The notes beneath the pieces were generated by a model, which was not told where the DNA came from, ran no database searches, and saw only the letters and a list, made by a program, of their open reading frames with translations. Of a stretch of DNA of 64,000 nt, positions 1 to 64,000 are shown one piece after another (the first letter of the stretch is position 1; the number at the start of each line of letters is the position of its first letter). Position numbers and translations under genes: made by a program. Location of the stretch: contig OY843592.1 of assembly GCA_963692865.2 (NCBI GenBank), positions 3,424,001 through 3,488,000 of the forward strand, written 5' to 3'. The stretch comes from a bacterium (GTDB lineage: Bacteria; UBA8248).

Positions 1-407
1 TTTATCCGCTTCACCTCCGAAATGATGGGCCTTTCTATGTTCTCGGGCAACGTCTTGATACGATCGATTTCGCTCCGGATATCTTCCATCAAATCCCGGG
101 AATTCTTGATCCAGGCATGTAGTTCCACGGCAATTTCACAGCGACCCTCATAAGCAATCGAAGTGATCTTTTTTACCCCCTCGACACCGGTCAGGGCCTC
201 TTCAATCTTGATGCAAATGCCCTCTTCCACCTCCGCAGGACTCGCGCCCTCCCACGTGACTTTGACGCTGATTCGATCAAGAGCGAATTGAGGGAGCAAC
301 TCGCTGCGGATTTGAAAAACGGCGACAACACCGATGATCAGCATTATCCCCATCAGAAGGTTGGCGAAAACAGTATGATGCGCGGACCAATCCAGAATTT
401 GCTTCAT
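1..407 (-). CDS. Efflux RND transporter permease (AcrB/AcrD/AcrF family), N-terminal part, runs off the window
   Basis: Reverse complement from 407 reads MKQILDWSAHHTVFANLLM...GASPAEVEEGICIKIEEAL, typical of an RND permease N-terminus; ATGA overlap with the upstream adaptor gene. Confidence 0.85.
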   Translation of the reverse strand, partial: MKQILDWSAHHTVFANLLMGIMLIIGVVAVFQIRSELLPQFALDRISVKVTWEGASPAEVEEGICIKIEEALTGVEGVKKITSIAYEGRCEIAVELHAWIKNSRDLMEDIRSEIDRIKTLPENIERPIISEVKRI

Positions 408-1729
408 TGCGCGGAAGCCCCTCCGACAATCCCGTTTTGATCATTGAGTCTCATGCCGGAAACGGGGTCGGGGACCGCGGAAAGAATGATGCGGGCGTTT
501 TCGCTCAATCCATTTTTGATTATGACGCCATCCTGATCTTTCCGAATGACTTCCACTTTCTGGATTCTGAGTTTCCCCTCGTCCAACAAATAAACATGAT
601 CCCGTGCCCGCAATGAGGCGCGCGGAATGACGAACACGTCAGGCATCGTGATTCCTTTTATTTTCACTTCCACGAACATTCCCACGAAAAGGGGAGGATG
701 TTCTCCGGGCACCCAGTTCTTCATGGGTTCAGGAATTTCGACCACGAGCGTAAGCGCGCGCGTGGATTCATCAAGCCCGGAATCCACGAGGGACACCCTT
801 CCACTCCATTCAAACTTCTTTCCGAACTGACTCCAGGATACTCTGGCGGCGGGGAAGAAAGGCTTTACCTCTTCTTGACTACGGGGAAACGATACTTCCC
901 GGATACGGCGAAACGCCCAGCGCGCATCCTCAACCGGCAGTGAAACCGGGACTTCAAGCGCTGAAACATCATAAATTTTTCCCACGGATTTACCCGCACT
1001 GGCGAAATCTCCTATTTCCAAACTCGTCTCTCGCACGCGAGCGTCAAAAGGAGCCACGATTTTGGTGCGGGACAACTGCAGAATCGCTCTTTTGAGTTCC
1101 GATCGGTTCGCACTCAAAGCCGCGCGTTTCTGCCTCGACTGAACGGGCAGTAGCGACAACACGTTCTTGATGGACTGAACCGTTCTTTCTTGTCGAAGAA
1201 AATTCTGTTGAGACTGATCATATTGACCAGAAGAGATTACGCCTTGTCTCCGCAATCTTTCGTTGCGCTCCATTTCTTGCGCAACCAGCTCCATTTGACG
1301 CTCTGCGATGTCCAGATCGGCCTGGTGGTTCTCCTCCTCCTGCCTCAAGCGGGCGATGTCGGCTCTGAGTTGCGCGATTTCCGCCTTGCGCCGCTCGATG
1401 GCGAGTTTGTAATCCGCAGGGTCGATTTGGAAAAGCACATCTCCTTTTTTGATGAAGCCGCCGGTCCTGAATCCAGACGAACGGCCAACCACTTTCCCGG
1501 ACACTTCGGGCACGATGGAAAGCTCCGTCTTGGGCCGGACTGTTCCGAATCCCTTGACCCAGAAGGTTTTGTCCTGTTTTTTCAAGAGCATGGTTCTGAC
1601 GAATCTGCGCGGCTCAGGGGCAATCACAACCTCGGGTTTTGGCCGATTCAGAATCAGGAGTCTTGTAATCGCCGCCCCTGCCGCCAGAACCACGACGGCC
1701 AGAATGATGAAGACTTTTTGACGAGACAT
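404..1729 (-). CDS. Efflux RND transporter periplasmic adaptor subunit (membrane fusion protein)
   Basis: N-terminal TM anchor, PEVSGKV lipoyl-like motif, coiled coil, TKIVAPFD; ORF open to 1798, ATG at 1729 preferred. Confidence 0.9.
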   Translation of the reverse strand: MSRQKVFIILAVVVLAAGAAITRLLILNRPKPEVVIAPEPRRFVRTMLLKKQDKTFWVKGFGTVRPKTELSIVPEVSGKVVGRSSGFRTGGFIKKGDVLFQIDPADYKLAIERRKAEIAQLRADIARLRQEEENHQADLDIAERQMELVAQEMERNERLRRQGVISSGQYDQSQQNFLRQERTVQSIKNVLSLLPVQSRQKRAALSANRSELKRAILQLSRTKIVAPFDARVRETSLEIGDFASAGKSVGKIYDVSALEVPVSLPVEDARWAFRRIREVSFPRSQEEVKPFFPAARVSWSQFGKKFEWSGRVSLVDSGLDESTRALTLVVEIPEPMKNWVPGEHPPLFVGMFVEVKIKGITMPDVFVIPRASLRARDHVYLLDEGKLRIQKVEVIRKDQDGVIIKNGLSENARIILSAVPDPVSGMRLNDQNGIVGGASAQ

Positions 1730-1938
1730 TATATTTCCGGCATCTCCTCTCCAGGCGGCGACTTCAAGAACTCGGAGTTTCGCCGCCGAAACGGCCATGC
1801 CGATGACTTGAATTTCTCGAAAACTTCGAGAAAGACCGTGTATTGCACGCCTTCTTACCCCTATCAGCAGTGGCCTTTTGTGTCAAAAACCCGGTATCCT
1901 CAAATGAAATTATGCAACACATCAAAAAGGAAACGGAA

Positions 1939-2829
1939 ATGCGCGAAGACGTATTCTATTTCAGCGACGGCCTCAAAATCGCCGCGCATCTGTACCGCCC
2001 CGCCGACTGGCGGCCCGGCAACCCGCCCCGGCCGGGGGTCGTCTGCGTAACAGGATACAGCGGACGAAAGAATCTGGCCACAATCGACATGCCCATCCAC
2101 TTGAGCAAGGCGGGTTTTTTCACCCTCGCCCCCGATTACCGAGGCTACGGCGTAAGCGAGGGCGCGCGCGGACGCCACCGCCCACTGGAGCAGGCCCAGG
2201 ACACCTACGACGGAATCACCTACCTCCAAGCCGTAGAAGGCGTGGACAGCGAGCGAATCGGCCTGTACGGCACGAGTTTCGGCGGCGCGCACGCCATCTG
2301 GGTGGCGGCGTTCGACGAGCGGGTGAAGGCGACCGTCTCCGCCGTGGGAGTGCACGACGGCGAACGCTGGCTGCGAACGTTGAGGCGGCCTTACGAGTGG
2401 CTCGCCTTCCAGTCCCGGGTACGGGAAGCCGCCCGCAAGCGCGTCGCCGCGAACGAGCGGGAAACCATCATCCGCCACGACATCTACAGCGACGACCCGG
2501 ACAACCCCAAACCCCCGATGACGCTCGAAGAACACGGCTCCGAGGAAGTGCTCGAACTCGACCTCGAAAGCGTGGAGGCGTGTTTTCGCTATCGCCCCGA
2601 ATGGGTGGCCGGAAGAATCTCGCCCCGTCCCGTCCTGTTCATCTACGGGGAAGAAGACGTCATGGTCCCCCCCTCCGAGGCGCGCGCCTGCTACGAGGCC
2701 TGCGGCGAACCCAAGAAAATCGTCATGCTTCCCAGGGGACGCCACAACGACGTCTATCAGGTGAACAACCCGGAAATGTTCGAGACGGCCCTCGCGGAAA
2801 CGACGGCCTGGTTCGGCGAGCATTTATAG
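1939..2829 (+). CDS. Alpha/beta fold hydrolase
   Basis: DYRGYGVSEG, GTSFGG nucleophile elbow, C-terminal Asp and His (EDVMVP, GRHN). Confidence 0.9.
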   Translation: MREDVFYFSDGLKIAAHLYRPADWRPGNPPRPGVVCVTGYSGRKNLATIDMPIHLSKAGFFTLAPDYRGYGVSEGARGRHRPLEQAQDTYDGITYLQAVEGVDSERIGLYGTSFGGAHAIWVAAFDERVKATVSAVGVHDGERWLRTLRRPYEWLAFQSRVREAARKRVAANERETIIRHDIYSDDPDNPKPPMTLEEHGSEEVLELDLESVEACFRYRPEWVAGRISPRPVLFIYGEEDVMVPPSEARACYEACGEPKKIVMLPRGRHNDVYQVNNPEMFETALAETTAWFGEHL

Positions 2830-2871
2830 ATTTTCTCCGATAAATCAAGCGCATAGGAGGCATTGCGAAAC

Positions 2872-3579
2872 ATGGGCGCCACGCTGATATTTCATGGACA
2901 ATCGACGTTTCTGGTGAAAACCGACGGCGGCAAGACCATCTACATCGACCCCTGGCTCGAGAAGAACCCCGTCTGTCCGCCTGAACTCAAGACGCCGCAG
3001 AAAGCGGACCTCATCTGCCTCACGCACGGCCATTTCGACCATACGGGCGACGTGATCCCCGTTTTCGAGGCGAATCCATGCCCCGTGGCGGGCCACATGG
3101 ACTTGATCCGCGCCATCGGCGCCGAATACGACTTAGGATCCCACGCCGCCCCCATGGGAAAGGACGGCACGGTCGATTTCGGCGGCGTCCGGCTCACCCT
3201 CACCCACGCCTTTCACGGGGGCGCCTACGGGCCGGAACTCAAGTACGCGGGCGAGCCCTGCGGCCTCGTTCTCACCTTCGAGGACGGCAAACGCCTCTAC
3301 CACGCGGGAGACACCGCCGTCTTCGGCGACATGCGCATCATCGCCGAGCTATACGCGCCCGACCTGTGCTGCCTGCCCATCGGAGACAGGGCCACCATGG
3401 GCGCGCGGCAGGCGGCGCTGGCCTGCGAGCTGCTGGGAGCGAAGCGCGTCGTGCCCATCCACCATTCGAGCCTGCCCCACTTGACGGGCACGCCCGAGGC
3501 GTTCATCGAGGAGGTGCGAAAGCGCGGCCTCGATACGGAAGTCATCGTCCTGGCGCCGGGGGAGAGCGTAACGCTCTGA
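2872..3579 (+). CDS. Metal-dependent hydrolase, metallo-beta-lactamase fold (UPF0173-like)
   Basis: IDPW, THGHFDH, HAGDT, PIGD and PIHH motifs; AGGAGG upstream. Confidence 0.9.
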   Translation: MGATLIFHGQSTFLVKTDGGKTIYIDPWLEKNPVCPPELKTPQKADLICLTHGHFDHTGDVIPVFEANPCPVAGHMDLIRAIGAEYDLGSHAAPMGKDGTVDFGGVRLTLTHAFHGGAYGPELKYAGEPCGLVLTFEDGKRLYHAGDTAVFGDMRIIAELYAPDLCCLPIGDRATMGARQAALACELLGAKRVVPIHHSSLPHLTGTPEAFIEEVRKRGLDTEVIVLAPGESVTL

Positions 3580-3590
3580 TTTCGCTTCTC

Positions 3591-4034
3591 TTAAGCACCC
3601 GGCCTCTCGATGAGTTCGAGCGTGTTGCCGTCGGGGTCTTCGATGTAGACGACGAAGCCGCCCGTGTTGGGCCCTTGCGTGACGGGCACGGGCGGCGAGA
3701 CGAACTTCACCCCCTTGGGCGCGAGCGTCTCGTACATCCCTTTGAGATCGTTGACGTTATAGGCGATGTGCGCGCTGCCCACGTTGTTCGTGGCCGTGTC
3801 TATCTTCACGCCCGGCGCGCCGACGTATTCGACGAGTTCGATGTTGTACTCCCCGCCCCGGATGTAGACGATGCGAAGGTCCGCTCCTGCGATGCCCGTC
3901 ACCTTCTCGCTGTAGTCCCGGGGCCGCGTCTCGTCCGAAAGTATCGTAAAATCAAGGGTTTCGCAGTACCACTCGGCGATCGCCAAAGCGTCGGACACCG
4001 TGAAACTCGTATGGTTGATGCTCACCAGACCCAT
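3591..4034 (-). CDS. VOC family (glyoxalase-like) protein
   Basis: NHTSFTVSD, HIAYNV, EDPDGNTLELIE; GAGGAGG upstream of ATG at 4034. Confidence 0.88.
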   Translation of the reverse strand: MGLVSINHTSFTVSDALAIAEWYCETLDFTILSDETRPRDYSEKVTGIAGADLRIVYIRGGEYNIELVEYVGAPGVKIDTATNNVGSAHIAYNVNDLKGMYETLAPKGVKFVSPPVPVTQGPNTGGFVVYIEDPDGNTLELIERPGA

Positions 4035-4137
4035 CTCGCGCCTCCTCTTGCGCCATCGGTTCGGGGGCTTAAGCCTCCCGCTTTTCCGCCGTTTCTCCGG
4101 GCGCAATTATGGCATATCGCCGTTTTTAATTTTCGGA

Positions 4138-4149
4138 AATTTATCGAAA
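4138..4149 (+). repeat. Candidate attL core (AATTTATCGAAA)
   Basis: 12-bp exact direct repeat with 63550-63561, about 230 bp upstream of the integrase. Confidence 0.5.
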
Positions 4150-4375
4150 GACACGTTCAATATTTCGTCCCATGGACAATCGCACCCCCTGATACCCTGA
4201 AGTACGATAAATCGCTGTATTATAAGCGATAAATCTTGAATTTTCTTTTTCGCCTTCGCTTGCATTTACGACATACTTACGCTTTAATAGCCTCACATTT
4301 GATGCTGGACGTATGCGATTTGATTACGTATCGTCCATATCCTCCGGCCCGAAGTACGATTTCCGGGGAGTTTCC

Positions 4376-5551
4376 ATGCCCAGAAGAAGCGACATCAAGC
4401 TTACCAAGCGCGTCGTCGACGCGCTATCCGTCGAGACGAACGACGCCGTCTTCTGGGACCGGGACCTGGCCGGCTTCGGGGTGCGGGTCTACGCCACGGG
4501 CCGGAAGGTCTACGTGGTGCAGTCGAGAGGGCCGTGGGGCCCCAGGCGCGTGACGCTGGGCAGGCACGGCGAGATGTCGTGTGACGAGGCGAGGAAACAG
4601 GCCGCTCTCGTCATCGATCGCATCAAGCGGGGTGAGGAGCCCGGGCCCAAGGCGCCCGAGGCGGCGCCCACCGTGGCGGTTCTTGCCGAGCGCTTCATGC
4701 GCGACCACGTCGGGACGCGCTGCAGTCCCGACACCGCCGCGACCTACCGCTCCTTGCTCAAGAATCACATCCTGCCCGCGATGGGCGGGATGACGCTTGC
4801 AGATGTCGACCGGGCGCGAGTCTCGGTGCTTCACCACAGCCTCCGGGAGACGCCCACCCTTGCCAACAGGGCCGTGGTCGTTCTCTCCAAGATGTTCTCT
4901 CTGGCCGAGGCGTGGGGCCTGCTTCCTGGCGGGAGCAACCCGTGCCGGGGGCTTCGCCGCTACCGGACGCGGAAGCGGGAGCGGTTCCTGACGCAAGAGG
5001 AGTTCCGCCGCCTGGGCCGCGCGCTGCGTGACCTGGAGGCGGAGGGGAGGACGTGGCCGGTAGCGGCCGCAGCAATCAGGCTCCTGGCCCTCACCGGGTG
5101 CAGGCGGAGCGAGATACTGGACTTGCACTGGGACGACGTGGACCGCACGACGGGGGAGTTGCGCTTGAGGGACGCCAAGGCGGGACCGCGCATGGTTCCG
5201 CTCACGGCGCCTGCCCGGAAGGTGCTGGAAGGGGTCCCCCGGTCGCCGGACAACCCCTGGGTGTTCCCCGCAGGGAACGGGAAGGGCCGCCTGGGGAGCC
5301 TCTCCTACTACTGGGAGGCCGTGAGGGAGCGGGCGGGGTTTCATGATGTCCGCATTCATGACCTCCGGCATTCGTATGCCAGCCGGGCGCTGGCGCTGGG
5401 CGAGAGTCTCTCCGCGATCGGCAGGCTGCTCGGCCACCGCCACGTGGTGAGCACGGCGCGCTACGCGCACCTGATGCGCGATGCCGAGAAGGCGGCGGCC
5501 GCCCGGGTGGGCGAGAGCATCGGCGTCCACGTCAAGAGCCGGGAGAAGTAG
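4376..5551 (+). CDS. Tyrosine recombinase/integrase with N-terminal arm-binding (DUF4102-like) domain
   Basis: FWDRDLAGFGVRV arm domain; TGCRRSE, HDLRHS, LLGH, TARYAH catalytic motifs. Confidence 0.93.
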   Translation: MPRRSDIKLTKRVVDALSVETNDAVFWDRDLAGFGVRVYATGRKVYVVQSRGPWGPRRVTLGRHGEMSCDEARKQAALVIDRIKRGEEPGPKAPEAAPTVAVLAERFMRDHVGTRCSPDTAATYRSLLKNHILPAMGGMTLADVDRARVSVLHHSLRETPTLANRAVVVLSKMFSLAEAWGLLPGGSNPCRGLRRYRTRKRERFLTQEEFRRLGRALRDLEAEGRTWPVAAAAIRLLALTGCRRSEILDLHWDDVDRTTGELRLRDAKAGPRMVPLTAPARKVLEGVPRSPDNPWVFPAGNGKGRLGSLSYYWEAVRERAGFHDVRIHDLRHSYASRALALGESLSAIGRLLGHRHVVSTARYAHLMRDAEKAAAARVGESIGVHVKSREK

Positions 5552-5561
5552 AGGGGAAACG

Positions 5562-6727
5562 ATGCAGCCCAAAATCAAAACGCTCTCGAACCGCGCGGTC
5601 GCGAAGCTCGTGGTCGGGAAGGACACGGTGTTCTGGGACCGCGACCTCACCGGCTTCGGGGTGCGGGTCTACCCCACGGGGAGCAAGGTCTAGTCGCCCA
5701 GGCGCGGGGGCCTGAGGGCCCCAAACGGGTGGCGGTGGGCCGCCACGGCGTGATTCACGCGGAGGAGGCCAGGAAGCGCGCGGCGCTCGTCATCGCAAGG
5801 GTCAAGGCGGGCGAGGAGGCCGTGCCTGAGCCGATGAAGCCCGCAGGCGGTCCCACCGTGGCCGAACTCGCCGAGCGCTACCTCGCCGAATACGTCTCCG
5901 TGCGCTGCAAGCCGCGCACCGTGAAGACGGTCCGCTCCGTGGTCCGCAGACACATAGTACCTATCCTTGGGAAGCTGCCCCTTGCCGCGGTCGAGCGCGC
6001 CCACGTCGCGGAACTGCACGGTCGGTTGAGCGCCACGCCCGCGGCCGCGAACCAGGCCGTCCGGGCGCTGTCCGCGATGTACAAACTGGCCGAGAGCTGG
6101 GAGCTGGCGCCTGACGGATTATCGAACCCCTGCCGCGCGATCGCCGAATACCCCGGCCGCCGGCGGGAGCGGTTCCTCACGGAGGCGGAATTCACCCGCC
6201 TGGGAGAGGCACTCGATCAGGTCGAGACAGAGCGTGGCGTATCGGCGAGCGCGGTGGCGGCCATCAGGCTGTTGCTCCTGACCGGGTGCCGGAAGTCGGA
6301 GATCCTCACGCTGCGCTGGGAGGAGGTGGCGCTGGAGGCGGCGGAACTGCGGCTCTCAGACTCCAAGACGGGCGCGCGGGTCGTTTCGCTCTCGGAACCC
6401 GCGGTGAAGCTCCTCGCGGACCTGCCGCGTCTCCCCGGAGTCCCCTGGGTGATCCCCGGCAGGAAGCCGGGCACGCACCTCAAGAAGCTCGACGACGCCT
6501 GGCAGTCCGTCCGCTCGCGCGCGGGGCTCGACGACGTGCGCCTCCATGATCTCCGTCATTCGTTCGCATCGAGAGCTCTCGCGCTCGGCGAGGGGCTTTC
6601 CATGATCGGGAAGCTCCTGGGCCACGCGCGCATCGAGACCACGGCGCGCTACGCGCACCTCGCGCGCGATTCGGTGCGGGAGTCCGCCGAGCGGGTGGCC
6701 GCGAGCATCGCGGCGGACCTGCTGTAG
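5562..6727 (+). pseudogene. Second tyrosine integrase paralogue with a 1-bp frameshift near 5691
   Basis: MQPKIK...GSKV stops at TAG 5691-5693; restoring one C (TA[C]GTC) gives KVYVAQARGP, continuous with ORF 5729-6727, whose R-HxxR-H-Y residues are intact. Confidence 0.8.
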
Positions 6728-6729
6728 GG
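6679..6729 (+). repeat. 51-bp direct repeat copy 1 (3' end of integrase 2)
   Basis: 46/51 identical to 7221-7271 by manual alignment. Confidence 0.85.
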
Positions 6730-6858
6730 TCACAGCAGGCGCGCGCCGGCAAGGTGGTTGCCCGTGCCCGGGGCCGGTGGTAAATTTCATTCCATTCAAC
6801 AGGTTATACGAATCGTTCATCCCGGATACTTCACCCGGACGAGGGCGGAAGGAGTCCT

Positions 6859-7152
6859 TTGCGGAAGACCGACATCATCAGCCTCGTGTCCGAGGATACG
6901 GGCCTGAGTAAGGTCAAGGCCGAAGAAGCCGTCGATGCCATCATCGACGCCGTCAGGGAAACCCTCGTGGAGGGCGAGTCCGTCACCCTGAGGCGCTTCG
7001 GCTCCTTCAGCGTGAGGGAGAAGAACGCCCGCGTGGGGCGCAACCCGAGGACGGGCCTCGAAGCGCCCATCACCGCCCGCAGGGTCGTGAGTTTCAAGGC
7101 GGGACGAAACTTCAGGGATGCGGTGAACGGCGCCGGGGTAAAATTCCCTTGA
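6859..7152 (+). CDS. HU/IHF family DNA-binding protein
   Basis: LRRFGSFSV and GRNPRTG signature; TTG start after GGAG. Confidence 0.93.
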   Translation: MRKTDIISLVSEDTGLSKVKAEEAVDAIIDAVRETLVEGESVTLRRFGSFSVREKNARVGRNPRTGLEAPITARRVVSFKAGRNFRDAVNGAGVKFP

Positions 7153-7220
7153 TTCGCCGGTTTCCGGCCGGCTTGTCGATATGGGAGCGCGTCGGTTGGC
7201 GTTGTCCATGACCGGCTGCC

Positions 7221-7271
7221 GGAGTCTGCCGAGCGGGTCGCCGCGAGCATCGCCGAAGACCTGCTGTAGGG
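7221..7271 (+). repeat. 51-bp direct repeat copy 2 (orphan integrase 3' end, ESAERVAASIAEDLL*)
   Basis: 46/51 identical to 6679-6729, same reading and stop codon. Confidence 0.85.
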
Positions 7272-7299
7272 CGCCGGGCGCAACTCCCGTGCGGTTTTC

Positions 7300-10107
7300 C
7301 TATATTTCGATCAGGCGATCGAAACGCGTCCTCTCCCTCACCGGCGCCCGCCGCTCCATCGCCTGGGTCTTCTCGTTCGTCCTCTCCGCGTCCCGCGGCC
7401 TCTCGCCGAACGCCTCGAGCGCCGCGATGCGCTCCCCCGTCGCGGCTTCGAGCCGCTCGCGCAGCGCTCTCGCGTCGTCGGTCACGAGTTCCGCCCGGTC
7501 CCGGGCGCGGCTGATCTCCACGTAGAGCGTCTTCTGGTTGGTGAGATCGGGGTGGTTGGCCTCCATCGCGGCGATGACGGTATCGACCGTCCGGCCCTGG
7601 AAGGCGTGGACGGTCGAGGCCCAGGCGCGGTCGACGTGGCGAAGCTGGGGATCGGCGCTCGTCATGTCGAGGATCCTCCCGTCTTCGATGCGGAAGGTGA
7701 CGCGCTTGTCCCTGACGCCGGTCACCTCGGCGGCTTGGCTGTTCATGAGGCCGAGGTCCGGGTCGTTCCGGGTCCAGCGGACCTTGTCGCCCTGGCGCAG
7801 CTCCATATGCTCGACCTTGTATACCTCGACACCGCCGGTACGCGCCGCCAGACGGCCGGGCTCCCAGCGGATATCCCCTCCCTGCCTGCCTTCCAGGATG
7901 ACGGCGCCGTCTTCGTGATCGACGCCCGCCACGCGCAGCTCATCCCCTTTCTCGACGCCGATGCGCTTGTAGGGACGGTGGAAGGCCACCACGTCGCCGG
8001 GCGAATAGTTCGCGGCGAGCGATTTCTGGGGGTTCGTGTAGCCGCGCGAGACGAGGCGCTCCGTGAGGAAGGCCGGGCCGCGTACGACGCCGTCCCTGAC
8101 CAGGCGCTCGCGGACGATGGCGTTGATCTTCTCGCGGATCTTATGGCTCGGCGCCATGAGCCCGGCGTTTGCGCGCGCCTCGGGCGGGAGCGCCAGCCAG
8201 CGCGCGGCGGCGGCGCCCGCGAGGTTGTCGGGCTTCACTTCGGCCACGTTGGAACCCAGTTTCTCGAAGGCGCGCCTGACGTCGCCCGCGAGGGTGGCCT
8301 CGACGGCGGCTTTCAGGTCCTGGTCGCGCTGGCGCATGATCTCCTCCATCACCGCCGTCTTCATGCCAGCGGCCTGGAGCTGCGCGAAGGGTTTGCCGGC
8401 GTCTACTGCGTCGAGCTGTTTCGCATCGCCGACGAGAACGACCCGGGGCAGGCGCAGGACCTCCGAGATGCGGAGCAGTTCGCGCATCTCGCGCGTGGAG
8501 GCCAGAGAGCCCTCGTCCACCACGAGGGCGGTCTTCCCGTAGGCGGCGCGCATTTTTTTCTCGCCCCCTCTCGTGAGGCGGCCTTCGGCGACCCCTGCGT
8601 TTCGCGCGAGGAAGCGCTGGAGCGTCTGGCTCTCGATGCCCGCTTCCGCTTCGAGAGTCCGCGCGGCGGAGGCCGAGGGCGCCAGGCCCTTCACCTCGTA
8701 GCCGTGTTTCTCGAGGAGCGCGCGGGCGCGCTTGAGCATCTTCGTCTTGCCGGTGCCCGCGTATCCCTGCACGCCGACGACGCGGTCGGGGTCCGTGAGG
8801 ATGAGCTTGACGGCCTCGCGCTGGCCATGGGTCAGCGGGCCGTTTCTGAGCGCCTTGTCCACGGCGTGGCCGCGCATGGCGGGGGCGCCCCGTCCCCTGC
8901 CGGTCTCCACCAGGGCGATCGTCTCGCGCTCCTCGGCGACGGCCTTCTCCGTCGTGAACATGTCCCTGTTTCCTGGCAAATCCGCCGCGTGCAGGGCGCC
9001 CGTTTTTTCGAGTCTCGCCACCTCGCGCTCCGCACCCGCCATCGACACGGCGCCGGGCCGCCAGGCGAGCGCGCCCGCGAGCAGGGCCGCGCGGTCGAAG
9101 ACCGCTTCTCGCTCCGCGAGGTGCGCCACGGCCCATTCCACGGCCTCGCGAGCGGGTTCGGCTTCTCTGGCCGGAGCGCTTCTCGTTTTCGCTTCCGTCT
9201 TGAGGGCGGCGGCGTCGAAGCCCAGCTCCTTCGCCTGCTTCTCCCACACGGCCATGACCGCCGACTTGTCGGCCTCTCGCTTGGGGTCCCTCGTCATGAG
9301 CGTGACCCGCTGGGCGGCGCGCTGGTTCCCCGCCGTCGCGCCCAGGCCCCGTTCTTCCATCGCCTTCTCGATCTCCGCTCGCCGGGTCGAGAACGCCTCG
9401 ATCACCTCGCGTGAAACGCCCTCGATCTCGAAGCGCCCGTCCGCGTGGGTCTTCTCCACCCGGTAGCCGAACCCTTCGAGGCCCCGGGCGAGTTCGGTCC
9501 GGTATATCGCGCCGATCAGCATCTTGTTCGCGTAGAGCTTCTCGTTCGACATGGTCCTCCACTTGCCGTCGGCGCCACGCACCATGTTGGCAATGACGGC
9601 GTGCGTGTGGAGCAGGGGGTCCATGTTGCGCGAGGTGTCGTGCCTGAAGGTCGCGATGACGCTCTTCTGGTCCCCCACGCGGACTATCCGCCCGGTCCCG
9701 GGCTCGCTCATCCTGGTCTCGGCGGCGTTGCGCTCCACCCAGTCGAGGGTGCGCTTCACGGCCACCTCGTGGGCCCACATCGCGCGCGCATCGCCGCCGA
9801 GATAGGCCAGCAGCGAGACGGATTTCGGGGCCGAGAGGGTGAGGTCGCGGCCGGGACGGTGGTGGAACGTCCCGTCCTTGCCCGGGCGCCCGAGCCGGCG
9901 CCCCGAACCGTCGGGGACCACGCCCTCGAGCACGGAGCGGAGGGTATCGGGGTCGACCGGACCCGTGAGTCCCAGGTCCTCAGCGCCCCTGCCGCGCCAG
10001 ATGCTCGACTCCCGGTGGTTCCGGTCGTCCTTCGCGTAGTAGTCGTCGCGCTCGAAGTAGGCGACGCACTGCGCGGGCGCGACGAGGGCGCCGATGGATG
10101 CGACCAT
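7300..10107 (-). CDS. traI: MOBF conjugative relaxase-helicase (TrwC/TraI type)
   Basis: YFERDDYY, DLTLSAPKSVS, HDTSRNMDPLLHTH (HUH), helicase GYAGTGKT. Confidence 0.95.
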   Translation of the reverse strand: MVASIGALVAPAQCVAYFERDDYYAKDDRNHRESSIWRGRGAEDLGLTGPVDPDTLRSVLEGVVPDGSGRRLGRPGKDGTFHHRPGRDLTLSAPKSVSLLAYLGGDARAMWAHEVAVKRTLDWVERNAAETRMSEPGTGRIVRVGDQKSVIATFRHDTSRNMDPLLHTHAVIANMVRGADGKWRTMSNEKLYANKMLIGAIYRTELARGLEGFGYRVEKTHADGRFEIEGVSREVIEAFSTRRAEIEKAMEERGLGATAGNQRAAQRVTLMTRDPKREADKSAVMAVWEKQAKELGFDAAALKTEAKTRSAPAREAEPAREAVEWAVAHLAEREAVFDRAALLAGALAWRPGAVSMAGAEREVARLEKTGALHAADLPGNRDMFTTEKAVAEERETIALVETGRGRGAPAMRGHAVDKALRNGPLTHGQREAVKLILTDPDRVVGVQGYAGTGKTKMLKRARALLEKHGYEVKGLAPSASAARTLEAEAGIESQTLQRFLARNAGVAEGRLTRGGEKKMRAAYGKTALVVDEGSLASTREMRELLRISEVLRLPRVVLVGDAKQLDAVDAGKPFAQLQAAGMKTAVMEEIMRQRDQDLKAAVEATLAGDVRRAFEKLGSNVAEVKPDNLAGAAAARWLALPPEARANAGLMAPSHKIREKINAIVRERLVRDGVVRGPAFLTERLVSRGYTNPQKSLAANYSPGDVVAFHRPYKRIGVEKGDELRVAGVDHEDGAVILEGRQGGDIRWEPGRLAARTGGVEVYKVEHMELRQGDKVRWTRNDPDLGLMNSQAAEVTGVRDKRVTFRIEDGRILDMTSADPQLRHVDRAWASTVHAFQGRTVDTVIAAMEANHPDLTNQKTLYVEISRARDRAELVTDDARALRERLEAATGERIAALEAFGERPRDAERTNEKTQAMERRAPVRERTRFDRLIEI

Positions 10108-10108
10108 A

Positions 10109-12010
10109 TCAGTAGCTCCTCAGGTTTTCCGGCTGCGGTTCCCTGGGTACAGCGACATCGCTCTCGCCGGGCACATGATCGACGGACGCGCGAGCCTCAT
10201 CACCCGGAGAACCGACCAAGGGTTCTTGCGGCCCGACCTCGGCGTCTTCCGCCTCATCGGCGAGCGTCGCGCCCTCTCTCGGGACGAAGCTCTCCGCGGT
10301 CTTCGGTCTTTCGACGTAGTCGAGCCGGATCCGGGCCACGGGCCAGGGACCGGGGAACTTGAGGTAACCGTTGAGGTTTTCCAGGCGCATGATCTCGGAG
10401 GGCAGCGCCAGGGGGCGCATCTCGCGGCGCTGTGTGAGCGATACGCCGTCGCGCATCGCGCTCGCGCCGTAGCTTAAGCCCTCCGCGTATTCGGTGACCT
10501 CGCCGCGTCCCAGGCTCTCGGCCGACCAGCGCGCCGTCTCCTGGTCGGGCGCGGCCAGCACCACCCGGGTGCCGCACAGGCCCGATACGGTTTCCGCGCC
10601 GTTTCGCCCATACAAATCGCGCAGGGCGGAGAACACCTGGATCCCCAGCACGAAACACCCACCGAACTGGCGGGACTCGGCGAGCCCGGGTTGTAAGCTC
10701 GGAACCTGGTGGAGGGTGGGAAGCTCGTCGAGCACCACCCAGACACGGCGCTCATCGTCCCGGGCGAGGGATAAGAGCGCGTTCACCGCAATCTCGAGCC
10801 AGGTCGAGATGAGGCCCCTGAGACTCGCGTGCTGGTCCCCGCGCGAGGTCAGGAACAGGAAGCCGGTCTCGCCCTCGCGCTCGACCCATTCCCGGATCGA
10901 AAACGGCTTCCCTGAGTCGGGCAGGCATTCGAGCGCGCCCAGGTAAGCGGTCAGCATGGCCCGCACCGAGAGCGCGGTCTTGGGGTTCTCGGGGTCCACG
11001 ATGGACTGCGCCACCGTGCCCTCCATGGCTTCGGCCAGGGAGGTGAGTTCGGTCTTGAGCAGGTGTTCGACGAGAACGCTGTTTTTGGTGACGCCGCGCT
11101 TCCAGAGGACGCCCGCGCCGTTCGCGAAAAGCTGCCGGGCGGCCGTGACCCAGAAGGGGTCCACCGTGTCCTTCTGCTGGGGGATGAGGGCGGCGGCCAT
11201 CGTGTCGAAGTCCCTGGGCGTCCTGGCTTCCAGGAAGGGGGACCAGCGCGGCGCCCGGGCGTCGAGGGGATTCATCAGGACGTCGCGGGCGGGGTCGAAG
11301 AACGCCCGCGTGTAGCTCCCCATCTTGTCGTAGAGGATGCAGCGCTCGCCCCGCTCCCTTATCTGCGCGACAAGGTCCGAGATCAGGACGGTCTTGCCCG
11401 AACCCGTGGTGCCCGAGACGATGGTGTGCTGCGTCTCGGCCCCGTGCGGCCAGGGGACGCCCGCGATACGGGGTTTGGACTTGCGAGCGGCCGGGAAGAA
11501 TCCTCCCGTCAGGCGGGAGAAGAGAGGCGCAACGCGTCTTGCGAGTACCTGAGCCGAGGTCATCTCGGCGCCCCGCACCCTGTGCGCGCGGGCCATGCGC
11601 CGGCCCAGGAACCAGAAGATGAGCGCGAACAGGGCCACGCCGCCCAGACCGATCCAGAGGCCCAGCCAGGCCTTTTTATGGACGGTATCGAGCATGCGTC
11701 TCCTGATCCGCTCGATCCTGGGATCGCTTGCGATGAGAGAGATCCGCTCCAGCGTCCGCTCGCCCGCGCGCCACTCGTATGTCTGGAGCGAATCAGGGTC
11801 GTATTTCAGGGCGAGCTTGAACTCGGCGAGGGTCTCCAGGCCAATGACGCGCCATTCATGGGCGCTCGTCGTCGTGAAGAGGCTCACCGCAGGGGTCAGG
11901 ACGATGCTCAGTACGAGTCCCAGAATCCCCCAGCGCGCGAGCTGGCCCCACATGCGGGCGTCGTGAAGCAGGGTCTGGCCGCCCCGCAGGGTGGCGTTTC
12001 CAATGGTCAT
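10109..12010 (-). CDS. traD: Type IV coupling protein TraD
   Basis: Two N-terminal TM segments, GTTGSGKT Walker A, LDELPTL Walker B, ESRQFGG. Confidence 0.93.
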   Translation of the reverse strand: MTIGNATLRGGQTLLHDARMWGQLARWGILGLVLSIVLTPAVSLFTTTSAHEWRVIGLETLAEFKLALKYDPDSLQTYEWRAGERTLERISLIASDPRIERIRRRMLDTVHKKAWLGLWIGLGGVALFALIFWFLGRRMARAHRVRGAEMTSAQVLARRVAPLFSRLTGGFFPAARKSKPRIAGVPWPHGAETQHTIVSGTTGSGKTVLISDLVAQIRERGERCILYDKMGSYTRAFFDPARDVLMNPLDARAPRWSPFLEARTPRDFDTMAAALIPQQKDTVDPFWVTAARQLFANGAGVLWKRGVTKNSVLVEHLLKTELTSLAEAMEGTVAQSIVDPENPKTALSVRAMLTAYLGALECLPDSGKPFSIREWVEREGETGFLFLTSRGDQHASLRGLISTWLEIAVNALLSLARDDERRVWVVLDELPTLHQVPSLQPGLAESRQFGGCFVLGIQVFSALRDLYGRNGAETVSGLCGTRVVLAAPDQETARWSAESLGRGEVTEYAEGLSYGASAMRDGVSLTQRREMRPLALPSEIMRLENLNGYLKFPGPWPVARIRLDYVERPKTAESFVPREGATLADEAEDAEVGPQEPLVGSPGDEARASVDHVPGESDVAVPREPQPENLRSY

Positions 12011-12174
12011 GCGATTCTCCCTTCATGGTTTGATGAATGGCGGCGCTCCCGGCGTCTCCGCCCTGCGAAGCGTCACGTTGAGGCCGAGGAGGGGAGAGCG
12101 TAGAGCGCGGGAGCGGAACGGAGAGGGAGTACGCGCCCGTTGCCCATTGACGCCCGATCCGGGAGGAACGACCC

Positions 12175-12522
12175 ATGACGAAACGAAAACCATCCAAGGC
12201 GGCGCGGGCAATCGTCCTCGGCGGACCCGCCCTGGCGCTTCTCTTCACCCTGTACGTCCTTGTGAGTGGGAGCGGCGCCCGCCTTTTGTTCGCCGTCTGG
12301 TTCTGTGCCGTCTCCTGGACCTTTCTCGCGGCGCTCGCGGGCGCCCTGTGGCGGGCATTCCTGGGGGATCGTTCCGCCTTCACCGGCTACGAGCTCCCCG
12401 AGGGGGACGGCGACCGCTTCGACTGGGCCACCCGCACGGGCCGCTACGCCTGGCGCCGGGAATACGAGGAAGGTGAACTCCACGTCCATGACGACTATCC
12501 CGGTCACGGACCCATCACCTGA
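12175..12522 (+). CDS. Small two-TM membrane protein, candidate entry-exclusion factor
   Basis: GGGAGG RBS, two hydrophobic segments, convergent with and overlapping the traG 3' end. Confidence 0.55.
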   Translation: MTKRKPSKAARAIVLGGPALALLFTLYVLVSGSGARLLFAVWFCAVSWTFLAALAGALWRAFLGDRSAFTGYELPEGDGDRFDWATRTGRYAWRREYEEGELHVHDDYPGHGPIT

Positions 12523-15413
12523 TCGCCTGAAAACCCGCTTCCGCCTCCGCCTTGATTCTCTTTCTTCTTCTCATCCCCTCCGGGCGTCGCGTTCCGCGCG
12601 GTGCCGTAAAGTTTCCCGCCCAGCCATTCGCCGACGAGCGGGACCTCTCCCGCAACATGTTCCCCGAAGGGTTTGTCGGTCTCCGCCGCGATTTGAGGAC
12701 GCCCCTCCCCGATTCGCTGCCCCGTCACTCCCCTGCGGGCCGCCCGTCCGGCCTCGCGGATGTCGAGTTCTGTCTCGATCTCCGCACGCCCGCGCGCAGC
12801 CCGTTCACCGACGTCCCCCGGCGTCCCGGCGCCGCGCGCGCGTTCGCGCACCGATCCCGACCAGTCCGACCAGGCGGTCGTCGCAGCTCCGGCGCCCGTT
12901 TCGTGCAGCCTCTCTTTTGCCTGTTCGTATTCGGAACGTCCGGGCGCAGGTTCTGGCCCTCCGCTTACCGGAAAACGCTCGGCGATGAAGGCGGCGGCGT
13001 GGGCGCGCAAAACTTCCGCGTCTTCGGCCGACCGGGGCGAGGCCAGGCGCATCGCGCCGGCAGCGCCGATCTCGCGCCCGTCGGCGCCCGTTCTTGCACT
13101 GAGCCATTCGAAGAAGGGCTGGCCGAGTTCGCTCTCGACGGCACGGGAGTTGCCGCGCACCTCCGCCGCCTGGCTCGACCAGCTCTCGGCTTCGCGCCTG
13201 CTCGCCGCTTCCTGCTCGGAGAAGCGGCGCATGCGCGTCAGGTTCGCTCCGAAACTCTCATCCAGGCTCTTCATTTCACTCTCGCCCGAAGCGGTGGCGT
13301 AGCGCCTCGACGCGTCCGACACACGCGACCAGAGGTCGAGCAGTCCGTGCTGGCCCGCGTAGTCGGTCATCCGGTTCCATGCCTCGCGACCGATGGTCTG
13401 TCCCCGCCAGCTCGCCGAGCCGTCCGCTCCGAACCTGACGATGAAGTCGAATCCCCCGCCCATCCTGGCCTCGCCCGTGAGGACGGCGGCCTGCTCCTTC
13501 GTGATGCCGCCGGCCTGGGAGAGTTTTTCGAGGTGGGATTCGAGGCTCTGCGCGCCCCGGTTCTCGCTCTCCGTCACCCCCCGCGCGTGCGTGAGGCCGC
13601 TCCGGACATCCTGTGAGAAACGCTCGACCATGGCCGCCGAATCGGTCGCGGCGGCGGTTCTGGCCGCGGCGGCCTCGGCCGACCATTGATGCGCCTGCTC
13701 GACGGCCGCGCCCGCCCGGACCTCGTGGCTCTCCGCCAGGGACTCGGAGAGCCGGACGCCCGCCGCCGGAATCCGGCTCGTGGCGGAACCTGCGTCCATC
13801 ACGGCGGCGCCCTCTCCGGTCACGGTGTAGGCGGCGCCCCCCGGTGCGAAGCCCGTGTAGCGGCCCGTATCGACGTGCGGCGAGGTCTGGAGCCTGTATC
13901 CCTCGACCGACGCGAAGCGGTGCGTGTCCACGCCGGTGTTTCCGAGCGAGATGTTGCCCGTCGCGCCCTCCTGCGCAGCCGAGGAGGCGGCGTCCTGTCC
14001 GACCGAGAGGACCGAAGTGGCGAGCGAGGTCGCCCGGCCCACCCCGTAGGCGAGGGCGGCGGCGAGGAATGGCACCGACATCGAGAGGTAGCCCGACATC
14101 ACCGCCACGTCGGCGGCCACGGCCCTTATCCCCGCCTGGGCGATGAGCGATACCCCAACGTCGCCTCCCGGCATGAGCGCGCCCGCGCTCATGCGCGCCG
14201 CCGCCTCGCCCATGGCGACCCGGTGGAGGATCGCGTAGAGCGGGCCCCAGCTCTGCAGCCAGACGAGGCCCGAGAAGTAGGAGCGGAATATCGCCCCGCC
14301 CGCAGGCGTCAGCATCAACAGGACCGCCATCGGGAACGCTCCCACGTAGAGGCACTCGAAAACGACCCGAAGCATCGGCACCCAGGTCTCCGCCTGCCTG
14401 CCGATCGCCCGGTAGGCCGAGACGGTCTGGGCCTCGGCCCTGGCCTCGGTGTATGCCCTGAGCGCGGCGGCGTTTCCGGCTTCCGCGCTCCACTGCTCGC
14501 CCGCGTCGTGCATGGCGTTCAGTACCATCTGCTGGCGCAGGACGTCGGCAGCACTTCTAGAGGCCCCGATCAGGTAGTCGTGCGCGGCCGGGAGCGCGGC
14601 CATGAGTTCGGCCCGCGCGAGCGCCTCGCTCGCGGCCCCCGGGAAGAGCCGCATCCCGAAGACGCCCGAGGCGCGCGTGATCTCGGCCCCCCAGAGGGCG
14701 TCCAGGCTCGATGCGGCCGTGGCGCAGGTCACGATCTCCCGGTCCAGCGTCGTGGCGCCCGTGCCCGAGGTTGCGCCCCGGGTCACGTATTCGACCATTC
14801 GCGCCGGCGATGCGCCCGCCGAGGGCGAACCCGAAGCGGTGACGAGCGCCCAGAGGTCCGTGCTCTCCCTCAGGTCATCCGCCGATATGTGGCCCAGGAG
14901 CAGGGCGTGGAACACGCACTGGCGCGCGTAGGCCCGGAGGTTCCTTCCAAAGACGGCGTCGGTCACCTCCATCCTCGTCACGGCGGCCGCGAGCCTGGAA
15001 CCGAAAATGAGCCCGTGCCTGCGGTAGGCGAGGTCGGCCGGGAGGGCGAAGGCCTGTTCGGTCAGGCGCGTGAGCCCGTCCCCCACCCGGCTCGTGAGCG
15101 AGGCGAAGAGCGCCAGGCCCAGCGGCACGTTCGCAACGACCGCCGGCGCCAGGGCGGGGTCGAGCCGGTCCACCACCCGCACCGTCCCTTTCGGGACCAC
15201 CAGCGCGCCCCAGACGCAGACGAACAGCAGCAGCCACTTCGCGTTGTCCTTCCACGACCCCCCGAATGCGGTGCGGAACAGCGCCCATGCGAGTCCCGCG
15301 GCGCCCGCGATCTGGGCGAGCGTCACGAAGGCGCCGCCTCCCGTGATGGCGGCGACGGCGTTCAGGAGGTCGACCAGGTAGGTCCCGCCGCCCAGGGTGA
15401 ATATCTCGTACAT
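12504..15413 (-). CDS. traG: Mating-pair stabilisation protein TraG (F-type)
   Basis: MYEIFTLGGG start, VPLGLA, WLQSWGPLYAILH; follows traH. Confidence 0.9.
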   Translation of the reverse strand: MYEIFTLGGGTYLVDLLNAVAAITGGGAFVTLAQIAGAAGLAWALFRTAFGGSWKDNAKWLLLFVCVWGALVVPKGTVRVVDRLDPALAPAVVANVPLGLALFASLTSRVGDGLTRLTEQAFALPADLAYRRHGLIFGSRLAAAVTRMEVTDAVFGRNLRAYARQCVFHALLLGHISADDLRESTDLWALVTASGSPSAGASPARMVEYVTRGATSGTGATTLDREIVTCATAASSLDALWGAEITRASGVFGMRLFPGAASEALARAELMAALPAAHDYLIGASRSAADVLRQQMVLNAMHDAGEQWSAEAGNAAALRAYTEARAEAQTVSAYRAIGRQAETWVPMLRVVFECLYVGAFPMAVLLMLTPAGGAIFRSYFSGLVWLQSWGPLYAILHRVAMGEAAARMSAGALMPGGDVGVSLIAQAGIRAVAADVAVMSGYLSMSVPFLAAALAYGVGRATSLATSVLSVGQDAASSAAQEGATGNISLGNTGVDTHRFASVEGYRLQTSPHVDTGRYTGFAPGGAAYTVTGEGAAVMDAGSATSRIPAAGVRLSESLAESHEVRAGAAVEQAHQWSAEAAAARTAAATDSAAMVERFSQDVRSGLTHARGVTESENRGAQSLESHLEKLSQAGGITKEQAAVLTGEARMGGGFDFIVRFGADGSASWRGQTIGREAWNRMTDYAGQHGLLDLWSRVSDASRRYATASGESEMKSLDESFGANLTRMRRFSEQEAASRREAESWSSQAAEVRGNSRAVESELGQPFFEWLSARTGADGREIGAAGAMRLASPRSAEDAEVLRAHAAAFIAERFPVSGGPEPAPGRSEYEQAKERLHETGAGAATTAWSDWSGSVRERARGAGTPGDVGERAARGRAEIETELDIREAGRAARRGVTGQRIGEGRPQIAAETDKPFGEHVAGEVPLVGEWLGGKLYGTARNATPGGDEKKKENQGGGGSGFSGDQVMGP

Positions 15414-15424
15414 GGATGTTTTTC

Positions 15425-16837
15425 CTAGCGCGAGCCCGCTGCGCCGCGCGAGAAGGCGAGCGCCGCGCGCAGGTCGGCGGAGAGCGCACCGCTGAGTTCG
15501 GTCTCGATGAGACGGAGTTTCTCGACCACCGCCAGGGCGGTGTTGAACCGTTCGAGGCCCTCGCCGCGGTGACGCGCGAGGGCGGCCCGGTTCCTGCGCA
15601 GCCCCTCGCGCCAGCGCGTGAGCCGCTCGCCGTCCGCGACGTCCATGGATCCGGCGCGCTCCTCGACCGTGCGGTGAAGGTCCGATATCCAGACCTGGAG
15701 CACGTCGAGCGCCACGGCCTCGGCCAGCGCGTCCACCTCCTGCTCCACCACGGCGCCGCGGTAGGCGGCGGCCGCGTTCACGAGCCGGTAGACCGGAAGC
15801 GTCGTGAGGTTCACGAGTCCCAGGGCGTCGGGCGGAGGCGCCGTGTCCGTCCGCACCGCGTCGACGAGTCGGCGGAGCAGTTCCGCGACCCGGTTCCGGA
15901 ATCCCCGCGCCGCCGGCACCGTGAGGCGTCCGAGCGTGGGGTTGAGACACTCGACGGGAGTGTCGCAGCGGTAGACGGGCAGGTCTCCGCCCCCTTCCAT
16001 GAGGACCTCGGTCACGCGGCGGTCGAGCGCCAGGGGTTCGAGCACGCGCACGCGGGGACCTGCGGAGTCCGCGTCCGATACCGGGGCCGTCACGATGACG
16101 GAGCCGGATACGGACATGGCGAATTCGCCGAGGTCCCGGTCAGACGCCAGGAAACCCGAGGCTCTGACCGCGCGCCAGGCGTAGTTCACGTTGACCGGCG
16201 CCTGTTCCTTGAGCGGCCCCGTAGCGGCCGCCAGCGTCGAATTGCGTTTCCCGTCCGCGCCGCAGCCATGTCGCGCGGCCGCGTAGTCCGAAAAAATGCC
16301 CTGCCGCGTCCCGATCGCGGCGCAGATGGCGGCGCTCGCCCGGTCGTTCTTCGACCAGACGGCGCCGACGAGCGCCTGGGCGGTCTCGCAGGAGTTCAGG
16401 TTCTGGTTGTTCACCCACTGGGCGAGCGCCCGCAGCTTGGACATCGTCTCTGCGATCACGGGCGAGATGGTCTCGAGCGCGAGTTCGAAGGCGAAGCCCG
16501 CCGCGTTCTGCGCCACGGCGCGGGCGAAGGCGATCATCTGGTCGGAATCGATGAAGGAAAACGCGCCGGCGAACGCGTCGATGCCGCCGCAGCCGGCCCG
16601 CCAGGAGGGCAGGCTCATCGTGGCGATCGATTCGGACCGCACGGGCGCGCGCAGGTACAAATTACCGAGCGTCCAGTGGCCCGACGCCTGGCCCTGGAAG
16701 GCCGTGGGCCCGGTGGTGTTCACCGCCGCGCCCCGCCAGAAGTTCTCCATCTCGGAGAGGATGTCCGCGCGCGCGGGGGCGGCGATGAGGAGGGCGAGGA
16801 CCAGGGCGAGCCTCGGGATTTTTCGGATGATTGTCAT
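15425..16837 (-). CDS. traH: Pilus assembly protein TraH
   Basis: Signal peptide, AGCGGIDAFAGAFSFI, NSCETAQ. Confidence 0.92.
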   Translation of the reverse strand: MTIIRKIPRLALVLALLIAAPARADILSEMENFWRGAAVNTTGPTAFQGQASGHWTLGNLYLRAPVRSESIATMSLPSWRAGCGGIDAFAGAFSFIDSDQMIAFARAVAQNAAGFAFELALETISPVIAETMSKLRALAQWVNNQNLNSCETAQALVGAVWSKNDRASAAICAAIGTRQGIFSDYAAARHGCGADGKRNSTLAAATGPLKEQAPVNVNYAWRAVRASGFLASDRDLGEFAMSVSGSVIVTAPVSDADSAGPRVRVLEPLALDRRVTEVLMEGGGDLPVYRCDTPVECLNPTLGRLTVPAARGFRNRVAELLRRLVDAVRTDTAPPPDALGLVNLTTLPVYRLVNAAAAYRGAVVEQEVDALAEAVALDVLQVWISDLHRTVEERAGSMDVADGERLTRWREGLRRNRAALARHRGEGLERFNTALAVVEKLRLIETELSGALSADLRAALAFSRGAAGSR

Positions 16838-16841
16838 TCGT

Positions 16842-17639
16842 CTAGTAGTCACTACCGACCTCCCTGGCGGTGAGCGCGAAGATGCGCTCGGCCAGCTGGT
16901 CCTCGGCGACGACGCCGTACGAGACCGGAATTGCCCGGCGGGTCCGCGTGTCGTAGAGGACGACGGCCGGCAGGACACGGGCCTTTATGCCCAGCCTCGC
17001 GGCGTGTCCCTGATCGGGGACCGCTTCGGGCCAGCCTTCGAGCGGCCCGCCGGTCATCGAGACCGCGAGCACTTCGATCCCGTGACGGAGCGCGAAGGCG
17101 CGAAGGAGGGGCCCGAAGACGCGGCAGCCGGGACACTGCTCCGAGCCCAGGTAGATCAGGCCGTAGCGCTCGCCGAGTCCTTGCAGGACGCCCTCGCGCT
17201 CCGCCCGGCGTTCTTCGGTCCATAGCCTCTTGGCGAGCGCGCCCACCGGGCGTTTCAGGGTGTAGTCGAGAGCCGGGTTCGCCCAGACGGCGCGCCGGAA
17301 GGCGTCCGAGAAGTTCGCCGCGCTCTGCAGCGCCTCCTGCTGGAGGCGAAGGTAGGCCGAGACGTTCTCGGTAGTCGGATCGAGGACAGCCCGCGCGCGG
17401 GCGTCTTCGAGCGCCTTGCGCATCGTCTCGATGCGCTCGGTGGCGCTTGGGAGCTGCGGCGCCTTCGTCGCCTTCGCTTCGTCTCCAGTTTCCTCCTCGA
17501 TGCGGTCGCAATAGAAGTGCCAGCCGAGGGGGGAGGACGCCTCAGCACCACACCAGGAGCGCCATTCCCGCGCTTCGGCGGAGGCAACGGAGAAGACGTA
17601 AATCAGGCAGGCGAGTATGAGTGCATATGAGTTGATCAT
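16842..17639 (-). CDS. traF: Pilus assembly protein TraF (thioredoxin-like)
   Basis: GWHFYC, AVLDPTTENV, CPGC, AVSMTGG. Confidence 0.9.
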   Translation of the reverse strand: MINSYALILACLIYVFSVASAEAREWRSWCGAEASSPLGWHFYCDRIEEETGDEAKATKAPQLPSATERIETMRKALEDARARAVLDPTTENVSAYLRLQQEALQSAANFSDAFRRAVWANPALDYTLKRPVGALAKRLWTEERRAEREGVLQGLGERYGLIYLGSEQCPGCRVFGPLLRAFALRHGIEVLAVSMTGGPLEGWPEAVPDQGHAARLGIKARVLPAVVLYDTRTRRAIPVSYGVVAEDQLAERIFALTAREVGSDY

Positions 17640-17649
17640 GGCCTCCCCC

Positions 17650-18720
17650 TCACTCGTTTCTCGTATAGAAATCGCGGATCCGCTCTCTCATCACGGTGCC
17701 GGTATCCCCGGAGTCGGGGAGCGCGATGGATGGTTCGTGCGAGCCGTCCATGAGGTTTTCGGTGAACTCCGACAAATCCACGGCCTCGAAGTCGATCCGT
17801 TCCATCTCCGAGACGGTGAAGCCGCGGCAGCTGCCCCAGCCGATGCCGAGCTGCGACCGCGCCGCCTCCTGAAGGATGCGGCCGAGCTTGGAGCCGAAGA
17901 CGCACCAGACCCGCTCCCTGCGGACGCAGACGCCGAATATGCGCTTCGCGCAACGCGTGCCCAGGTAGTGCGTTTTCCCGGCGTGGCGCTCCTGCGCCAG
18001 GAGGCGCTCGGACTCCGTGCAATTGCCGAGACCGATGAGGAGGCCCGAGTTCTTGCAGCAGTTCGCCAGTCCGCCCCACCTGATCCGGCACGATCTGCGC
18101 TCGCCCCGGAAGAACAGCAGGTTTCCGCGGTCGAATTCCTCGCCGCCGAGTTCGAGCACCATGTTGAGCCTGGCCGCCGCGCCCACGAAGCCGGTGTTCG
18201 CCTGTGAGGATCTGGTTTCGCAGTCCGCGCCCACGCACCAGGCGACAGAGCCGCAGGAACCGCCCGATTCGGCTTGGTCGAGTCCCGCGCCGCAATCCGT
18301 CACGGACCCCGACGCCAGGCCCGAGGCGCCGAAGCGGGAAGCGCCGGGGTCGCCCTGTATCTCCTCGCCGCGCACAGGTACCGGATCGTTCGTCCCGACC
18401 GACGCTTCAGGACGCGCGGTCGTCCCATCGATCACGGCGCGCCCGGCGCGTCCACCGGGATCTCCGGGATCGGCGAGCGCACGGGCAGCGGCGTTTTCCA
18501 GATCGGCCGCGCCCAGGTTCCGCTCGGGCCGGTTCGTTCCCGCGTAGCCCGGCACCCCGGATGCCGAAGCGGGGTCCCTCGCAACGGCGGCGGCCGCCGA
18601 CCGGCCCGCGCTGCCCATCGCGCGTGCGGCCGCCTTGGGGTCTTCGGCCAAGGCGTCGGTGATACTCAAGTGAGCGAAGAGAAAAAGGATGACCGTTCTC
18701 AGCCATAAATTCCGATTCAT
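17650..18720 (-). CDS. traN: Mating-pair stabilisation protein TraN (short form)
   Basis: Cys-rich C-terminus NCCK...WCVFGSKLGRILQE...CRGFT...IDF. Confidence 0.85.
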   Translation of the reverse strand: MNRNLWLRTVILFLFAHLSITDALAEDPKAAARAMGSAGRSAAAAVARDPASASGVPGYAGTNRPERNLGAADLENAAARALADPGDPGGRAGRAVIDGTTARPEASVGTNDPVPVRGEEIQGDPGASRFGASGLASGSVTDCGAGLDQAESGGSCGSVAWCVGADCETRSSQANTGFVGAAARLNMVLELGGEEFDRGNLLFFRGERRSCRIRWGGLANCCKNSGLLIGLGNCTESERLLAQERHAGKTHYLGTRCAKRIFGVCVRRERVWCVFGSKLGRILQEAARSQLGIGWGSCRGFTVSEMERIDFEAVDLSEFTENLMDGSHEPSIALPDSGDTGTVMRERIRDFYTRNE

Positions 18721-19442
18721 GGGTGTTCCCCTTTGAGTTTCCCGAGATGACGCCGCGCCGTCCCACGGCCCGGTCCGCCTTCCCCGGCGACGATCCGGAG
18801 CGCGGCTTCGAGACCGATGTTTCCCCGGACAAGATCGTGGGCCGGCGCGGGGTCCGCCGAACAACCCCGGCTCTCACAAGGCGGGACACCTCCCGGGACG
18901 ACGGCGACGGCCGGGACCGCCTTGACCTCGAAGAGCCGGAAAAGGCGCGGGTCGATCGCCGCGCCCGCGCCTTCGGCGAGATGCGCCCCGATATGCTTCA
19001 CCGTGGCCTTGAGTCCGCCCCGTGCGACGCCGCGCAGCACCAGCGGCGCGCCGATCCGCGCCGCCTCCCGGCTCCACTGCCGCAGGCTCGCGCCAGGGAC
19101 GGACAAGCTCATGAAGACGATGATCTCGGGACCTCGTGGAGGTTCGGAGAGCCTGCCCGCCAGGCGGCCGGCCTGATCCTCAGTCGGGAGGGGAGTGGAT
19201 GTTTCGGGGGCGTTTTTCCGCGCGCGACCGAGCGCGCGCTCCAGTACCGAGCGCGACCAGGAGCCGAGGTCCCCTGGTGGGGATTTCTCTTCATTCCCGA
19301 GGACGTGCTCCACGATCTCTTTCGCAGCCTCCAAGGGCTTCTCCTGGGAGTCGGCCGGAGCGGCCCACCCCAAATAAAAGAGGGCGCAGGAAAGCAAGGC
19401 CAGGGCTACGGTTATGGTTTGATGAATCGAATGTTTGCCCAT
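18717..19442 (-). CDS. trbC: Pilin assembly protein TrbC (F-type)
   Basis: VFMSLSVP, LVLRG, IDPRLF..F.V.AVP. Confidence 0.88.
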   Translation of the reverse strand: MGKHSIHQTITVALALLSCALFYLGWAAPADSQEKPLEAAKEIVEHVLGNEEKSPPGDLGSWSRSVLERALGRARKNAPETSTPLPTEDQAGRLAGRLSEPPRGPEIIVFMSLSVPGASLRQWSREAARIGAPLVLRGVARGGLKATVKHIGAHLAEGAGAAIDPRLFRLFEVKAVPAVAVVPGGVPPCESRGCSADPAPAHDLVRGNIGLEAALRIVAGEGGPGRGTARRHLGKLKGEHP

Positions 19443-19452
19443 ATTACGTTCC

Positions 19453-20454
19453 TTAGAGGAGGCAGCAGTTGCGCTTGCGCCAGAGCAGGTACCCGAAATT
19501 CTCCCCCGCGACGGGAAGCTCGCGGAGCGTCTCCCAAAGCACGGTGGAGCGGCCCGTGGGGTTGCACCCGGTGAGCGCCGATGTGGCGGGAACCGGCTGC
19601 GTCATCTGCCAGCGGTACTGAGATTTCTTCATGATCGGCATGGGATAGCGGCCGCACAGGGCGGCGGAACCCGACGTGCCCCACGCGAGCAGGGTCCGGT
19701 GCAGGCGGAAGACCAGACGTTGCGCGGCGAGCAGCGATGCCTGCACCCCTCCCACGTGCGCGCCCACGTTCCCCGTCAGGGGATACATCGAGCCCTGACA
19801 GCCCGCGCACCAGTACAAGGGATCGAGCGGGAGTCCCGCGGACGCCGCCGCGCAGTCCGCGGCGCACGCCGCCTGGGCGGGGAGATCCGCGAAGAGCGCG
19901 GCTTCGGGGTTCAGCAGGAAAGACAGCTCGTCGTCGCGCCAGGTCGGATCGAGTTCCGATATCCAGGCGATGTCGAGTCCGCCCCCTTCAAGGCAGCCCA
20001 GGTCCAGCAGCGCTCCTATCCACGAGAGCAGCGGATACACGTAGTAGTGGACGTGCCAGGTGGAGCCCTGAGCGCCGTCACCGCCGGATGCGCCCGTGCG
20101 CCCGCGTCCGGCGGGAAGCCCCCCGTCGATGGTGAGACCGCCCAGGTTCGGGAAACACCAGGGCGCCCGGCTCGCGTCGATCAGGCGCGCGGGTTCCCAG
20201 ACGCCGAGCGAGAGGCCGATCCGGGGGATCGGACTCCCGCAGAAACAGATAGGGGACCCCGGGTTGGGCGTGTCCGGCGCGCCCGCCGCGCTCCCGATAC
20301 GGATCGGCCCTATCGATATCGGAAACAAACACTCCCAGCACACGTCCGTCACGGGGTTCACGAAACGACCGGTGCACGATTGCGCGGAGACGCTCTTTGT
20401 CGTGAGGACGCAGAAGAGAAGGATGATTGAAATGGCAAGAATCAAGCACCTCAT
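19453..20454 (-). CDS. traU: Pilus assembly protein TraU
   Basis: CTGRFVNPVTDVCWECLFP, WEP, SELDPTW, WRKRNCC. Confidence 0.94.
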   Translation of the reverse strand: MRCLILAISIILLFCVLTTKSVSAQSCTGRFVNPVTDVCWECLFPISIGPIRIGSAAGAPDTPNPGSPICFCGSPIPRIGLSLGVWEPARLIDASRAPWCFPNLGGLTIDGGLPAGRGRTGASGGDGAQGSTWHVHYYVYPLLSWIGALLDLGCLEGGGLDIAWISELDPTWRDDELSFLLNPEAALFADLPAQAACAADCAAASAGLPLDPLYWCAGCQGSMYPLTGNVGAHVGGVQASLLAAQRLVFRLHRTLLAWGTSGSAALCGRYPMPIMKKSQYRWQMTQPVPATSALTGCNPTGRSTVLWETLRELPVAGENFGYLLWRKRNCCLL

Positions 20455-21113
20455 GGGCGATCTCCTTCGCTCTCGGGTCCGTCTTCGAGGGGCACCTCCG
20501 TGATCCGCAAAAACGATCCCTCGGTTTCGAGCAGAGAAGGCGTGGCGGCCAGGCCGAAACGCCTCGCGAGCCGCCCGCCCTGGTCGAAGAAAAACGCCCG
20601 CCCGTGCGTCCGCGTAAGAGCCAGCGGACGGCCTGCGAGCAAAATGATCACGGAGGGTTTTTCACGGGCAATCGCCCAGGCGACTTCGACCTGTCGCGTC
20701 CCGTCGATGAACAGGAGATCGCGCGTCAGGGGATGTTTTTCGAGAGGATTGATCCGCGTTCCCCGGGCCGCAATCAGCTTTCCGTCATGTGCAAAAATGT
20801 CCCGCTCGATGGCGACCGAAGGGTCGAACCGGCGGATCCTGAGAAAGCGCGCGGGGCGGATGCCCGCTACGCGGGGAGGCGCCTCGATCCGCTTCCTGGC
20901 CCTCGTGAGCGACTCGCTTCTCATGCGTGCGAGTTCACCCGAAGTTTTCATCGCTTCGAGTCTCGCTTCTATCTCGGCGAGCAGGTCGGGCTCCTCGATG
21001 CGCCAGACCGCCCCGCGAACGCCCAGATCCTTCGCCACGGCTGTTCCCGCCGCGAGAGCGAGGGCGCAGGCGAGCGCCGCCGCGAAGAACCTCCGGGGCG
21101 GAAGCCGCTTCAT
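20451..21113 (-). CDS. traW: Pilus assembly protein TraW
   Basis: KDLGVRGAVWRIEEPD, GTRINPL, FFDQGG. Confidence 0.9.
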   Translation of the reverse strand: MKRLPPRRFFAAALACALALAAGTAVAKDLGVRGAVWRIEEPDLLAEIEARLEAMKTSGELARMRSESLTRARKRIEAPPRVAGIRPARFLRIRRFDPSVAIERDIFAHDGKLIAARGTRINPLEKHPLTRDLLFIDGTRQVEVAWAIAREKPSVIILLAGRPLALTRTHGRAFFFDQGGRLARRFGLAATPSLLETEGSFLRITEVPLEDGPESEGDRP

Positions 21114-21664
21114 GGCCGCGCCTCCCCGGGTTTCGCGAGGGGGCCTTCGAGCCCCAGCCAGGGGATGTCGGGAAGCGGAAGGGCGCGGCCCCGGATGCGC
21201 TCGCGCGGCACCAGGCCGATCTCCTCGTAGCGGCTGTCGTGGCTGTCCTTGTGATCGGCGTGGACGTAGTAGTGGCCGGGCGGGATGACGCCGGGTCCTA
21301 TCGCTTCCAGGGCGCGGCCGTTCAGCGCGCGCCGCTTGGCGATCCCGATGAATTCTCCCCGCACGAAGACGCGGCGATCGGGGTCCACCGCCACACTGTC
21401 TCCCGGCAGGCCGATGACGCGCTTCATGTAGGGAATCGAAGAACCCGCGGCTTCGGGCGGTTCGAAGAGGACAAGGGCACCTCGTTTGGGTGCTGCCATC
21501 ATCGGCAACACGAAATACCCCCATGCGCCGTCTGACCAGCTCGCGTTCACGTGAACGCGCGAGGCCGCGGCGAGCCACAGGCCCGAGAGCACGGCCATAC
21601 AGACCAGCGACCTGAAGCCCCGGGGGTTCGAGCGGATGCGTTCATCGGCGTCGGTTATCATCAT
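21110..21664 (-). CDS. S26 family conjugative signal peptidase (TrhF-like)
   Basis: NASWS, KRVIGLPGD, SHDSRY. Confidence 0.88.
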   Translation of the reverse strand: MMITDADERIRSNPRGFRSLVCMAVLSGLWLAAASRVHVNASWSDGAWGYFVLPMMAAPKRGALVLFEPPEAAGSSIPYMKRVIGLPGDSVAVDPDRRVFVRGEFIGIAKRRALNGRALEAIGPGVIPPGHYYVHADHKDSHDSRYEEIGLVPRERIRGRALPLPDIPWLGLEGPLAKPGEARP

Positions 21665-22025
21665 TTTTCTTCTCCTTGTTCAGAGGTGTGTTCGCCGCCA
21701 TCGCCGCCTCCACTTCCGCCGTCAGGTCCTCTGCGCCCGCGGCGACGGCGCCCGCCGTCAGCAGAACCACGCGCCGGCGCGCGGCGGTTCGCGCGAGCGC
21801 ATCTTCGAGCCGCACGGCCCAGGCGCGGGTGGCGGCCAGGGCCTTTTTCGAATCCCCGCCATCGCGCAGCGCCCTCGTCACGTAGTCCGCCGTGAGGTCG
21901 GCAAGACGTACGACCGCGATCCGGGGCGCTTTTTCGGGGGAGACCCGCACCGTCACGGCCGAGACGGCCGCCGCCACGCCTGCGGCGAGTAACAGGGCTG
22001 CCGCGAACGCCGGAACCCCTCTCAT
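21642..22025 (-). CDS. trbI: TrbI (F-type) family protein
   Basis: N-terminal TM, VVLL..AVAAGAEDLT C-terminal motif; position before the peptidase and traW. Confidence 0.7.
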   Translation of the reverse strand: MRGVPAFAAALLLAAGVAAAVSAVTVRVSPEKAPRIAVVRLADLTADYVTRALRDGGDSKKALAATRAWAVRLEDALARTAARRRVVLLTAGAVAAGAEDLTAEVEAAMAANTPLNKEKKNDDNRRR

Positions 22026-22351
22026 GAGATCTCTCCTGCCGCATGACGCTTCGCGCTCATCGGGACCCGGGCTCCCGTGTCCCGGCACCGGAACCAGGCC
22101 GTCCCCTCCTCGTCATGGAACATGTATGTGTAGCTGCCTGCGAAGAGGCGATTCAAAGGATCGGCAGAGAGCACGCCCGCCGAGATCGCCGCGCGGAACA
22201 CGCCTTCGGTGTCCTCGTATACCCGGATGAACCGCTTCCGCTTGGGCCGCCGCCCCCGTTCAGGCCGTCTCTTGTGTTCAGGCCGCATCGCACGATCCTT
22301 GTGATACCGACGAACACGGCGCCTCCTGCGCCGTCTGCATGTGCGCGTCAT
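22022..22351 (-). CDS. Hypothetical protein with Arg-rich N-terminus
   Basis: AAGGAG before ATG at 22351 (alternative start 22288); ATGA overlap with trbI. Confidence 0.5.
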   Translation of the reverse strand: MTRTCRRRRRRRVRRYHKDRAMRPEHKRRPERGRRPKRKRFIRVYEDTEGVFRAAISAGVLSADPLNRLFAGSYTYMFHDEEGTAWFRCRDTGARVPMSAKRHAAGEIS

Positions 22352-22385
22352 CTCCTTGCTCCTCTGGTGTCGGGTGGTTCTTCGT

Positions 22386-23033
22386 CTATGATTTCTCCGG
22401 GGCGGAAGCCGCAACGCTCCCCCCGGCGCCCGGGTTTTTCCTGAGATCGTTGAAGCGATCGAGCCAGAGCCTCGCCGCGCGGGCGGGGTCGATCGGCCTG
22501 ATGCGCCGGTCGAGCGGCGGGAAGGCGACGGCAGGCGCCGCGTTCCCGCTTGCTCCCGGCACGTCGCGCACCTCTGCGGACTCCGCCATCCGCGCCACGA
22601 AGCGCACGAGTTCCGCATGCGCAGAAGTCGGTTTCGCGCCGAGTCCGGCCGCCTCGCGCACGGCCCTGTCTATTTTTCCACCGAGACGTCGCAGCTGCGG
22701 CGTCGACCGCCGCGAGGGGGCGGCGTCGGGACCGAGCCACGCGACGCTCGCCTCGAACAGCAGGGCATGGAGCGCCGCCCCCCGGACGTCCTCGCCCCCG
22801 GAGCCGCTCAGGTCTTCTATCGCCTCGCTCATCGTCACCGCGTGGGCCGCCAGGGAGTGGAAGCGCCTGAGACGCCCGTCCCGCCGGCAGGTGTTGGCGA
22901 GCACGTGGGCCAGGGCCTCGAAGTCGACGGCTTCGGCCGTCAGCGAATCGGGGTCCCCCGGCCAGGCGATCGGCCTTTCCTCCACACCCCCTGGGTGCGC
23001 TCTTCTTCTCGCGTTCATGTGGTTTCTCTCCAT
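22386..23033 (-). CDS. Degenerate HD-domain (YfbR-like) protein
   Basis: AHVLANTCR..G...FHSLAAH and ALLFEASVAWLG in place of ALLHDAxEAYxGD. Confidence 0.65.
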   Translation of the reverse strand: MERNHMNARRRAHPGGVEERPIAWPGDPDSLTAEAVDFEALAHVLANTCRRDGRLRRFHSLAAHAVTMSEAIEDLSGSGGEDVRGAALHALLFEASVAWLGPDAAPSRRSTPQLRRLGGKIDRAVREAAGLGAKPTSAHAELVRFVARMAESAEVRDVPGASGNAAPAVAFPPLDRRIRPIDPARAARLWLDRFNDLRKNPGAGGSVAASAPEKS

Positions 23034-23075
23034 TCGGGTTGATGTTCGTTTTCAGGTGTCAGGGGTGATGAAACG

Positions 23076-25577
23076 TCACGGCGCGCCTTCTTCGGCGACC
23101 CGCGCGACGGCTTCCTCGGTGGTGAGACCCTCTTCCTTCATTTTCTCGATGGCCGCGAAGGCGGGTCCGCGCGAGGAATAGAGCGCCTGCGACCAGCGGT
23201 CCAGCGCCAACCGCGCCACCCGCCAGCCGTCCGGGCCGTGCAGCACGATTTCCGCGTGGCGCCCGTCCACGGTGGCGAGGCTCTTGAGCGCGCGCTCCAT
23301 CCCGGGGTCGCAGTGGATGCGTTTTTCCTGCTTGAGGAGTTCTACGGACTCGTCCTTTTGCGCGAGAAAAATCACCCAGTCGGAGTTGTCCCAGGCCGCG
23401 CGGGCGGCCGGGTTCGCGTAGTAGTCGTTCACGCTCTGGGTGCCGGTGACGAGCGCGCCGCGGTACTTGCGCGCGCGGCGGGCGGCGCCTTCCAGGAACG
23501 CCTTGCTGTCCTCGCCCGAGAGCAGGTCCCATGCCTCATCGATCACGATCGCCTTGGGACGCGTCCTGGGGCCGTGGTACATGCGCTGGGTGGCGAGAAA
23601 CACCACCAGCATGAGCACGACGCCCTGCAGGTCACCGCGTCCCTTGAGTTCCGCGAGTTCGAACACGGTGAGCGCGGCGTCGAGCGCGGGCGTCCCGCCC
23701 CCCTCGAAGAGCCTCCCCATCGCGCCGCCCGGGCGCCAGGGACCCAGCGCGAGCGCCATATCGGATGCGCGCTTATCCCCTGCGGCTTCCAGCCCTTTCT
23801 GCACGAGGCCCAGATCCGCCTCGTTTCCCGCCTCCTCCCAGGCGCGCGCAATGGCCTCGTCGATGAGGGCCGCCTCGATGTCGTCGATCCGCCCGCGCCG
23901 CCTGCACATGCGGCCGACCACCGAGGCCAGCATGGCGAAGGACTCCTCGCGGTAGTCGCCGTCTCTCGCCGCCGTCCCGGCGTCGATCATGGCGAAGGGG
24001 TTCAGGCGCGCGGGGTCCTTGCCGAAGGCGATGAAGGCGCCGCCCAGGGCTTCCGCCGTGTGCTGGAAGGATCGCCCGTCGTCGATGACGACCGCCTCTC
24101 CGTCCGCGCCGGCGATCCCGGCGACGAGTTCCTGCATCAGGACGGACTTGCCCGAACCGGATTTTCCCGTCACGGCCACGTTGTAGTTCCCCGCCTCGTT
24201 CGCGAAGGGGGACCAGGGGGCGGGCTGCCCGCGTCTTCCCAGCAGCAACAATGCGGGCGGCGCGTCCGTCCGCGCCCGCTGGCCGCGCCACTCACCGTGC
24301 ACGGGAGCGAGGTTGACGGCGGATGAGGTCAGCAGCGTCTTCATCCGGCCCATCCGGGCGAGGTCGGCGTCGAGTCCGCCCGCGGGCGCCATCGGCAGGC
24401 AGGCGAGCCAGCCGGGCAGGTGGGCGTAGCGCTCCGCCCCCAGCCGCCAGCCCTGGCCGTGGTAGATGGCGCGCACCGCCTGCTCGGCCTCGTCTATCGC
24501 GTCGAGCGGCGCGTAGATCGCCGCCATGTAACAGGCCCGGACCAGGCGCTCGCCTTCCTTGAGCCGCTCGGTCACGAAGCGCCAGTCCCGGGCCTTCTCC
24601 GGAAGGCCCGGCAGGTAGCGCGCGATGCCCGTGCCTGCCTGCTGCGTCGCGCGGGCGGATTTGAGGAACGCGCGCTCCCCGTCGGCCGCCTCGCCCATCA
24701 TCACGGTGAGCGCGGTCAGGACCGGCGCGCCCGGCTGCAGGAAGTCCCTGTAGAAGTCTCCTATCAGCGCGTTGCCCCGCCAGCCGGGCCACACCTCCGG
24801 GTATGCGCGCGCGGAGAGCACGCGGAGGCCCAAGTCCGTGCCGTCCGGGTGGTGGAAGACCAGTCCCGCCGGCGCCACGCTCATCGCGCGTCCCGGCGCC
24901 GCGCATTGCAGGTGGATCGGGTCGCGGGGCGACCAGCGCCTCTCGGGGCGTTCGAGTCCGCCGTCGTGCTCTCCCTCCAGGTCGGGCGCCGTGAGTTCCG
25001 CAGCGAGCGATAGCAGATCGTCGGGCTCCATCCGCCGCGCCCAAGTCCCGATCGAGGCGAGCGCGCCCTCGATCGCGCGGCGGAAGCCGCCGAGCGCGGT
25101 CTCAGAAGCCGGTCCCGGCCGTCCCGGCAGGCAGGCCGCGAGGAACACCCGGCAGTCGTTCAGGGTGTACGGCGGCCCGCCCTCATGGAGCGGACGCCAG
25201 CCGGCGCCCCTGAAGAGCGCTTCGCGCCGCGCCGCCATCACCGCCTGCAGACCGCCCGCGGCCTCCCTCGGCGCGGCCCAGTCCCCGATCGCCTGCCCGT
25301 AGCGCGGGCTCGTCCAGTGGATCACCTGCACCACGGAGCGATCCGGCGCCGAGTCGGCGAGCGTTCCCGCCAGCGCGTCCAGCGTCCCCTCGTCCACGCC
25401 CGCGAAGGGCGGCAATTCCAGGACGAAACCCAGGCTCCCCGCGTTCACGTAGAACTCGCCCGACTCGTCCCAGGCGCGCCAGGGCAGGAGATCGACGAGC
25501 GGGGCCGGGATGGCCGGGAGCGTCCAGGGCACCAGCGCGTCGGCGCCCCCGAAGATGTCCTTCAATCGATCGATCAC
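23076..25577 (-). CDS. traC: VirB4-like ATPase TraC (F-type)
   Basis: NYNVAVTGKSGSGKS, IDEAWDLL, RRARKY; GTGA overlap with traV. Confidence 0.94.
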   Translation of the reverse strand: MIDRLKDIFGGADALVPWTLPAIPAPLVDLLPWRAWDESGEFYVNAGSLGFVLELPPFAGVDEGTLDALAGTLADSAPDRSVVQVIHWTSPRYGQAIGDWAAPREAAGGLQAVMAARREALFRGAGWRPLHEGGPPYTLNDCRVFLAACLPGRPGPASETALGGFRRAIEGALASIGTWARRMEPDDLLSLAAELTAPDLEGEHDGGLERPERRWSPRDPIHLQCAAPGRAMSVAPAGLVFHHPDGTDLGLRVLSARAYPEVWPGWRGNALIGDFYRDFLQPGAPVLTALTVMMGEAADGERAFLKSARATQQAGTGIARYLPGLPEKARDWRFVTERLKEGERLVRACYMAAIYAPLDAIDEAEQAVRAIYHGQGWRLGAERYAHLPGWLACLPMAPAGGLDADLARMGRMKTLLTSSAVNLAPVHGEWRGQRARTDAPPALLLLGRRGQPAPWSPFANEAGNYNVAVTGKSGSGKSVLMQELVAGIAGADGEAVVIDDGRSFQHTAEALGGAFIAFGKDPARLNPFAMIDAGTAARDGDYREESFAMLASVVGRMCRRRGRIDDIEAALIDEAIARAWEEAGNEADLGLVQKGLEAAGDKRASDMALALGPWRPGGAMGRLFEGGGTPALDAALTVFELAELKGRGDLQGVVLMLVVFLATQRMYHGPRTRPKAIVIDEAWDLLSGEDSKAFLEGAARRARKYRGALVTGTQSVNDYYANPAARAAWDNSDWVIFLAQKDESVELLKQEKRIHCDPGMERALKSLATVDGRHAEIVLHGPDGWRVARLALDRWSQALYSSRGPAFAAIEKMKEEGLTTEEAVARVAEEGAP

Positions 25578-26074
25578 GGAAGCCTCCAGCGCGCGGGCGC
25601 TATTACCGCGCGCACCCAGCCCGCCTCGCGGTAGACGCCCTCCTCGTCCACGTAGGGCGCGATCCATATCCGGGCGACGCGTTCTTTCGTGCGCAGCGTT
25701 TCATCGGCCGGATCGGGGGGTTCCGCTCCGGGCATGGCGAACAGCGGCTCGGCCGTGGCCACCTCCCCGTCGTCTTCCTCATCGAGGCGGAAAAGTTCCG
25801 CGAACCAGGCGATGATGCCGCTCAGGAACGCTGTCCCGGTGGTTTCCGCGGGGCGGAGGGCAGCGGGGGGAGTCGTTTCCCGTGCTTCCGCCGTTGTCGT
25901 GGCGGCGGGGTCCGCCTCGGAAACGTTCTGGCAGGCGACGCCCTGCGCGATGGGGCATTGCCAGGATTCACCCACGTGATTGCTCCCCGCGCAGCCCGTG
26001 AGGAACAGGGCGGCCAAAAGCGCCGTCAGCAAATGAAATCTTCCTGTCGATAATGGATGGGTATTCGTTCTCAT
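25574..26074 (-). CDS. traV: Lipoprotein TraV
   Basis: LTGC lipobox, two further Cys, RIWIAPYVD. Confidence 0.88.
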   Translation of the reverse strand: MRTNTHPLSTGRFHLLTALLAALFLTGCAGSNHVGESWQCPIAQGVACQNVSEADPAATTTAEARETTPPAALRPAETTGTAFLSGIIAWFAELFRLDEEDDGEVATAEPLFAMPGAEPPDPADETLRTKERVARIWIAPYVDEEGVYREAGWVRAVIAPARWRLP

Positions 26075-27300
26075 CTTCTGCTCCCGTGGTTGTTGTTGCT
26101 CTTCCTGTCTTCTCTCCCGTCGAGCCGGGTGCCCTCGATGAACACGACGGTGACGCGCGTGCCCGTCTGGAGCTGGATCACCGGCTGGTACTGCTCGGCC
26201 CGGCGGATCAGGTAGTCCGCCACCCGGCGGCCGGCCGACCCGGCGCCCGCGCCCAGACCCGCGCGCCCCAGGTCGCTCAGGCTCGCCGCGTTCTCCGCCC
26301 CCGTCGTCCCGGCAGGCGCCTGGAGCACGTTGGCGGCGGTCTCGCCCGCCCCCGATACCAGGCCCGCGAGGAAGGCCTTCTCCACGAGCGCCCCCTCGCG
26401 GCTCACCACCGGACCCCGTACGCCGGCCTTGCCGCCGCCCGCCACGAAGCCCGAGACTTCCGTCTCGATCACCGTCCCGGGCTCGGGACCAGCGCAGGTC
26501 ATGGTCCGAAGCCGCACGTAGACCTTCTCCGACGAAAGGTCCCCGTAGGCGGCGCCCGTCAGCGTGCAGCCTGCGACGTCGGCTTCCATCGCTTTGCCTT
26601 CCGCCGCTGCGCTCCGCGCCCTGCCCGTGAGGCGAAGCAGGACCGGCCGCGGGTCGCCCTGGGAGGCGACGCCCGCCGAGGCGTCCACCCCCGCCAGCAC
26701 CACCGCCTCCGCGTAGGCGCCCGCGGGCAGCCAGGAGGAAACGGGGCGCGGTCCCGGACCTGGAGCATTCCCGCCCGCGGGATTCGGGGTTTTCTCGAAT
26801 TCCCGGATCATGGGCGCATTCGCCGACGAGGCTCTCGCGCCGGGTGGGGCGCGGTACCCCTTCGCGCCCGGCGCAGGCCGCTTCGCCCGGACGGGCGCGG
26901 CGGGGCGGGTCTCCAGTTTTTTGCGCAGTTCGTCGATCGCCGCCGCCTGGCGGTCGATCACCATCCGCCCGTCCGCCGCGCCCTTGGCGAGGCGCGCCCT
27001 CAGCCGCGCGTTCTCCTCCTCCGAGCGCCGGCTCTTCGTCTCCATCTCGCGGAGCCGGGCCTCCATCTGTCCGATCCGGGCCTCCGATCGCCTCACCCAG
27101 ACGGCTTCCGCGGACCCTGCGCCCGCGAGTTCCGCCCGGACCCCGCCCCGGGTCGGCGGCGCCTCGCCGCCTCCCGCCGAGAACCAGGCCGCGAAGGCGA
27201 CGAGCACAGCCGCCGCCAGGCCCGAGAACAGGAGCAACTGCCGGTTCCGGATCTTCCGGCTCTCGGGGTCCATCGTCGTTTTGTCCGCACTGCTCATCAC
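26071..27300 (-). CDS. traB: TraB (VirB10-like)
   Basis: TM plus coiled coil, GDLSSEKVYVR, AEQYQPVI. Confidence 0.92.
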   Translation of the reverse strand: MMSSADKTTMDPESRKIRNRQLLLFSGLAAAVLVAFAAWFSAGGGEAPPTRGGVRAELAGAGSAEAVWVRRSEARIGQMEARLREMETKSRRSEEENARLRARLAKGAADGRMVIDRQAAAIDELRKKLETRPAAPVRAKRPAPGAKGYRAPPGARASSANAPMIREFEKTPNPAGGNAPGPGPRPVSSWLPAGAYAEAVVLAGVDASAGVASQGDPRPVLLRLTGRARSAAAEGKAMEADVAGCTLTGAAYGDLSSEKVYVRLRTMTCAGPEPGTVIETEVSGFVAGGGKAGVRGPVVSREGALVEKAFLAGLVSGAGETAANVLQAPAGTTGAENAASLSDLGRAGLGAGAGSAGRRVADYLIRRAEQYQPVIQLQTGTRVTVVFIEGTRLDGREDRKSNNNHGSRR

Positions 27301-28028
27301 GGCCTCCCTCCGCGTCCGACCTCACTCACAGTCACGACGAGCCGTCCGTCCGAGGGACCGCTCGCAGGCTTTCCCGCCCAGAGCGCGGCGGCGCCCGGCG
27401 CCATGCCTCGCATGAGGGCCCGGGGGTCGTCGCCCAGGGCCGAATCCACCTCGTAGACGCGCGCGATGAAGCGCCGCCCGCGCCAGGTTTCCAGGAGCGC
27501 GAGGCCCTCTGGACGTGACGTTTCGGATGTCGTGTGAATCACGTAGCCGGGGAGAACCTCGCGCAGTGCGACCGCGCGCACCAGCGCCACGATCGCGCCC
27601 ACGCGGCCCTCGCGGGGAGCGGGGCTTTCCTCCCGAGGCGCCGCGTCGGCGTTCCGGATCATGATCTGCGCGGAATCCCGCGCGGCGGTCCTTAACGTCA
27701 ACCGGTAGGTGAAGCCCTTCGCCGTCCCGATGAACAGCGTCAACGGCGCCCGCGCAGGGGCGGTGGTTTCCAGGGGCCGCAGGTAGAGGTCCCCGTGCGA
27801 CTTGTCGTGTTCGAGCGTAAAACCGTCCGGCCCCCGGACCACGCGCGCGACACGATCGTTTGCAAGCGTTATCCGGCTCACCGCACGGTCGGATATCTCG
27901 GCTTCGAGTTCCGCGTGGTCGGCACCGTCCAGGATCTGCATTCCAAAAACAGGAGCCGTCCACGGCGGGAGCGCCGCAACCAGAATCAAAGTGGTCAGAA
28001 TCATCGGAATTCTTCTCGTTCGCATCAT
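27297..28028 (-). CDS. traK: Secretin-like TraK
   Basis: Signal peptide, GDLYLRP, LFIGTAKGFTY; lies between traE and traB. Confidence 0.85.
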   Translation of the reverse strand: MMRTRRIPMILTTLILVAALPPWTAPVFGMQILDGADHAELEAEISDRAVSRITLANDRVARVVRGPDGFTLEHDKSHGDLYLRPLETTAPARAPLTLFIGTAKGFTYRLTLRTAARDSAQIMIRNADAAPREESPAPREGRVGAIVALVRAVALREVLPGYVIHTTSETSRPEGLALLETWRGRRFIARVYEVDSALGDDPRALMRGMAPGAAALWAGKPASGPSDGRLVVTVSEVGRGGRP

Positions 28029-28029
28029 C

Positions 28030-28587
28030 CTATTTGCGAGCCTCCAGTTCCTCGAAACGAAGCAGGCCGATCCGGCCCGCGTCCACGCGGAAGGACAACC
28101 GGTAGCGCTTCCGCTCGCGCGAGACCGGCTCGCGCCCCACCCAGGTTGCCAGCTCCCCGCCCACGACGACCGTCAGTCTCTCGGGGTCCGCCTCGATCCG
28201 CCCGGGGTAGAAGGCGGTCGTGAGGTCGCGCCGCGCCATGCGCCCGGCCTCGGCCGCGACCCAGGCGCCGATCGCGCCCCGCGCGGAGGCGTGGGCGAGC
28301 CGCGCCGCCGCCTCGCGGGCGTGCTCCGCGTTCTCGGGCGTGAGCGTAAGCAGCGTCACCGCCACGGTCCGCCCCATGTCCTCGAGGTAGCGGAGCCCCG
28401 TCCGCCCGCCGCCGACCTCCCACGCCGGCCCCGCCACGGCGGGCACCAGCACCGTCATGCGCTCCACCGAGGCGAGGCCGACGCTCAGTCCCAGGTTGGC
28501 CAGCAGCGATAGTGCGAGCAGCGTGGCCAGCGCCATGCGCCCGTCCCGAACGCGCCGCCGCTCGGTTTCCATCAGTTCGCGTTTCAT
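28030..28587 (-). CDS. traE: TraE
   Basis: N-terminal TM, VLVP, YLEDM...LTLTPEN. Confidence 0.85.
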   Translation of the reverse strand: MKRELMETERRRVRDGRMALATLLALSLLANLGLSVGLASVERMTVLVPAVAGPAWEVGGGRTGLRYLEDMGRTVAVTLLTLTPENAEHAREAAARLAHASARGAIGAWVAAEAGRMARRDLTTAFYPGRIEADPERLTVVVGGELATWVGREPVSRERKRYRLSFRVDAGRIGLLRFEELEARK

Positions 28588-28601
28588 CCCCTACAACCTC
28601 C

Positions 28602-28895
28602 TCATCCGATGAAGCGGCGCAGGTGGCTCGGCGGCGCGCCCTTGAGCCCCAGCGCGAAGCCGGGCAGGAACCAGTAGAGCGCGCAGATCGCGACGTCCGC
28701 CCCGCCGCCCCGCTTCGCGCGGCGCAGGAGCGCCCAGCCCGCGAGACCGGCCAGGAGACCCGTCAGGAAGGCGTTCGCCGCCAGACCCAGGAGCGCCGGC
28801 CCAAGCAGGGCCGCCGCCTCGTCCAGGGTCCAGAACAGCCAGCGCTCCGGGTCGTCGAGGCGAGAGGGGATGGCGTGTTTCGCCTGATCGTTCAT
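28602..28895 (-). CDS. traL: TraL
   Basis: IPSRLDDPERWLFWTLDE, YWFLP, PPS. Confidence 0.9.
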   Translation of the reverse strand: MNDQAKHAIPSRLDDPERWLFWTLDEAAALLGPALLGLAANAFLTGLLAGLAGWALLRRAKRGGGADVAICALYWFLPGFALGLKGAPPSHLRRFIG

Positions 28896-28904
28896 CCGTC
28901 CCCC

Positions 28905-29204
28905 TCATATGATCGCCGTTCCGACGAGGCCCGTGACGATGCCGGTGCCCGCGCCCGCCGCGATGCCCACTCCCACCGCGCCCGCGAGTTGGGCTGCGTT
29001 GAAGCGAAGCACCGAACCCACCAAGGCGGCGCCCACGGCGAGCGCGGCCGCCAGCTGCCCGCCCGTGCCCGAGACGATCCCGGTCACCGTGTCGAGCGGA
29101 GCCGAGAACGTCGTGTCCGTCGTCGCCCAGGCTTGGTCGAATCCCCACAGCGCCCACAGGAGCGCGGCGAGCAGGCATCTGCTCAGGAAAGAAACTCTGT
29201 TCAT
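28905..29204 (-). CDS. traA: Conjugative pilin TraA
   Basis: Leader ending AWA followed by two hydrophobic helices; directly upstream of traL. Confidence 0.75.
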   Translation of the reverse strand: MNRVSFLSRCLLAALLWALWGFDQAWATTDTTFSAPLDTVTGIVSGTGGQLAAALAVGAALVGSVLRFNAAQLAGAVGVGIAAGAGTGIVTGLVGTAII

Positions 29205-29941
29205 CACGCAACCCTCCTTCCGTCGTCCGAGGTGGAGGTCCGCCTCCGCGCGGCGGCCCAGGCCTCGAGGTCCGCGAGCAGGTAGCGCACCCGCGAACCG
29301 AAACGATGAAACGCAGGCCCCGCCCCGCTCACGTGGTAGCGGTCCAGCGTCCTCCTCGAGAGGCCCAGCCACTCCGCCGCCTCCCGCGTACTCAGGTAAT
29401 GCTTGCCGTTCCCTTTCATGCACATCTCCCCTTCTGTCTCGGTCCCGCCAGTCGGGACCCCTGTAGTCTGCGGGCAGGACGCCGCCCGCGGGAAAGGTTT
29501 CACACCGGCCGTATCCGCCACCCGGGCGCGGATAACCCGCAGATCCTCTTCGCTCGCGTGCGAAGCCATCCAGGCGCGAACCCGCTCAATCGTCGCAAGC
29601 CGCGGCGAATACCCGCGGCGCAGTTTCCACACGAAGGAAGGACTGCCCGTGGCCTCCTCGCCAAGCACCCGCGGCTTCGTCCCCGTCAAGGCCATGAACG
29701 CCTCGACCTCGCTCCTGAAGGCCGGTCCCAGCGGCGGAGCCCCCATGAAGGCGAGCACCCGGTCCGCCGTCTTCATCCCCACGGAGCGTCCCCGGCGCAG
29801 TTCGTCCACGAAATCCGGATCTCCGAGCGCGGCTCTCCCGAGATATCTCGCGCTCACGCCGTGGCGCGCGCACCACGCGGCAACGCAGCGTTTCAAATTG
29901 TCGTCCAGGGGCATCTCTGTGTGATGAGCGAGCGTCTTCAT
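29204..29941 (-). CDS. DNA-binding protein: two tandem Cro-like domains fused to a C-terminal AlpA/excisionase HTH
   Basis: Duplicated LG..A.G.P.FV..LRRG.S...T..RV.A.M unit; YLSTREAAEWLGLSRRTL...GPAF...VRY. Confidence 0.75.
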   Translation of the reverse strand: MKTLAHHTEMPLDDNLKRCVAAWCARHGVSARYLGRAALGDPDFVDELRRGRSVGMKTADRVLAFMGAPPLGPAFRSEVEAFMALTGTKPRVLGEEATGSPSFVWKLRRGYSPRLATIERVRAWMASHASEEDLRVIRARVADTAGVKPFPRAASCPQTTGVPTGGTETEGEMCMKGNGKHYLSTREAAEWLGLSRRTLDRYHVSGAGPAFHRFGSRVRYLLADLEAWAAARRRTSTSDDGRRVA

Positions 29942-30589
29942 GGGATAAATATATATGAATATATATGTTTTTATCAATAACTAAATATATCTAGTTTCCT
30001 GCGATTTTTTGCCACCCCCGCTCTCACTTGCGAACGGCTGCGCAGGGATATGGCAAAAAAGGTGATTTTCTTTCACAGCGACGGCGTGCAGGGGAGCGAG
30101 GCGGGGCCCCGAGACTCCGCACGGGAGAGAAACTGTCGCTTGAACCCGGAAAAACAGGCATTCCGACAGACGAATATAAAACGAAAACAAGCGAACCGCA
30201 ACACAGCTCCATGCCGGGAAACCTGATTGCCTGAAATTCACGGGCGCGCCACGCGGCATCACGGGAAAAACGGGTTCCGCCGATGACGGCCAGGAGAATG
30301 CAATCGGGGTGAATACTTGACACGGGGGCCACCGGTCATCGAAAGCTGCGCACCCTCCGGTCGGGATTCCACCAACCCGCACCCTCTCCGAAGCACCTGT
30401 AAAACCGGCCCGTAGCTTCCGTTGCGTGGTTCAATCGACGCTGAACGCAGGCGCCACAGGAATCGCTCATATCTCCTGCAACTCGCCTCTCACCGCCGGG
30501 AGGCCGAGCCGGGCGGGGCGAGGGCGAAGGCGGGAAGGTCCGAGAGGATTCCCGCTACGTTCCCATTCCATCCTCAGGAGGAGATTCAT

Positions 30590-32866
30590 ATGGCTCAGGC
30601 TGAACCGCTTATCCATTCCATTCCGCTCAGCCGGCTGGAACTCGCGCCGGAGAACGTCAGAAAGACCCCGGGCGACCCCGCCGCCTTCGCGGAGCTCAAG
30701 GCCTCCATCGTTGCCCACGGCCTGCTGGAGAACCTGATCGTCAGGGCGGAGGATCCCGGCGAAAGCGGTATCGAGCGCTGCGCCGTGGTCGCCGGCGGAC
30801 GCCGCCTCGCCGCCATGAAGGCCCTGGCGAAAGAGGGCGCTCTCGACGCGGATCACCCCGTACCCTGCCGTGTGATCGAGGCTGCGGAGAACGCAGAAGA
30901 ATTCTCGCTCGCCGAGAACGTGGTGCGCGTCGCCATGCACCCCGCCGACCAGGTCGTCGCGTTCGCGAAGCTTAGCCGTTCGGGGGTATCCGTATCCGCC
31001 ATCGCGGCGCGCTTCGGCGTGACGGAGCGCCTGGTCGAGCAGCGCCTGAGTCTCGGCAACGCCGCGCCCGAACTGCTCGACGCCTACCGGGCCGAAGAGA
31101 TGGACCTGGACACCCTGAAAGCCTTCACGGTCACGACCGACCACGCCCGGCAGATGGCGGTCTGGGAGCAGGTGAAGGAATACGGCTACGGGCCGAGCGG
31201 CTGGCAGGTGAGGCGCATGCTGACGGAGGAGAGGGTGTCCGCCGTCTCGGCCGTGGCGCGCTTCGTGGGAGAAGAAGCGTACGAGGCGGCGGGGGGTACG
31301 CTCACGCGCGACCTGTTCGCGGAAGAGGACGCCCGGGGAATATGGTTCGACGACCCCGCGCTCCTGAACGAACTCGCGGCGGAGAAACTCCGTGCGGCGG
31401 CGGACGAACTGAAGAAGCGCTGGAAGTGGGCCGAGGCGGTGGTCGAGGCCGACTGGAGCGCCATCGCGGGTTTTGGGCGGATAAGCCCCGAGCCGGGCGC
31501 TCCCACCGAGGAGGAGAAAGCCGAGCGGGAGAGGCTGTGGGCCCGCCATGACGAACTCGTCAACATGGACGAGGACGACTGGACCGACGAACTCGCCGAG
31601 GAGGCCGAAGCGCTCGAAGCGCGCCTGCGCGCGATCGACGAGGCCGTGAGCGCGCGGGCCGCGTTCCGGCCGGGCGACTATGAACTGGCGGGCTGCATCG
31701 CGACGGTTGGCCACGACGGCGCGCTCAAGGTCGTCGAGGGCCTCGTGAGGCCCGAGGACATGCCCGAGCGCACGGACGCGGACGAAGCAAACGGCGCCGA
31801 TCCGGGCCGCGTGGACGCGCCGCTCGCGACGCCGGCCGATCCGCGCGCGAAGGTCCGCAAGGAGACGGGGATCGGGATCGGACTCGCCGACGACCAGCGC
31901 GCCGTCCGGACGACGATCGTCAAGGCGTATTTGTCGGGAGACTTCGAGGCGGCCTTCGACCTGACGCTCTTCCAGTTCGTCCAGGCTGCGTTCGCCGATA
32001 ACCACATGGCGGGCTGCCTCGACATCGCCTTCAGGGAGACCGCCGACAGGCCGCCCGCGCGGGCGAACGACGAGGACTTCGCCGCCTGGAGCCCGGGCGA
32101 GGCCATGCTCGCCGAGCTCCCGGGCCTCTCCCTGGACTGGATGGAAAACGAGGACGAAGACGCCGCCTTTGCGGCGATGCGGGCGCTGCCCGAAGCGGAG
32201 AAAAAGGCCCTGTACGCGGCGGCGGTCGCGCGCTCGCTCAAGGGACAGCTCGCCTTCGAGCCGGACGCCCGGCCCGAATTCGAGGCCACGGTCGCCAGGC
32301 TCGATATCGACTTCGCGAAACACGTGCGCCCGTCGGCGGACATGTTCTGGTCGCGCATCACGAAGGACCGCATCCTCGCCATCGCGCGCGCGACGCTGGG
32401 TCCCGTCTGGGCCTCCGCCCGGGCGAAGTACAAGAAGGCGGACCTCGCTCTGGCGATGGAGGAGGCCTTCGCCGCCGACCCGCCCGAAGGACTGAAAGAA
32501 AAGGCGCACGCCGCCGCACTCGCCTGGACGCCGCCCGGGTTCGCGCCCTTCGACACCGGCCGGGTGGGGGAGGCCGTGGAGGAAGACCCGCCGGACGAAG
32601 AACCCGAAACGGAAGCCAATGACGGCGAGACGCCCGATGCCGCCTCCGGCGACGCTCCCACCGACGCGGAATCCGGCCCCGCCGCAGACGATACCGAGGG
32701 GGGAGACGCCCCGGAGGGCGGGGAACTCGCCCGGGCAATCGATGCGATGAACGCGGTTCCCACCGCGGACGGGAGTCCCAGGGTGATCGTGCAGGGATTC
32801 GACTCGGCGGACGCCCTCGTAAACGGCGAGGGGACCGATATCCCGGAGTTCCTACGCGGGAACTGA
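30590..32866 (+). CDS. ParB/RepB/Spo0J family protein (long, plasmid leading-region type)
   Basis: ENVRK, GLLENL, VVAGGRR, SLAEN..R..MHPAD; AGGAGG RBS. Confidence 0.9.
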   Translation: MAQAEPLIHSIPLSRLELAPENVRKTPGDPAAFAELKASIVAHGLLENLIVRAEDPGESGIERCAVVAGGRRLAAMKALAKEGALDADHPVPCRVIEAAENAEEFSLAENVVRVAMHPADQVVAFAKLSRSGVSVSAIAARFGVTERLVEQRLSLGNAAPELLDAYRAEEMDLDTLKAFTVTTDHARQMAVWEQVKEYGYGPSGWQVRRMLTEERVSAVSAVARFVGEEAYEAAGGTLTRDLFAEEDARGIWFDDPALLNELAAEKLRAAADELKKRWKWAEAVVEADWSAIAGFGRISPEPGAPTEEEKAERERLWARHDELVNMDEDDWTDELAEEAEALEARLRAIDEAVSARAAFRPGDYELAGCIATVGHDGALKVVEGLVRPEDMPERTDADEANGADPGRVDAPLATPADPRAKVRKETGIGIGLADDQRAVRTTIVKAYLSGDFEAAFDLTLFQFVQAAFADNHMAGCLDIAFRETADRPPARANDEDFAAWSPGEAMLAELPGLSLDWMENEDEDAAFAAMRALPEAEKKALYAAAVARSLKGQLAFEPDARPEFEATVARLDIDFAKHVRPSADMFWSRITKDRILAIARATLGPVWASARAKYKKADLALAMEEAFAADPPEGLKEKAHAAALAWTPPGFAPFDTGRVGEAVEEDPPDEEPETEANDGETPDAASGDAPTDAESGPAADDTEGGDAPEGGELARAIDAMNAVPTADGSPRVIVQGFDSADALVNGEGTDIPEFLRGN

Positions 32867-32887
32867 CCCGCAATTACGTCCAGAACG

Positions 32888-32921
32888 GCGCCCCGCGGCA
32901 CTCGCTGCGGGGCGCTTTTTT
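32888..32921 (+). terminator. Rho-independent terminator
   Basis: GCGCCCCGCGGC-ACTC-GCTGCGGGGCGC followed by a T run. Confidence 0.75.
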
Positions 32922-32949
32922 CGTTTTCACGCCAAAGGGAGTCCATGAC

Positions 32950-34659
32950 ATGAACGATACAACGAATGCCGCGTCGCACTCCGGGCGGATCCGCGCCCGC
33001 ATCCACGAGGGCGCTCTTCATCGCGTCACGAGGATGTATACGGCAGGCCTCGCCGACGTCTTCACCGAGGCGCTGCAGAACAGCCGCCGCGCGGGGGCGA
33101 CGCGCCTGCGCGTCACCACCCATGAGGCGTCCGGCGCGCAGGCCGTCACCATCACCGACGACGGGGCCGGGATCGCCGACCCCGCCGTGCTCCTCTCCTT
33201 CGGCGAGAACGGCTGGAGCGAGGAACTGGTGCGGCGCGAGGACGCGGCCGGGATGGGGTTCCTGAGCCTGGCGCGCCGCGGCTGCGCGGTCGCGTCGAGG
33301 ACGCGCTCCCTCGCCGGCTGGCGCGTCGACCTCACACCCGCCCATTTCCTGGGAGAGGCGGAGGCGGACGTCCTCCCCGACGAGGATGCGCCCCTGCCCC
33401 ACGGGACGGCGGTGCGCTTCCATACGGAAGAGAATCGAGAGGTCATCCGGCGCGCGCTCGAGAACGCGGCCCGGCACTACCCGCTCCCGGTAACGCTTGA
33501 CGGCGAGGTCCTCCCGCGCCGGAACTTCCTCGGAAACGCCGTCCATACGGAATCCTGGCGCGGCCTCGTCTTCGGCGTCCTGAACAGCGGAAGCCGCTAC
33601 CGCGACGAACCCGATCTCAACTTCCACGGCCTGATCCTGCCGATTCACCTGCCCACGGTCCATCCCGTAGACGGCCCGGCCTGGTCGGTGCGCGCCGACG
33701 TCGAGGATTGTCCGGAGCTCGAGCTCGTCCTGCCGGCGCGCAAGGAAGCGGTCGAGACGCCCTTCCTGGAGGAGATGCGAGAGGCCGCCCGTACCGCGAT
33801 CTACCGGGCGATGGCCAAGGCCGATCCCGTGCCCGTCGTCGCATTCGGGGAGTGGACGCGCGCGCGGGCGGCAGGCGTCGAACTGCCGGAACCGGCGCCC
33901 GCGCTGCGCCCCTGGCGGCCTCCCGTCGCCGATATCGACAACTGGCTCGCGGGACCCTCGCCCGAACCCCTGCCCGAAGACGCGCTCGTGATGGATGCGG
34001 ACATCGAACCCCCCGAGGCGCAGGCGCTCTGGCGCGCCGCCGAGCGCGGCGGGACGGCGCCGAGGCTCTTCGAGGCCGACCGCCGCTTCGAGGGATATGA
34101 CTGGTACGACGCGCTCCCCCGGGTCAAGGACGTACACACCGATGTCGCGCTCGGCGGCGAGGCCCGTCCGCTCGCGGATTTTCAGGCCCCGCCCGATCGG
34201 TCGGGTCCCTCCAACGAGCCGCTCCCGAGGCCGGACGCGATCCGCATGCGTCTCGACGTCGACCACCCGGACGGCACGACCGAGACCATCGCGCTCGACG
34301 CCGATCTCGCCTTCGCCGGCGAGGCATGGGCCTGGCTCGCGGACGTGCGGCCGCTGGTCACGGCGGACAGCGCCATCGAGGCGGCCGAACTCGCCGACCT
34401 CCTGCGCGACGCCTGGTTTTCGCCGTCGGACGAAGCGGACGCGGACAGCTGGGAAACGCAGCGCGCGCGGTTCGAGGAGGAAGCCCTGCACCTGGCCATC
34501 GGCCTCCTGTGCTCGGAAGAGGAGGCGCTCAGGCGCACGATCTCCTGCGCGGTGCGGCGCGAGCTGTTCTGGCTCATCCCCCGCGAGCGTGCGGTCACCA
34601 TCACCGTGCGAGGCGGAAAGATCGGCGTCGACTTCGCTGAAGGGGAGGACGTCCGATGA
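32950..34659 (+). CDS. GHKL (HATPase_c-like) ATP-binding protein
   Basis: EALQNSRRAGA (N box), DDGAGI (G1), GMGF (G2). Confidence 0.8.
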   Translation: MNDTTNAASHSGRIRARIHEGALHRVTRMYTAGLADVFTEALQNSRRAGATRLRVTTHEASGAQAVTITDDGAGIADPAVLLSFGENGWSEELVRREDAAGMGFLSLARRGCAVASRTRSLAGWRVDLTPAHFLGEAEADVLPDEDAPLPHGTAVRFHTEENREVIRRALENAARHYPLPVTLDGEVLPRRNFLGNAVHTESWRGLVFGVLNSGSRYRDEPDLNFHGLILPIHLPTVHPVDGPAWSVRADVEDCPELELVLPARKEAVETPFLEEMREAARTAIYRAMAKADPVPVVAFGEWTRARAAGVELPEPAPALRPWRPPVADIDNWLAGPSPEPLPEDALVMDADIEPPEAQALWRAAERGGTAPRLFEADRRFEGYDWYDALPRVKDVHTDVALGGEARPLADFQAPPDRSGPSNEPLPRPDAIRMRLDVDHPDGTTETIALDADLAFAGEAWAWLADVRPLVTADSAIEAAELADLLRDAWFSPSDEADADSWETQRARFEEEALHLAIGLLCSEEEALRRTISCAVRRELFWLIPRERAVTITVRGGKIGVDFAEGEDVR

Positions 34660-35138
34660 AAAAGTCCTGGACCGTCCGGTGCGGGTACGCGGCCCGCTTC
34701 GCCGATACGGTCACCGTGGAAGCGGAGACCTTGGAAGAAGCGCTGGAAAAGGCCGTCGAGAACGCCAGGACCGATGAGGATTGGCGGGAGACCGGTGATT
34801 GCAGCGACATATTCGTGGACGCCGTCTGTGAGGGCGTCCATGCCGATCCCGGAGATCCGGACGTGGCCTGGCCGGTCCCCGACCGGTTCACCGAGCGGGG
34901 CGAGCCGCCGATCATTACCCTGACCGACCCCTGCCTCCCGGGCGGCGCCGTCGAGGTGTCCCGGGGGCGGGTCCTGCTCCGCTTCGAGACACCCGGCGCC
35001 ACGCTCACGAACGAGATATCCGATCCGCCCCACCCGCGCGGCAACAAGCCGCTCGTGACGATCCGCCGCCGCGCCGACGGGGCGCCCGGCATCACCGTGA
35101 CCGGGGGCCGGGCGCGGATCCGGGTTCTCGGCTTCTGA
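34656..35138 (+). CDS. Hypothetical protein
   Basis: ATGA overlap with the upstream gene, GGAGG RBS, normal composition. Confidence 0.7.
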   Translation: MKKSWTVRCGYAARFADTVTVEAETLEEALEKAVENARTDEDWRETGDCSDIFVDAVCEGVHADPGDPDVAWPVPDRFTERGEPPIITLTDPCLPGGAVEVSRGRVLLRFETPGATLTNEISDPPHPRGNKPLVTIRRRADGAPGITVTGGRARIRVLGF

Positions 35139-35192
35139 GCCCCGCGCAGACTCGCCGTTCCACATCCGTCTTTCACATAAAGGAGAACGCCG

Positions 35193-35576
35193 ATGGAACT
35201 CGTCACACCTGAGCAGCGCGAAAGGCTGCTCGCCAACGGCGCGCAGCGCGGCGCCGACCACGTGCCCGTTCTCAAGCTGTTCAACCCCTGCGGCGCAGGG
35301 ACCTGGCTCCTCACGGAACTCGACCCCGAGGATGAGTCCATAGCGTTCGGACTCGCGGACTTAGGTTTCGGCACACCGGAGATCGGGAGCTTCAGCCTCT
35401 GTGAACTCGAAGCCTTCCAGGGGCCCTTCGGCCTGGGAATAGAGCGCGACCTGTACTTCGAGGGGAAGTTCACCCTCGCCGTCTACGCCGAGGCCGCCCG
35501 CGCGGCGGGACGGGTCGTCGAATACGGCTCCGAACTCGACGCAGCCGGGCGCAGGAGCACCACGGCCTGCGGCTGA
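35193..35576 (+). CDS. DUF2958 domain protein
   Basis: PVLKLFNP...TWLLTE...FGLADLG.G.PEIG...IERDLYF. Confidence 0.88.
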   Translation: MELVTPEQRERLLANGAQRGADHVPVLKLFNPCGAGTWLLTELDPEDESIAFGLADLGFGTPEIGSFSLCELEAFQGPFGLGIERDLYFEGKFTLAVYAEAARAAGRVVEYGSELDAAGRRSTTACG

Positions 35577-35611
35577 CCTGTCCGTTTTCCGTACACATTC
35601 TGGAGAGAACC

Positions 35612-35929
35612 ATGCCCGACACCGAATCCCGGACTGCGAGCAAACACCCCATGGACCCACGTCGCGGGGAGGGTCTTTCCCCGATGTTTCAGGCCTTTCT
35701 CTGCTGGCTGCTGGAACTGCCGCCCGTGACGGAACCCGTCATCACGGGCGTCGCCCTCGCGGGGGACAGCGTCCTCGCGGCCACGGACAGCGATCCCTTC
35801 TTCAACGCGCACCTCGGCAGTCTCACCGACTTCGAGCGCAACATCCGGGGCTGGGGAGAGGCCTGCGGCGCCGACGCCGCCACGGTCGAGGGCCTCGTCA
35901 CGAAATTTCGCAGCGCCGGCCGGACCTGA
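35612..35929 (+). CDS. Hypothetical protein
   Basis: GGAG RBS, co-oriented in the operon. Confidence 0.6.
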   Translation: MPDTESRTASKHPMDPRRGEGLSPMFQAFLCWLLELPPVTEPVITGVALAGDSVLAATDSDPFFNAHLGSLTDFERNIRGWGEACGADAATVEGLVTKFRSAGRT

Positions 35930-36047
35930 TCCGCATTCGCGCCGGACAGAGGGCGAGTCCGGCCAGGCCGGGGCGTCCGGGAGGTTCCGGGGGAGCGATC
36001 CCCCGGGGACGGCCTCCCCCATTCCCACGACATCCGAGGAGAGAGCC

Positions 36048-39000
36048 ATGTCGCAAGCCCTGACGGCGGAGGTGCGTCCGCACGCCGCCCGCTCCACAGC
36101 GCCGAACGCATCCGAGGCGCTCTACGAAGCGGCCCGGGCCCTGCTGCCCGTCCTGGCGGCCGGTCGTCCGCTCGACAAGAACGCGCTGCGCGACGCCATG
36201 ACGGGCGCCTTCAGCGCCACCGACGCCGAGGGCGCCTGGGTCTGGAAGGACGCCTACGAGGCGGCGGAAGCCGCCGTCGTGCTCTTCCTTAAGCGCTACG
36301 GACGGGCCATGCGCCAAAGGGCCGGGGCCGGAGCGGAGGGTCCCTCCGCCATGCTGGCCATGCTGGAAAGACTGGCCGCGCTGGAACCCTCCCACACCAG
36401 GCGCTCGGAAGACCAGGTTCGCCTGCAGCAGTTCTCGACCCCGCTCGGCATCGCCTACGCCGCGGTGCGGGCGGCGGCGCTCCGGACAGGCGACGCCGTT
36501 CTGGAGCCCTCCGCCGGGACCGGGATGCTGGCCGTGATGGCGCAGTGCGCGCTCGGGAACGAGAACTCGCTTCACCTGAACGAGATCGCGAACACGCGCG
36601 CCGGCCTCCTCGCCCGCCTGTTCCCCGGGGCAAGCGTCACCCGCCACGACGCGGAAGCCGTCGCCGACCGCCTCCCGGGAGTCCGGCCGGACGTCGTGCT
36701 CATGAACCCGCCGTTCTCGGCGACGCCGGGCGTCGCCCGGGTACGTCATGACGCGGACCTCCGGCATCTGCGCTCGGCGTTTTCAGCGCTGGCGCCGGGC
36801 GGGCGCCTGGTCGCCGTCACCTCGGCGGGCTGCCTCCCGGGCGATGCGGCTTGGAGAACCGCCTTCTCGTCCGTGGAAGCGCCCGCCCGCATCGTCTTCA
36901 CGACGGCGATCGACGGGCGCGCCTACGCGAGACGGGGCACGACGTTCGACACGCGCCTCACCGTGATCGACAGAAGCAACGAACCCGGTATCGAGGTCGA
37001 CCCCCAGGCCCGCGTGATGGACGCAGCCGAACTGCTCGACGCGGTCACGGCGCGGGTTCCGCCGCGCATGGCGCACGAACCCGCCGCCGGGACGCCAGCG
37101 CCGGACGTCCCGCTCCGCGATCTTTTCGGCGAGCAGGCGGCGCCCGGGACGAAAGCGCGCAAGACCGGGGTGAGGGAGGGCGCGCGGCCGGCGCCCGGGC
37201 CGGCCCGCGACTTAGGCTCCGTCTCGGAGCTCGCATACGAGGCGGCCCCGCCGTGCGGCGAGGACGAGACGGCGGGCCCCTACGCGCCATGGCGGCCGAG
37301 CGTCGCCTCCGTCCCGGGCGCTGTGGCGCATCCCACGCCCCTCGTCCAGTCCGCCGCCATGGCCGCCGTCGCGCACCCCGCGCCCACGCACCGCCCGCTG
37401 CTGCCCGAACGCGTCGTGACCGAGGGGCTGCTCTCCGACGCCCAGCTCGAGAGCGTCGTCCTGGCCGGCGAGGCCCACGGCCGCCATCTCTCCGCCCGCT
37501 ACCGGGTCGGCGCCGGCTGGGAGACGGTCCGCCGCTGCGAGGAGGACGATACCGCTGAGGAGACCGTCACCGAGGACGGCGAAGTCCTATCGGCGCCGGT
37601 CCGGTTCCGCCGCGGCTGGATGCTGGGCGACGGCACCGGGTGCGGCAAGGGACGCCAGGTCGCGGCCGTCATCCTCGACAACCTGCTCCGCGGGCGAAAG
37701 AGGGCGCTCTGGCTCTCGGCCTCGGCCAACCTGCTGGAAGACGCGCGCCGTGACTGGGCCGCGCTGGGGGGGCGCGATGAGGACGTGATCCCCCTGGGCA
37801 ACTTCCGCCAGGGGGCCGGTATCCCGCACGAGAGCGGGATCCTGTTCGCGACCTACGCCACGCTGCGCGCGCCGGCCCGGGAGGGCAAGGCCTCGCGGCT
37901 CGATCAGGTGGTCGCCTGGCTCGCAGGTGGTCTCGACGAGGAAGACCGCCACGGGTATGAGGGCGTGATCGTCTTCGACGAGTCCCACGCCATGGCGAAC
38001 GCGGCGGGGTCGAAGGGATCCCGGGGCGCCGTCAAACCCTCCGCCCAGGGACGGGCGGGACTCAGGCTCCAGCGCGCGCTCCCCGGCGCCCGGGTGCTCT
38101 ACGTCTCGGCCACCGGCGCCACCACCGTGACCGGCCTCGCCTACGCGGGACGCCTGGGGCTCTGGGGCGCGGGCGAGACCCCCTTCGAGAACCGGGAGGA
38201 ATTCGTCGCGGCGATGGAGGCGGGCGGCGTCGCCGCCATGGAGGTGGTCGCCCGCGACTTGAAGGCCCTGGGTCTCTACCAGGCGCGGGCGCTTTCGTAT
38301 AAAGGGATCGAGGTCGACATCCTCGAACACCCGCTGAGTCCCGAGCAGCGGCGCATCTACGACGCCTACGCCGGCGCCTTCAAGGTCATCCACGCCAACC
38401 TGCACGACGCCCTCGAGGCCACCGGCATCATGCAGGGCGAGGAGACCCTGAACCGTAACGCGAAATCCGCCGCGCTCTCCGCCTTCGAGGGCGCCAAGCA
38501 GCGCTTCTTCGGCCACCTCCTGACCTCCATGAAGTGTCCCTCGCTCATCCGCGCCGTGGAGAGCGACCTGGAAGCCAGCCGCTCGGCCGTGATCCAGCTC
38601 GTCTCCACGGGCGAGGCCCTGATGGAACGGCGAATCGCGGAGATCCCGCCCGCCGAATGGGACGACCTCTCGATCGACTTGACGCCGAGGGAATACGTGC
38701 TCGACTTCCTCGCCCACGCCTTCCCGGTGCAGTTGCAGGAGCCCTTCACCGACGAGGAGGGGAACCTCATGAGCCGGCCCGCCGTCGACGGGGATGGGAA
38801 CCCCGTCCTCTCGCAGGAGGCCCTGGCAAAGCGAGATGCGCTCATTGCGAAGCTGGCGTCGCTGCCGCCCGTGCCCGCGGCGCTGGATCAGATCGTGCAC
38901 CGCTTCGGCCACGACGCCGTGGCCGAGGTGACGGGCCGCTCCCGGAGGGTGCTCCGGGTCGAGGACGCCCAAGGTGAGCGGCTCGCCTTGCGCCCGCGAC

Positions 39001-40487
39001 CGGCCTCGGCCTCACTCGCCGAGACGGCGGCCTTCATGGACGGCGAGAAGCGGATCCTGGTCTTCTCGATGGCCGGGGGCACGGGGCGCAGCTACCACGC
39101 CGATCTCTCCGCCGCCAACACGCAGCGCCGGGTCCACTACCTGCTGGAGCCCGGCTGGCGGGCGGATATGGCGATACAGGGCCTGGGTCGCACCCACAGG
39201 ACGCACCAGGCTTCGGCCCCTCTGTTCCGGCCCGTTACCACCGACGTGAAGGGCGAGCGGCGCTTCATCGCCACCATCGCGCGGAGGCTCGATTCCCTGG
39301 GCGCCATCACCCGGGGCCAGCGCGACTCGCAGACCGCCATGGCCGGGAGCGAGGCCACGCTCTTCCGCGCCGCCGACAATCTCGAGAGCCCTTACGCCCG
39401 CGCTGCGCTGCGCCTGCTGTACGGGGCGCTCTGGCGAGGCGGGGTCCCCGGCTGGCCGCTGGAGCGTTTCGAGGAGGCGACCGGCTTGAAACTCACCTAC
39501 GAGGGAGCGCTCAAGGAGGACCTCCCTCCCATGCCGAGGTTCCTGAACCGCCTGCTCGCGCTTCCCATCGACGAGCAGAACGCGCTGTTCGCCGAACTCG
39601 AATCCCGCGTCGAGTCCAACATCGAGGCGGCCGTCGAGGCGGGGACGTACGAGGTCGGCGTCGAGACCCTGATCGCCGACTCGCTCACGGCCACAGGCCG
39701 CGAGACGCTCTACACCCACCCAGGTACCGGAGCTGCGACAGGCCTCGTCGAGGTCCTCCGCCGCGACCGGCTCGTGCCGACGACGGCCGAGGCCGCGCTC
39801 GATGCGGCCGCGAAGGCCGGCGCGCCTGCGCTCCTCGTCAACGCGCGCTCGAAACGCGCGGCCGTCCTCCTATCCGCGCCCTCGATGCTGTTCGACGACG
39901 GGGGCGTGCAGGAACGCGTAAGGCTCCTGAGACCCGCCGTCCGCGAGGGAATGGCTAGGGCCGAACTCGATGCCTCGAACTGGCGCGAGGCCGAAGAGTC
40001 CGAGTGGCGCGCCCTGTGGGAGGCCGAAGTCGCCGGCCTGCCGTCGCACACCGAATCGCGCTTCTGGCTCGTGACGGGGCTCCTCCTGCCGGTCTGGGAC
40101 CGGCTGGGGGCCGAGAACATGCGGGTGCGGCGCCTCGCCACCGACGAGGGAGAGGCGATGATCGGACGCGCCTTGGACGCTGGCGGCGTCCGGGCCGTGC
40201 GCGCCGCCTTCGGGCTCGACGGGGGGCCGTCTCTCGGCGCGGATGAGGCCTTCGACGCCGTCATGGGACGCGGCGAGGTGCTGCTCCTCGCGAACGGCTG
40301 GCGCCTCGCGCGCCGCCGCGTCATGGGGGCGCAGCGCCTGGAGATCGAAGGCCCCGACGACCGCCGGCTCACGGCCCTCAAGCGCGCGGGCTGCACGGTC
40401 GAGATCGTCTCCTGGAGAGCGCGCGTCTTCGCGCCCGACGCCTCCGTTCTCGCCCGCGTTCTCGAAGACCGCCCTCTCGCGGACTGA
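36048..40487 (+). CDS. N6-adenine methyltransferase-like domain fused to a Strawberry-notch-type SF2 helicase
   Basis: QQFSTP, LEPSAGTG, MNPPF; GDGTGCGKG, FDESH, SATGA, QGLGRTHR. Confidence 0.9.
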   Translation: MSQALTAEVRPHAARSTAPNASEALYEAARALLPVLAAGRPLDKNALRDAMTGAFSATDAEGAWVWKDAYEAAEAAVVLFLKRYGRAMRQRAGAGAEGPSAMLAMLERLAALEPSHTRRSEDQVRLQQFSTPLGIAYAAVRAAALRTGDAVLEPSAGTGMLAVMAQCALGNENSLHLNEIANTRAGLLARLFPGASVTRHDAEAVADRLPGVRPDVVLMNPPFSATPGVARVRHDADLRHLRSAFSALAPGGRLVAVTSAGCLPGDAAWRTAFSSVEAPARIVFTTAIDGRAYARRGTTFDTRLTVIDRSNEPGIEVDPQARVMDAAELLDAVTARVPPRMAHEPAAGTPAPDVPLRDLFGEQAAPGTKARKTGVREGARPAPGPARDLGSVSELAYEAAPPCGEDETAGPYAPWRPSVASVPGAVAHPTPLVQSAAMAAVAHPAPTHRPLLPERVVTEGLLSDAQLESVVLAGEAHGRHLSARYRVGAGWETVRRCEEDDTAEETVTEDGEVLSAPVRFRRGWMLGDGTGCGKGRQVAAVILDNLLRGRKRALWLSASANLLEDARRDWAALGGRDEDVIPLGNFRQGAGIPHESGILFATYATLRAPAREGKASRLDQVVAWLAGGLDEEDRHGYEGVIVFDESHAMANAAGSKGSRGAVKPSAQGRAGLRLQRALPGARVLYVSATGATTVTGLAYAGRLGLWGAGETPFENREEFVAAMEAGGVAAMEVVARDLKALGLYQARALSYKGIEVDILEHPLSPEQRRIYDAYAGAFKVIHANLHDALEATGIMQGEETLNRNAKSAALSAFEGAKQRFFGHLLTSMKCPSLIRAVESDLEASRSAVIQLVSTGEALMERRIAEIPPAEWDDLSIDLTPREYVLDFLAHAFPVQLQEPFTDEEGNLMSRPAVDGDGNPVLSQEALAKRDALIAKLASLPPVPAALDQIVHRFGHDAVAEVTGRSRRVLRVEDAQGERLALRPRPASASLAETAAFMDGEKRILVFSMAGGTGRSYHADLSAANTQRRVHYLLEPGWRADMAIQGLGRTHRTHQASAPLFRPVTTDVKGERRFIATIARRLDSLGAITRGQRDSQTAMAGSEATLFRAADNLESPYARAALRLLYGALWRGGVPGWPLERFEEATGLKLTYEGALKEDLPPMPRFLNRLLALPIDEQNALFAELESRVESNIEAAVEAGTYEVGVETLIADSLTATGRETLYTHPGTGAATGLVEVLRRDRLVPTTAEAALDAAAKAGAPALLVNARSKRAAVLLSAPSMLFDDGGVQERVRLLRPAVREGMARAELDASNWREAEESEWRALWEAEVAGLPSHTESRFWLVTGLLLPVWDRLGAENMRVRRLATDEGEAMIGRALDAGGVRAVRAAFGLDGGPSLGADEAFDAVMGRGEVLLLANGWRLARRRVMGAQRLEIEGPDDRRLTALKRAGCTVEIVSWRARVFAPDASVLARVLEDRPLAD

Positions 40488-40585
40488 ACCCGCGCCCCCG
40501 CCGGCCCGCATACGTATGGCCGTCCTGCAGACGGCTTTCGCCGGGGGGCGCTCCATTGTCTTCATCATGCAAGGGAGAACAAACC

Positions 40586-40846
40586 GTGACCTCACAGACA
40601 CTGCCGGAAAACCCCGACTTCGCCTTCTGCCCGGCCTACGGTCCGGCCGACGCGCCGCAGGAGATACGGCTCGTCATCGACGGAATGACCGGGTGCATCC
40701 CCACCGCCCTGCTCGCCCTGACCCTGGAAGACGCCGAGAACTTCTGCGATCGCCTGAACGCCCGGCTCGGGATGGACCGGGAGGCATGGTCCGCCCTGGC
40801 CGCGCGCTCGATGGGACAGGCGCAGGACGGCGAGACCGCCGGTTGA
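40586..40846 (+). CDS. Hypothetical protein
   Basis: GGGAG then GTG start, co-oriented. Confidence 0.55.
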   Translation: MTSQTLPENPDFAFCPAYGPADAPQEIRLVIDGMTGCIPTALLALTLEDAENFCDRLNARLGMDREAWSALAARSMGQAQDGETAG

Positions 40847-40938
40847 GCCGCCCTCGCCGCAATGCAGCCGGCCCGGTGATGCCGGAGGACGTTCACGCGC
40901 CGGCTCTTTTTCTTTCCGTTATCGAGAGGAGGTCCGCC

Positions 40939-41934
40939 ATGTCCCGAACACCATCTCCCGCGGCCGGGATCGCCGCCGCGCTCGCCTCGCGCGCCGAGGA
41001 AGTCTGCCGCCGCTATCTGCCCCGCGGCAAGAAGCAGGGCCGCTATTGGGTCGCGGGCGACGTCGACGGCTCGCCGGGACGCTCGCTCTTCGTCCGCCTC
41101 GAACCTCCGGGCGCGCCGGGCAAGTGGACCGACGCGGCCACCGGGGAGCACGGCGACCTGCTCGACCTCATCCGCAGCCGTTGCGCCGCGCCCACGCTGC
41201 GCGCGGCCATGGATGAGGCCCGCGCCTTCCTCGCCCTGCCTGTCCCACATTTGCCGGGCGGGGGGCCGCCATACGACGCGAGGGAATCGGCGCGGCGCAT
41301 CTGGCGGAGTTGCCGCCCGATTGAGGACGGCCCGGCCGAGGCCTACCTCCGCGCCCGGGGCATCACGCGATTCCGCTTCCCCTCCCTGCGCTTCCACCCT
41401 GCGCTCTACCACCGCGAGGCCGACCGCCGCTTGCCCGCTCTGGTCGCCGCCGTGACCGATACCGAAGGCGCGCTCCACGGCGTGCACCGCACCTGGATCG
41501 ATCCCGATGCGTCCGACAAGGCAGGCGTCGCCCCGCCCCGCAAGGCGCTCGGCCGGGTCTTCGGGCGCGCCGTGCGCTTCGGGATCCCCGGCTCCACGCT
41601 GCTGGTCGGGGAGGGCGTCGAAACCGTGCTCTCGATCGTCACCGCGGCGCCCCGGGTCCCCGCCGCGGCAGCGCTTTCCGCAGGGAGCCTCGGCGCATTC
41701 GTCCCGCCCAGGGAGGTCACCCGCCTCCTCATCGCGCGGGACAACGATCCGGAAGGAGAGAGGGCGGCGGAACGCCTGGCCACGCGCTGCGCGCGGGCGG
41801 GCGTCGCGGCCACGGTCATCGTCTCCGAGCGGGGCGATTTCAACGACGACCTCGCTGCGCTCGGCGCCGCCGTCCTCGCCGCACGGCTCGGGCCGCTCTT
41901 CCGCTTCGCGGGAGTCGGAGAGGAGAGGGTCTGA
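40939..41934 (+). CDS. Toprim-domain DNA primase-like protein
   Basis: GEHGDLLDLI, GVHRTW, VGEGVET, ARDND, DFND. Confidence 0.88.
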   Translation: MSRTPSPAAGIAAALASRAEEVCRRYLPRGKKQGRYWVAGDVDGSPGRSLFVRLEPPGAPGKWTDAATGEHGDLLDLIRSRCAAPTLRAAMDEARAFLALPVPHLPGGGPPYDARESARRIWRSCRPIEDGPAEAYLRARGITRFRFPSLRFHPALYHREADRRLPALVAAVTDTEGALHGVHRTWIDPDASDKAGVAPPRKALGRVFGRAVRFGIPGSTLLVGEGVETVLSIVTAAPRVPAAAALSAGSLGAFVPPREVTRLLIARDNDPEGERAAERLATRCARAGVAATVIVSERGDFNDDLAALGAAVLAARLGPLFRFAGVGEERV

Positions 41935-41965
41935 GCGGGGTAGAACCCCGGTGGAAGGAGAGAGA

Positions 41966-42193
41966 ATGGACACCGTCACCTTCAAGCGGATCACCCCGCA
42001 CGAGTCCCGCATCTACGCCGGGGGCGAGCATGTCGGCGACGTCTACCGCCACGACGATATCCTCGCCCCCGGCCATGTCTTCTACGTCGTGCACCTCTAT
42101 GATGATCCCAGGCGTCCTCGGCGCGTGCACGAACGCCTCCGCATTCGCGAGGTCGCCCAGCGCCTCGTCGATTCACACCCTCTATGGTCGTAA
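41966..42193 (+). CDS. Small hypothetical protein
   Basis: AAGGAG RBS, MDTVTFKRITPHESRIY. Confidence 0.55.
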   Translation: MDTVTFKRITPHESRIYAGGEHVGDVYRHDDILAPGHVFYVVHLYDDPRRPRRVHERLRIREVAQRLVDSHPLWS

Positions 42194-42302
42194 TCGAGAG
42201 TACGGCGCCCGCCGATCAAGGTCGGGCCCGACCCGGGCGGGAGGGTCTGACAACCGCCGCCCTGCTGCGCAGCCGGCCCGCCGAGGGTATGTGCTGCCGA
42301 CC

Positions 42303-42511
42303 TTTCGGCCGCCGGGGGGTCGCCGGCCGGCCTCGACTCCGCTGCTCGTCGGATACGTATAGCCGTCCCGAAGCCTTCCGGGTTCCTTCTCGTCGGCGGC
42401 GGGGGTAAGGCCACCCCGCTGCACCGCCGACAGGACCCCGGCACGCTACGCAGGATGGTAAGCAGGGAACTTGGCTGCGAGGCCGGATACGAACACATGG
42501 GGCGGCCGAAA
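42303..42511. other. Nested inverted-repeat (fold-back) element
   Basis: TTTCGGCCGCC/GGCGGCCGAAA, CCGGCCTCG/CGAGGCCGG and GTCGGCGG/CCGCCGAC are nested. Confidence 0.65.
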
Positions 42512-42855
42512 TCCGACAGAGTAGTCCCTCCAACGTGACATCGCCGTCCCTACCGCCACAGTCGCCGACAACCCGGCACCGAAAGCCTCACCGCTCGATA
42601 CGCATCCGTCTGCCTATGCCTCCTCCATCCGAAACCCGGACCGGGGGCGTGTACGTCTGGCGCCCGGTCCCGTCTATCTCCGGTTCGACTCGGCGGGGGC
42701 CGTGGCCGTTCACGCTCCGTGGACGGCCCTCACCGGACGTGATCCTCCCAGGGGAGAGGCAGAGCGAAGCGGGGAGCCGGGCAAAGGCCCGGCAGGGGAG
42801 AGGGAGACGGTCTCCCGGTCCCGCCGCCGGCGACAACCCGATAGGAGGCTTGGCC

Positions 42856-42978
42856 ATGTACGAGAACGACTTCGACGTCGACGTTCCCACCGCAGATGAG
42901 TTGCTCGCAGAACTCGGACTCGACGCGTACACGATCCGCAAACTGCGCGCCGAGGCGGAGGAGTTCTGCAGCGTTTAG
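42856..42978 (+). CDS. 40-aa acidic peptide
   Basis: AGGAGG RBS, MYENDFDVDVPTADELLAELG...; upstream of ssb. Confidence 0.5.
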   Translation: MYENDFDVDVPTADELLAELGLDAYTIRKLRAEAEEFCSV

Positions 42979-43054
42979 GTCGAACCGGGGGGCGGGGAGA
43001 GAGGCTCTCTCCCTCCCGTCAGTTTTTCACACTCTCACCATAAGGAGAATCATC

Positions 43055-43501
43055 ATGGCATTCGGACTCAACAGGGCGGAACTGATTGGGCGTCTCGGCG
43101 CCGACGTCACCATCAACCATCTCGCGAGCGGCGGTCGTGTCGCCAACCTCTCGATCGCCACCGACGAGGGCTACGTCGACAAGCAGAGCGGCGACCGGGT
43201 GGAGAAGACCGAGTGGCACCGGGTCGTTACCTTCCAGCCCGGGCTGGTGGACATGTTTGAGAAGCACGCGAAGAAAGGCCGCCTGGTCTACGTGGCGGGC
43301 AAGCTCCAGACCAGGCGCTGGAAGAAGGACGAGGAGGATTCGGATCGGTTCTCGACCGAGATACTCATCGCGCCTGGCGGGCGCGTGCAGTTCCTCGACA
43401 AGGTGAACGGGAACGGCAATGGGAACGGTAACGGCGCGCACGCCGAGACGGCGGACGTGGTGGCCACCTCCGGCGTAGCGGGCGAAGACATTCCGTTCTA
43501 G
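43055..43501 (+). CDS. ssb: Single-stranded DNA-binding protein
   Basis: NRAELIGRLG, TEWHRV, GKLQTRRW, C-terminal EDIPF. Confidence 0.95.
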   Translation: MAFGLNRAELIGRLGADVTINHLASGGRVANLSIATDEGYVDKQSGDRVEKTEWHRVVTFQPGLVDMFEKHAKKGRLVYVAGKLQTRRWKKDEEDSDRFSTEILIAPGGRVQFLDKVNGNGNGNGNGAHAETADVVATSGVAGEDIPF

Positions 43502-43509
43502 GCTCACCA

Positions 43510-43542
43510 GGGGCCGGCGCTGCGGCGTCGGTCCCTTTTTTT
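43510..43542 (+). terminator. Rho-independent terminator after ssb
   Basis: GGGGCCGGCGC-TGCG-GCGTCGGTCCC followed by T7. Confidence 0.75.
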
Positions 43543-43838
43543 GTTCGTTGTCCCGAGGAAGTCCGCCCGTCCGGCCCCTCTCGTCTACAGGGAGCTTCCG
43601 GTAAATCTCCGGTTCCGTGAACGATGAACCGTGTTCACGGAAGATCGGCTTGCGCCCGCAATCATTCCAATATTCAGGAGAGTGGCTCGATCTACCCCCC
43701 GCTGCGGGAATTTCGGGCCGGAAAAGACGGCCCGAAATGACCCTTTCCGCAGCATGAGAGATTGTTTCCCGATGAGCTTCGCCTTCATCGTGAAACCCAA
43801 AGGCTCTTGTGTCCCGGTGGCGGTACTGATGTCTCTCT

Positions 43839-44067
43839 CTTAGCGTCCTCATTTTAGCACGAACGCCGGGCGAATAAAGGGTGGCCGCGAGCGGCCATCA
43901 TTTTCCGGTACCCCCCAAAAAACGCCGAGCGGCAAAAAACAGGAGCGCCGCTCTATGAGGCGTGTTTTTCGGGAACCCCCCGGAAAATGACAAGCCCTTG
44001 ATTCGCCCGCCTACGGGCATCGGCAACATCGCCCGATGCCCTTACGTGCTGAAAATGGGGCGCTAAG
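43839..44067. promoter_or_regulatory. Large multi-stem fold-back, candidate single-stranded (Frpo-like) promoter
   Basis: Five nested stems plus side hairpins; the minus-strand arm reads TTTATT-16-TAAAAT with TG extension. Confidence 0.65.
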
Positions 44068-44103
44068 AAGCATATCCGTTAACTCTCTACGAAGGAGAAA
44101 GGC

Positions 44104-44475
44104 ATGGATACCACCGTGGTAAACCTGAACGACTATGTCGAGGAACAAGGCAGCGGCTTCCTGGTGAGGATCGACCGCATGACCAAGTGGGGAAATCCCT
44201 TCCGCATCGGCCCCGACGGCGAGCGCGCCGACGTCATCGAGAAATACCGGCGTTGGCTGTGGGAAAAAATCCAGCGCGAGGAGGTGAACCTCTACGAACT
44301 CGCCGACCTTCACGGCTGCGAACTCGGCTGCCACTGCCATCCCCTCCCGTGTCACGGCGACGTCCTCGCGCGCGCCGCCGAATGGGCGGCCAAATATCTC
44401 GACGAGATGCCCAAAGAAGTGAAGCGGGACGATTTCGGCTACGCTCTTCCCGAATTCAACCATCCCCTCGCTTGA
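44104..44475 (+). CDS. DUF4326 domain protein
   Basis: KWGNPFRIG and LGCHCHPLPCHGDVL. Confidence 0.88.
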   Translation: MDTTVVNLNDYVEEQGSGFLVRIDRMTKWGNPFRIGPDGERADVIEKYRRWLWEKIQREEVNLYELADLHGCELGCHCHPLPCHGDVLARAAEWAAKYLDEMPKEVKRDDFGYALPEFNHPLA

Positions 44476-44496
44476 GGACAACGAAAGGAGTGAACG

Positions 44497-45456
44497 ATGA
44501 CTGCCACCGCAACGCACAACCACAAGGAGATGATCATGAACGAGTACGCGGAACACGACGCCCAGAACGAATCCTTCACCGCCATGGTCTGCGAGCAGGC
44601 CGCCCTGTTCGGCGCGACGCCCGGGCCGGACGAGTTCGACAACCGCCCCGTGTGGGACGAGGGCGAGGCCACCGCCGCCGTCATCAGGGCCTTCCACCTG
44701 CTGGCCGAAGCAGCGCCCGACGGCACCCAGCTGGCGGATGAGCGGGCGAGCCTCCTGTGGGGCTTCGTCAACACCCTGGACGCGCAGACACAGCGCCTCG
44801 ACCGCGCCGCCGACAAACTCATCCCCGGGGTCCGCGAACTCCAGCGCGAGCAGGACGGCTCCGAAATCAGATCCCGTGAACTCGAACTCGCGACCGACAG
44901 GGCCAACAACCTCACGGAACGCAGGGACGCCTTCGAGCAGCTCAGGGACGCCGCCGCAGAGGCCTACCGCACCGAGACCGGAGAGGTATGGAGGCCGAGG
45001 CGCGGATCACACGTCAGCCAGACCGGCAAGCTCACTTCCGCCGTCATCGAGGCGCGCGACTTCCAAAGGGCGAAAAAGGACCGCGAGAACACGGCCCACC
45101 TCCCGCAGGGAACGCTCGTCGCCGTCGCGGGCGGCAAGGAGGCGAACGACGCGGGAAAAATCATCGCGCATCTCGACAAGGTCAAGGCCAAGTACGCCGA
45201 CGTCGTTCTCGTCCACGGCGGCGGTCCGGGTGCGGAGAAGATCGCGGCAGGATGGGCCGAGCGAAACGGCGTCCACCAGATCGTCTGCAAGCCCGACTGG
45301 GACGCGCACGGCAGGGCCGCTCCCTTCCGCCGCAATGACGAGCTCTTGAGCCTGCTCCCCAAGGGCGTGGTCGCGTTCCCGGGTTCTGGCATCACGGACA
45401 ACCTCGTCGACAAGGCCCGAAGCCTTGGCATCCCCGTCCAGAAAATCGCCGCCTGA
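44497..45456 (+). CDS. DUF2493 (YspA/SLOG-like) domain protein
   Basis: LVHGG.PGAE.IA..WA, AAPFRRND, VVAFPGSG. Confidence 0.85.
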   Translation: MTATATHNHKEMIMNEYAEHDAQNESFTAMVCEQAALFGATPGPDEFDNRPVWDEGEATAAVIRAFHLLAEAAPDGTQLADERASLLWGFVNTLDAQTQRLDRAADKLIPGVRELQREQDGSEIRSRELELATDRANNLTERRDAFEQLRDAAAEAYRTETGEVWRPRRGSHVSQTGKLTSAVIEARDFQRAKKDRENTAHLPQGTLVAVAGGKEANDAGKIIAHLDKVKAKYADVVLVHGGGPGAEKIAAGWAERNGVHQIVCKPDWDAHGRAAPFRRNDELLSLLPKGVVAFPGSGITDNLVDKARSLGIPVQKIAA

Positions 45457-45654
45457 CGTGAACGCTCACGGGTCGCGTCGCCACCCCCGGCGGCGCGGCC
45501 CTTCTTCACGCCTTCGTCCACTCCTCCCCGCATCGTTCCACTCGCTTCTTCCCGCTCACTCGCCGCGGCGGCTCCCGCTCACAATTCTCGCCGGCGAAAA
45601 TTCCCCCGTCGTTCGTTCCCACGGATTCGGCAATCTGACGCCCTTCGGCGGCTC

Positions 45655-45684
45655 GGGTTCTACACCGGACGCATCGCCGATGCG
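45655..45684 (-). other. oriT nic site of MOBF type (predicted nick between 45662 and 45661)
   Basis: Minus strand CGCATC-GGC-GATGCG-TCCGGTGT^AGAAC matches TGCGTnnnGTGT^ with a proximal hairpin, as in F, R100 and R388. Confidence 0.75.
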
Positions 45685-45775
45685 GGTGTCGTGGGGACTG
45701 CGAATGTCCTCGTTCCCCTGCGCCCCGCCTTTATGGATCATCCCCCCGCGCATCCCCGTCGCGTCGGGAAAAGTA

Positions 45776-45931
45776 ATACCAATCTGGTGGCATGCGAACT
45801 CTTTGAAATCCCTGCATTTAAGAGCGGCGTATGCTCTTTGTAATACGGTGTAACTCGGGGTGTTTCCTGCAGATACCAAATTGGTGGCGCTCAGTCCTGC
45901 GCTGCGCTATGATGAATACCGATTTGGTATC
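45776..45931. repeat. Three palindromic boxes ACC(A/G)AnnTGGT
   Basis: ACCAATCTGGT 45778, ACCAAATTGGT 45875, ACCGATTTGGT 45918. Confidence 0.6.
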
Positions 45932-46063
45932 GCTGGATTCCGGCATCGATTCGAGACCTTCCCAGTTCGCGACGAGTGTATTCGGCACAAAGAAAACCGG
46001 AATTTTCCGATCGTTTTGGATCGGAATCGATGAAAACCCTCACAAAAAGGAGCGGCAAAACGA

Positions 46064-46378
46064 ATGGTGCAGACGGCACAGAAGAACATCCGTTTCACAT
46101 CCGAACAGTGGAAACGCGTCGAAAAAGAGGCGCGAGAGCGGGGAATTTCGCCGAACCGGCTCGTGGTCGAGCTCACTATGGAGGGCCTGGAGCACCAAGA
46201 ATGGCCCCGCACGGAGACGGAAATCCACTTGCTTCGCTCCGCTATGTTCACCGCTCAGGCAATCATTCGCGACATGGAACGAGACGGAAGAGAGAAGGAA
46301 ATTGACCTAATCAGCCAAAATATTTCCGAAATCGCGCCCGAATTGCCTAGAAAATTGGCGAAGGGACAGAGTGATTAG
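46064..46378 (+). CDS. Ribbon-helix-helix-like protein, candidate relaxosome accessory factor
   Basis: KNIRF strand, helix, GISPNRLV helix; adjacent to oriT. Confidence 0.65.
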   Translation: MVQTAQKNIRFTSEQWKRVEKEARERGISPNRLVVELTMEGLEHQEWPRTETEIHLLRSAMFTAQAIIRDMERDGREKEIDLISQNISEIAPELPRKLAKGQSD

Positions 46379-46462
46379 ATTGAGTAGTGGTGCATAAAAT
46401 TGAGCGATTGACCGCAAGTTTGGTTTTATGGGTGACGTCTAGTTGTAGTTGTATTTCAAACT

Positions 46463-47368
46463 CTACCTTAAACCGGAAACTTTAACGGCTCCTAGAGCAT
46501 GATCATGCTTTCGACCAGATTCGAATCCCGTAAATCCTGGACGACGCAAGGTATTTCTTGTCGGATCATAATAAACACTCACAATTCCAGTAATAAGAAA
46601 TTGAAGTGCTAAATGTTCTTCGTTCTTACCATAGGTATGCCCAACGAACTTGGCTTCTTCAGGTGTACTTTTGGGTTCAGGGCGCTTTTTAAAGACGCTT
46701 CCACAATTGTTTATTACTCCGATAAACCCGATAACTTCGTCAAAGAGAGGTGCCGGAGAAGTAGGATATGCTGATGAAACCTTCTTGAAAACTGTTTTGG
46801 GCATATTCCTGGTGGAGTAGTTTTTCTGATAATCCATTCCGATGATCGCCAGATACGGACCACGCCTCGATTGCCCCTTGACATCAAGGCTCCTGCAAAG
46901 CTCCGCCGCTTTCCGGAGCGATTTGCACTCCGCATCGATATCCTTTGGTCGTAAAGTTTTCTTAACAGAAACTATGCCTACTACGCTTTCAGGTGGCACA
47001 ATCACGGCATCGACGAAGCGTTGAAAAACCGGATAACGAGCAGAATCGTACACGATGATATCTAGTTGGGTTGAATGTTCGTCTCGGTGACTTTTACGCT
47101 CCCGTCCATTTACACCGGTCTTCACAGCAGGACGAAGAATAAACCCCGAACTTACGGCCAAATCACCAGGCAGGAATTTATCTAAACAAGCCCGAACAAG
47201 CGACTCAACAAATCGACCATCCTCGCCGGGATGCCCAGCACCTTTTTGGTTTTGGGCGGGCACGAGCGTCTCGAATTGCCGATATGTAGCAAGCAGAGCA
47301 TTCACCTCTCGGGATAAATGTCCTCGAACTCTCACTCCATCCACCTGAATCTCCTTCTTCCCAGCCAA
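46463..47368 (-). CDS. DUF6602-like putative PD-(D/E)xK nuclease
   Basis: G..VE...R..L..FLP....SGFI, STQLDIIVYD, PPESVVGIVSVK. Confidence 0.7.
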   Translation of the reverse strand: MAGKKEIQVDGVRVRGHLSREVNALLATYRQFETLVPAQNQKGAGHPGEDGRFVESLVRACLDKFLPGDLAVSSGFILRPAVKTGVNGRERKSHRDEHSTQLDIIVYDSARYPVFQRFVDAVIVPPESVVGIVSVKKTLRPKDIDAECKSLRKAAELCRSLDVKGQSRRGPYLAIIGMDYQKNYSTRNMPKTVFKKVSSAYPTSPAPLFDEVIGFIGVINNCGSVFKKRPEPKSTPEEAKFVGHTYGKNEEHLALQFLITGIVSVYYDPTRNTLRRPGFTGFESGRKHDHALGAVKVSGLR

Positions 47369-47774
47369 TTTAAATGATGGGCAGACCCAGCCCTGAGTGA
47401 GCTGACAATTCTTCCATTTTTCCAGGGCCGTTTTAGCATATGGGAACCACTCTGCCGAGGTTTACAGATACAGGGCAAGATTCTGCGAAGTCTCAATTGT
47501 AAGTGGCCAGACATTAGTTAAACAGTTCGCTTTCGCCATAACAACTAAAAACGTGCAAACAAAACCCCCAGCATTTCTCGCCTGAAAAACCACTTAAAAA
47601 TACAGCGCATTTTAATCAGGTGTCGTTCTATGCGGAAGGGCGATCTTGATGAGGCGTTTGGTGGTCAATTGTTTCCCTAAAAGTTAGGACCAAGCATACG
47701 GTAAGACGTAATTAGGTATCCAAATAGGCCAAGAGGTGCATAACCTAGATTATAAAATCATCCATTCACGATAA

Positions 47775-48926
47775 TCACTGCGAAGCGTTTGCAGATATAT
47801 GCAAGGCATCAAATTGCGCCATCTCCCAAGCTTGATAGTCTTCCGTTGCTCGCCAAAATTCTTGCCAAGCGGAATTGAGAAGACTGGTGATAGGATTTAA
47901 CGCATCCGGTTTTGCTGTTACCAAACCGGCTCCCACGATACCTTCCTGTGCCGCCGTAACGATTTTGGACAGCAGATGATCCGGGTAAGCTTGACGATAT
48001 TCAGCCATTGGACGGTAGCCCATAACCCCAACAAAATCCTGCCAAGCCTGTTCAATCAGCTTCATTTCCGTATCGAAGCCGGTTATCGCCAGCATCATTA
48101 GCACCGTGCGCATTCTTGCATCATCTGCCGGGTGAGTTGACACGGACACTATAGGTGTTTCAAAGGGGTTGCCGCCACGTTTGACGCAAAGGTGATAGTG
48201 CGACCAAACAAATGCTGGGCCCACCATCAGCACGCCGAACAGGTCACAGAAAAATTCTTGCATCCAGAATTTGTCCCAACAAGTGCGCCATAGCTGAAGT
48301 TGGTAGAAAATACCCTCCGGCTTCCGCACACGTTCGGCAGATATGATTTCATTGCGGAAATGCCTTACCATTTCGAACCGGCTTCGCTTGTAGGCTGCAT
48401 GATACGATTCAAGCTTCGGAAGATTGGAATTTTGTTTCTGATGAAATGGATGACAGAGTTCGTGATAAATATCGGGAAGGTGAAGGAAGAACCGGCTCTC
48501 CATCAACGGTAAGCAAAGGAGATTGAATTCTCGATAGATATGAAAATAGTTTTGAGATGTATGGCTGACGACTGGAGGAATCAGGGGATAGTTGATTTCA
48601 CTGCAGATATTCGTGATCAAGCAGTTGAGAAAGTCATCATCTTGACTCACTCTGCTGAGGGCGTAAGCTCCAATGTTTTCAACAGTTTCGATTTGTTCCA
48701 CAATACGTTTGAACCCTCTCACTCGTAGAGGAGATTGAAGCGTTATATCGACTACTGTCTCCTGAGCGAGGTGCTGAAGAGCTGCCTGTGCAGCGTCGAG
48801 ACGAGTCAAACAAATTTGTCGCAAGCCGTCATATTCGCGGCGATATGGTTCTTGTACGATTTGTCGCAGTTGTCGTATCCGCTCCAGGGATTGTCCGATC
48901 GAGCCAATGAGATAGGTTTCGATCAT
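47775..48926 (-). CDS. HExxH zincin-like putative metallopeptidase
   Basis: YHELCH, downstream EFFCD, THP....R; TGATG overlap with the upstream gene. Confidence 0.7.
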   Translation of the reverse strand: MIETYLIGSIGQSLERIRQLRQIVQEPYRREYDGLRQICLTRLDAAQAALQHLAQETVVDITLQSPLRVRGFKRIVEQIETVENIGAYALSRVSQDDDFLNCLITNICSEINYPLIPPVVSHTSQNYFHIYREFNLLCLPLMESRFFLHLPDIYHELCHPFHQKQNSNLPKLESYHAAYKRSRFEMVRHFRNEIISAERVRKPEGIFYQLQLWRTCWDKFWMQEFFCDLFGVLMVGPAFVWSHYHLCVKRGGNPFETPIVSVSTHPADDARMRTVLMMLAITGFDTEMKLIEQAWQDFVGVMGYRPMAEYRQAYPDHLLSKIVTAAQEGIVGAGLVTAKPDALNPITSLLNSAWQEFWRATEDYQAWEMAQFDALHISANASQ

Positions 48927-49291
48927 CAACGCCTCCAGAGTCGGCGGGCAACCTTCACTCGTTCCTGTTCTAATCCTTGGGCGAGTTCCTCAAGCTGATG
49001 TATGTACGCTTGGTCCACCTCACCGTTCCGAAGTCGTTCACCTAGTTGTTTCAAGTTAGCTAAAGACTCACCCGTACTTGTCCTAAGCAGACTGTCTAGA
49101 GTTAATGCTTCGAGGCACTGAGACTTTAGCCCTTGATCACTCGCGTCGATAAAAAGCTGAGCCAGTTTCTTCTGATCCGGATCGGTCGGATCGGCCTCTC
49201 CCCGTCCCAGCCGTTCAATTACTCTGTCTATCAGAGCGCCGTATTCCTCGACATCGGCGTATACGCCAGTCAGTAAACTCAAATCGCTCAT
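48926..49291 (-). CDS. 121-aa helical hypothetical protein
   Basis: ATGA overlap with the Argonaute stop, GGAGAG RBS, Leu/Glu/Gln-rich. Confidence 0.75.
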   Translation of the reverse strand: MSDLSLLTGVYADVEEYGALIDRVIERLGRGEADPTDPDQKKLAQLFIDASDQGLKSQCLEALTLDSLLRTSTGESLANLKQLGERLRNGEVDQAYIHQLEELAQGLEQERVKVARRLWRR

Positions 49292-51666
49292 ATTGTGCTC
49301 TCCTGATGTTTGTCGTCGGGTTCAAATTCGATGGCGTCTTGATCGTATTCCACGGCTTCATCGAACAGGCTGCGATCGCAAAGTTTGACCGAAATTGGTA
49401 GACGCATCGCACCTTCCGGCCGGGTCCAAGTCAGACAACTGAGTGAAAAAACATCTGATAGGCATTGTTCCATCGACATAGCGCCAGCCGCCCGGCGGAT
49501 ATGTAGAGGGTTGGATGTGCCTGGAATTTGGAAGGGACGCCCAGTGGTGCAGACGTAGCCTTCGTTTGGAGCGGTAAGTGTCCAATGACCGACCATCGGA
49601 TTTTCGACCCAGAGCCCTTGCCCGTTTCTTGATGGTTTCACATCGAATAGCCGAAGCGGCACAGGTGCGGACTTGGATATCTCGACAACCGTGAGGTGCC
49701 AATCCTTTTCGAGATAACCGTCTTTTGCAAGACGTTCGCATGCCTCATTGAGACCTTCGACTTCCGCCGGCCAAGCGCGTCCATCTCGATGGACGACAAT
49801 CTGTTTCGGGCGTCGCTTGAAATTGGGTCCTTCCTTACACATGAGATCAATCACGAATTTTTCAACTTGGGTTTTAAGTAATTGCTCCTTCTGACGCGAT
49901 GGGCTCATGGTAAATCTGATAATCTTTCCACCATCGGCAATCAGAGTGAAGGCTGCGGTGTTATTCTTGACGTCAATCCCGATCACCACCTCCGCATATA
50001 ATGGTTTATCCAGGATGAACGGCCATTTCCCATTGGTGAGTAGAATCTTATTGAGCGCGACATTGCGTAGATAACCGGAGAAACGCTTGCGCTGGGTATC
50101 CTTTACGACGTAACGAGTCTCGCCCTTTCGCGTCACGCTCGTGTAGGTTTTCTTTGCCATATCCGTGTGGATTACAGCTGCGTTGAGTCCGAACTGAAGT
50201 GGAAACTCCTTCACCGTCCATGCTGCCAATTGATCGGCCGACCTTGGGCGACGCTCATAGCGGTGTACCATCACAAGCGCATATCCCGGTTTGACGTGGG
50301 TTGCGCATTCTACAGCCTTTTGAATCGCACGGGACTGTCCAACAAAATCCCGGCGATGATTGAGGTCGTCATAAGGAATCACTATAGGATCGTAGCTCCC
50401 GCCTTTGGGATAGAGGTCATCCACGTGCGATTTGAGGTCCATGAGAAACTGTGAACCATAGCTATTCATAACACTCTTGGGCAGCACGAGATATTGCCGA
50501 TCAAGGAGACTCTGCTCAAAAAACCCCGCATCTTTATCTTTCAAGAGACTCAATCTTCTTCGTCCATAATCTTTGAAGGCAACCGGCGCAATGCGCTGGT
50601 TCTTTTCAAACGACAGTGTCACGTCGTTGCCGAACCGCAGGGCGGGCAAAGAGAACGGCTTCGTTCTTGTCCGCCCCATCCGATCCGAAACCGAGAGAGT
50701 GACGTCACCGACCGGCACCTGACTTAGAAACATTTTAACGAGGCGCTTAATCTGACGGTGTCGACTATTGGGATCGATAACGGTCTTGGATTGATACTTA
50801 GCTCCCTCTTGGCCATGTGTGTCTTCAACTAGATAGCAAAGCTCTGCCGGGGCTGATCGTTGCTCCGGCCCATTGGTTCTATAGTAAATTGCGGCACCGT
50901 CCGGTGAGAGGTTCGCAATCGAGGCCGGCACGGGTTTCGGAGACTTTGTTTGCAGATAGTCCATCAAACTGACTGGTTTTCCTTCAAGTGGAATCGAAGG
51001 TTCGTTGACCCTCATATCAGCGAGCCCGGTGAGAGTGACCTCGAACCAACTATGACCCATTTTGTAGACGCATGAGCGGCCTTTTAGTTTGTTGATCTGT
51101 TCGCGCGTAGAGGAAACTGGGAGCGGCGATCTTGAGACAAGTTTCCGGCGAAGATCGACGTTGAGTCCGAACCCACCTTCCGGGTGTGTCATGACGCGTA
51201 TGGCGAAGCCCCCATAGAGGTCGACTACGCCGAATTGTTGCTCCGGTTTCTTGAAGAAAAATGGCTTACCTGCACCGGGCTGCCAGAGGCGCGAATCCTG
51301 AAAGAGCGGATCCTGAAAGATGAACTGGAGAAAACGCAGTCGAACAGGATCAAGTTCCGAGCGGTCTGGGCTGAAATCAAGCTCGACTTCATTTCCAGTG
51401 TCTTTTAATGAGGCGACGGTACCAACAAGCATGACATGATCTGGGGGGTCTCCGTAACCGGTTGGAACGACCAAAAGGGTCTCGCCCTCTATGTCCTGGG
51501 TCGTAACCGGCGCTTTCATGTTAAAGCTCAACCGGCGGACAAGCCGTTGCACATTACTATAGTATTCTGGAGTATCTCGTTGTAGACCAGCGATCTTGTA
51601 CAGTCGATATGTGGTACTTAATGCGTTTAAGCCGTCAATACGAAAGCAATTCGTTTCAATGGGCAT
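49288..51666 (-). CDS. ago: Long prokaryotic Argonaute with predicted intact DEDD tetrad
   Basis: About 790 aa; PIWI motifs IGIDV, KEQ, VHRDGR, EISK, GT..P, LPISVKLCD. Confidence 0.9.
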   Translation of the reverse strand: MPIETNCFRIDGLNALSTTYRLYKIAGLQRDTPEYYSNVQRLVRRLSFNMKAPVTTQDIEGETLLVVPTGYGDPPDHVMLVGTVASLKDTGNEVELDFSPDRSELDPVRLRFLQFIFQDPLFQDSRLWQPGAGKPFFFKKPEQQFGVVDLYGGFAIRVMTHPEGGFGLNVDLRRKLVSRSPLPVSSTREQINKLKGRSCVYKMGHSWFEVTLTGLADMRVNEPSIPLEGKPVSLMDYLQTKSPKPVPASIANLSPDGAAIYYRTNGPEQRSAPAELCYLVEDTHGQEGAKYQSKTVIDPNSRHRQIKRLVKMFLSQVPVGDVTLSVSDRMGRTRTKPFSLPALRFGNDVTLSFEKNQRIAPVAFKDYGRRRLSLLKDKDAGFFEQSLLDRQYLVLPKSVMNSYGSQFLMDLKSHVDDLYPKGGSYDPIVIPYDDLNHRRDFVGQSRAIQKAVECATHVKPGYALVMVHRYERRPRSADQLAAWTVKEFPLQFGLNAAVIHTDMAKKTYTSVTRKGETRYVVKDTQRKRFSGYLRNVALNKILLTNGKWPFILDKPLYAEVVIGIDVKNNTAAFTLIADGGKIIRFTMSPSRQKEQLLKTQVEKFVIDLMCKEGPNFKRRPKQIVVHRDGRAWPAEVEGLNEACERLAKDGYLEKDWHLTVVEISKSAPVPLRLFDVKPSRNGQGLWVENPMVGHWTLTAPNEGYVCTTGRPFQIPGTSNPLHIRRAAGAMSMEQCLSDVFSLSCLTWTRPEGAMRLPISVKLCDRSLFDEAVEYDQDAIEFEPDDKHQESTI

Positions 51667-52597
51667 GAGACTCCTCCCAGCAAATGCCGCGGAATGCACA
51701 GCGTTGGCAGGTTTCTGCGTGGACGGCGGACCGAAAATCACTAACACATAGATCGGTGTATTTGCTGCCTTCGGTCAAACAGGCAATTTCATAGGCAGAG
51801 CTAAGCATATATTCCTCTGCCTCTATGATTTGTTCTTTCTCAAGTGAGTGTTTCCTTACGACGTTAGTCAGGAGTTGGACTTCATAGAGCGCTGACTCTT
51901 GAGGTTGCATTTCAAAGCCACTTGGAAAATCTTTATGCGGCTTACAACGGCTGAGCGCGATGGCGTAGATTGCTAATTGTAGCCAGGCATCATTCGTGCC
52001 GAACGCATGAACTTTCCAGTCAATGATCGCTGGTGGAGCATCGTCCCGAAACGCAATCGCGTCTGGATAGGCGAGTACCGTCACGTCGTCCATTAACGTG
52101 AACTGAAGCGCACGCTGTGTGACGATGTAATCGGATGAAGCGAAGATGCATTTGATAGCGTCTGATGTAAATAGGTTAACCAGAGCTGTTTCAATCTCAC
52201 ACCATGCCTGCTCGATTTCATTCTCTGGAAGTTCGCCTTTGTATTCCATGGCGTGAAAGACTGCGAAATCATCTCCCTCCTTAGATACCTGCAGACTTAA
52301 ATCGTTGATTGGATGCCGCTTGGCATAGACTAGCTGCCGGTCGAATAAGGCACGGGCGCGAGTCTTTGCGTCTTTCAGTGTGATACGTAAGTCGCGGTTG
52401 AGATTCGGTATGAGCGTATTTGATATCACGGTATCGACGATTCTGCCGCGCCAAGCGCTGATACTTTGAAGTTTACCGAGTAAGTAGGCACGCTTTCGGA
52501 ATGAATCCTTAGCCTTTGGGCTTGCGGCGATGTTTTTGAAAAACCATTGCCGCTGACACTTCCGAAACGAGCGGCTTGCTGAATATGACCACCGCAT
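51656..52597 (-). CDS. Cas4/RecB-like PD-(D/E)xK nuclease with a four-Cys Fe-S staple
   Basis: SYS....KCQRQW, YPD, IIDWK, QLAIY, CQRCAFRGIC. Confidence 0.88.
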   Translation of the reverse strand: MRWSYSASRSFRKCQRQWFFKNIAASPKAKDSFRKRAYLLGKLQSISAWRGRIVDTVISNTLIPNLNRDLRITLKDAKTRARALFDRQLVYAKRHPINDLSLQVSKEGDDFAVFHAMEYKGELPENEIEQAWCEIETALVNLFTSDAIKCIFASSDYIVTQRALQFTLMDDVTVLAYPDAIAFRDDAPPAIIDWKVHAFGTNDAWLQLAIYAIALSRCKPHKDFPSGFEMQPQESALYEVQLLTNVVRKHSLEKEQIIEAEEYMLSSAYEIACLTEGSKYTDLCVSDFRSAVHAETCQRCAFRGICWEESHAH

Positions 52598-52956
52598 TAT
52601 TGCCTCCGCCTTCGCGACCGGATGAACTGCAGATATTCCACAAGCGCTTCCTCTTCTTCAGCTGTGACTGCACCAATGCGAGCGGCGAGAGTGTCAATAG
52701 TGAAGCGATGTTCGGCAGATTGAGCTACCGGGACCGGATAACCGGCAAGTTCCATCAAAAGCTCATAAGGTACGCGATATATCTCCGATAGCTTGTATAA
52801 ATTCTGTGGTGCTGGGGTTTTTATTTTCCCGTGCTCCAACTGGCTCAAATAGGCGCTTGATATCCCTGTTTCTTCTTCTACGGCCCGTAACGTAAGCTCT
52901 AGCTTGTTTCTTGTTGAGACCAGAAAGATTCCGAGTTTGTCTTTGGATTCTGACAT
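52597..52956 (-). CDS. XRE-family HTH repressor (CapH-like)
   Basis: LTLRAVEEETGISSAYLSQLEHG; C-terminal EEEEALVEYLQFIRSRRRR; TAATG overlap with the nuclease. Confidence 0.88.
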   Translation of the reverse strand: MSESKDKLGIFLVSTRNKLELTLRAVEEETGISSAYLSQLEHGKIKTPAPQNLYKLSEIYRVPYELLMELAGYPVPVAQSAEHRFTIDTLAARIGAVTAEEEEALVEYLQFIRSRRRRQ

Positions 52957-52963
52957 AATGCTA

Positions 52964-52992
52964 AATATATTTATTGTTGCTAAATTTGTCAA
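52964..52992 (-). promoter_or_regulatory. Sigma70 promoter of the Argonaute operon, probably leaderless
   Basis: TTGACA-17-TATATT, then 7 nt to ATG at 52956 with no SD. Confidence 0.75.
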
Positions 52993-53078
52993 GCAAATTT
53001 TTGACTCCCACCTGAGAGTTCCTCTATCCGGTTATTCCTTTTGATTTCGTTTGGATGGGGACTTGTGTCGGTATCTTG

Positions 53079-53138
53079 CCGATTCCGGGAGTCAATCAAC
53101 GAATCCTGTGCTAGATGCACATACCGGGCCATGGTCTC
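53079..53138 (-). pseudogene. Eroded relic of an integrase 3' end
   Basis: Translates ETMARYVHLAQDSLIDSRNR versus ETTARYAHLARDSVRESAER in integrase 2 (12/20 identical). Confidence 0.55.
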
Positions 53139-53432
53139 GCCATTATTTAATCAAGTAACGGTCAAGTTCTTTTCCTTCGCCCACCACGGCACATATCACA
53201 TCAACCTTGGACCGATGGGATCGTTAAGCATGACAATACCTTCATCATTAGTTCCTGCGACCGGCCGCAAAACCTGCGCGCTGTTGTGTGTCTCGATACA
53301 AAATCGTCCGCACACACCTGGGGTGTGTGTGCTCGAAAGAACGAGGAATTGGCTTCAGGTTCGGGTACTAGGTAAGCACCAGAACAGTGGTTATGAGAAT
53401 TAATTGCGCAAAGGATTTAAAAATGATACTTT

Positions 53433-54242
53433 ATGCGCATGAAAATAAAATCACATCGCCTACATGCCAAAGATTATATCAGAGACCTTCTTGCTGCCGG
53501 GCGCTATCATTTTACTTCGAGTGACGCTCGCAAGGCGCTTGGCGTGTCTGCGGACGCCGCCAAACTTGCTCTGAACCGCCTAGCCCGGCAGAATATAATC
53601 GCTCAGCCCGCCCGGGGTTTCTACGTCATTGTCCCGCCAGAATACCGCTCTCTGGAATGTCTGCCTGCGGATCAGTTCATCCCCGCATTGATGCAGCGGC
53701 TCGGGCAGCCCTACTATTCCGGGTTGCTTTCCGCCGCACAATACTACGGTGCGGCTCATCATCGACCGCAGGAATTCCAGGTGTTGCTCGTTAAGGCACG
53801 CCGGCCGATCCATTGCGGCCGGGTGCGCGTGATCTTCATCGTCCGCAAGCGCCTCTGGAATGTCTCCGTGCAAACCTTCAACACCCCTCGCGGCACGATC
53901 CGGGTCTCTACACCGGAAGCAACGGCCGTGGACCTCGTCGGCTATTACCACCACGTGGGTGGGCTCGACCAGGTGGCGACCATCCTCTCCGAACTTGAAG
54001 AGCAGATCGATCCGGAAAAATTGGTGACGGCCGCGCAGAACGCGCCGATTACGTGGGCGCAGAGGCTTGGATACCTGCTTGAGCTTGTCAATGCCCACGA
54101 ACAGATCGTTCCTCTGAAAGCCTATGTCAAGAATGAAGCCCGGCGAACGGTTCCGCTTTTCCCAGCTACATCATCCGAAGAAGCGCCTCGCGATGCGAAC
54201 TGGAAACTTTTCATCAACGCCGACGTGGAGCCGGACCTATGA
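53433..54242 (+). CDS. abiEi: Type IV TA antitoxin, AbiEi family
   Basis: wHTH N-terminus, GFYVIVPPEY, LLSAAQYYGA, STPEATAVD, QRLGY. Confidence 0.88.
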   Translation: MRMKIKSHRLHAKDYIRDLLAAGRYHFTSSDARKALGVSADAAKLALNRLARQNIIAQPARGFYVIVPPEYRSLECLPADQFIPALMQRLGQPYYSGLLSAAQYYGAAHHRPQEFQVLLVKARRPIHCGRVRVIFIVRKRLWNVSVQTFNTPRGTIRVSTPEATAVDLVGYYHHVGGLDQVATILSELEEQIDPEKLVTAAQNAPITWAQRLGYLLELVNAHEQIVPLKAYVKNEARRTVPLFPATSSEEAPRDANWKLFINADVEPDL

Positions 54243-55060
54243 TCCCGCGCGACTATATCACTGAGTGGAGGGCGCAGGTGCCGTGGGTGCAGGATTTCCA
54301 GGTCGAGCAGGATCTCGTCATCAGCCGGGCGTTGATTGCGATTTTCAATCACCCGCTCCTCAAAGAAGTGCTGGCCTTCCGAGGCGGTACGGCGCTTTAC
54401 AAACTCCACATTCATCCTCCGGCACGCTATTCGGAGGACATCGACCTTGTACAGCTCAGGGCCGAGCCAGCCGGGCCGATGATGAACGCGGTTCGGGAAG
54501 TGCTCGATCCCTGGCTTGGGAAACCGCAATACAAACAGACCGAAGGACGAGTGACCTTCAGTTATCGCTTCCAATCCGAGGATGTGCCGCCTCTTCAACT
54601 CCGACTGAAAGTGGAAATCAATTCGCGGGAACACTTTGCGGTCTACGGATACACGCGCCTGCCGTTCACAGTCTCTTCACGCTGGTTCGAGGGTAGTAGC
54701 GAGATCGCTACTTACGCGCTTGAGGAGTTGCTAGCCACCAAACTCCGCGCCCTCTATCAACGTCGTAAAGGCCGCGACCTTTTTGACCTTGCGGTCGCAC
54801 TTGAGGAATCGGTGATCGATCCGGATCGGGTCATTTTAGCGTTTTCGAAATATATGGAGCGAGGTGGTCACGACGTGACGCGCGCCCGGTTTGAGCAGAA
54901 CATCGAAGCGAAGCTGCGCGACCCACAGTTCAATGCCGATATCGGCCCGCTTCTCGCCACCGGGTTTTCCTGGGACGGCGAAGAGGCTGCGGCAACCGTC
55001 CGTTCCAGACTTATCGCGCGATTGCCAGGCGAGCCATGGAAGGGCGGCAACAGGGCCTAG
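54239..55060 (+). CDS. abiEii: Nucleotidyltransferase toxin, AbiEii family
   Basis: FRGGTAL, RYSEDIDL, K..A..QR.K.RD.FD; ATGA overlap. Confidence 0.9.
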   Translation: MIPRDYITEWRAQVPWVQDFQVEQDLVISRALIAIFNHPLLKEVLAFRGGTALYKLHIHPPARYSEDIDLVQLRAEPAGPMMNAVREVLDPWLGKPQYKQTEGRVTFSYRFQSEDVPPLQLRLKVEINSREHFAVYGYTRLPFTVSSRWFEGSSEIATYALEELLATKLRALYQRRKGRDLFDLAVALEESVIDPDRVILAFSKYMERGGHDVTRARFEQNIEAKLRDPQFNADIGPLLATGFSWDGEEAAATVRSRLIARLPGEPWKGGNRA

Positions 55061-55347
55061 GAAACTTTAATGTAAATACGATGAGAAGATGTAGGAAGAA
55101 GGGCGATGTGGCATGTAATTGCGAGGATGACTACACAATCTTCCAACTCGGAACCGCCAAGCTCCGCAGAAGTTGTAATTGGTCTGATTTCGTTTTGCGA
55201 AGCAAGGACTGAAACGATTTTTGTGAAAATACATGATTCCCAATTTTATTAGCAGTATAGAAGGTTATCACCGCCAATACCCCTCACATCCATAAAGTGC
55301 GAAAACAGGCAACAAAATGTCTTTCAGTGATTAACATTCTGCTTGAA

Positions 55348-56451
55348 TCACTTGATGCTGATGAATCTGGCAAACGACCGATCACTCTGTTCGTATCGTG
55401 AGAGCGGTAACAACTGCTTGGGTCTAAAATCGGAAAGCCATTGAAACAGAAGACAGTGGCTCACTATCATAAGTTTTAGTGACACTTTCCAATGTGGTGC
55501 AAGTTTAGAGTTCATCATTACAGAAGAGTTTGCGCTGAGCGGCATGACCACTCTTTTGGCAGTCAAGGCCCTTACGGGATAGAGCAGGATCAGGATGTTG
55601 TAGGTCGTATCAAACGCTTCAGCGATACACTCGTGCTGCTCGCCGTTCATGTCGGCAATCGGGAGTAAAACGGGTTTTGTCATTTTGCGGCCAATTGGAA
55701 GCACCTGCCATAGAAAATGATCTGGTGTGACTACATCGATAGAAGGTCGCCCGAATTGAGCAAGAAAAGCGGGCGAGGGTTCAATTCGTCGCACAGGCGC
55801 CTGGAACCCGGAACCTTTAATTTTTTCCAGCGGTTCAAGAACAAAAACGACGCACGCTCTCTGGTTGGTTCGGGCAAATTCGCGAGTGGAGGCATAAACC
55901 GAAGCCCCGAATGTCTTGGCGAGTTTGATCGGTGTCTTGATCTCGAATGGACAATCGGCGGCGTATTCGGCAAAGGTGCTGCCTTTGAATAGCACAAACC
56001 GCGCATAGTTGTTGGCTTCACGCTCAAATTGGTCGGCGACCTCGGGCTCTAGAGTCCTTTTGCAGTCCTGGAAGAATTGAAACATCTTGCGATGGGTCGG
56101 CATATCGTGGTGCCCGGTTTCATGGAGCTTGAGAAAGGTCTGTTTTGATTCGACCACGGAATTATCGATATGGATGGCGGCATCACCGGCATCGTAAAGT
56201 CCGAATACCTTGGTTATCGCCGACTTGATACGAACACTCGTGTCGACAGTCTTGGTTTTAAGGTAAGAGAGTAAGGCTACGGGGTCGAAAATGTTAGTGG
56301 GAACAATATGGACCTTTGCCGCGGCAAGAATATCGTCGATCGGGACTGGGAACCGATCCCAGGCTTCCGCGCGGTCGAGAAGTTGTCGGGCTCGCCCCTC
56401 GACCACGCGTAGATCATCCGGGTCGAGAGCGCTGTCATCTGGTTTTGTCAC
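55348..56451 (-). CDS. ImmA/IrrE-family metallopeptidase (CapP-like)
   Basis: FLKLHETGH, EREANNYA, HTH LAKTFGAS, GAF-like C-terminus; overlaps the XRE gene. Confidence 0.85.
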   Translation of the reverse strand: MTKPDDSALDPDDLRVVEGRARQLLDRAEAWDRFPVPIDDILAAAKVHIVPTNIFDPVALLSYLKTKTVDTSVRIKSAITKVFGLYDAGDAAIHIDNSVVESKQTFLKLHETGHHDMPTHRKMFQFFQDCKRTLEPEVADQFEREANNYARFVLFKGSTFAEYAADCPFEIKTPIKLAKTFGASVYASTREFARTNQRACVVFVLEPLEKIKGSGFQAPVRRIEPSPAFLAQFGRPSIDVVTPDHFLWQVLPIGRKMTKPVLLPIADMNGEQHECIAEAFDTTYNILILLYPVRALTAKRVVMPLSANSSVMMNSKLAPHWKVSLKLMIVSHCLLFQWLSDFRPKQLLPLSRYEQSDRSFARFISIK

Positions 56452-56803
56452 GTCTCCGCCTCCTGCTACGTAAGAACTCAAGGTACTCCAGCAACTCGGA
56501 TTCCTCCTCCGGCGTCAAATTGTACTCGGCGAATGTTGCCATCCGGCCGTGTGGGTCATCGTTTGAACGTTTGGCTGACGACATGAGATAGCCGGCCCTG
56601 TCCATGAGGTTCTCGAAGCTGACGGCGTAGGTCTCGGCCAGGGTATGAAGGATGTTGGGCGAGGGTTTTTGGATTTTGTTGTTTTCGATTTGGCTGAGAT
56701 AGGCGTTCGATACCTGCTTGTTGGTTGCTTCCTCGACTTCGCGCAGTGTCATTTTGCGATCTGTACGAATTGAAGCGAGGTATTGTCCTAATGTCAGCTT
56801 CAC
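56435..56803 (-). CDS. XRE-family HTH repressor (CapH-like)
   Basis: MTLREVEE...SNAYLSQIEN; LTPEEESELLEYLEFLRSRRR; GGAGGG then GTG. Confidence 0.9.
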   Translation of the reverse strand: MKLTLGQYLASIRTDRKMTLREVEEATNKQVSNAYLSQIENNKIQKPSPNILHTLAETYAVSFENLMDRAGYLMSSAKRSNDDPHGRMATFAEYNLTPEEESELLEYLEFLRSRRRRRDKTR

Positions 56804-56866
56804 GATGATCCCCTCCATTGCAGGACGGTCAAAGATTCAATCTCCGGAGATGAGCTTGTAGTTAGA

Positions 56867-56946
56867 ATTCTAGTTCCGATTGCTGTCATGGTCAAGCGTG
56901 CTCAATTTATGCTTGACATAAATAGTATGCTATGAAATAATAGCAT
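56867..56946. promoter_or_regulatory. Back-to-back sigma70 promoters with a palindromic operator
   Basis: Minus: TTGACC-17-TAGAAT (56895-56867); plus: TTGACA-17-AATAAT (56913-56941); ATGCTAT-6-ATAGCAT at 56927-56946 overlaps the -10. Confidence 0.75.
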
Positions 56947-56994
56947 CACTCTTGGGCCATGGTGGCGCAGAGATTTTCTGTTTAGGAGAAAACT

Positions 56995-57351
56995 ATGGAA
57001 ATATCGGAAAAACCTGAACTGGTGCAGGACGAGATCGATGAGTCAGGCGTGGAAATTGTCCTTGATGACATTATCGACCTCGAGGAATACGCGAAGCTTG
57101 GGAAACGCCCACCGCTGGCGAAGGGTTATCGCATCAAAATCAATGGTGACTCCTATGTCGTCCACGATCCGACGCCGACGGGCCGTGAGGTGCTGACCCT
57201 CGCCGGTTTGTTACCGGCGAAAGATTATACGCTCCGGGTTAAGCTCGCTGGTGAAAAGCCGAGGAAGGTGGAGCTTGACGAAAAGGTTGATCTCCGTCAC
57301 CGAGGCGTCGAAAAATTCAAGGCGTTGCCGCGAGATCAGACGGAAGGTTAA
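56995..57351 (+). CDS. Multiubiquitin-domain ubiquitin-like protein (BubA-like)
   Basis: Beta-grasp pattern YRIKING...TGREVL.LAG...VDL...GVEKF; ends QTEG. Confidence 0.85.
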   Translation: MEISEKPELVQDEIDESGVEIVLDDIIDLEEYAKLGKRPPLAKGYRIKINGDSYVVHDPTPTGREVLTLAGLLPAKDYTLRVKLAGEKPRKVELDEKVDLRHRGVEKFKALPRDQTEG

Positions 57352-57355
57352 TGCA

Positions 57356-57757
57356 TTGGTCCTTCGTCATCAGTTCGACTTGTTACCGCAAGACGAAGAG
57401 TTCCTGAAGGAGTACGGCCACCCCTGGGAGACCATCATCGATGGCTCCCAATGGGTGCTGATCCACGAGTTCCCAACCCACGAAGGGTACAATCACCCAT
57501 GTGTGACGGCGGCAATCCGAATGGAAACGGGATATCCGAACACGGAATTGCAAATGGTCTACTTCTTCCCGGCCTTGGCCCGCAAAGATGCCAAGATGAT
57601 CGGCGCAACCCAGGCTACGCAGACGATTGACGGGAAGAAATATCAACGCTGGTCGCGTCACCGTACTCCAGAAAATCCGTGGAGAGTCGGTCTCGACTTT
57701 TTGGACACGCATGTCATTCTGATTGAGGATTGGCTCGCACGGGAGTTTGAGAAATGA
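57356..57757 (+). CDS. Prokaryotic E2/UBC-like protein (BubB-like, Ser at predicted active site)
   Basis: D.EFL..Y...WE, GYN, GYP...L.M.YF.P, QRWSRH; start tentative (TTG 57356). Confidence 0.8.
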   Translation: MVLRHQFDLLPQDEEFLKEYGHPWETIIDGSQWVLIHEFPTHEGYNHPCVTAAIRMETGYPNTELQMVYFFPALARKDAKMIGATQATQTIDGKKYQRWSRHRTPENPWRVGLDFLDTHVILIEDWLAREFEK

Positions 57758-59169
57758 CCGTACCGATAAACCTTTCATTTTCAGGTGATCAGCATGAGCA
57801 TCTTAGAAGCTTCCTGTTTCCGGGCGACGGAAAGGAAGCCGTTGCTCTTCTCTTATGTGGCCGCCGCGCGGGTGATCGACGTGAGCGCCTCGTCGTCCGA
57901 GAGGTCCATGACATACCCTATGATTTATGCTCTGAACGCACTGCCACGCTCGTAACTTGGCCACCTGATTATATTGCGCCGCTACTCGATCGGGCGGCCG
58001 ATAAAGGCTTTTCAGTAATCAAAGTGCACAGTCACCCGAGCGGTTACTCTGCATTTTCTGCGACCGATGATGAAAGCGATGCTCGTCTGCTGCCGATATT
58101 CCGGGGCTGGGTCGAAGCGGATATTGCGCATGGCAGCGCTGTTATGCTTCCCGACGGGAAAATGTTCGGGCGCGTACTTCGTTCTGGCACTTCACTGGAG
58201 CAGATCAGCTGTATCAGCGTCGCAGGCGATGATCTTCATTTCTGGTACGCAGACACGGATAATGTGGAAGCACCAAGCTTCGTCGCTTCTCATGCGCAGA
58301 TCTTCGGCGAGGGCACGATTGAGCGGCTGCAACGTTTGTCGATAGCAGTCATTGGTGCTTCGGGCACCGGCAGTCCAGTTATCGAGCAATTGATTCGGTT
58401 GGGCGTAGGGGAGCTCGTAATTGTCGACGACGACCACATGGAAGACCGTAATGTCAATCGTATTTTGAATTCTACTGTGAAGGATGCGGCAGAAAAACGA
58501 CTCAAGGTCGACGTTCAGACGGACGCGATTGAACGGGCAGGTCTGAAGACCCGGGTGATCCAGATAGACCGAAATCTCTGGAATCCCGATGTCATTCGTG
58601 CCGTAGCGCAATGCGACGTTCTGTTCGGATGCATGGACAGCATTGATGGGCGTTTTTTGTTGAACACTCTGGCTACGCATTACACTTTGCCATACTTCGA
58701 TATTGGAGTAAGACTCCAAGCAGTACCGTTCGGGCCGGACATGGGACGTATTCGCGAGGTTTGCGGCACGGTCAACTATCTACGTCCGGGGAGGTCGAGC
58801 TTAATAAGTCGAGGCCTCTTCACGATAAGCGAAGTGGCTGCCGCGGGCTTGCGGCGCAACGATCCAGATGCGCACGATCAACAGGTGAAGGACGGTTACA
58901 TCGCAGGAGTAGCCGTACAACGCCCCGCAGTGATCAGTGTCAATATGTTCGGCGCTTCTCTCGCGGTCAATGAGTTTCTGGCGCGGCTTCACCCGTTTCG
59001 GGAGGAACAAAATCACAACTACGCCGCTGTTACGTTCAGTCTCGCGAGTATGGAATTGATCCCGGACCCGGAGGAAGGCATCTGCGAGATCATGGCTAAG
59101 AATGTAGGAAGGGGTGACGTTAAGCCACTTCTCGGGTTGCTGGAGCTGGCGGAAAGGCATGGAGCGTGA
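57754..59169 (+). CDS. JAB peptidase - ThiF/E1 adenylyltransferase fusion (BubCD-like)
   Basis: E...HSHP...FS..D JAB motif; VIGASGTGS, DDD....NVNR, GCMD. Confidence 0.88.
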   Translation: MTVPINLSFSGDQHEHLRSFLFPGDGKEAVALLLCGRRAGDRRERLVVREVHDIPYDLCSERTATLVTWPPDYIAPLLDRAADKGFSVIKVHSHPSGYSAFSATDDESDARLLPIFRGWVEADIAHGSAVMLPDGKMFGRVLRSGTSLEQISCISVAGDDLHFWYADTDNVEAPSFVASHAQIFGEGTIERLQRLSIAVIGASGTGSPVIEQLIRLGVGELVIVDDDHMEDRNVNRILNSTVKDAAEKRLKVDVQTDAIERAGLKTRVIQIDRNLWNPDVIRAVAQCDVLFGCMDSIDGRFLLNTLATHYTLPYFDIGVRLQAVPFGPDMGRIREVCGTVNYLRPGRSSLISRGLFTISEVAAAGLRRNDPDAHDQQVKDGYIAGVAVQRPAVISVNMFGASLAVNEFLARLHPFREEQNHNYAAVTFSLASMELIPDPEEGICEIMAKNVGRGDVKPLLGLLELAERHGA

Positions 59170-59531
59170 CACGGCTGCGCTGCTTCGTCAGGCGAGTTTG
59201 GAAGTGGGCCGTGCATCGGTTCGTCCGCCCCTACCGAATGTTGGTTGTCGAAGAAACATTACCGGAGCGACTTGAGCGGCGCATCCTATACATAGTGCGT
59301 GAAGACGGGTTCAACGAGCAGGCTGCGTTGCTGTGTCCATGTGGTTGCGGTTCTATTCTCCACATTAACTTGCTACCCGATGAATACCCTTGCTGGCGTG
59401 TGACGCAGAATATCGATGGGACGGCGACACTCTACCCGTCGGTTTGGCGGAAAAAGGGCTGCGGCTCGCATTTTTGGCTCCGGAATGGTCACATCCAATG
59501 GTGTCAGGTAGCGAAACTATCTGCGCACTAA
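59166..59531 (+). CDS. DUF6527 family protein
   Basis: CPCGCG, TLYPSV, CGSHFWLRNG; GTGA overlap. Confidence 0.82.
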   Translation: MTRLRCFVRRVWKWAVHRFVRPYRMLVVEETLPERLERRILYIVREDGFNEQAALLCPCGCGSILHINLLPDEYPCWRVTQNIDGTATLYPSVWRKKGCGSHFWLRNGHIQWCQVAKLSAH

Positions 59532-60125
59532 TGGTGGTGCAGACAATCGTCAACTACTTTATACCCGAATAATTTCCCTTAACTTTACGATGGCCGATAT
59601 CTCCTACTCCTTGCTAGAGAGTGTAAGCGAATAGACCAGCATTCGTTCCGTAAGCAGGACCATGTGCACTCCGTCACAGGCGCGGACCGGAGCATTTGGG
59701 TAAAATTTACAGGTGTCTGAGCATGGTCACAATGAAGCCATTACGAGCTGAACTTTGGAGGATGCGTAAACGTTCATTCTGGCCGTGACAGATTAGGTCT
59801 CAGAACCAACCAGAGCCAAATTGACAGTGACCACTAGGAGAAGAAAGTCGATGTCGGTATGTCGTTCATCCACCCAGAGCACCTGAATATTCTGCCGAAT
59901 TAGATGGTGCCGAAAACATTAGGCCGGGCCAGTCACGTTTGGACAGACTCCGAACTACCACTGCTCGGCTGCTGTCATCACGGCTTGGATGAACGGATAC
60001 GAGGATGCTCCGACAAGTAAACGTTCGGCGACAGGGTGACGGCCTGCTTTTCTCATCCCGGATAATCGAGGAGATTCCCTTGCGGGGGCTGGTAACGAGA
60101 TTCGACATGTGCTAATCATGTCGGC

Positions 60126-62480
60126 ATGAAGATTTGCACGGAAGATGTTCAGGCGGAAGTTTCGTTGGTCGAGAGGCCGGATGACCCACGGCCTCATCCC
60201 CCCGGGTTGCCCGCAACCGCAGAGGCGTACTGGCGTTCGCTGTACGAGCGGGAGCGTGCGCGCGCGGAGGCTGCGGAGGCGCGCTGCGAGGAGTTGCGGT
60301 GGAAGGAAGCCGATTCCCGCTCCCGTGCGGGCAGGCTGAAGCGGCAGTACGACAAGTGCCGGAAGAAGCTCGAGGCGGCCGCCGGGGAGGCGAAGGAAGC
60401 CCGCCGCGCGGCGAAGGACGCGCTGTCGCTCAAGGCGGAAGTGGAGCGGCTGGAGAAGCTGCTCGCGGAAGCGGGGGTCGAGCCGCGCAAGCGCAGCCCG
60501 CTCATGTCGTTGCGCATGGAGGTCGTCCGGCTTCGCAAGGAGCTCTCGGGCGTGCCGTCGCCGGGAGAGGCGGAGCGGGTGCGCAAGGCCCTGGAGGAGC
60601 GCAGGGAGACGATTCGCGCCCTGCGCAAGGAGGCCGGCCGGCGGGAGAAGGAGATTGTCCGGCTGGAGGAAGGATTGGCCCGGGAGAAGCAGAAGTCGGC
60701 GGCTCACAAGGAGACCATCCGGGAACTGGACGAGGAGGCCATCGGGCTCTACAGGAAGTTGCGGCGATTGCGCGACCAGGCGGAGGTGGTCGAGTCGTTG
60801 TCCGCGGAGGTCTACCGTCTTAAAGTCTCCCTCGGTGCTGCGGACATCGCCAGGGAACGGCTGAAGGCGCGGCTGTTGCGCGCGATGGAGGCGGCGCGCT
60901 CGAGGCCGCCGTCGCGTGGGGACGAGGAACTGCGCAAGGCCCTGGGGAGGTCGCGTCGTCAGAAGACGGCGCTCAGGTCGCTGTCCCGGGAGAACGCCCG
61001 GCTGTCCAGAGCGCTCCGCAGGTCGGAGACCCGCCGGGCACGGCTGGAGGCCGAACTCGCGAAGCTTCGCGCCACCGGAGCGGCGCTGGCGAAGAGGCTG
61101 TTCGGGCGCAAGAGCGAGCGGCAGGAGAAGCCGCGCTCGGACCGCAGGCGCGGCGGGCAGCCCGGCGCCCGGGGCCACGGGCGGACTCCCCGGCCCGCGC
61201 TCGATGAGAAGACCGAAGTCCGCAACCCGCCGGCCGATGCGCGCGTCTGCCCCTGTTGCGGGCAGCCCTACGCGGCCAACGGCGCACGTGTATCGAGCAT
61301 TATCGAGATCGAGGTCTCGGCCCACAAGCGCGTCATCCACCGTCCGAGGTGGCGGCGGGGGTGCGAATGCGCATCGTCTCCCGCCGAAGTGTCGGCGCCG
61401 CCCGCGCCGCGCCTGTTCGCGGGTACGCCTTACGGGACGAGCGTGTGGGCGCTCTTCCTGTTCGAGCGCTACGCCTGCTTCCGTCCGCTGCGCCGGGTCG
61501 CCGCGTGGCTCTCCGACCAGGGGCTCCCGATCTCGGCGGGCACGCTGGGCGACAGCATGCACCGGTTCACGCCGCTGTTCGAGCCGCTGGCCGGGGCGAT
61601 CCTCTCCCGCCAGAACGAGGCGGCGCTGCGCCACGGGGACGAGACGACCTGGCGCATACAGTCGCTTCGCGAGCAGGGACGCTCGAGCCGCGCCTGGCTG
61701 TGGACGTCGGTCAGCACGGACTCCGTCTACTTCCACGTCGACCCCTCGCGGTCTGCTGAGGTCGCGATGAAGCTCTTCGGCGCGTCCGGCCGCCATACGG
61801 TCCTCGTCTGCGACCGCTACAGCGCCTACAAGAAGCTGGCGCGCGAACTCGACGGCGCCGTAATCCTGGCCTTCTGCTGGTCGCACCAAAGAAGAACCAT
61901 CATCGACTGCGCCGCCGGCGAGGAGCGGCTGACGCCGTGGGGCGAGAGATGGATCGGGCGGATTGCGAAGCTCTACCGCCTGAACGATGCGCGCCTGGCC
62001 CGTTACGACCCGGGCGCCGAACGACAGGGCGCGGCGTTCGACGCGGCGCAGACTGCGCTCGAGAAGGCGCTCGATAGCCTGTTCACGCAGGCCCAAAGTG
62101 AACTGGCCGCCTTGCCGGCGCAGGCGCCCGAGGGCAAGGCGCTTCGCTCGCTGCTGAACCACCGCGAGGGGCTGAGCGTCTTCCTCGAGCGCCCATGGGT
62201 GCCTATGGATAATAACCAATCGGAGAGATTGCTTCGGGGTCCCGTGATCGGCAGACGCCTCTCGTTCGGCTCCGACAGCGAGGCCGGCGCCCGGTTCACG
62301 GCGATGATGTACTCCGTCCTCGGTACGCTCTCGTTAAACGGCATCGACCCGCTCCGCTGGCTCGATGCATGGCTCACGGCCTGCGCGGAGGGCGGCGGCC
62401 GGGCGCCCGGTGACATCTCGTCCTGGCTGCCCTGGTCGATGAGTGAGGAGCGCAGGCGCGCCCTCAAGGCGCCGGGATGA
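60126..62480 (+). CDS. IS66 family DDE transposase with a long N-terminal coiled coil
   Basis: LFGRKSE, CPCCG zinc ribbon, HGDET, CDRYSAY, CWSH, DNNQSERLLR. Confidence 0.93.
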   Translation: MKICTEDVQAEVSLVERPDDPRPHPPGLPATAEAYWRSLYERERARAEAAEARCEELRWKEADSRSRAGRLKRQYDKCRKKLEAAAGEAKEARRAAKDALSLKAEVERLEKLLAEAGVEPRKRSPLMSLRMEVVRLRKELSGVPSPGEAERVRKALEERRETIRALRKEAGRREKEIVRLEEGLAREKQKSAAHKETIRELDEEAIGLYRKLRRLRDQAEVVESLSAEVYRLKVSLGAADIARERLKARLLRAMEAARSRPPSRGDEELRKALGRSRRQKTALRSLSRENARLSRALRRSETRRARLEAELAKLRATGAALAKRLFGRKSERQEKPRSDRRRGGQPGARGHGRTPRPALDEKTEVRNPPADARVCPCCGQPYAANGARVSSIIEIEVSAHKRVIHRPRWRRGCECASSPAEVSAPPAPRLFAGTPYGTSVWALFLFERYACFRPLRRVAAWLSDQGLPISAGTLGDSMHRFTPLFEPLAGAILSRQNEAALRHGDETTWRIQSLREQGRSSRAWLWTSVSTDSVYFHVDPSRSAEVAMKLFGASGRHTVLVCDRYSAYKKLARELDGAVILAFCWSHQRRTIIDCAAGEERLTPWGERWIGRIAKLYRLNDARLARYDPGAERQGAAFDAAQTALEKALDSLFTQAQSELAALPAQAPEGKALRSLLNHREGLSVFLERPWVPMDNNQSERLLRGPVIGRRLSFGSDSEAGARFTAMMYSVLGTLSLNGIDPLRWLDAWLTACAEGGGRAPGDISSWLPWSMSEERRRALKAPG

Positions 62481-62484
62481 CGCC

Positions 62485-63357
62485 GTGATCGAGTGCCGCT
62501 ACTACGGACGCGACTTCACGAGCGAAGAGATGGCGCTGCTGCGCGCGCTGATCGCAGGCCCCCCGGCGCTCAACCGCCACGCGCTCTCCAGGGAGTTCTG
62601 CCGGCGCATCGGCTGGTACAAGCCCGACGGCGGGCTCAAGGACATGATGGCGCGGGTGACCATGCTCGCCATGGACAAAGACGGCCGGATCACGCTACCC
62701 CCGCCGAAGTGGCGCCAGAACCGGCCCGGCCCGATCGTCTTCGGACCCGACACCGAGGCGCCCCTCATCCCGGCGCCCGGGACCCTCGACGAGGTACGCC
62801 CCCTCGATATGCGCATCGCCGTGCGCGGGACCCGCGAGGGCAGACTCTGGAACGAGTTCGTCGCCCGCTACCACTACCTCGGCTACAAGACCCTCGTCGG
62901 CGCCCAGATGCGCTACGCCGTCCTCGACCGCGGCGGCAGGCCCCTCGCCATGCTCGGCTTCTCCACCGCCGCGTGGAAGCTCGCCCCGCGCGACGCCTTC
63001 ATCGGATGGACGCCCGAATTGCGCGAGAAGAACCTCCCCCTCGTGGTCGACAACCCGAGGTTCCTCATCCTGCCGTGGATCAAGATCCCCAACCTCGGCT
63101 CCCACATCCTCGCCATCGTCCGAAGGCGCCTGCCCGGAGACTGGACCGAGCGCTACAACACGACCCCCGTGCTCATCGAGACCTTCGTCGAGACGCCCCG
63201 CTACACCGGCGCCGTATACCGGGCCTCGGGATGGATCCGCGTCGGAACCACACAGGGCCGTGGACGCTACGACAGGCACAAACGCTTCGACAAGCCCAGG
63301 AAGGACGTCTGGCTGAGACCGCTCCGCAACAACTGGAAGCACGTCCTCAACCGCTGA
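62485..63357 (+). CDS. DUF4338 domain protein (DruA-related)
   Basis: YHYLGY, RDAFIGW, RFLILPW, ETFV...Y.G..YRA.GW..VG.T.GRG. Confidence 0.85.
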   Translation: MIECRYYGRDFTSEEMALLRALIAGPPALNRHALSREFCRRIGWYKPDGGLKDMMARVTMLAMDKDGRITLPPPKWRQNRPGPIVFGPDTEAPLIPAPGTLDEVRPLDMRIAVRGTREGRLWNEFVARYHYLGYKTLVGAQMRYAVLDRGGRPLAMLGFSTAAWKLAPRDAFIGWTPELREKNLPLVVDNPRFLILPWIKIPNLGSHILAIVRRRLPGDWTERYNTTPVLIETFVETPRYTGAVYRASGWIRVGTTQGRGRYDRHKRFDKPRKDVWLRPLRNNWKHVLNR

Positions 63358-63549
63358 AACAACTCCCGTCACCCTGTCGCCGAACGTTTACCCCGACAAC
63401 TACTCCCCAGGGTACGCAGGCCTTGTAACGAATCCGCTTTCGGTTTGATTACGGGTTGTGAAGGGCGAATTCCATCAGAAACAGATATCTGCAATAATAT
63501 CAACAGGATAAATGGATTTTGCCGTTGCTGGATACGGCTTGAATAATCT

Positions 63550-63561
63550 AATTTATCGAAA
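63550..63561 (+). repeat. Candidate attR core (AATTTATCGAAA)
   Basis: Exact repeat of 4138-4149 in an AT-rich patch; IHF-like TATCAA nearby at about 63498. Confidence 0.5.
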
Positions 63562-63785
63562 AACCACGTGAATTTATCCGAATTTATACAATTTTTCAGG
63601 AATTCCCCTGGCCCCGAGCGGAGAGGGAGAGAGGGTGGTCGAGGAGTGAAAATTCCTCCCCCTCTCAATCCGAATCGCCTTTTCCATTTTCTTCCCTCCT
63701 CCCGCCGCCGGGAACGGCTTTTTCCCGCGCCGGAATTCTCGCCTATCCCGGCGAAGACGCGATAACCGCAAATGCGGGGAAATGC

Positions 63786-63983
63786 GCCCTTCGACGGGTT
63801 CAGGACGGACCCTTCGATACGCGGTTTCGCCGCTACTCGGGGTGAGGGAATTCCGATCATCGAATCGTTCACCGCAGGGACAGGCCCCCGCGCCTGTCCT
63901 GATGAAGCGCACCCCCTCGATACGGACGGCCGCGGAGGCCCCGCCGTTCCGTTGGGGTCGCCCCACGCATGTATGCGTCCCAT
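63786..63983. repeat. Cluster of REP-like short palindromes
   Basis: CCCTTCGACGGGTTCAGG, CCCTTCGATACGCGG...CTACTCGGGG, GGACAGGC-CCCCGC-GCCTGTCC, ACGCAT-GT-ATGCGT. Confidence 0.5.
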
Positions 63984-64000
63984 GATCGGAAGAAAGGCCG

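Follow-up and report, generated by a model that had tools for sequence, protein, structure and literature searches.

The last two genes of a five-gene Argonaute operon in the window (the whole 64,000-nucleotide stretch of bacterial DNA analyzed here) encode a conserved 121-amino-acid (aa) protein, p121, and a soluble zinc-peptidase-like protein, p384, and comparison of their sequences across loci indicates that the pair forms a constant two-gene accessory module accompanying the prokaryotic Argonautes (pAgos) of the PliAgo and PnyAgo groups, which are DNA guided and cleave RNA. We propose, largely by analogy and with slightly more doubt than confidence, that this module could provide the pAgo with a proteolytic output triggered by target RNA. 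The data suggest that the immune system encoded by the operon has an unstudied protein-cutting arm.

Organization of the operon

The genes run in the order XRE regulator, Cas4-like nuclease, PliAgo-type Argonaute, p121, and p384 (Table 1) and are translationally coupled, with overlapping stop and start codons at all four junctions; the overlap is TAATG between the regulator and the nuclease, ATGA between the pAgo and p121, and TGATG between p121 and p384 (...CTCTGGAGGCGTTGATGATC...). An earlier note on this DNA, made from the sequence alone, had described an HExxH protein and a 121-aa partner at 47775..49291, and both were recovered as minus-strand open reading frames (ORFs), of 384 aa from TTG 48929 (47775..48929) and of 121 aa. 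The p384 start is likely to be ATG 48926, because GGAGG precedes this codon and one base is common to it and the p121 stop; the resulting length of 383 aa is that of P0001, a database protein identical to p384. The pAgo start is likely to be ATG 51666, preceded by GGAGG in a frame open up to 51747, and a promoter-like element at 52992..52964 (TTGACA-17-TATATT, matching at 11 of 12 positions in a promoter scan) makes ATG 52956 the likely start of the XRE gene.

Table 1. Features of the Argonaute operon, with positions in the window
Feature	Position	Strand	Basis and remarks
p384, predicted soluble gluzincin-like zinc peptidase	47775..48926	minus	last operon gene; ORF, motifs, model
p384, N-terminal three-helix bundle	aa 1-94		domain of p384
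p384, catalytic domain	aa 95-383		domain of p384
p121, acidic 121-aa protein, proposed pAgo-p384 adaptor	48926..49291	minus	ATG start; 195 homologues
Long pAgo, PliAgo group, PADLOC pAgo_II	49288..51666	minus	PADLOC and PDB matches
Argonaute-associated Cas4-like PD-(D/E)XK nuclease	51656..52597	minus	PADLOC Aga_Cas4-like_Nuc, E=2.9e-124; Pfam PDDEXK_1
XRE/CapH-like helix-turn-helix regulator	52597..52992	minus	first operon gene; Pfam HTH_19, HTH_3; PADLOC capH, 4.4e-5

Matches in PADLOC, Pfam, and the PDB identified the upstream 819-aa ORF as a pAgo and the first gene as an XRE/CapH-like regulator, in line with the pAgo and XRE repressor named in the earlier note. The pAgo was matched from residue 28 onward both by PADLOC profile PDLC02382 (E=0) and by PDB entries 7r8f to 7r8k, titled "Argonaute" (E of about 1e-210), and this match, with that of the adjacent, overlapping nuclease gene to PDLC02406 (E=2.9e-124), places the two genes in PADLOC pAgo class II. 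The pAgo has GIDVK, HRDG, and KLCD motifs where the accessible part of PMC9360449 locates the tetrad residues of PliAgo, and the DEDD-type tetrad is intact; such an enzyme cuts RNA unaided, so there is no logical need for an effector. The XRE regulator is 38 to 52% identical (tblastn) to the neighboring CapH-like gene family, and a genuine CapH/CapP-like pair lies within the window, 2.4 kb from the operon. AbiE and other abortive-infection and toxin-antitoxin systems are located in the same island. A conserved sixth gene downstream of p384 was sought across the loci and none was found; DUF6602 was considered as a member of the unit and rejected (0 of 82 loci).

The window operon is a member of the PliAgo/PnyAgo D-R pAgo operons of Lisitskaya et al. 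(2022; PMC9360449), with the nuclease and helix-turn-helix regulator described there; the accessible text names the regulator, nuclease, and pAgo and leaves the 121-aa and 383-aa genes unnamed, and the supplementary text, as far as it was accessible, contains no mention of operon, peptidase, or nuclease. The PADLOC class II model comprises two genes only (pAgo_II and Aga_Cas4-like_Nuc), with p121 and p384 likewise unnamed, and in RefSeq plasmid records both are annotated as "hypothetical protein." A literature search for a pAgo-linked metalloprotease yielded no report.

Linkage of p121 and p384 to Argonaute genes

The association was examined in 82 loci, representing 66 clusters at 95% nucleotide identity. 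A pAgo gene lay directly upstream of the pair in all 71 loci with at least 500 nucleotides (nt) of upstream sequence and was full length in 43 of the 44 with at least 2,900 nt, the exception (L036) being cut by transposases; the Cas4-like nuclease was present in 39/39 loci and the XRE gene in 37/39, with L048 and L056 keeping the pair without it. In 72 of the 82 loci, an ORF 70 aa or longer terminated at the start of p384, and 9 of the 10 misses had less than 225 nt available upstream. Among 72,556 plasmids, pAgo and p384 were both carried by the same 5, and the single genome with pAgo_II among 401 from another phylum was the one with a full-length p384. The pair was also found behind PnyAgo-type operons on Emticicia and Spirosoma plasmids, in which a sigma-70 factor and a soluble 180-aa protein take the place of the XRE regulator, and, on a cyanobacterial plasmid, in an Argonaute operon with no adjacent regulator. 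No relative was detected on 2.9 million viral contigs, and the module appears from its distribution to be of cellular origin.

This strict co-occurrence bears on the idea that p384 is a toxin held in check by p121, the two forming an abortive-infection pair of toxin-antitoxin type that hitchhikes genetically with pAgo. A small acidic gene directly upstream with a stop/start overlap is the typical antitoxin-toxin order, the island carries further systems of these kinds (AbiE), and distant relatives exist as modules of a small protein and an HExxH protein with another effector-like gene. However, the pair never occurred without pAgo in the 71 informative loci or on the five plasmids, the identities of p384 and pAgo to their window counterparts are correlated (r = 0.98 over 43 loci, which are not independent), no relative was present on viral contigs, and the in-frame fusion of the supposed antitoxin to pAgo, described below, does not suit a labile antitoxin. 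We give this explanation little credence, and the free-standing toxin-antitoxin pair raised in the earlier note was not borne out among the pAgo-type relatives examined. Three distant p384 relatives do belong to a pAgo-free module composed of a small protein, an HExxH protein, and a dCTP-deaminase-like protein, so that nothing inherent in the peptidase fold ties it to a pAgo.

p384 as a predicted gluzincin-like peptidase

The p384 family (596 clusters at 50% identity) is not represented in the Pfam, NCBIfam, PADLOC, or PHROGs profile libraries, and Pfam yielded nothing for the window protein at an E value of ≤0.1. The protein contains the full gluzincin signature that had been noticed at the outset, as HELCH (residues 156 to 160), EFFCD (225 to 229), and THPADDAR (265 to 272). 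The residues that never varied among 50 aligned homologues (22 to 71% identical to the window protein) were E84, H156, E157, H160, E225, D229, G237, H266, P267, R272, and W355, among them eight motif residues. The HExxH residues H156, E157, and H160 were kept in 50/50, 10/10 (distant relatives included), and 7/7 homologues in separate alignments; E225 and D229, both on model helix 205-236, were unchanged in all three. The catalytic residues persist in relatives of 24 to 26% identity and in still more distant ones, H266 being substituted in one distant relative from a dCTP-deaminase-linked module. Judged from these alignments, HELCH, EFFCD, and THP....R are not chance occurrences. Their HExxH / ExxxD / H-x5-R spacing is that of neprilysin His583-Glu584-His587 / Glu646-Asp650 / His711-Arg717, residues whose roles are given in the accessible part of PMC7822871. 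By correspondence, H156, H160, and E225 would be the zinc ligands and E157 the general base, D229 would orient a histidine ligand, and H266 and R272 would contribute to transition-state stabilization and substrate-backbone binding. That p384 might instead be a noncatalytic scaffold, retaining the zincin fold purely for a structural part in a pAgo complex, has a precedent in inactive zincin-like subunits elsewhere, such as Nepl15 (PMC7822871, accessible part), but the catalytic residues are all invariant over 22 to 71% identity and beyond, the pattern expected for catalysis, and we give the scaffold almost no credence.

The AlphaFold2 model of p384 (pLDDT 97.3) consists of an N-terminal three-helix bundle, in agreement with the helical N-terminal region predicted earlier, and the catalytic domain, which was also folded alone (pLDDT 97.1) because VIA-align searches with the whole model were swamped by three-helix bundles. 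When the catalytic domain was aligned with 48,161 chains by VIA-align, all 12 matches at a Z score of ≥5 were zinc peptidases or titled as such, namely, gluzincins of M13, M48, or related families. The best were PepO (4iuw, Z 7.5 over 174 aa), Zmp1 (3zuk, 7.5), and BepA (6sar, 7.3), with ZMPSTE24 (6bh8, 7.0), neprilysin (4cth, 7.0), and ECE-1 (3dwb, 6.8) further down; the M13/M48 matches span Z 6.0 to 7.5 at a root mean square deviation of about 4 Å and 12 to 14% identity, and Z values below 8, which include the best p384 match, can mean a common arrangement. The predicted fold appears to be of the thermolysin-like zincin kind, at a modest best Z. Foldseek gave no match at an E value of ≤0.001 for the whole model against the PDB and BFVD or for the catalytic-domain model against the PDB. 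Searches of PDB sequences with the family profile returned coiled-coil proteins alone, matched through the N-terminal bundle, and were set aside. In the ESM Atlas, the nearest named clusters were Peptidase_M48 or Peptidase_U49 at 0.78 to 0.79, the others being unnamed, and we treat this as a lead only.

These results qualify the earlier comparison with gluzincin/M48 peptidases: the signature and the M13/M48 structural matches stand, whereas the M48 assignment is countered by the absence of profile matches and by solubility. None of the 50 family members matched Peptidase_M48 (PF01435) at an E value of ≤10, and none had a Pfam M13 or M48 match. M48 peptidases are membrane or periplasmic proteins, with transmembrane segments or a signal peptide. 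In contrast, p384 is soluble and helical in the model, and its highest 19-residue Kyte-Doolittle mean is 1.41, in keeping with the earlier observation that it lacks obvious transmembrane segments. Like M13 (neprilysin, ECE-1, PepO, Zmp1) and M48 (Ste24/ZMPSTE24, BepA, HtpX-like) enzymes, it combines HExxH, ExxxD, and a later His/Arg pair; unlike them, it is cytosolic, without a membrane anchor and with its own N-terminal three-helix bundle. At 383 aa it is far shorter than the two-domain M13 proteins (~650 to 700 aa), only the catalytic half of which aligns (174 to 183 residues). We infer from sequence and model together that p384 is a zinc-peptidase-like protein of an undescribed, unannotated gluzincin branch. 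Two family members, P0134 and P0141, carry a C-terminal caspase-like CHAT domain.

An HExxH metallopeptidase encoded with an XRE/CapH-like repressor in a defense operon recalls the M78 systems CapP/CapH, ImmA/ImmR, and IrrE/DdrO, and these, together with BlaR1/BlaI, are the models for an explanation in which p384 is a regulatory protease that cleaves the regulator of its own operon (the XRE protein or, in sigma-70 operons, the anti-sigma-like 180-aa protein), with derepression on infection. Consistent with such a role are the CapH-like first gene, the absence of CapP from most loci (directly upstream only in L014 and L082 of the 82), weak Peptidase_M78 (PF06114) matches in 3 of 50 p384 relatives (best E value, 7.7e-4), and the presence of PprI/IrrE (8sln) among the fold matches at Z 4.1; the soluble 180-aa protein could be the equivalent substrate in sigma-70-type operons. 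However, the M78 matches are below the Pfam cutoff, the window p384 has no match to PF06114 or PADLOC capP, its fold is nearer to M13/M48 than to the M78 systems, and its gene is the last in the operon and not beside XRE. Furthermore, L014 and L082 retain p384 in spite of a true CapH-CapP pair, the three relatives linked to a dCTP-deaminase-like gene have no recognized helix-turn-helix gene alongside, and p121 and its fusion to pAgo are left unexplained. We rate a regulatory protease of this kind as unlikely. It is less likely that p384 acts solely by cutting the XRE repressor, and the earlier proposal that it does so in place of a CapP fails as a general function because operons lacking XRE (sigma-70-type, regulator-less, L048, and L056) retain the pair.

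p121 and its fusion to the Argonaute

Among 195 homologues of p121, of which 44 sequences were aligned, the N terminus (MSxxGLYSGLY...YAELxD) and a C-terminal helix-like segment (LExLAxxLExERA...RxRG) are conserved around a variable middle. The protein has a pI of 4.8, and the family composition (Leu 15.8%, Ala 9.2%, Arg 8.1%, Glu 7.4%, Pro 2.1%) is compatible with a helical protein. Pfam, NCBIfam, PADLOC, and PHROGs assign it to no family, and the ESM Atlas returned nothing; sub-threshold matches to DUF2017 (E 0.015) and amphi-Trp (E 0.072) were set aside. Ubiquitin-like processing was considered and rejected as a requirement: 33 of the 44 tails have a C-terminal [RK]x[RKH]G, which the window copy (RRLWRR) lacks. 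Of the small proteins in equivalent positions, a cyanobacterial protein of 145 aa matched p121 (probability 85%, E 5.9e-6), an Emticicia protein of 128 aa gave a probability of 8.5%, and those of the dCTP-deaminase-linked relatives had no detectable homology (hhalign probability 0.04%).

In one clade (L068, L078/L080, and L081/L082), p121 is fused in frame to the C terminus of pAgo. The fusions comprise three distinct sequences in two groups that are 74% identical at the nucleotide level, and the clade retains the internal p121 ATG, so p121 may also be translated separately. An extended search for further fusions found none, which is weak evidence because the search was word based and the fused clade is only ~31% identical. 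The fusion is an indirect pointer to a protease that may be carried, and activated by RNA, on an RNA-targeting effector.

Guide supply and a possible helper role

Before they can act, the pAgos of this group need DNA guides taken from the invader, by a route that the accessible part of PMC9360449 leaves open. The peptidase could be a helper in guide biogenesis or a housekeeping protein with no signaling output, permitting the production and loading of DNA guides either by stripping proteins (terminal proteins, SSB, or crosslinked proteins) from invader DNA or RNA or by processing the pAgo or the Cas4-like nuclease. The constant company of that nuclease (39/39 loci) would suit such a role, as would the DNA-associated zincins among the lower-ranked fold matches, namely, ArdC (6sna, Z 4.0) and an entry for a DNA-protein-crosslink protease (6mdx, Z 3.5), but the best folds are of the oligopeptidase and chaperone-protease types (M13, M48) rather than SprT/ArdC, the profile libraries revealed no nucleic-acid-binding domain in p384 or p121, and p121 is acidic. 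We regard the helper role as decidedly unlikely. APACE1 (a long-A pAgo with ACE1; PMC12094033) likewise encodes an active long pAgo with a Cas4-family nuclease that aids guide supply, but it consists of two genes and targets DNA, and the accessible part of that report describes no peptidase or small adaptor.

A tethered peptidase as the proposed output of the operon

We suggest that all five genes are expressed from one translationally coupled transcript, that p121 attaches to the C-terminal tail of pAgo, which is free and disordered, and also holds p384, probably via the p384 N-terminal three-helix bundle, and that the Cas4-like nuclease supplies DNA guides. Binding of invader RNA by the guide-loaded pAgo would switch on the tethered peptidase, which would then cut a protein substrate, the candidates being p121 itself, the transcription regulator, and a host protein. 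RNA recognition would in this way be converted into a proteolytic signal or growth arrest, as it is by Craspase in type III-E CRISPR systems.

Craspase (gRAMP/Cas7-11 with TPR-CHAT/Csx29, its substrate Csx30, Csx31, and RpoE) is a protease activated by target-RNA binding that cuts Csx30, an RpoE-binding protein (PMC9825189, accessible part). In both systems, the genes for a guide-dependent, RNA-targeting nuclease and a protease are accompanied by those for small accessory proteins and for a transcription factor, which is RpoE in Craspase loci, the XRE protein here, and a sigma-70 factor in PnyAgo-type operons; the CHAT domain of two p384 relatives is a further likeness. They differ in the nuclease, here a DNA-guided Argonaute rather than Cas7-11 with crRNA, and in the protease, here a predicted zinc gluzincin rather than a cysteine caspase-like CHAT protein. 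There is no sequence homology between Craspase and the accessory genes of the operon, and the comparison is one of functional analogy, not of membership. A more specific version, an "Argonaute Craspase" in which p121 tethers p384 to the pAgo tail and invader RNA triggers the cutting of p121 or the regulator (XRE or the sigma-70 partner), launching a transcriptional or growth-arrest response, is conceivable but on balance doubtful. If true, no other Argonaute system would have had a protease output before it, and RNA-activated proteolysis would have been invented independently.

If target recognition does control p384, proteolysis would join the NADases, nucleases, and membrane effectors known as Argonaute outputs, and a programmable, DNA-guided, RNA-triggered protease for sensing may become possible. 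The natural role of DNA-guided, RNA-cleaving Argonautes is raised as a question in the accessible part of PMC9360449, and the biochemical work on them that we found, as far as accessible, used the Argonaute alone. All operons of this kind that were examined also encode a conserved adaptor-like protein together with a zinc-peptidase-like one whose catalytic residues are intact, and the question of natural role can therefore be approached experimentally with a defined five-gene unit.

Operon Organization and the Argonaute

The HExxH zinc-peptidase-like protein p384 and its small partner p121 are encoded by the last two of five consecutive minus-strand ORFs that form the pAgo operon of the window, and the operon genes are coupled at every junction: the XRE stop overlaps the nuclease start (TAATG), the pAgo ATG lies 10 nt ahead of the nuclease stop and is preceded by GGAGG, the pAgo stop overlaps the p121 start (ATGA), and the p121 stop overlaps the p384 start (TGATG) behind a further GGAGG. 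Because of this last overlap, p384 likely starts at ATG 48926, which yields 383 aa, as in the identical database protein P0001. The position of a promoter-like element, TTGACA-17-TATATT (52992..52964; 11/12 matches), points to ATG 52956 as the probable start of the regulator.

The pAgo, a basic protein (pI 9.2), matches structures 7r8f-7r8k, which we take to be PliAgo, at an E value of ~1e-210, the match starting at residue 28. The located passages of PMC9360449 describe the PliAgo group as DNA-guided, RNA-cleaving pAgos, and those located in its text and three supplementary files make no mention of the two downstream genes. Since GIDVK, HRDG, and KLCD stand at the positions of the tetrad residues named there, the window pAgo should be catalytically active.

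The operon region lies within an island of 47-54% GC in a genome of ~72% GC, and the p384 gene is absent from all 50 further genomes of the same phylum, which is consistent with acquisition together with the low-GC island. An IS66-family transposase gene is located at the island edge.

Features of the window in and around the pAgo operon
Feature	Position	Strand	Details
DUF6602/NucC-like PD-DExK protein	46463-47368	minus	400 nt downstream of p384
p384	47775..48929	minus	ORF 384 aa
p121	48926..49291	minus	ORF 121 aa
pAgo (PADLOC pAgo_II)	49288..51747	minus	ORF 819 aa; E = 0
Argonaute-associated Cas4-like nuclease	51656..52597	minus	ORF 313 aa; PADLOC E 2.9e-124
XRE helix-turn-helix regulator	52597..52992	minus	ORF 131 aa, first gene; weak CapH match
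AbiEi antitoxin and AbiEii nucleotidyltransferase toxin	53433-55060	plus	between pAgo operon and CapH/CapP-like pair
CapH-like XRE and CapP-like M78 peptidase	55348-56818	minus	127 aa; 377 aa
Ubiquitin-like conjugation system (four genes)	56995-59531	plus	Multi_ubiq 118 aa, Prok-E2_E 168 aa, JAB+ThiF E1 fusion 471 aa, DUF6527 121 aa
Low-GC island (47-54% GC)	45500-60000
IS66-family transposase	60126-62480	plus	island edge

p384 as a Predicted Gluzincin

The motifs ascribed to p384 in the earlier note were all present, HELCH at residues 156-160, EFFCD at 225-229, and THP....R at 265-272 (THPADDAR), and, as also claimed there, no transmembrane segment was found. Searches of Pfam, NCBIfam, PADLOC, and PHROGs gave no match for the protein. 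Its relatives number 340 among 90%-identity clusters, where complete members are 377-411 aa long and the named ones are all labeled "hypothetical protein," and 596 among 50%-identity representatives at an E value of ≤0.001 (371 at ≤1e-10 and 138 at ≤1e-30). An alignment of 50 members with 22-71% identity to the window p384 revealed invariant E84, H156, E157, H160, E225, D229, G237, H266, P267, R272, and W355; the HExxH residues, on whose conservation in homologues the peptidase proposal had depended, are among them.

This pattern, HExxH followed by ExxxD, is that of a gluzincin, and the H-x5-R of p384 is spaced as are His711 and Arg717 of neprilysin. According to the passages of PMC7822871 found, Glu646 of neprilysin is the third zinc ligand, Asp650 is part of an Asp-His-zinc triad, His711 stabilizes the transition state, and Arg717 binds both Asp650 and the backbone of the substrate; we infer from their spacing and the fold class that the p384 residues share these roles. 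Assignment of p384 to family M13, M48, or M78 fails on profile matches, which were found in 0, 0, and 3 (weak) of the 50 members, respectively.

An AlphaFold2 model of the whole protein (pLDDT 97.3) has a three-helix bundle at residues 1-94 and a small sheet at 120-139; HExxH lies in the helix 153-163, and the lower part is helical. Structure prediction, proposed earlier together with Foldseek, thus gave a model, whereas Foldseek returned nothing from the PDB or BFVD at an E value of ≤0.001. Three-helix bundles crowded out other matches in a wide VIA-align search with the whole model, so the catalytic domain (95-384) was folded by itself (pLDDT 97.1), and 12 of 48,161 chains, all zinc peptidases, then matched at a Z score of at least 5. 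These were PepO (4iuw, 7.5; 9kn2, 7.0), Zmp1 (3zuk, 7.5), BepA (6sar, 7.3), ZMPSTE24 (6bh8, 7.0), neprilysin (4cth, 7.0), ECE-1 (3dwb, 6.8), the presumably neprilysin-like Haemonchus H-gal-GP complex (6row, 6.7), 3c37 (6.4), Ste24p (4il3, 6.0), abylysin (4jiu, 5.3), and 4l7a (5.0), modest scores in a range (under 8) on which VIA-align itself urges caution. The agreement of the modeled fold class with the invariant motifs nevertheless gives firm support to the assignment of p384 as a gluzincin; of the gluzincin/M48-like arrangement suggested in the earlier note, the gluzincin part is borne out by fold matches and motifs, and the M48 part is not borne out by profiles.

Association of p384 and p121 with Argonautes

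A scan of metagenome contigs yielded 421 stretches encoding p384 relatives, the best 80 of which, with two named genomes, gave 82 loci (66 clusters at 95% nucleotide identity). Wherever 500 nt or more of upstream sequence was available (71 loci), a pAgo match immediately preceded the pair at a distance of 313-439 nt from the start of p384, and a full-length pAgo was present in 43 of the 44 with at least 2,900 nt; in the exception, L036 (1-3170), pAgo is cut by inserted IS66-like and mutator-like transposase genes, and p121 and p384 are intact. In L001 (4263-7612), pAgo is split across several frames, where assembly errors are possible. The Cas4-like nuclease occurred in 39/39 loci and the XRE regulator in 37/39 (not in L048 and L056). 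In 72/82 loci, an ORF no shorter than 70 aa terminates at the start of p384; nine of the other ten have <225 nt upstream, and the tenth, L046, looks broken. Since downstream genes vary and mostly run on the opposite strand, p384 marks the operon end. None of the 82 related loci has the DUF6602 gene, which therefore belongs to the island and not to the operon. The reverse association holds within the genomes and plasmids searched: of 72,556 plasmid records, five carry pAgo and the same five carry p384, and the single genome with pAgo_II among 401 of the phylum of L002 is also the one with the full-length p384. No p384 relatives were found on 2.9 million viral contigs.

Three operon types were distinguished among the five plasmid records, and the catalytic residues of p384 are invariant here also. 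The plasmids of Rhizobium and Runella carry the XRE type. Emticicia oligotrophica pEMTOL01 and a Spirosoma oryzicola plasmid encode, in order, a sigma-70 factor, a 180-aa protein, a Cas4-like nuclease, pAgo_II (PDLC02383 in Emticicia; E value, 1.7e-215), a 128-132-aa protein, and a p384 relative of 26-28% identity. On a cyanobacterial plasmid, where no regulator is adjacent, the nuclease and pAgo are accompanied by a p384 relative and a 145-aa p121 homologue (hhalign probability, 85%; E value, 5.9e-6). For the 128-aa protein of Emticicia, hhalign comparison with p121 gave a probability of 8.5%. PnyAgo, the second group in the located passages of PMC9360449, has the sigma-70 arrangement; thus, the small-protein/peptidase pair accompanies both RNA-cleaving pAgo groups, regardless of regulator. 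The ~180-aa protein that follows the sigma factor (L093:2362-2904; L096:904-1449) is conserved and soluble, has no family match, and lacks transmembrane segments (hydropathy peaks at 1.18 and 0.88, respectively), and is a candidate anti-sigma-like partner.

The 195 relatives of p121, itself acidic (pI 4.8), are 96-142 aa long, with a conserved N terminus (MSxxGLYSGLY..R.YAELxD), a variable middle, and a conserved C-terminal segment (LExLAxxLExERA...RxRG). In L068, L078/L080, and L081/L082, the pAgo end reads on in frame into a p121 homologue, as in the single 933-aa ORF of L082 (4197-6998); the fusions represent three distinct sequences, which fall into two groups with 74% nucleotide identity. 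In our view, this fusion is the strongest indication so far that p121 is located on the pAgo, and translational coupling and co-occurrence lead us to infer that p121 also binds p384. The two forming a toxin-antitoxin pair, as the earlier note had considered, is less likely.

Neighboring Defense Genes

The CapP-like M78 peptidase of the window bears HETGH (PADLOC capP, 1.1e-11). Because the CapH/CapP-like pair is divergent from the ubiquitin-like operon, its probable regulatory target is that operon and not the pAgo operon. The CapH-like XRE ends in a tail (EYLEFLRSRRRR) similar to the C-terminal tail of the pAgo operon's XRE. The earlier suggestion that p384 replaces CapP in acting on the operon's own XRE is weakened, since p121 and p384 persist without an XRE and beside true CapH/CapP pairs (L014 and L082) and since the window pair faces the ubiquitin-like system. 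The Runella plasmid pRUNSL03 carries the same kind of ubiquitin-like system right after its p384 homologue, and in L048 the Cas4-like gene is immediately preceded by a JAB-ThiF fusion; this proximity could reflect a recurrent defense-island neighborhood or a functional link.

Implications

The best-supported reading of this analysis is that p384 would be a zinc peptidase tethered to an RNA-targeting Argonaute, its activity coupled to that of the Argonaute. In the located passages of PMC9825189, the CHAT protease on Cas7-11 of type III-E Craspase is switched on by target RNA, and its substrate, Csx30, binds the co-encoded sigma factor RpoE; the analogy between Craspase and the pAgo operons spans an effector that targets RNA, a protease (predicted in the case of p384), small proteins, and either a sigma factor or a repressor. 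Cleavage of the regulator by p384, with the XRE or the sigma-factor partner as the substrate, is a live rival that overlaps such a Craspase-like model, whereas p384 is less likely to act as a helper in guide biogenesis or as a scaffold. The literature searched yielded no report of a pAgo-linked peptidase; p384 represents an unannotated gluzincin family within the known pAgo defense systems.

The finding on p384 and p121 extends well beyond the window. Two family members (P0134 and P0141) have a C-terminal CHAT caspase-like domain, and a third (P0149) is fused to a further domain bearing a second HExxH; in L079 (5887-7020), that domain is encoded by its own gene downstream. Three distant relatives (L090:6527-9032, L091:6339-8661, and L092:5977-8532), which keep HExxH, E225, D229, P267, and R272, sit in another three-gene module comprising a small protein (144-152 aa) with no detectable homology to p121, the HExxH protein (413-474 aa), and a dCTP-deaminase-like protein (PF22769). 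This module has no PADLOC match and may be an undescribed defense module, and the fused members and distant relatives together suggest a wider superfamily of "small protein plus zincin" modules on different immune components.
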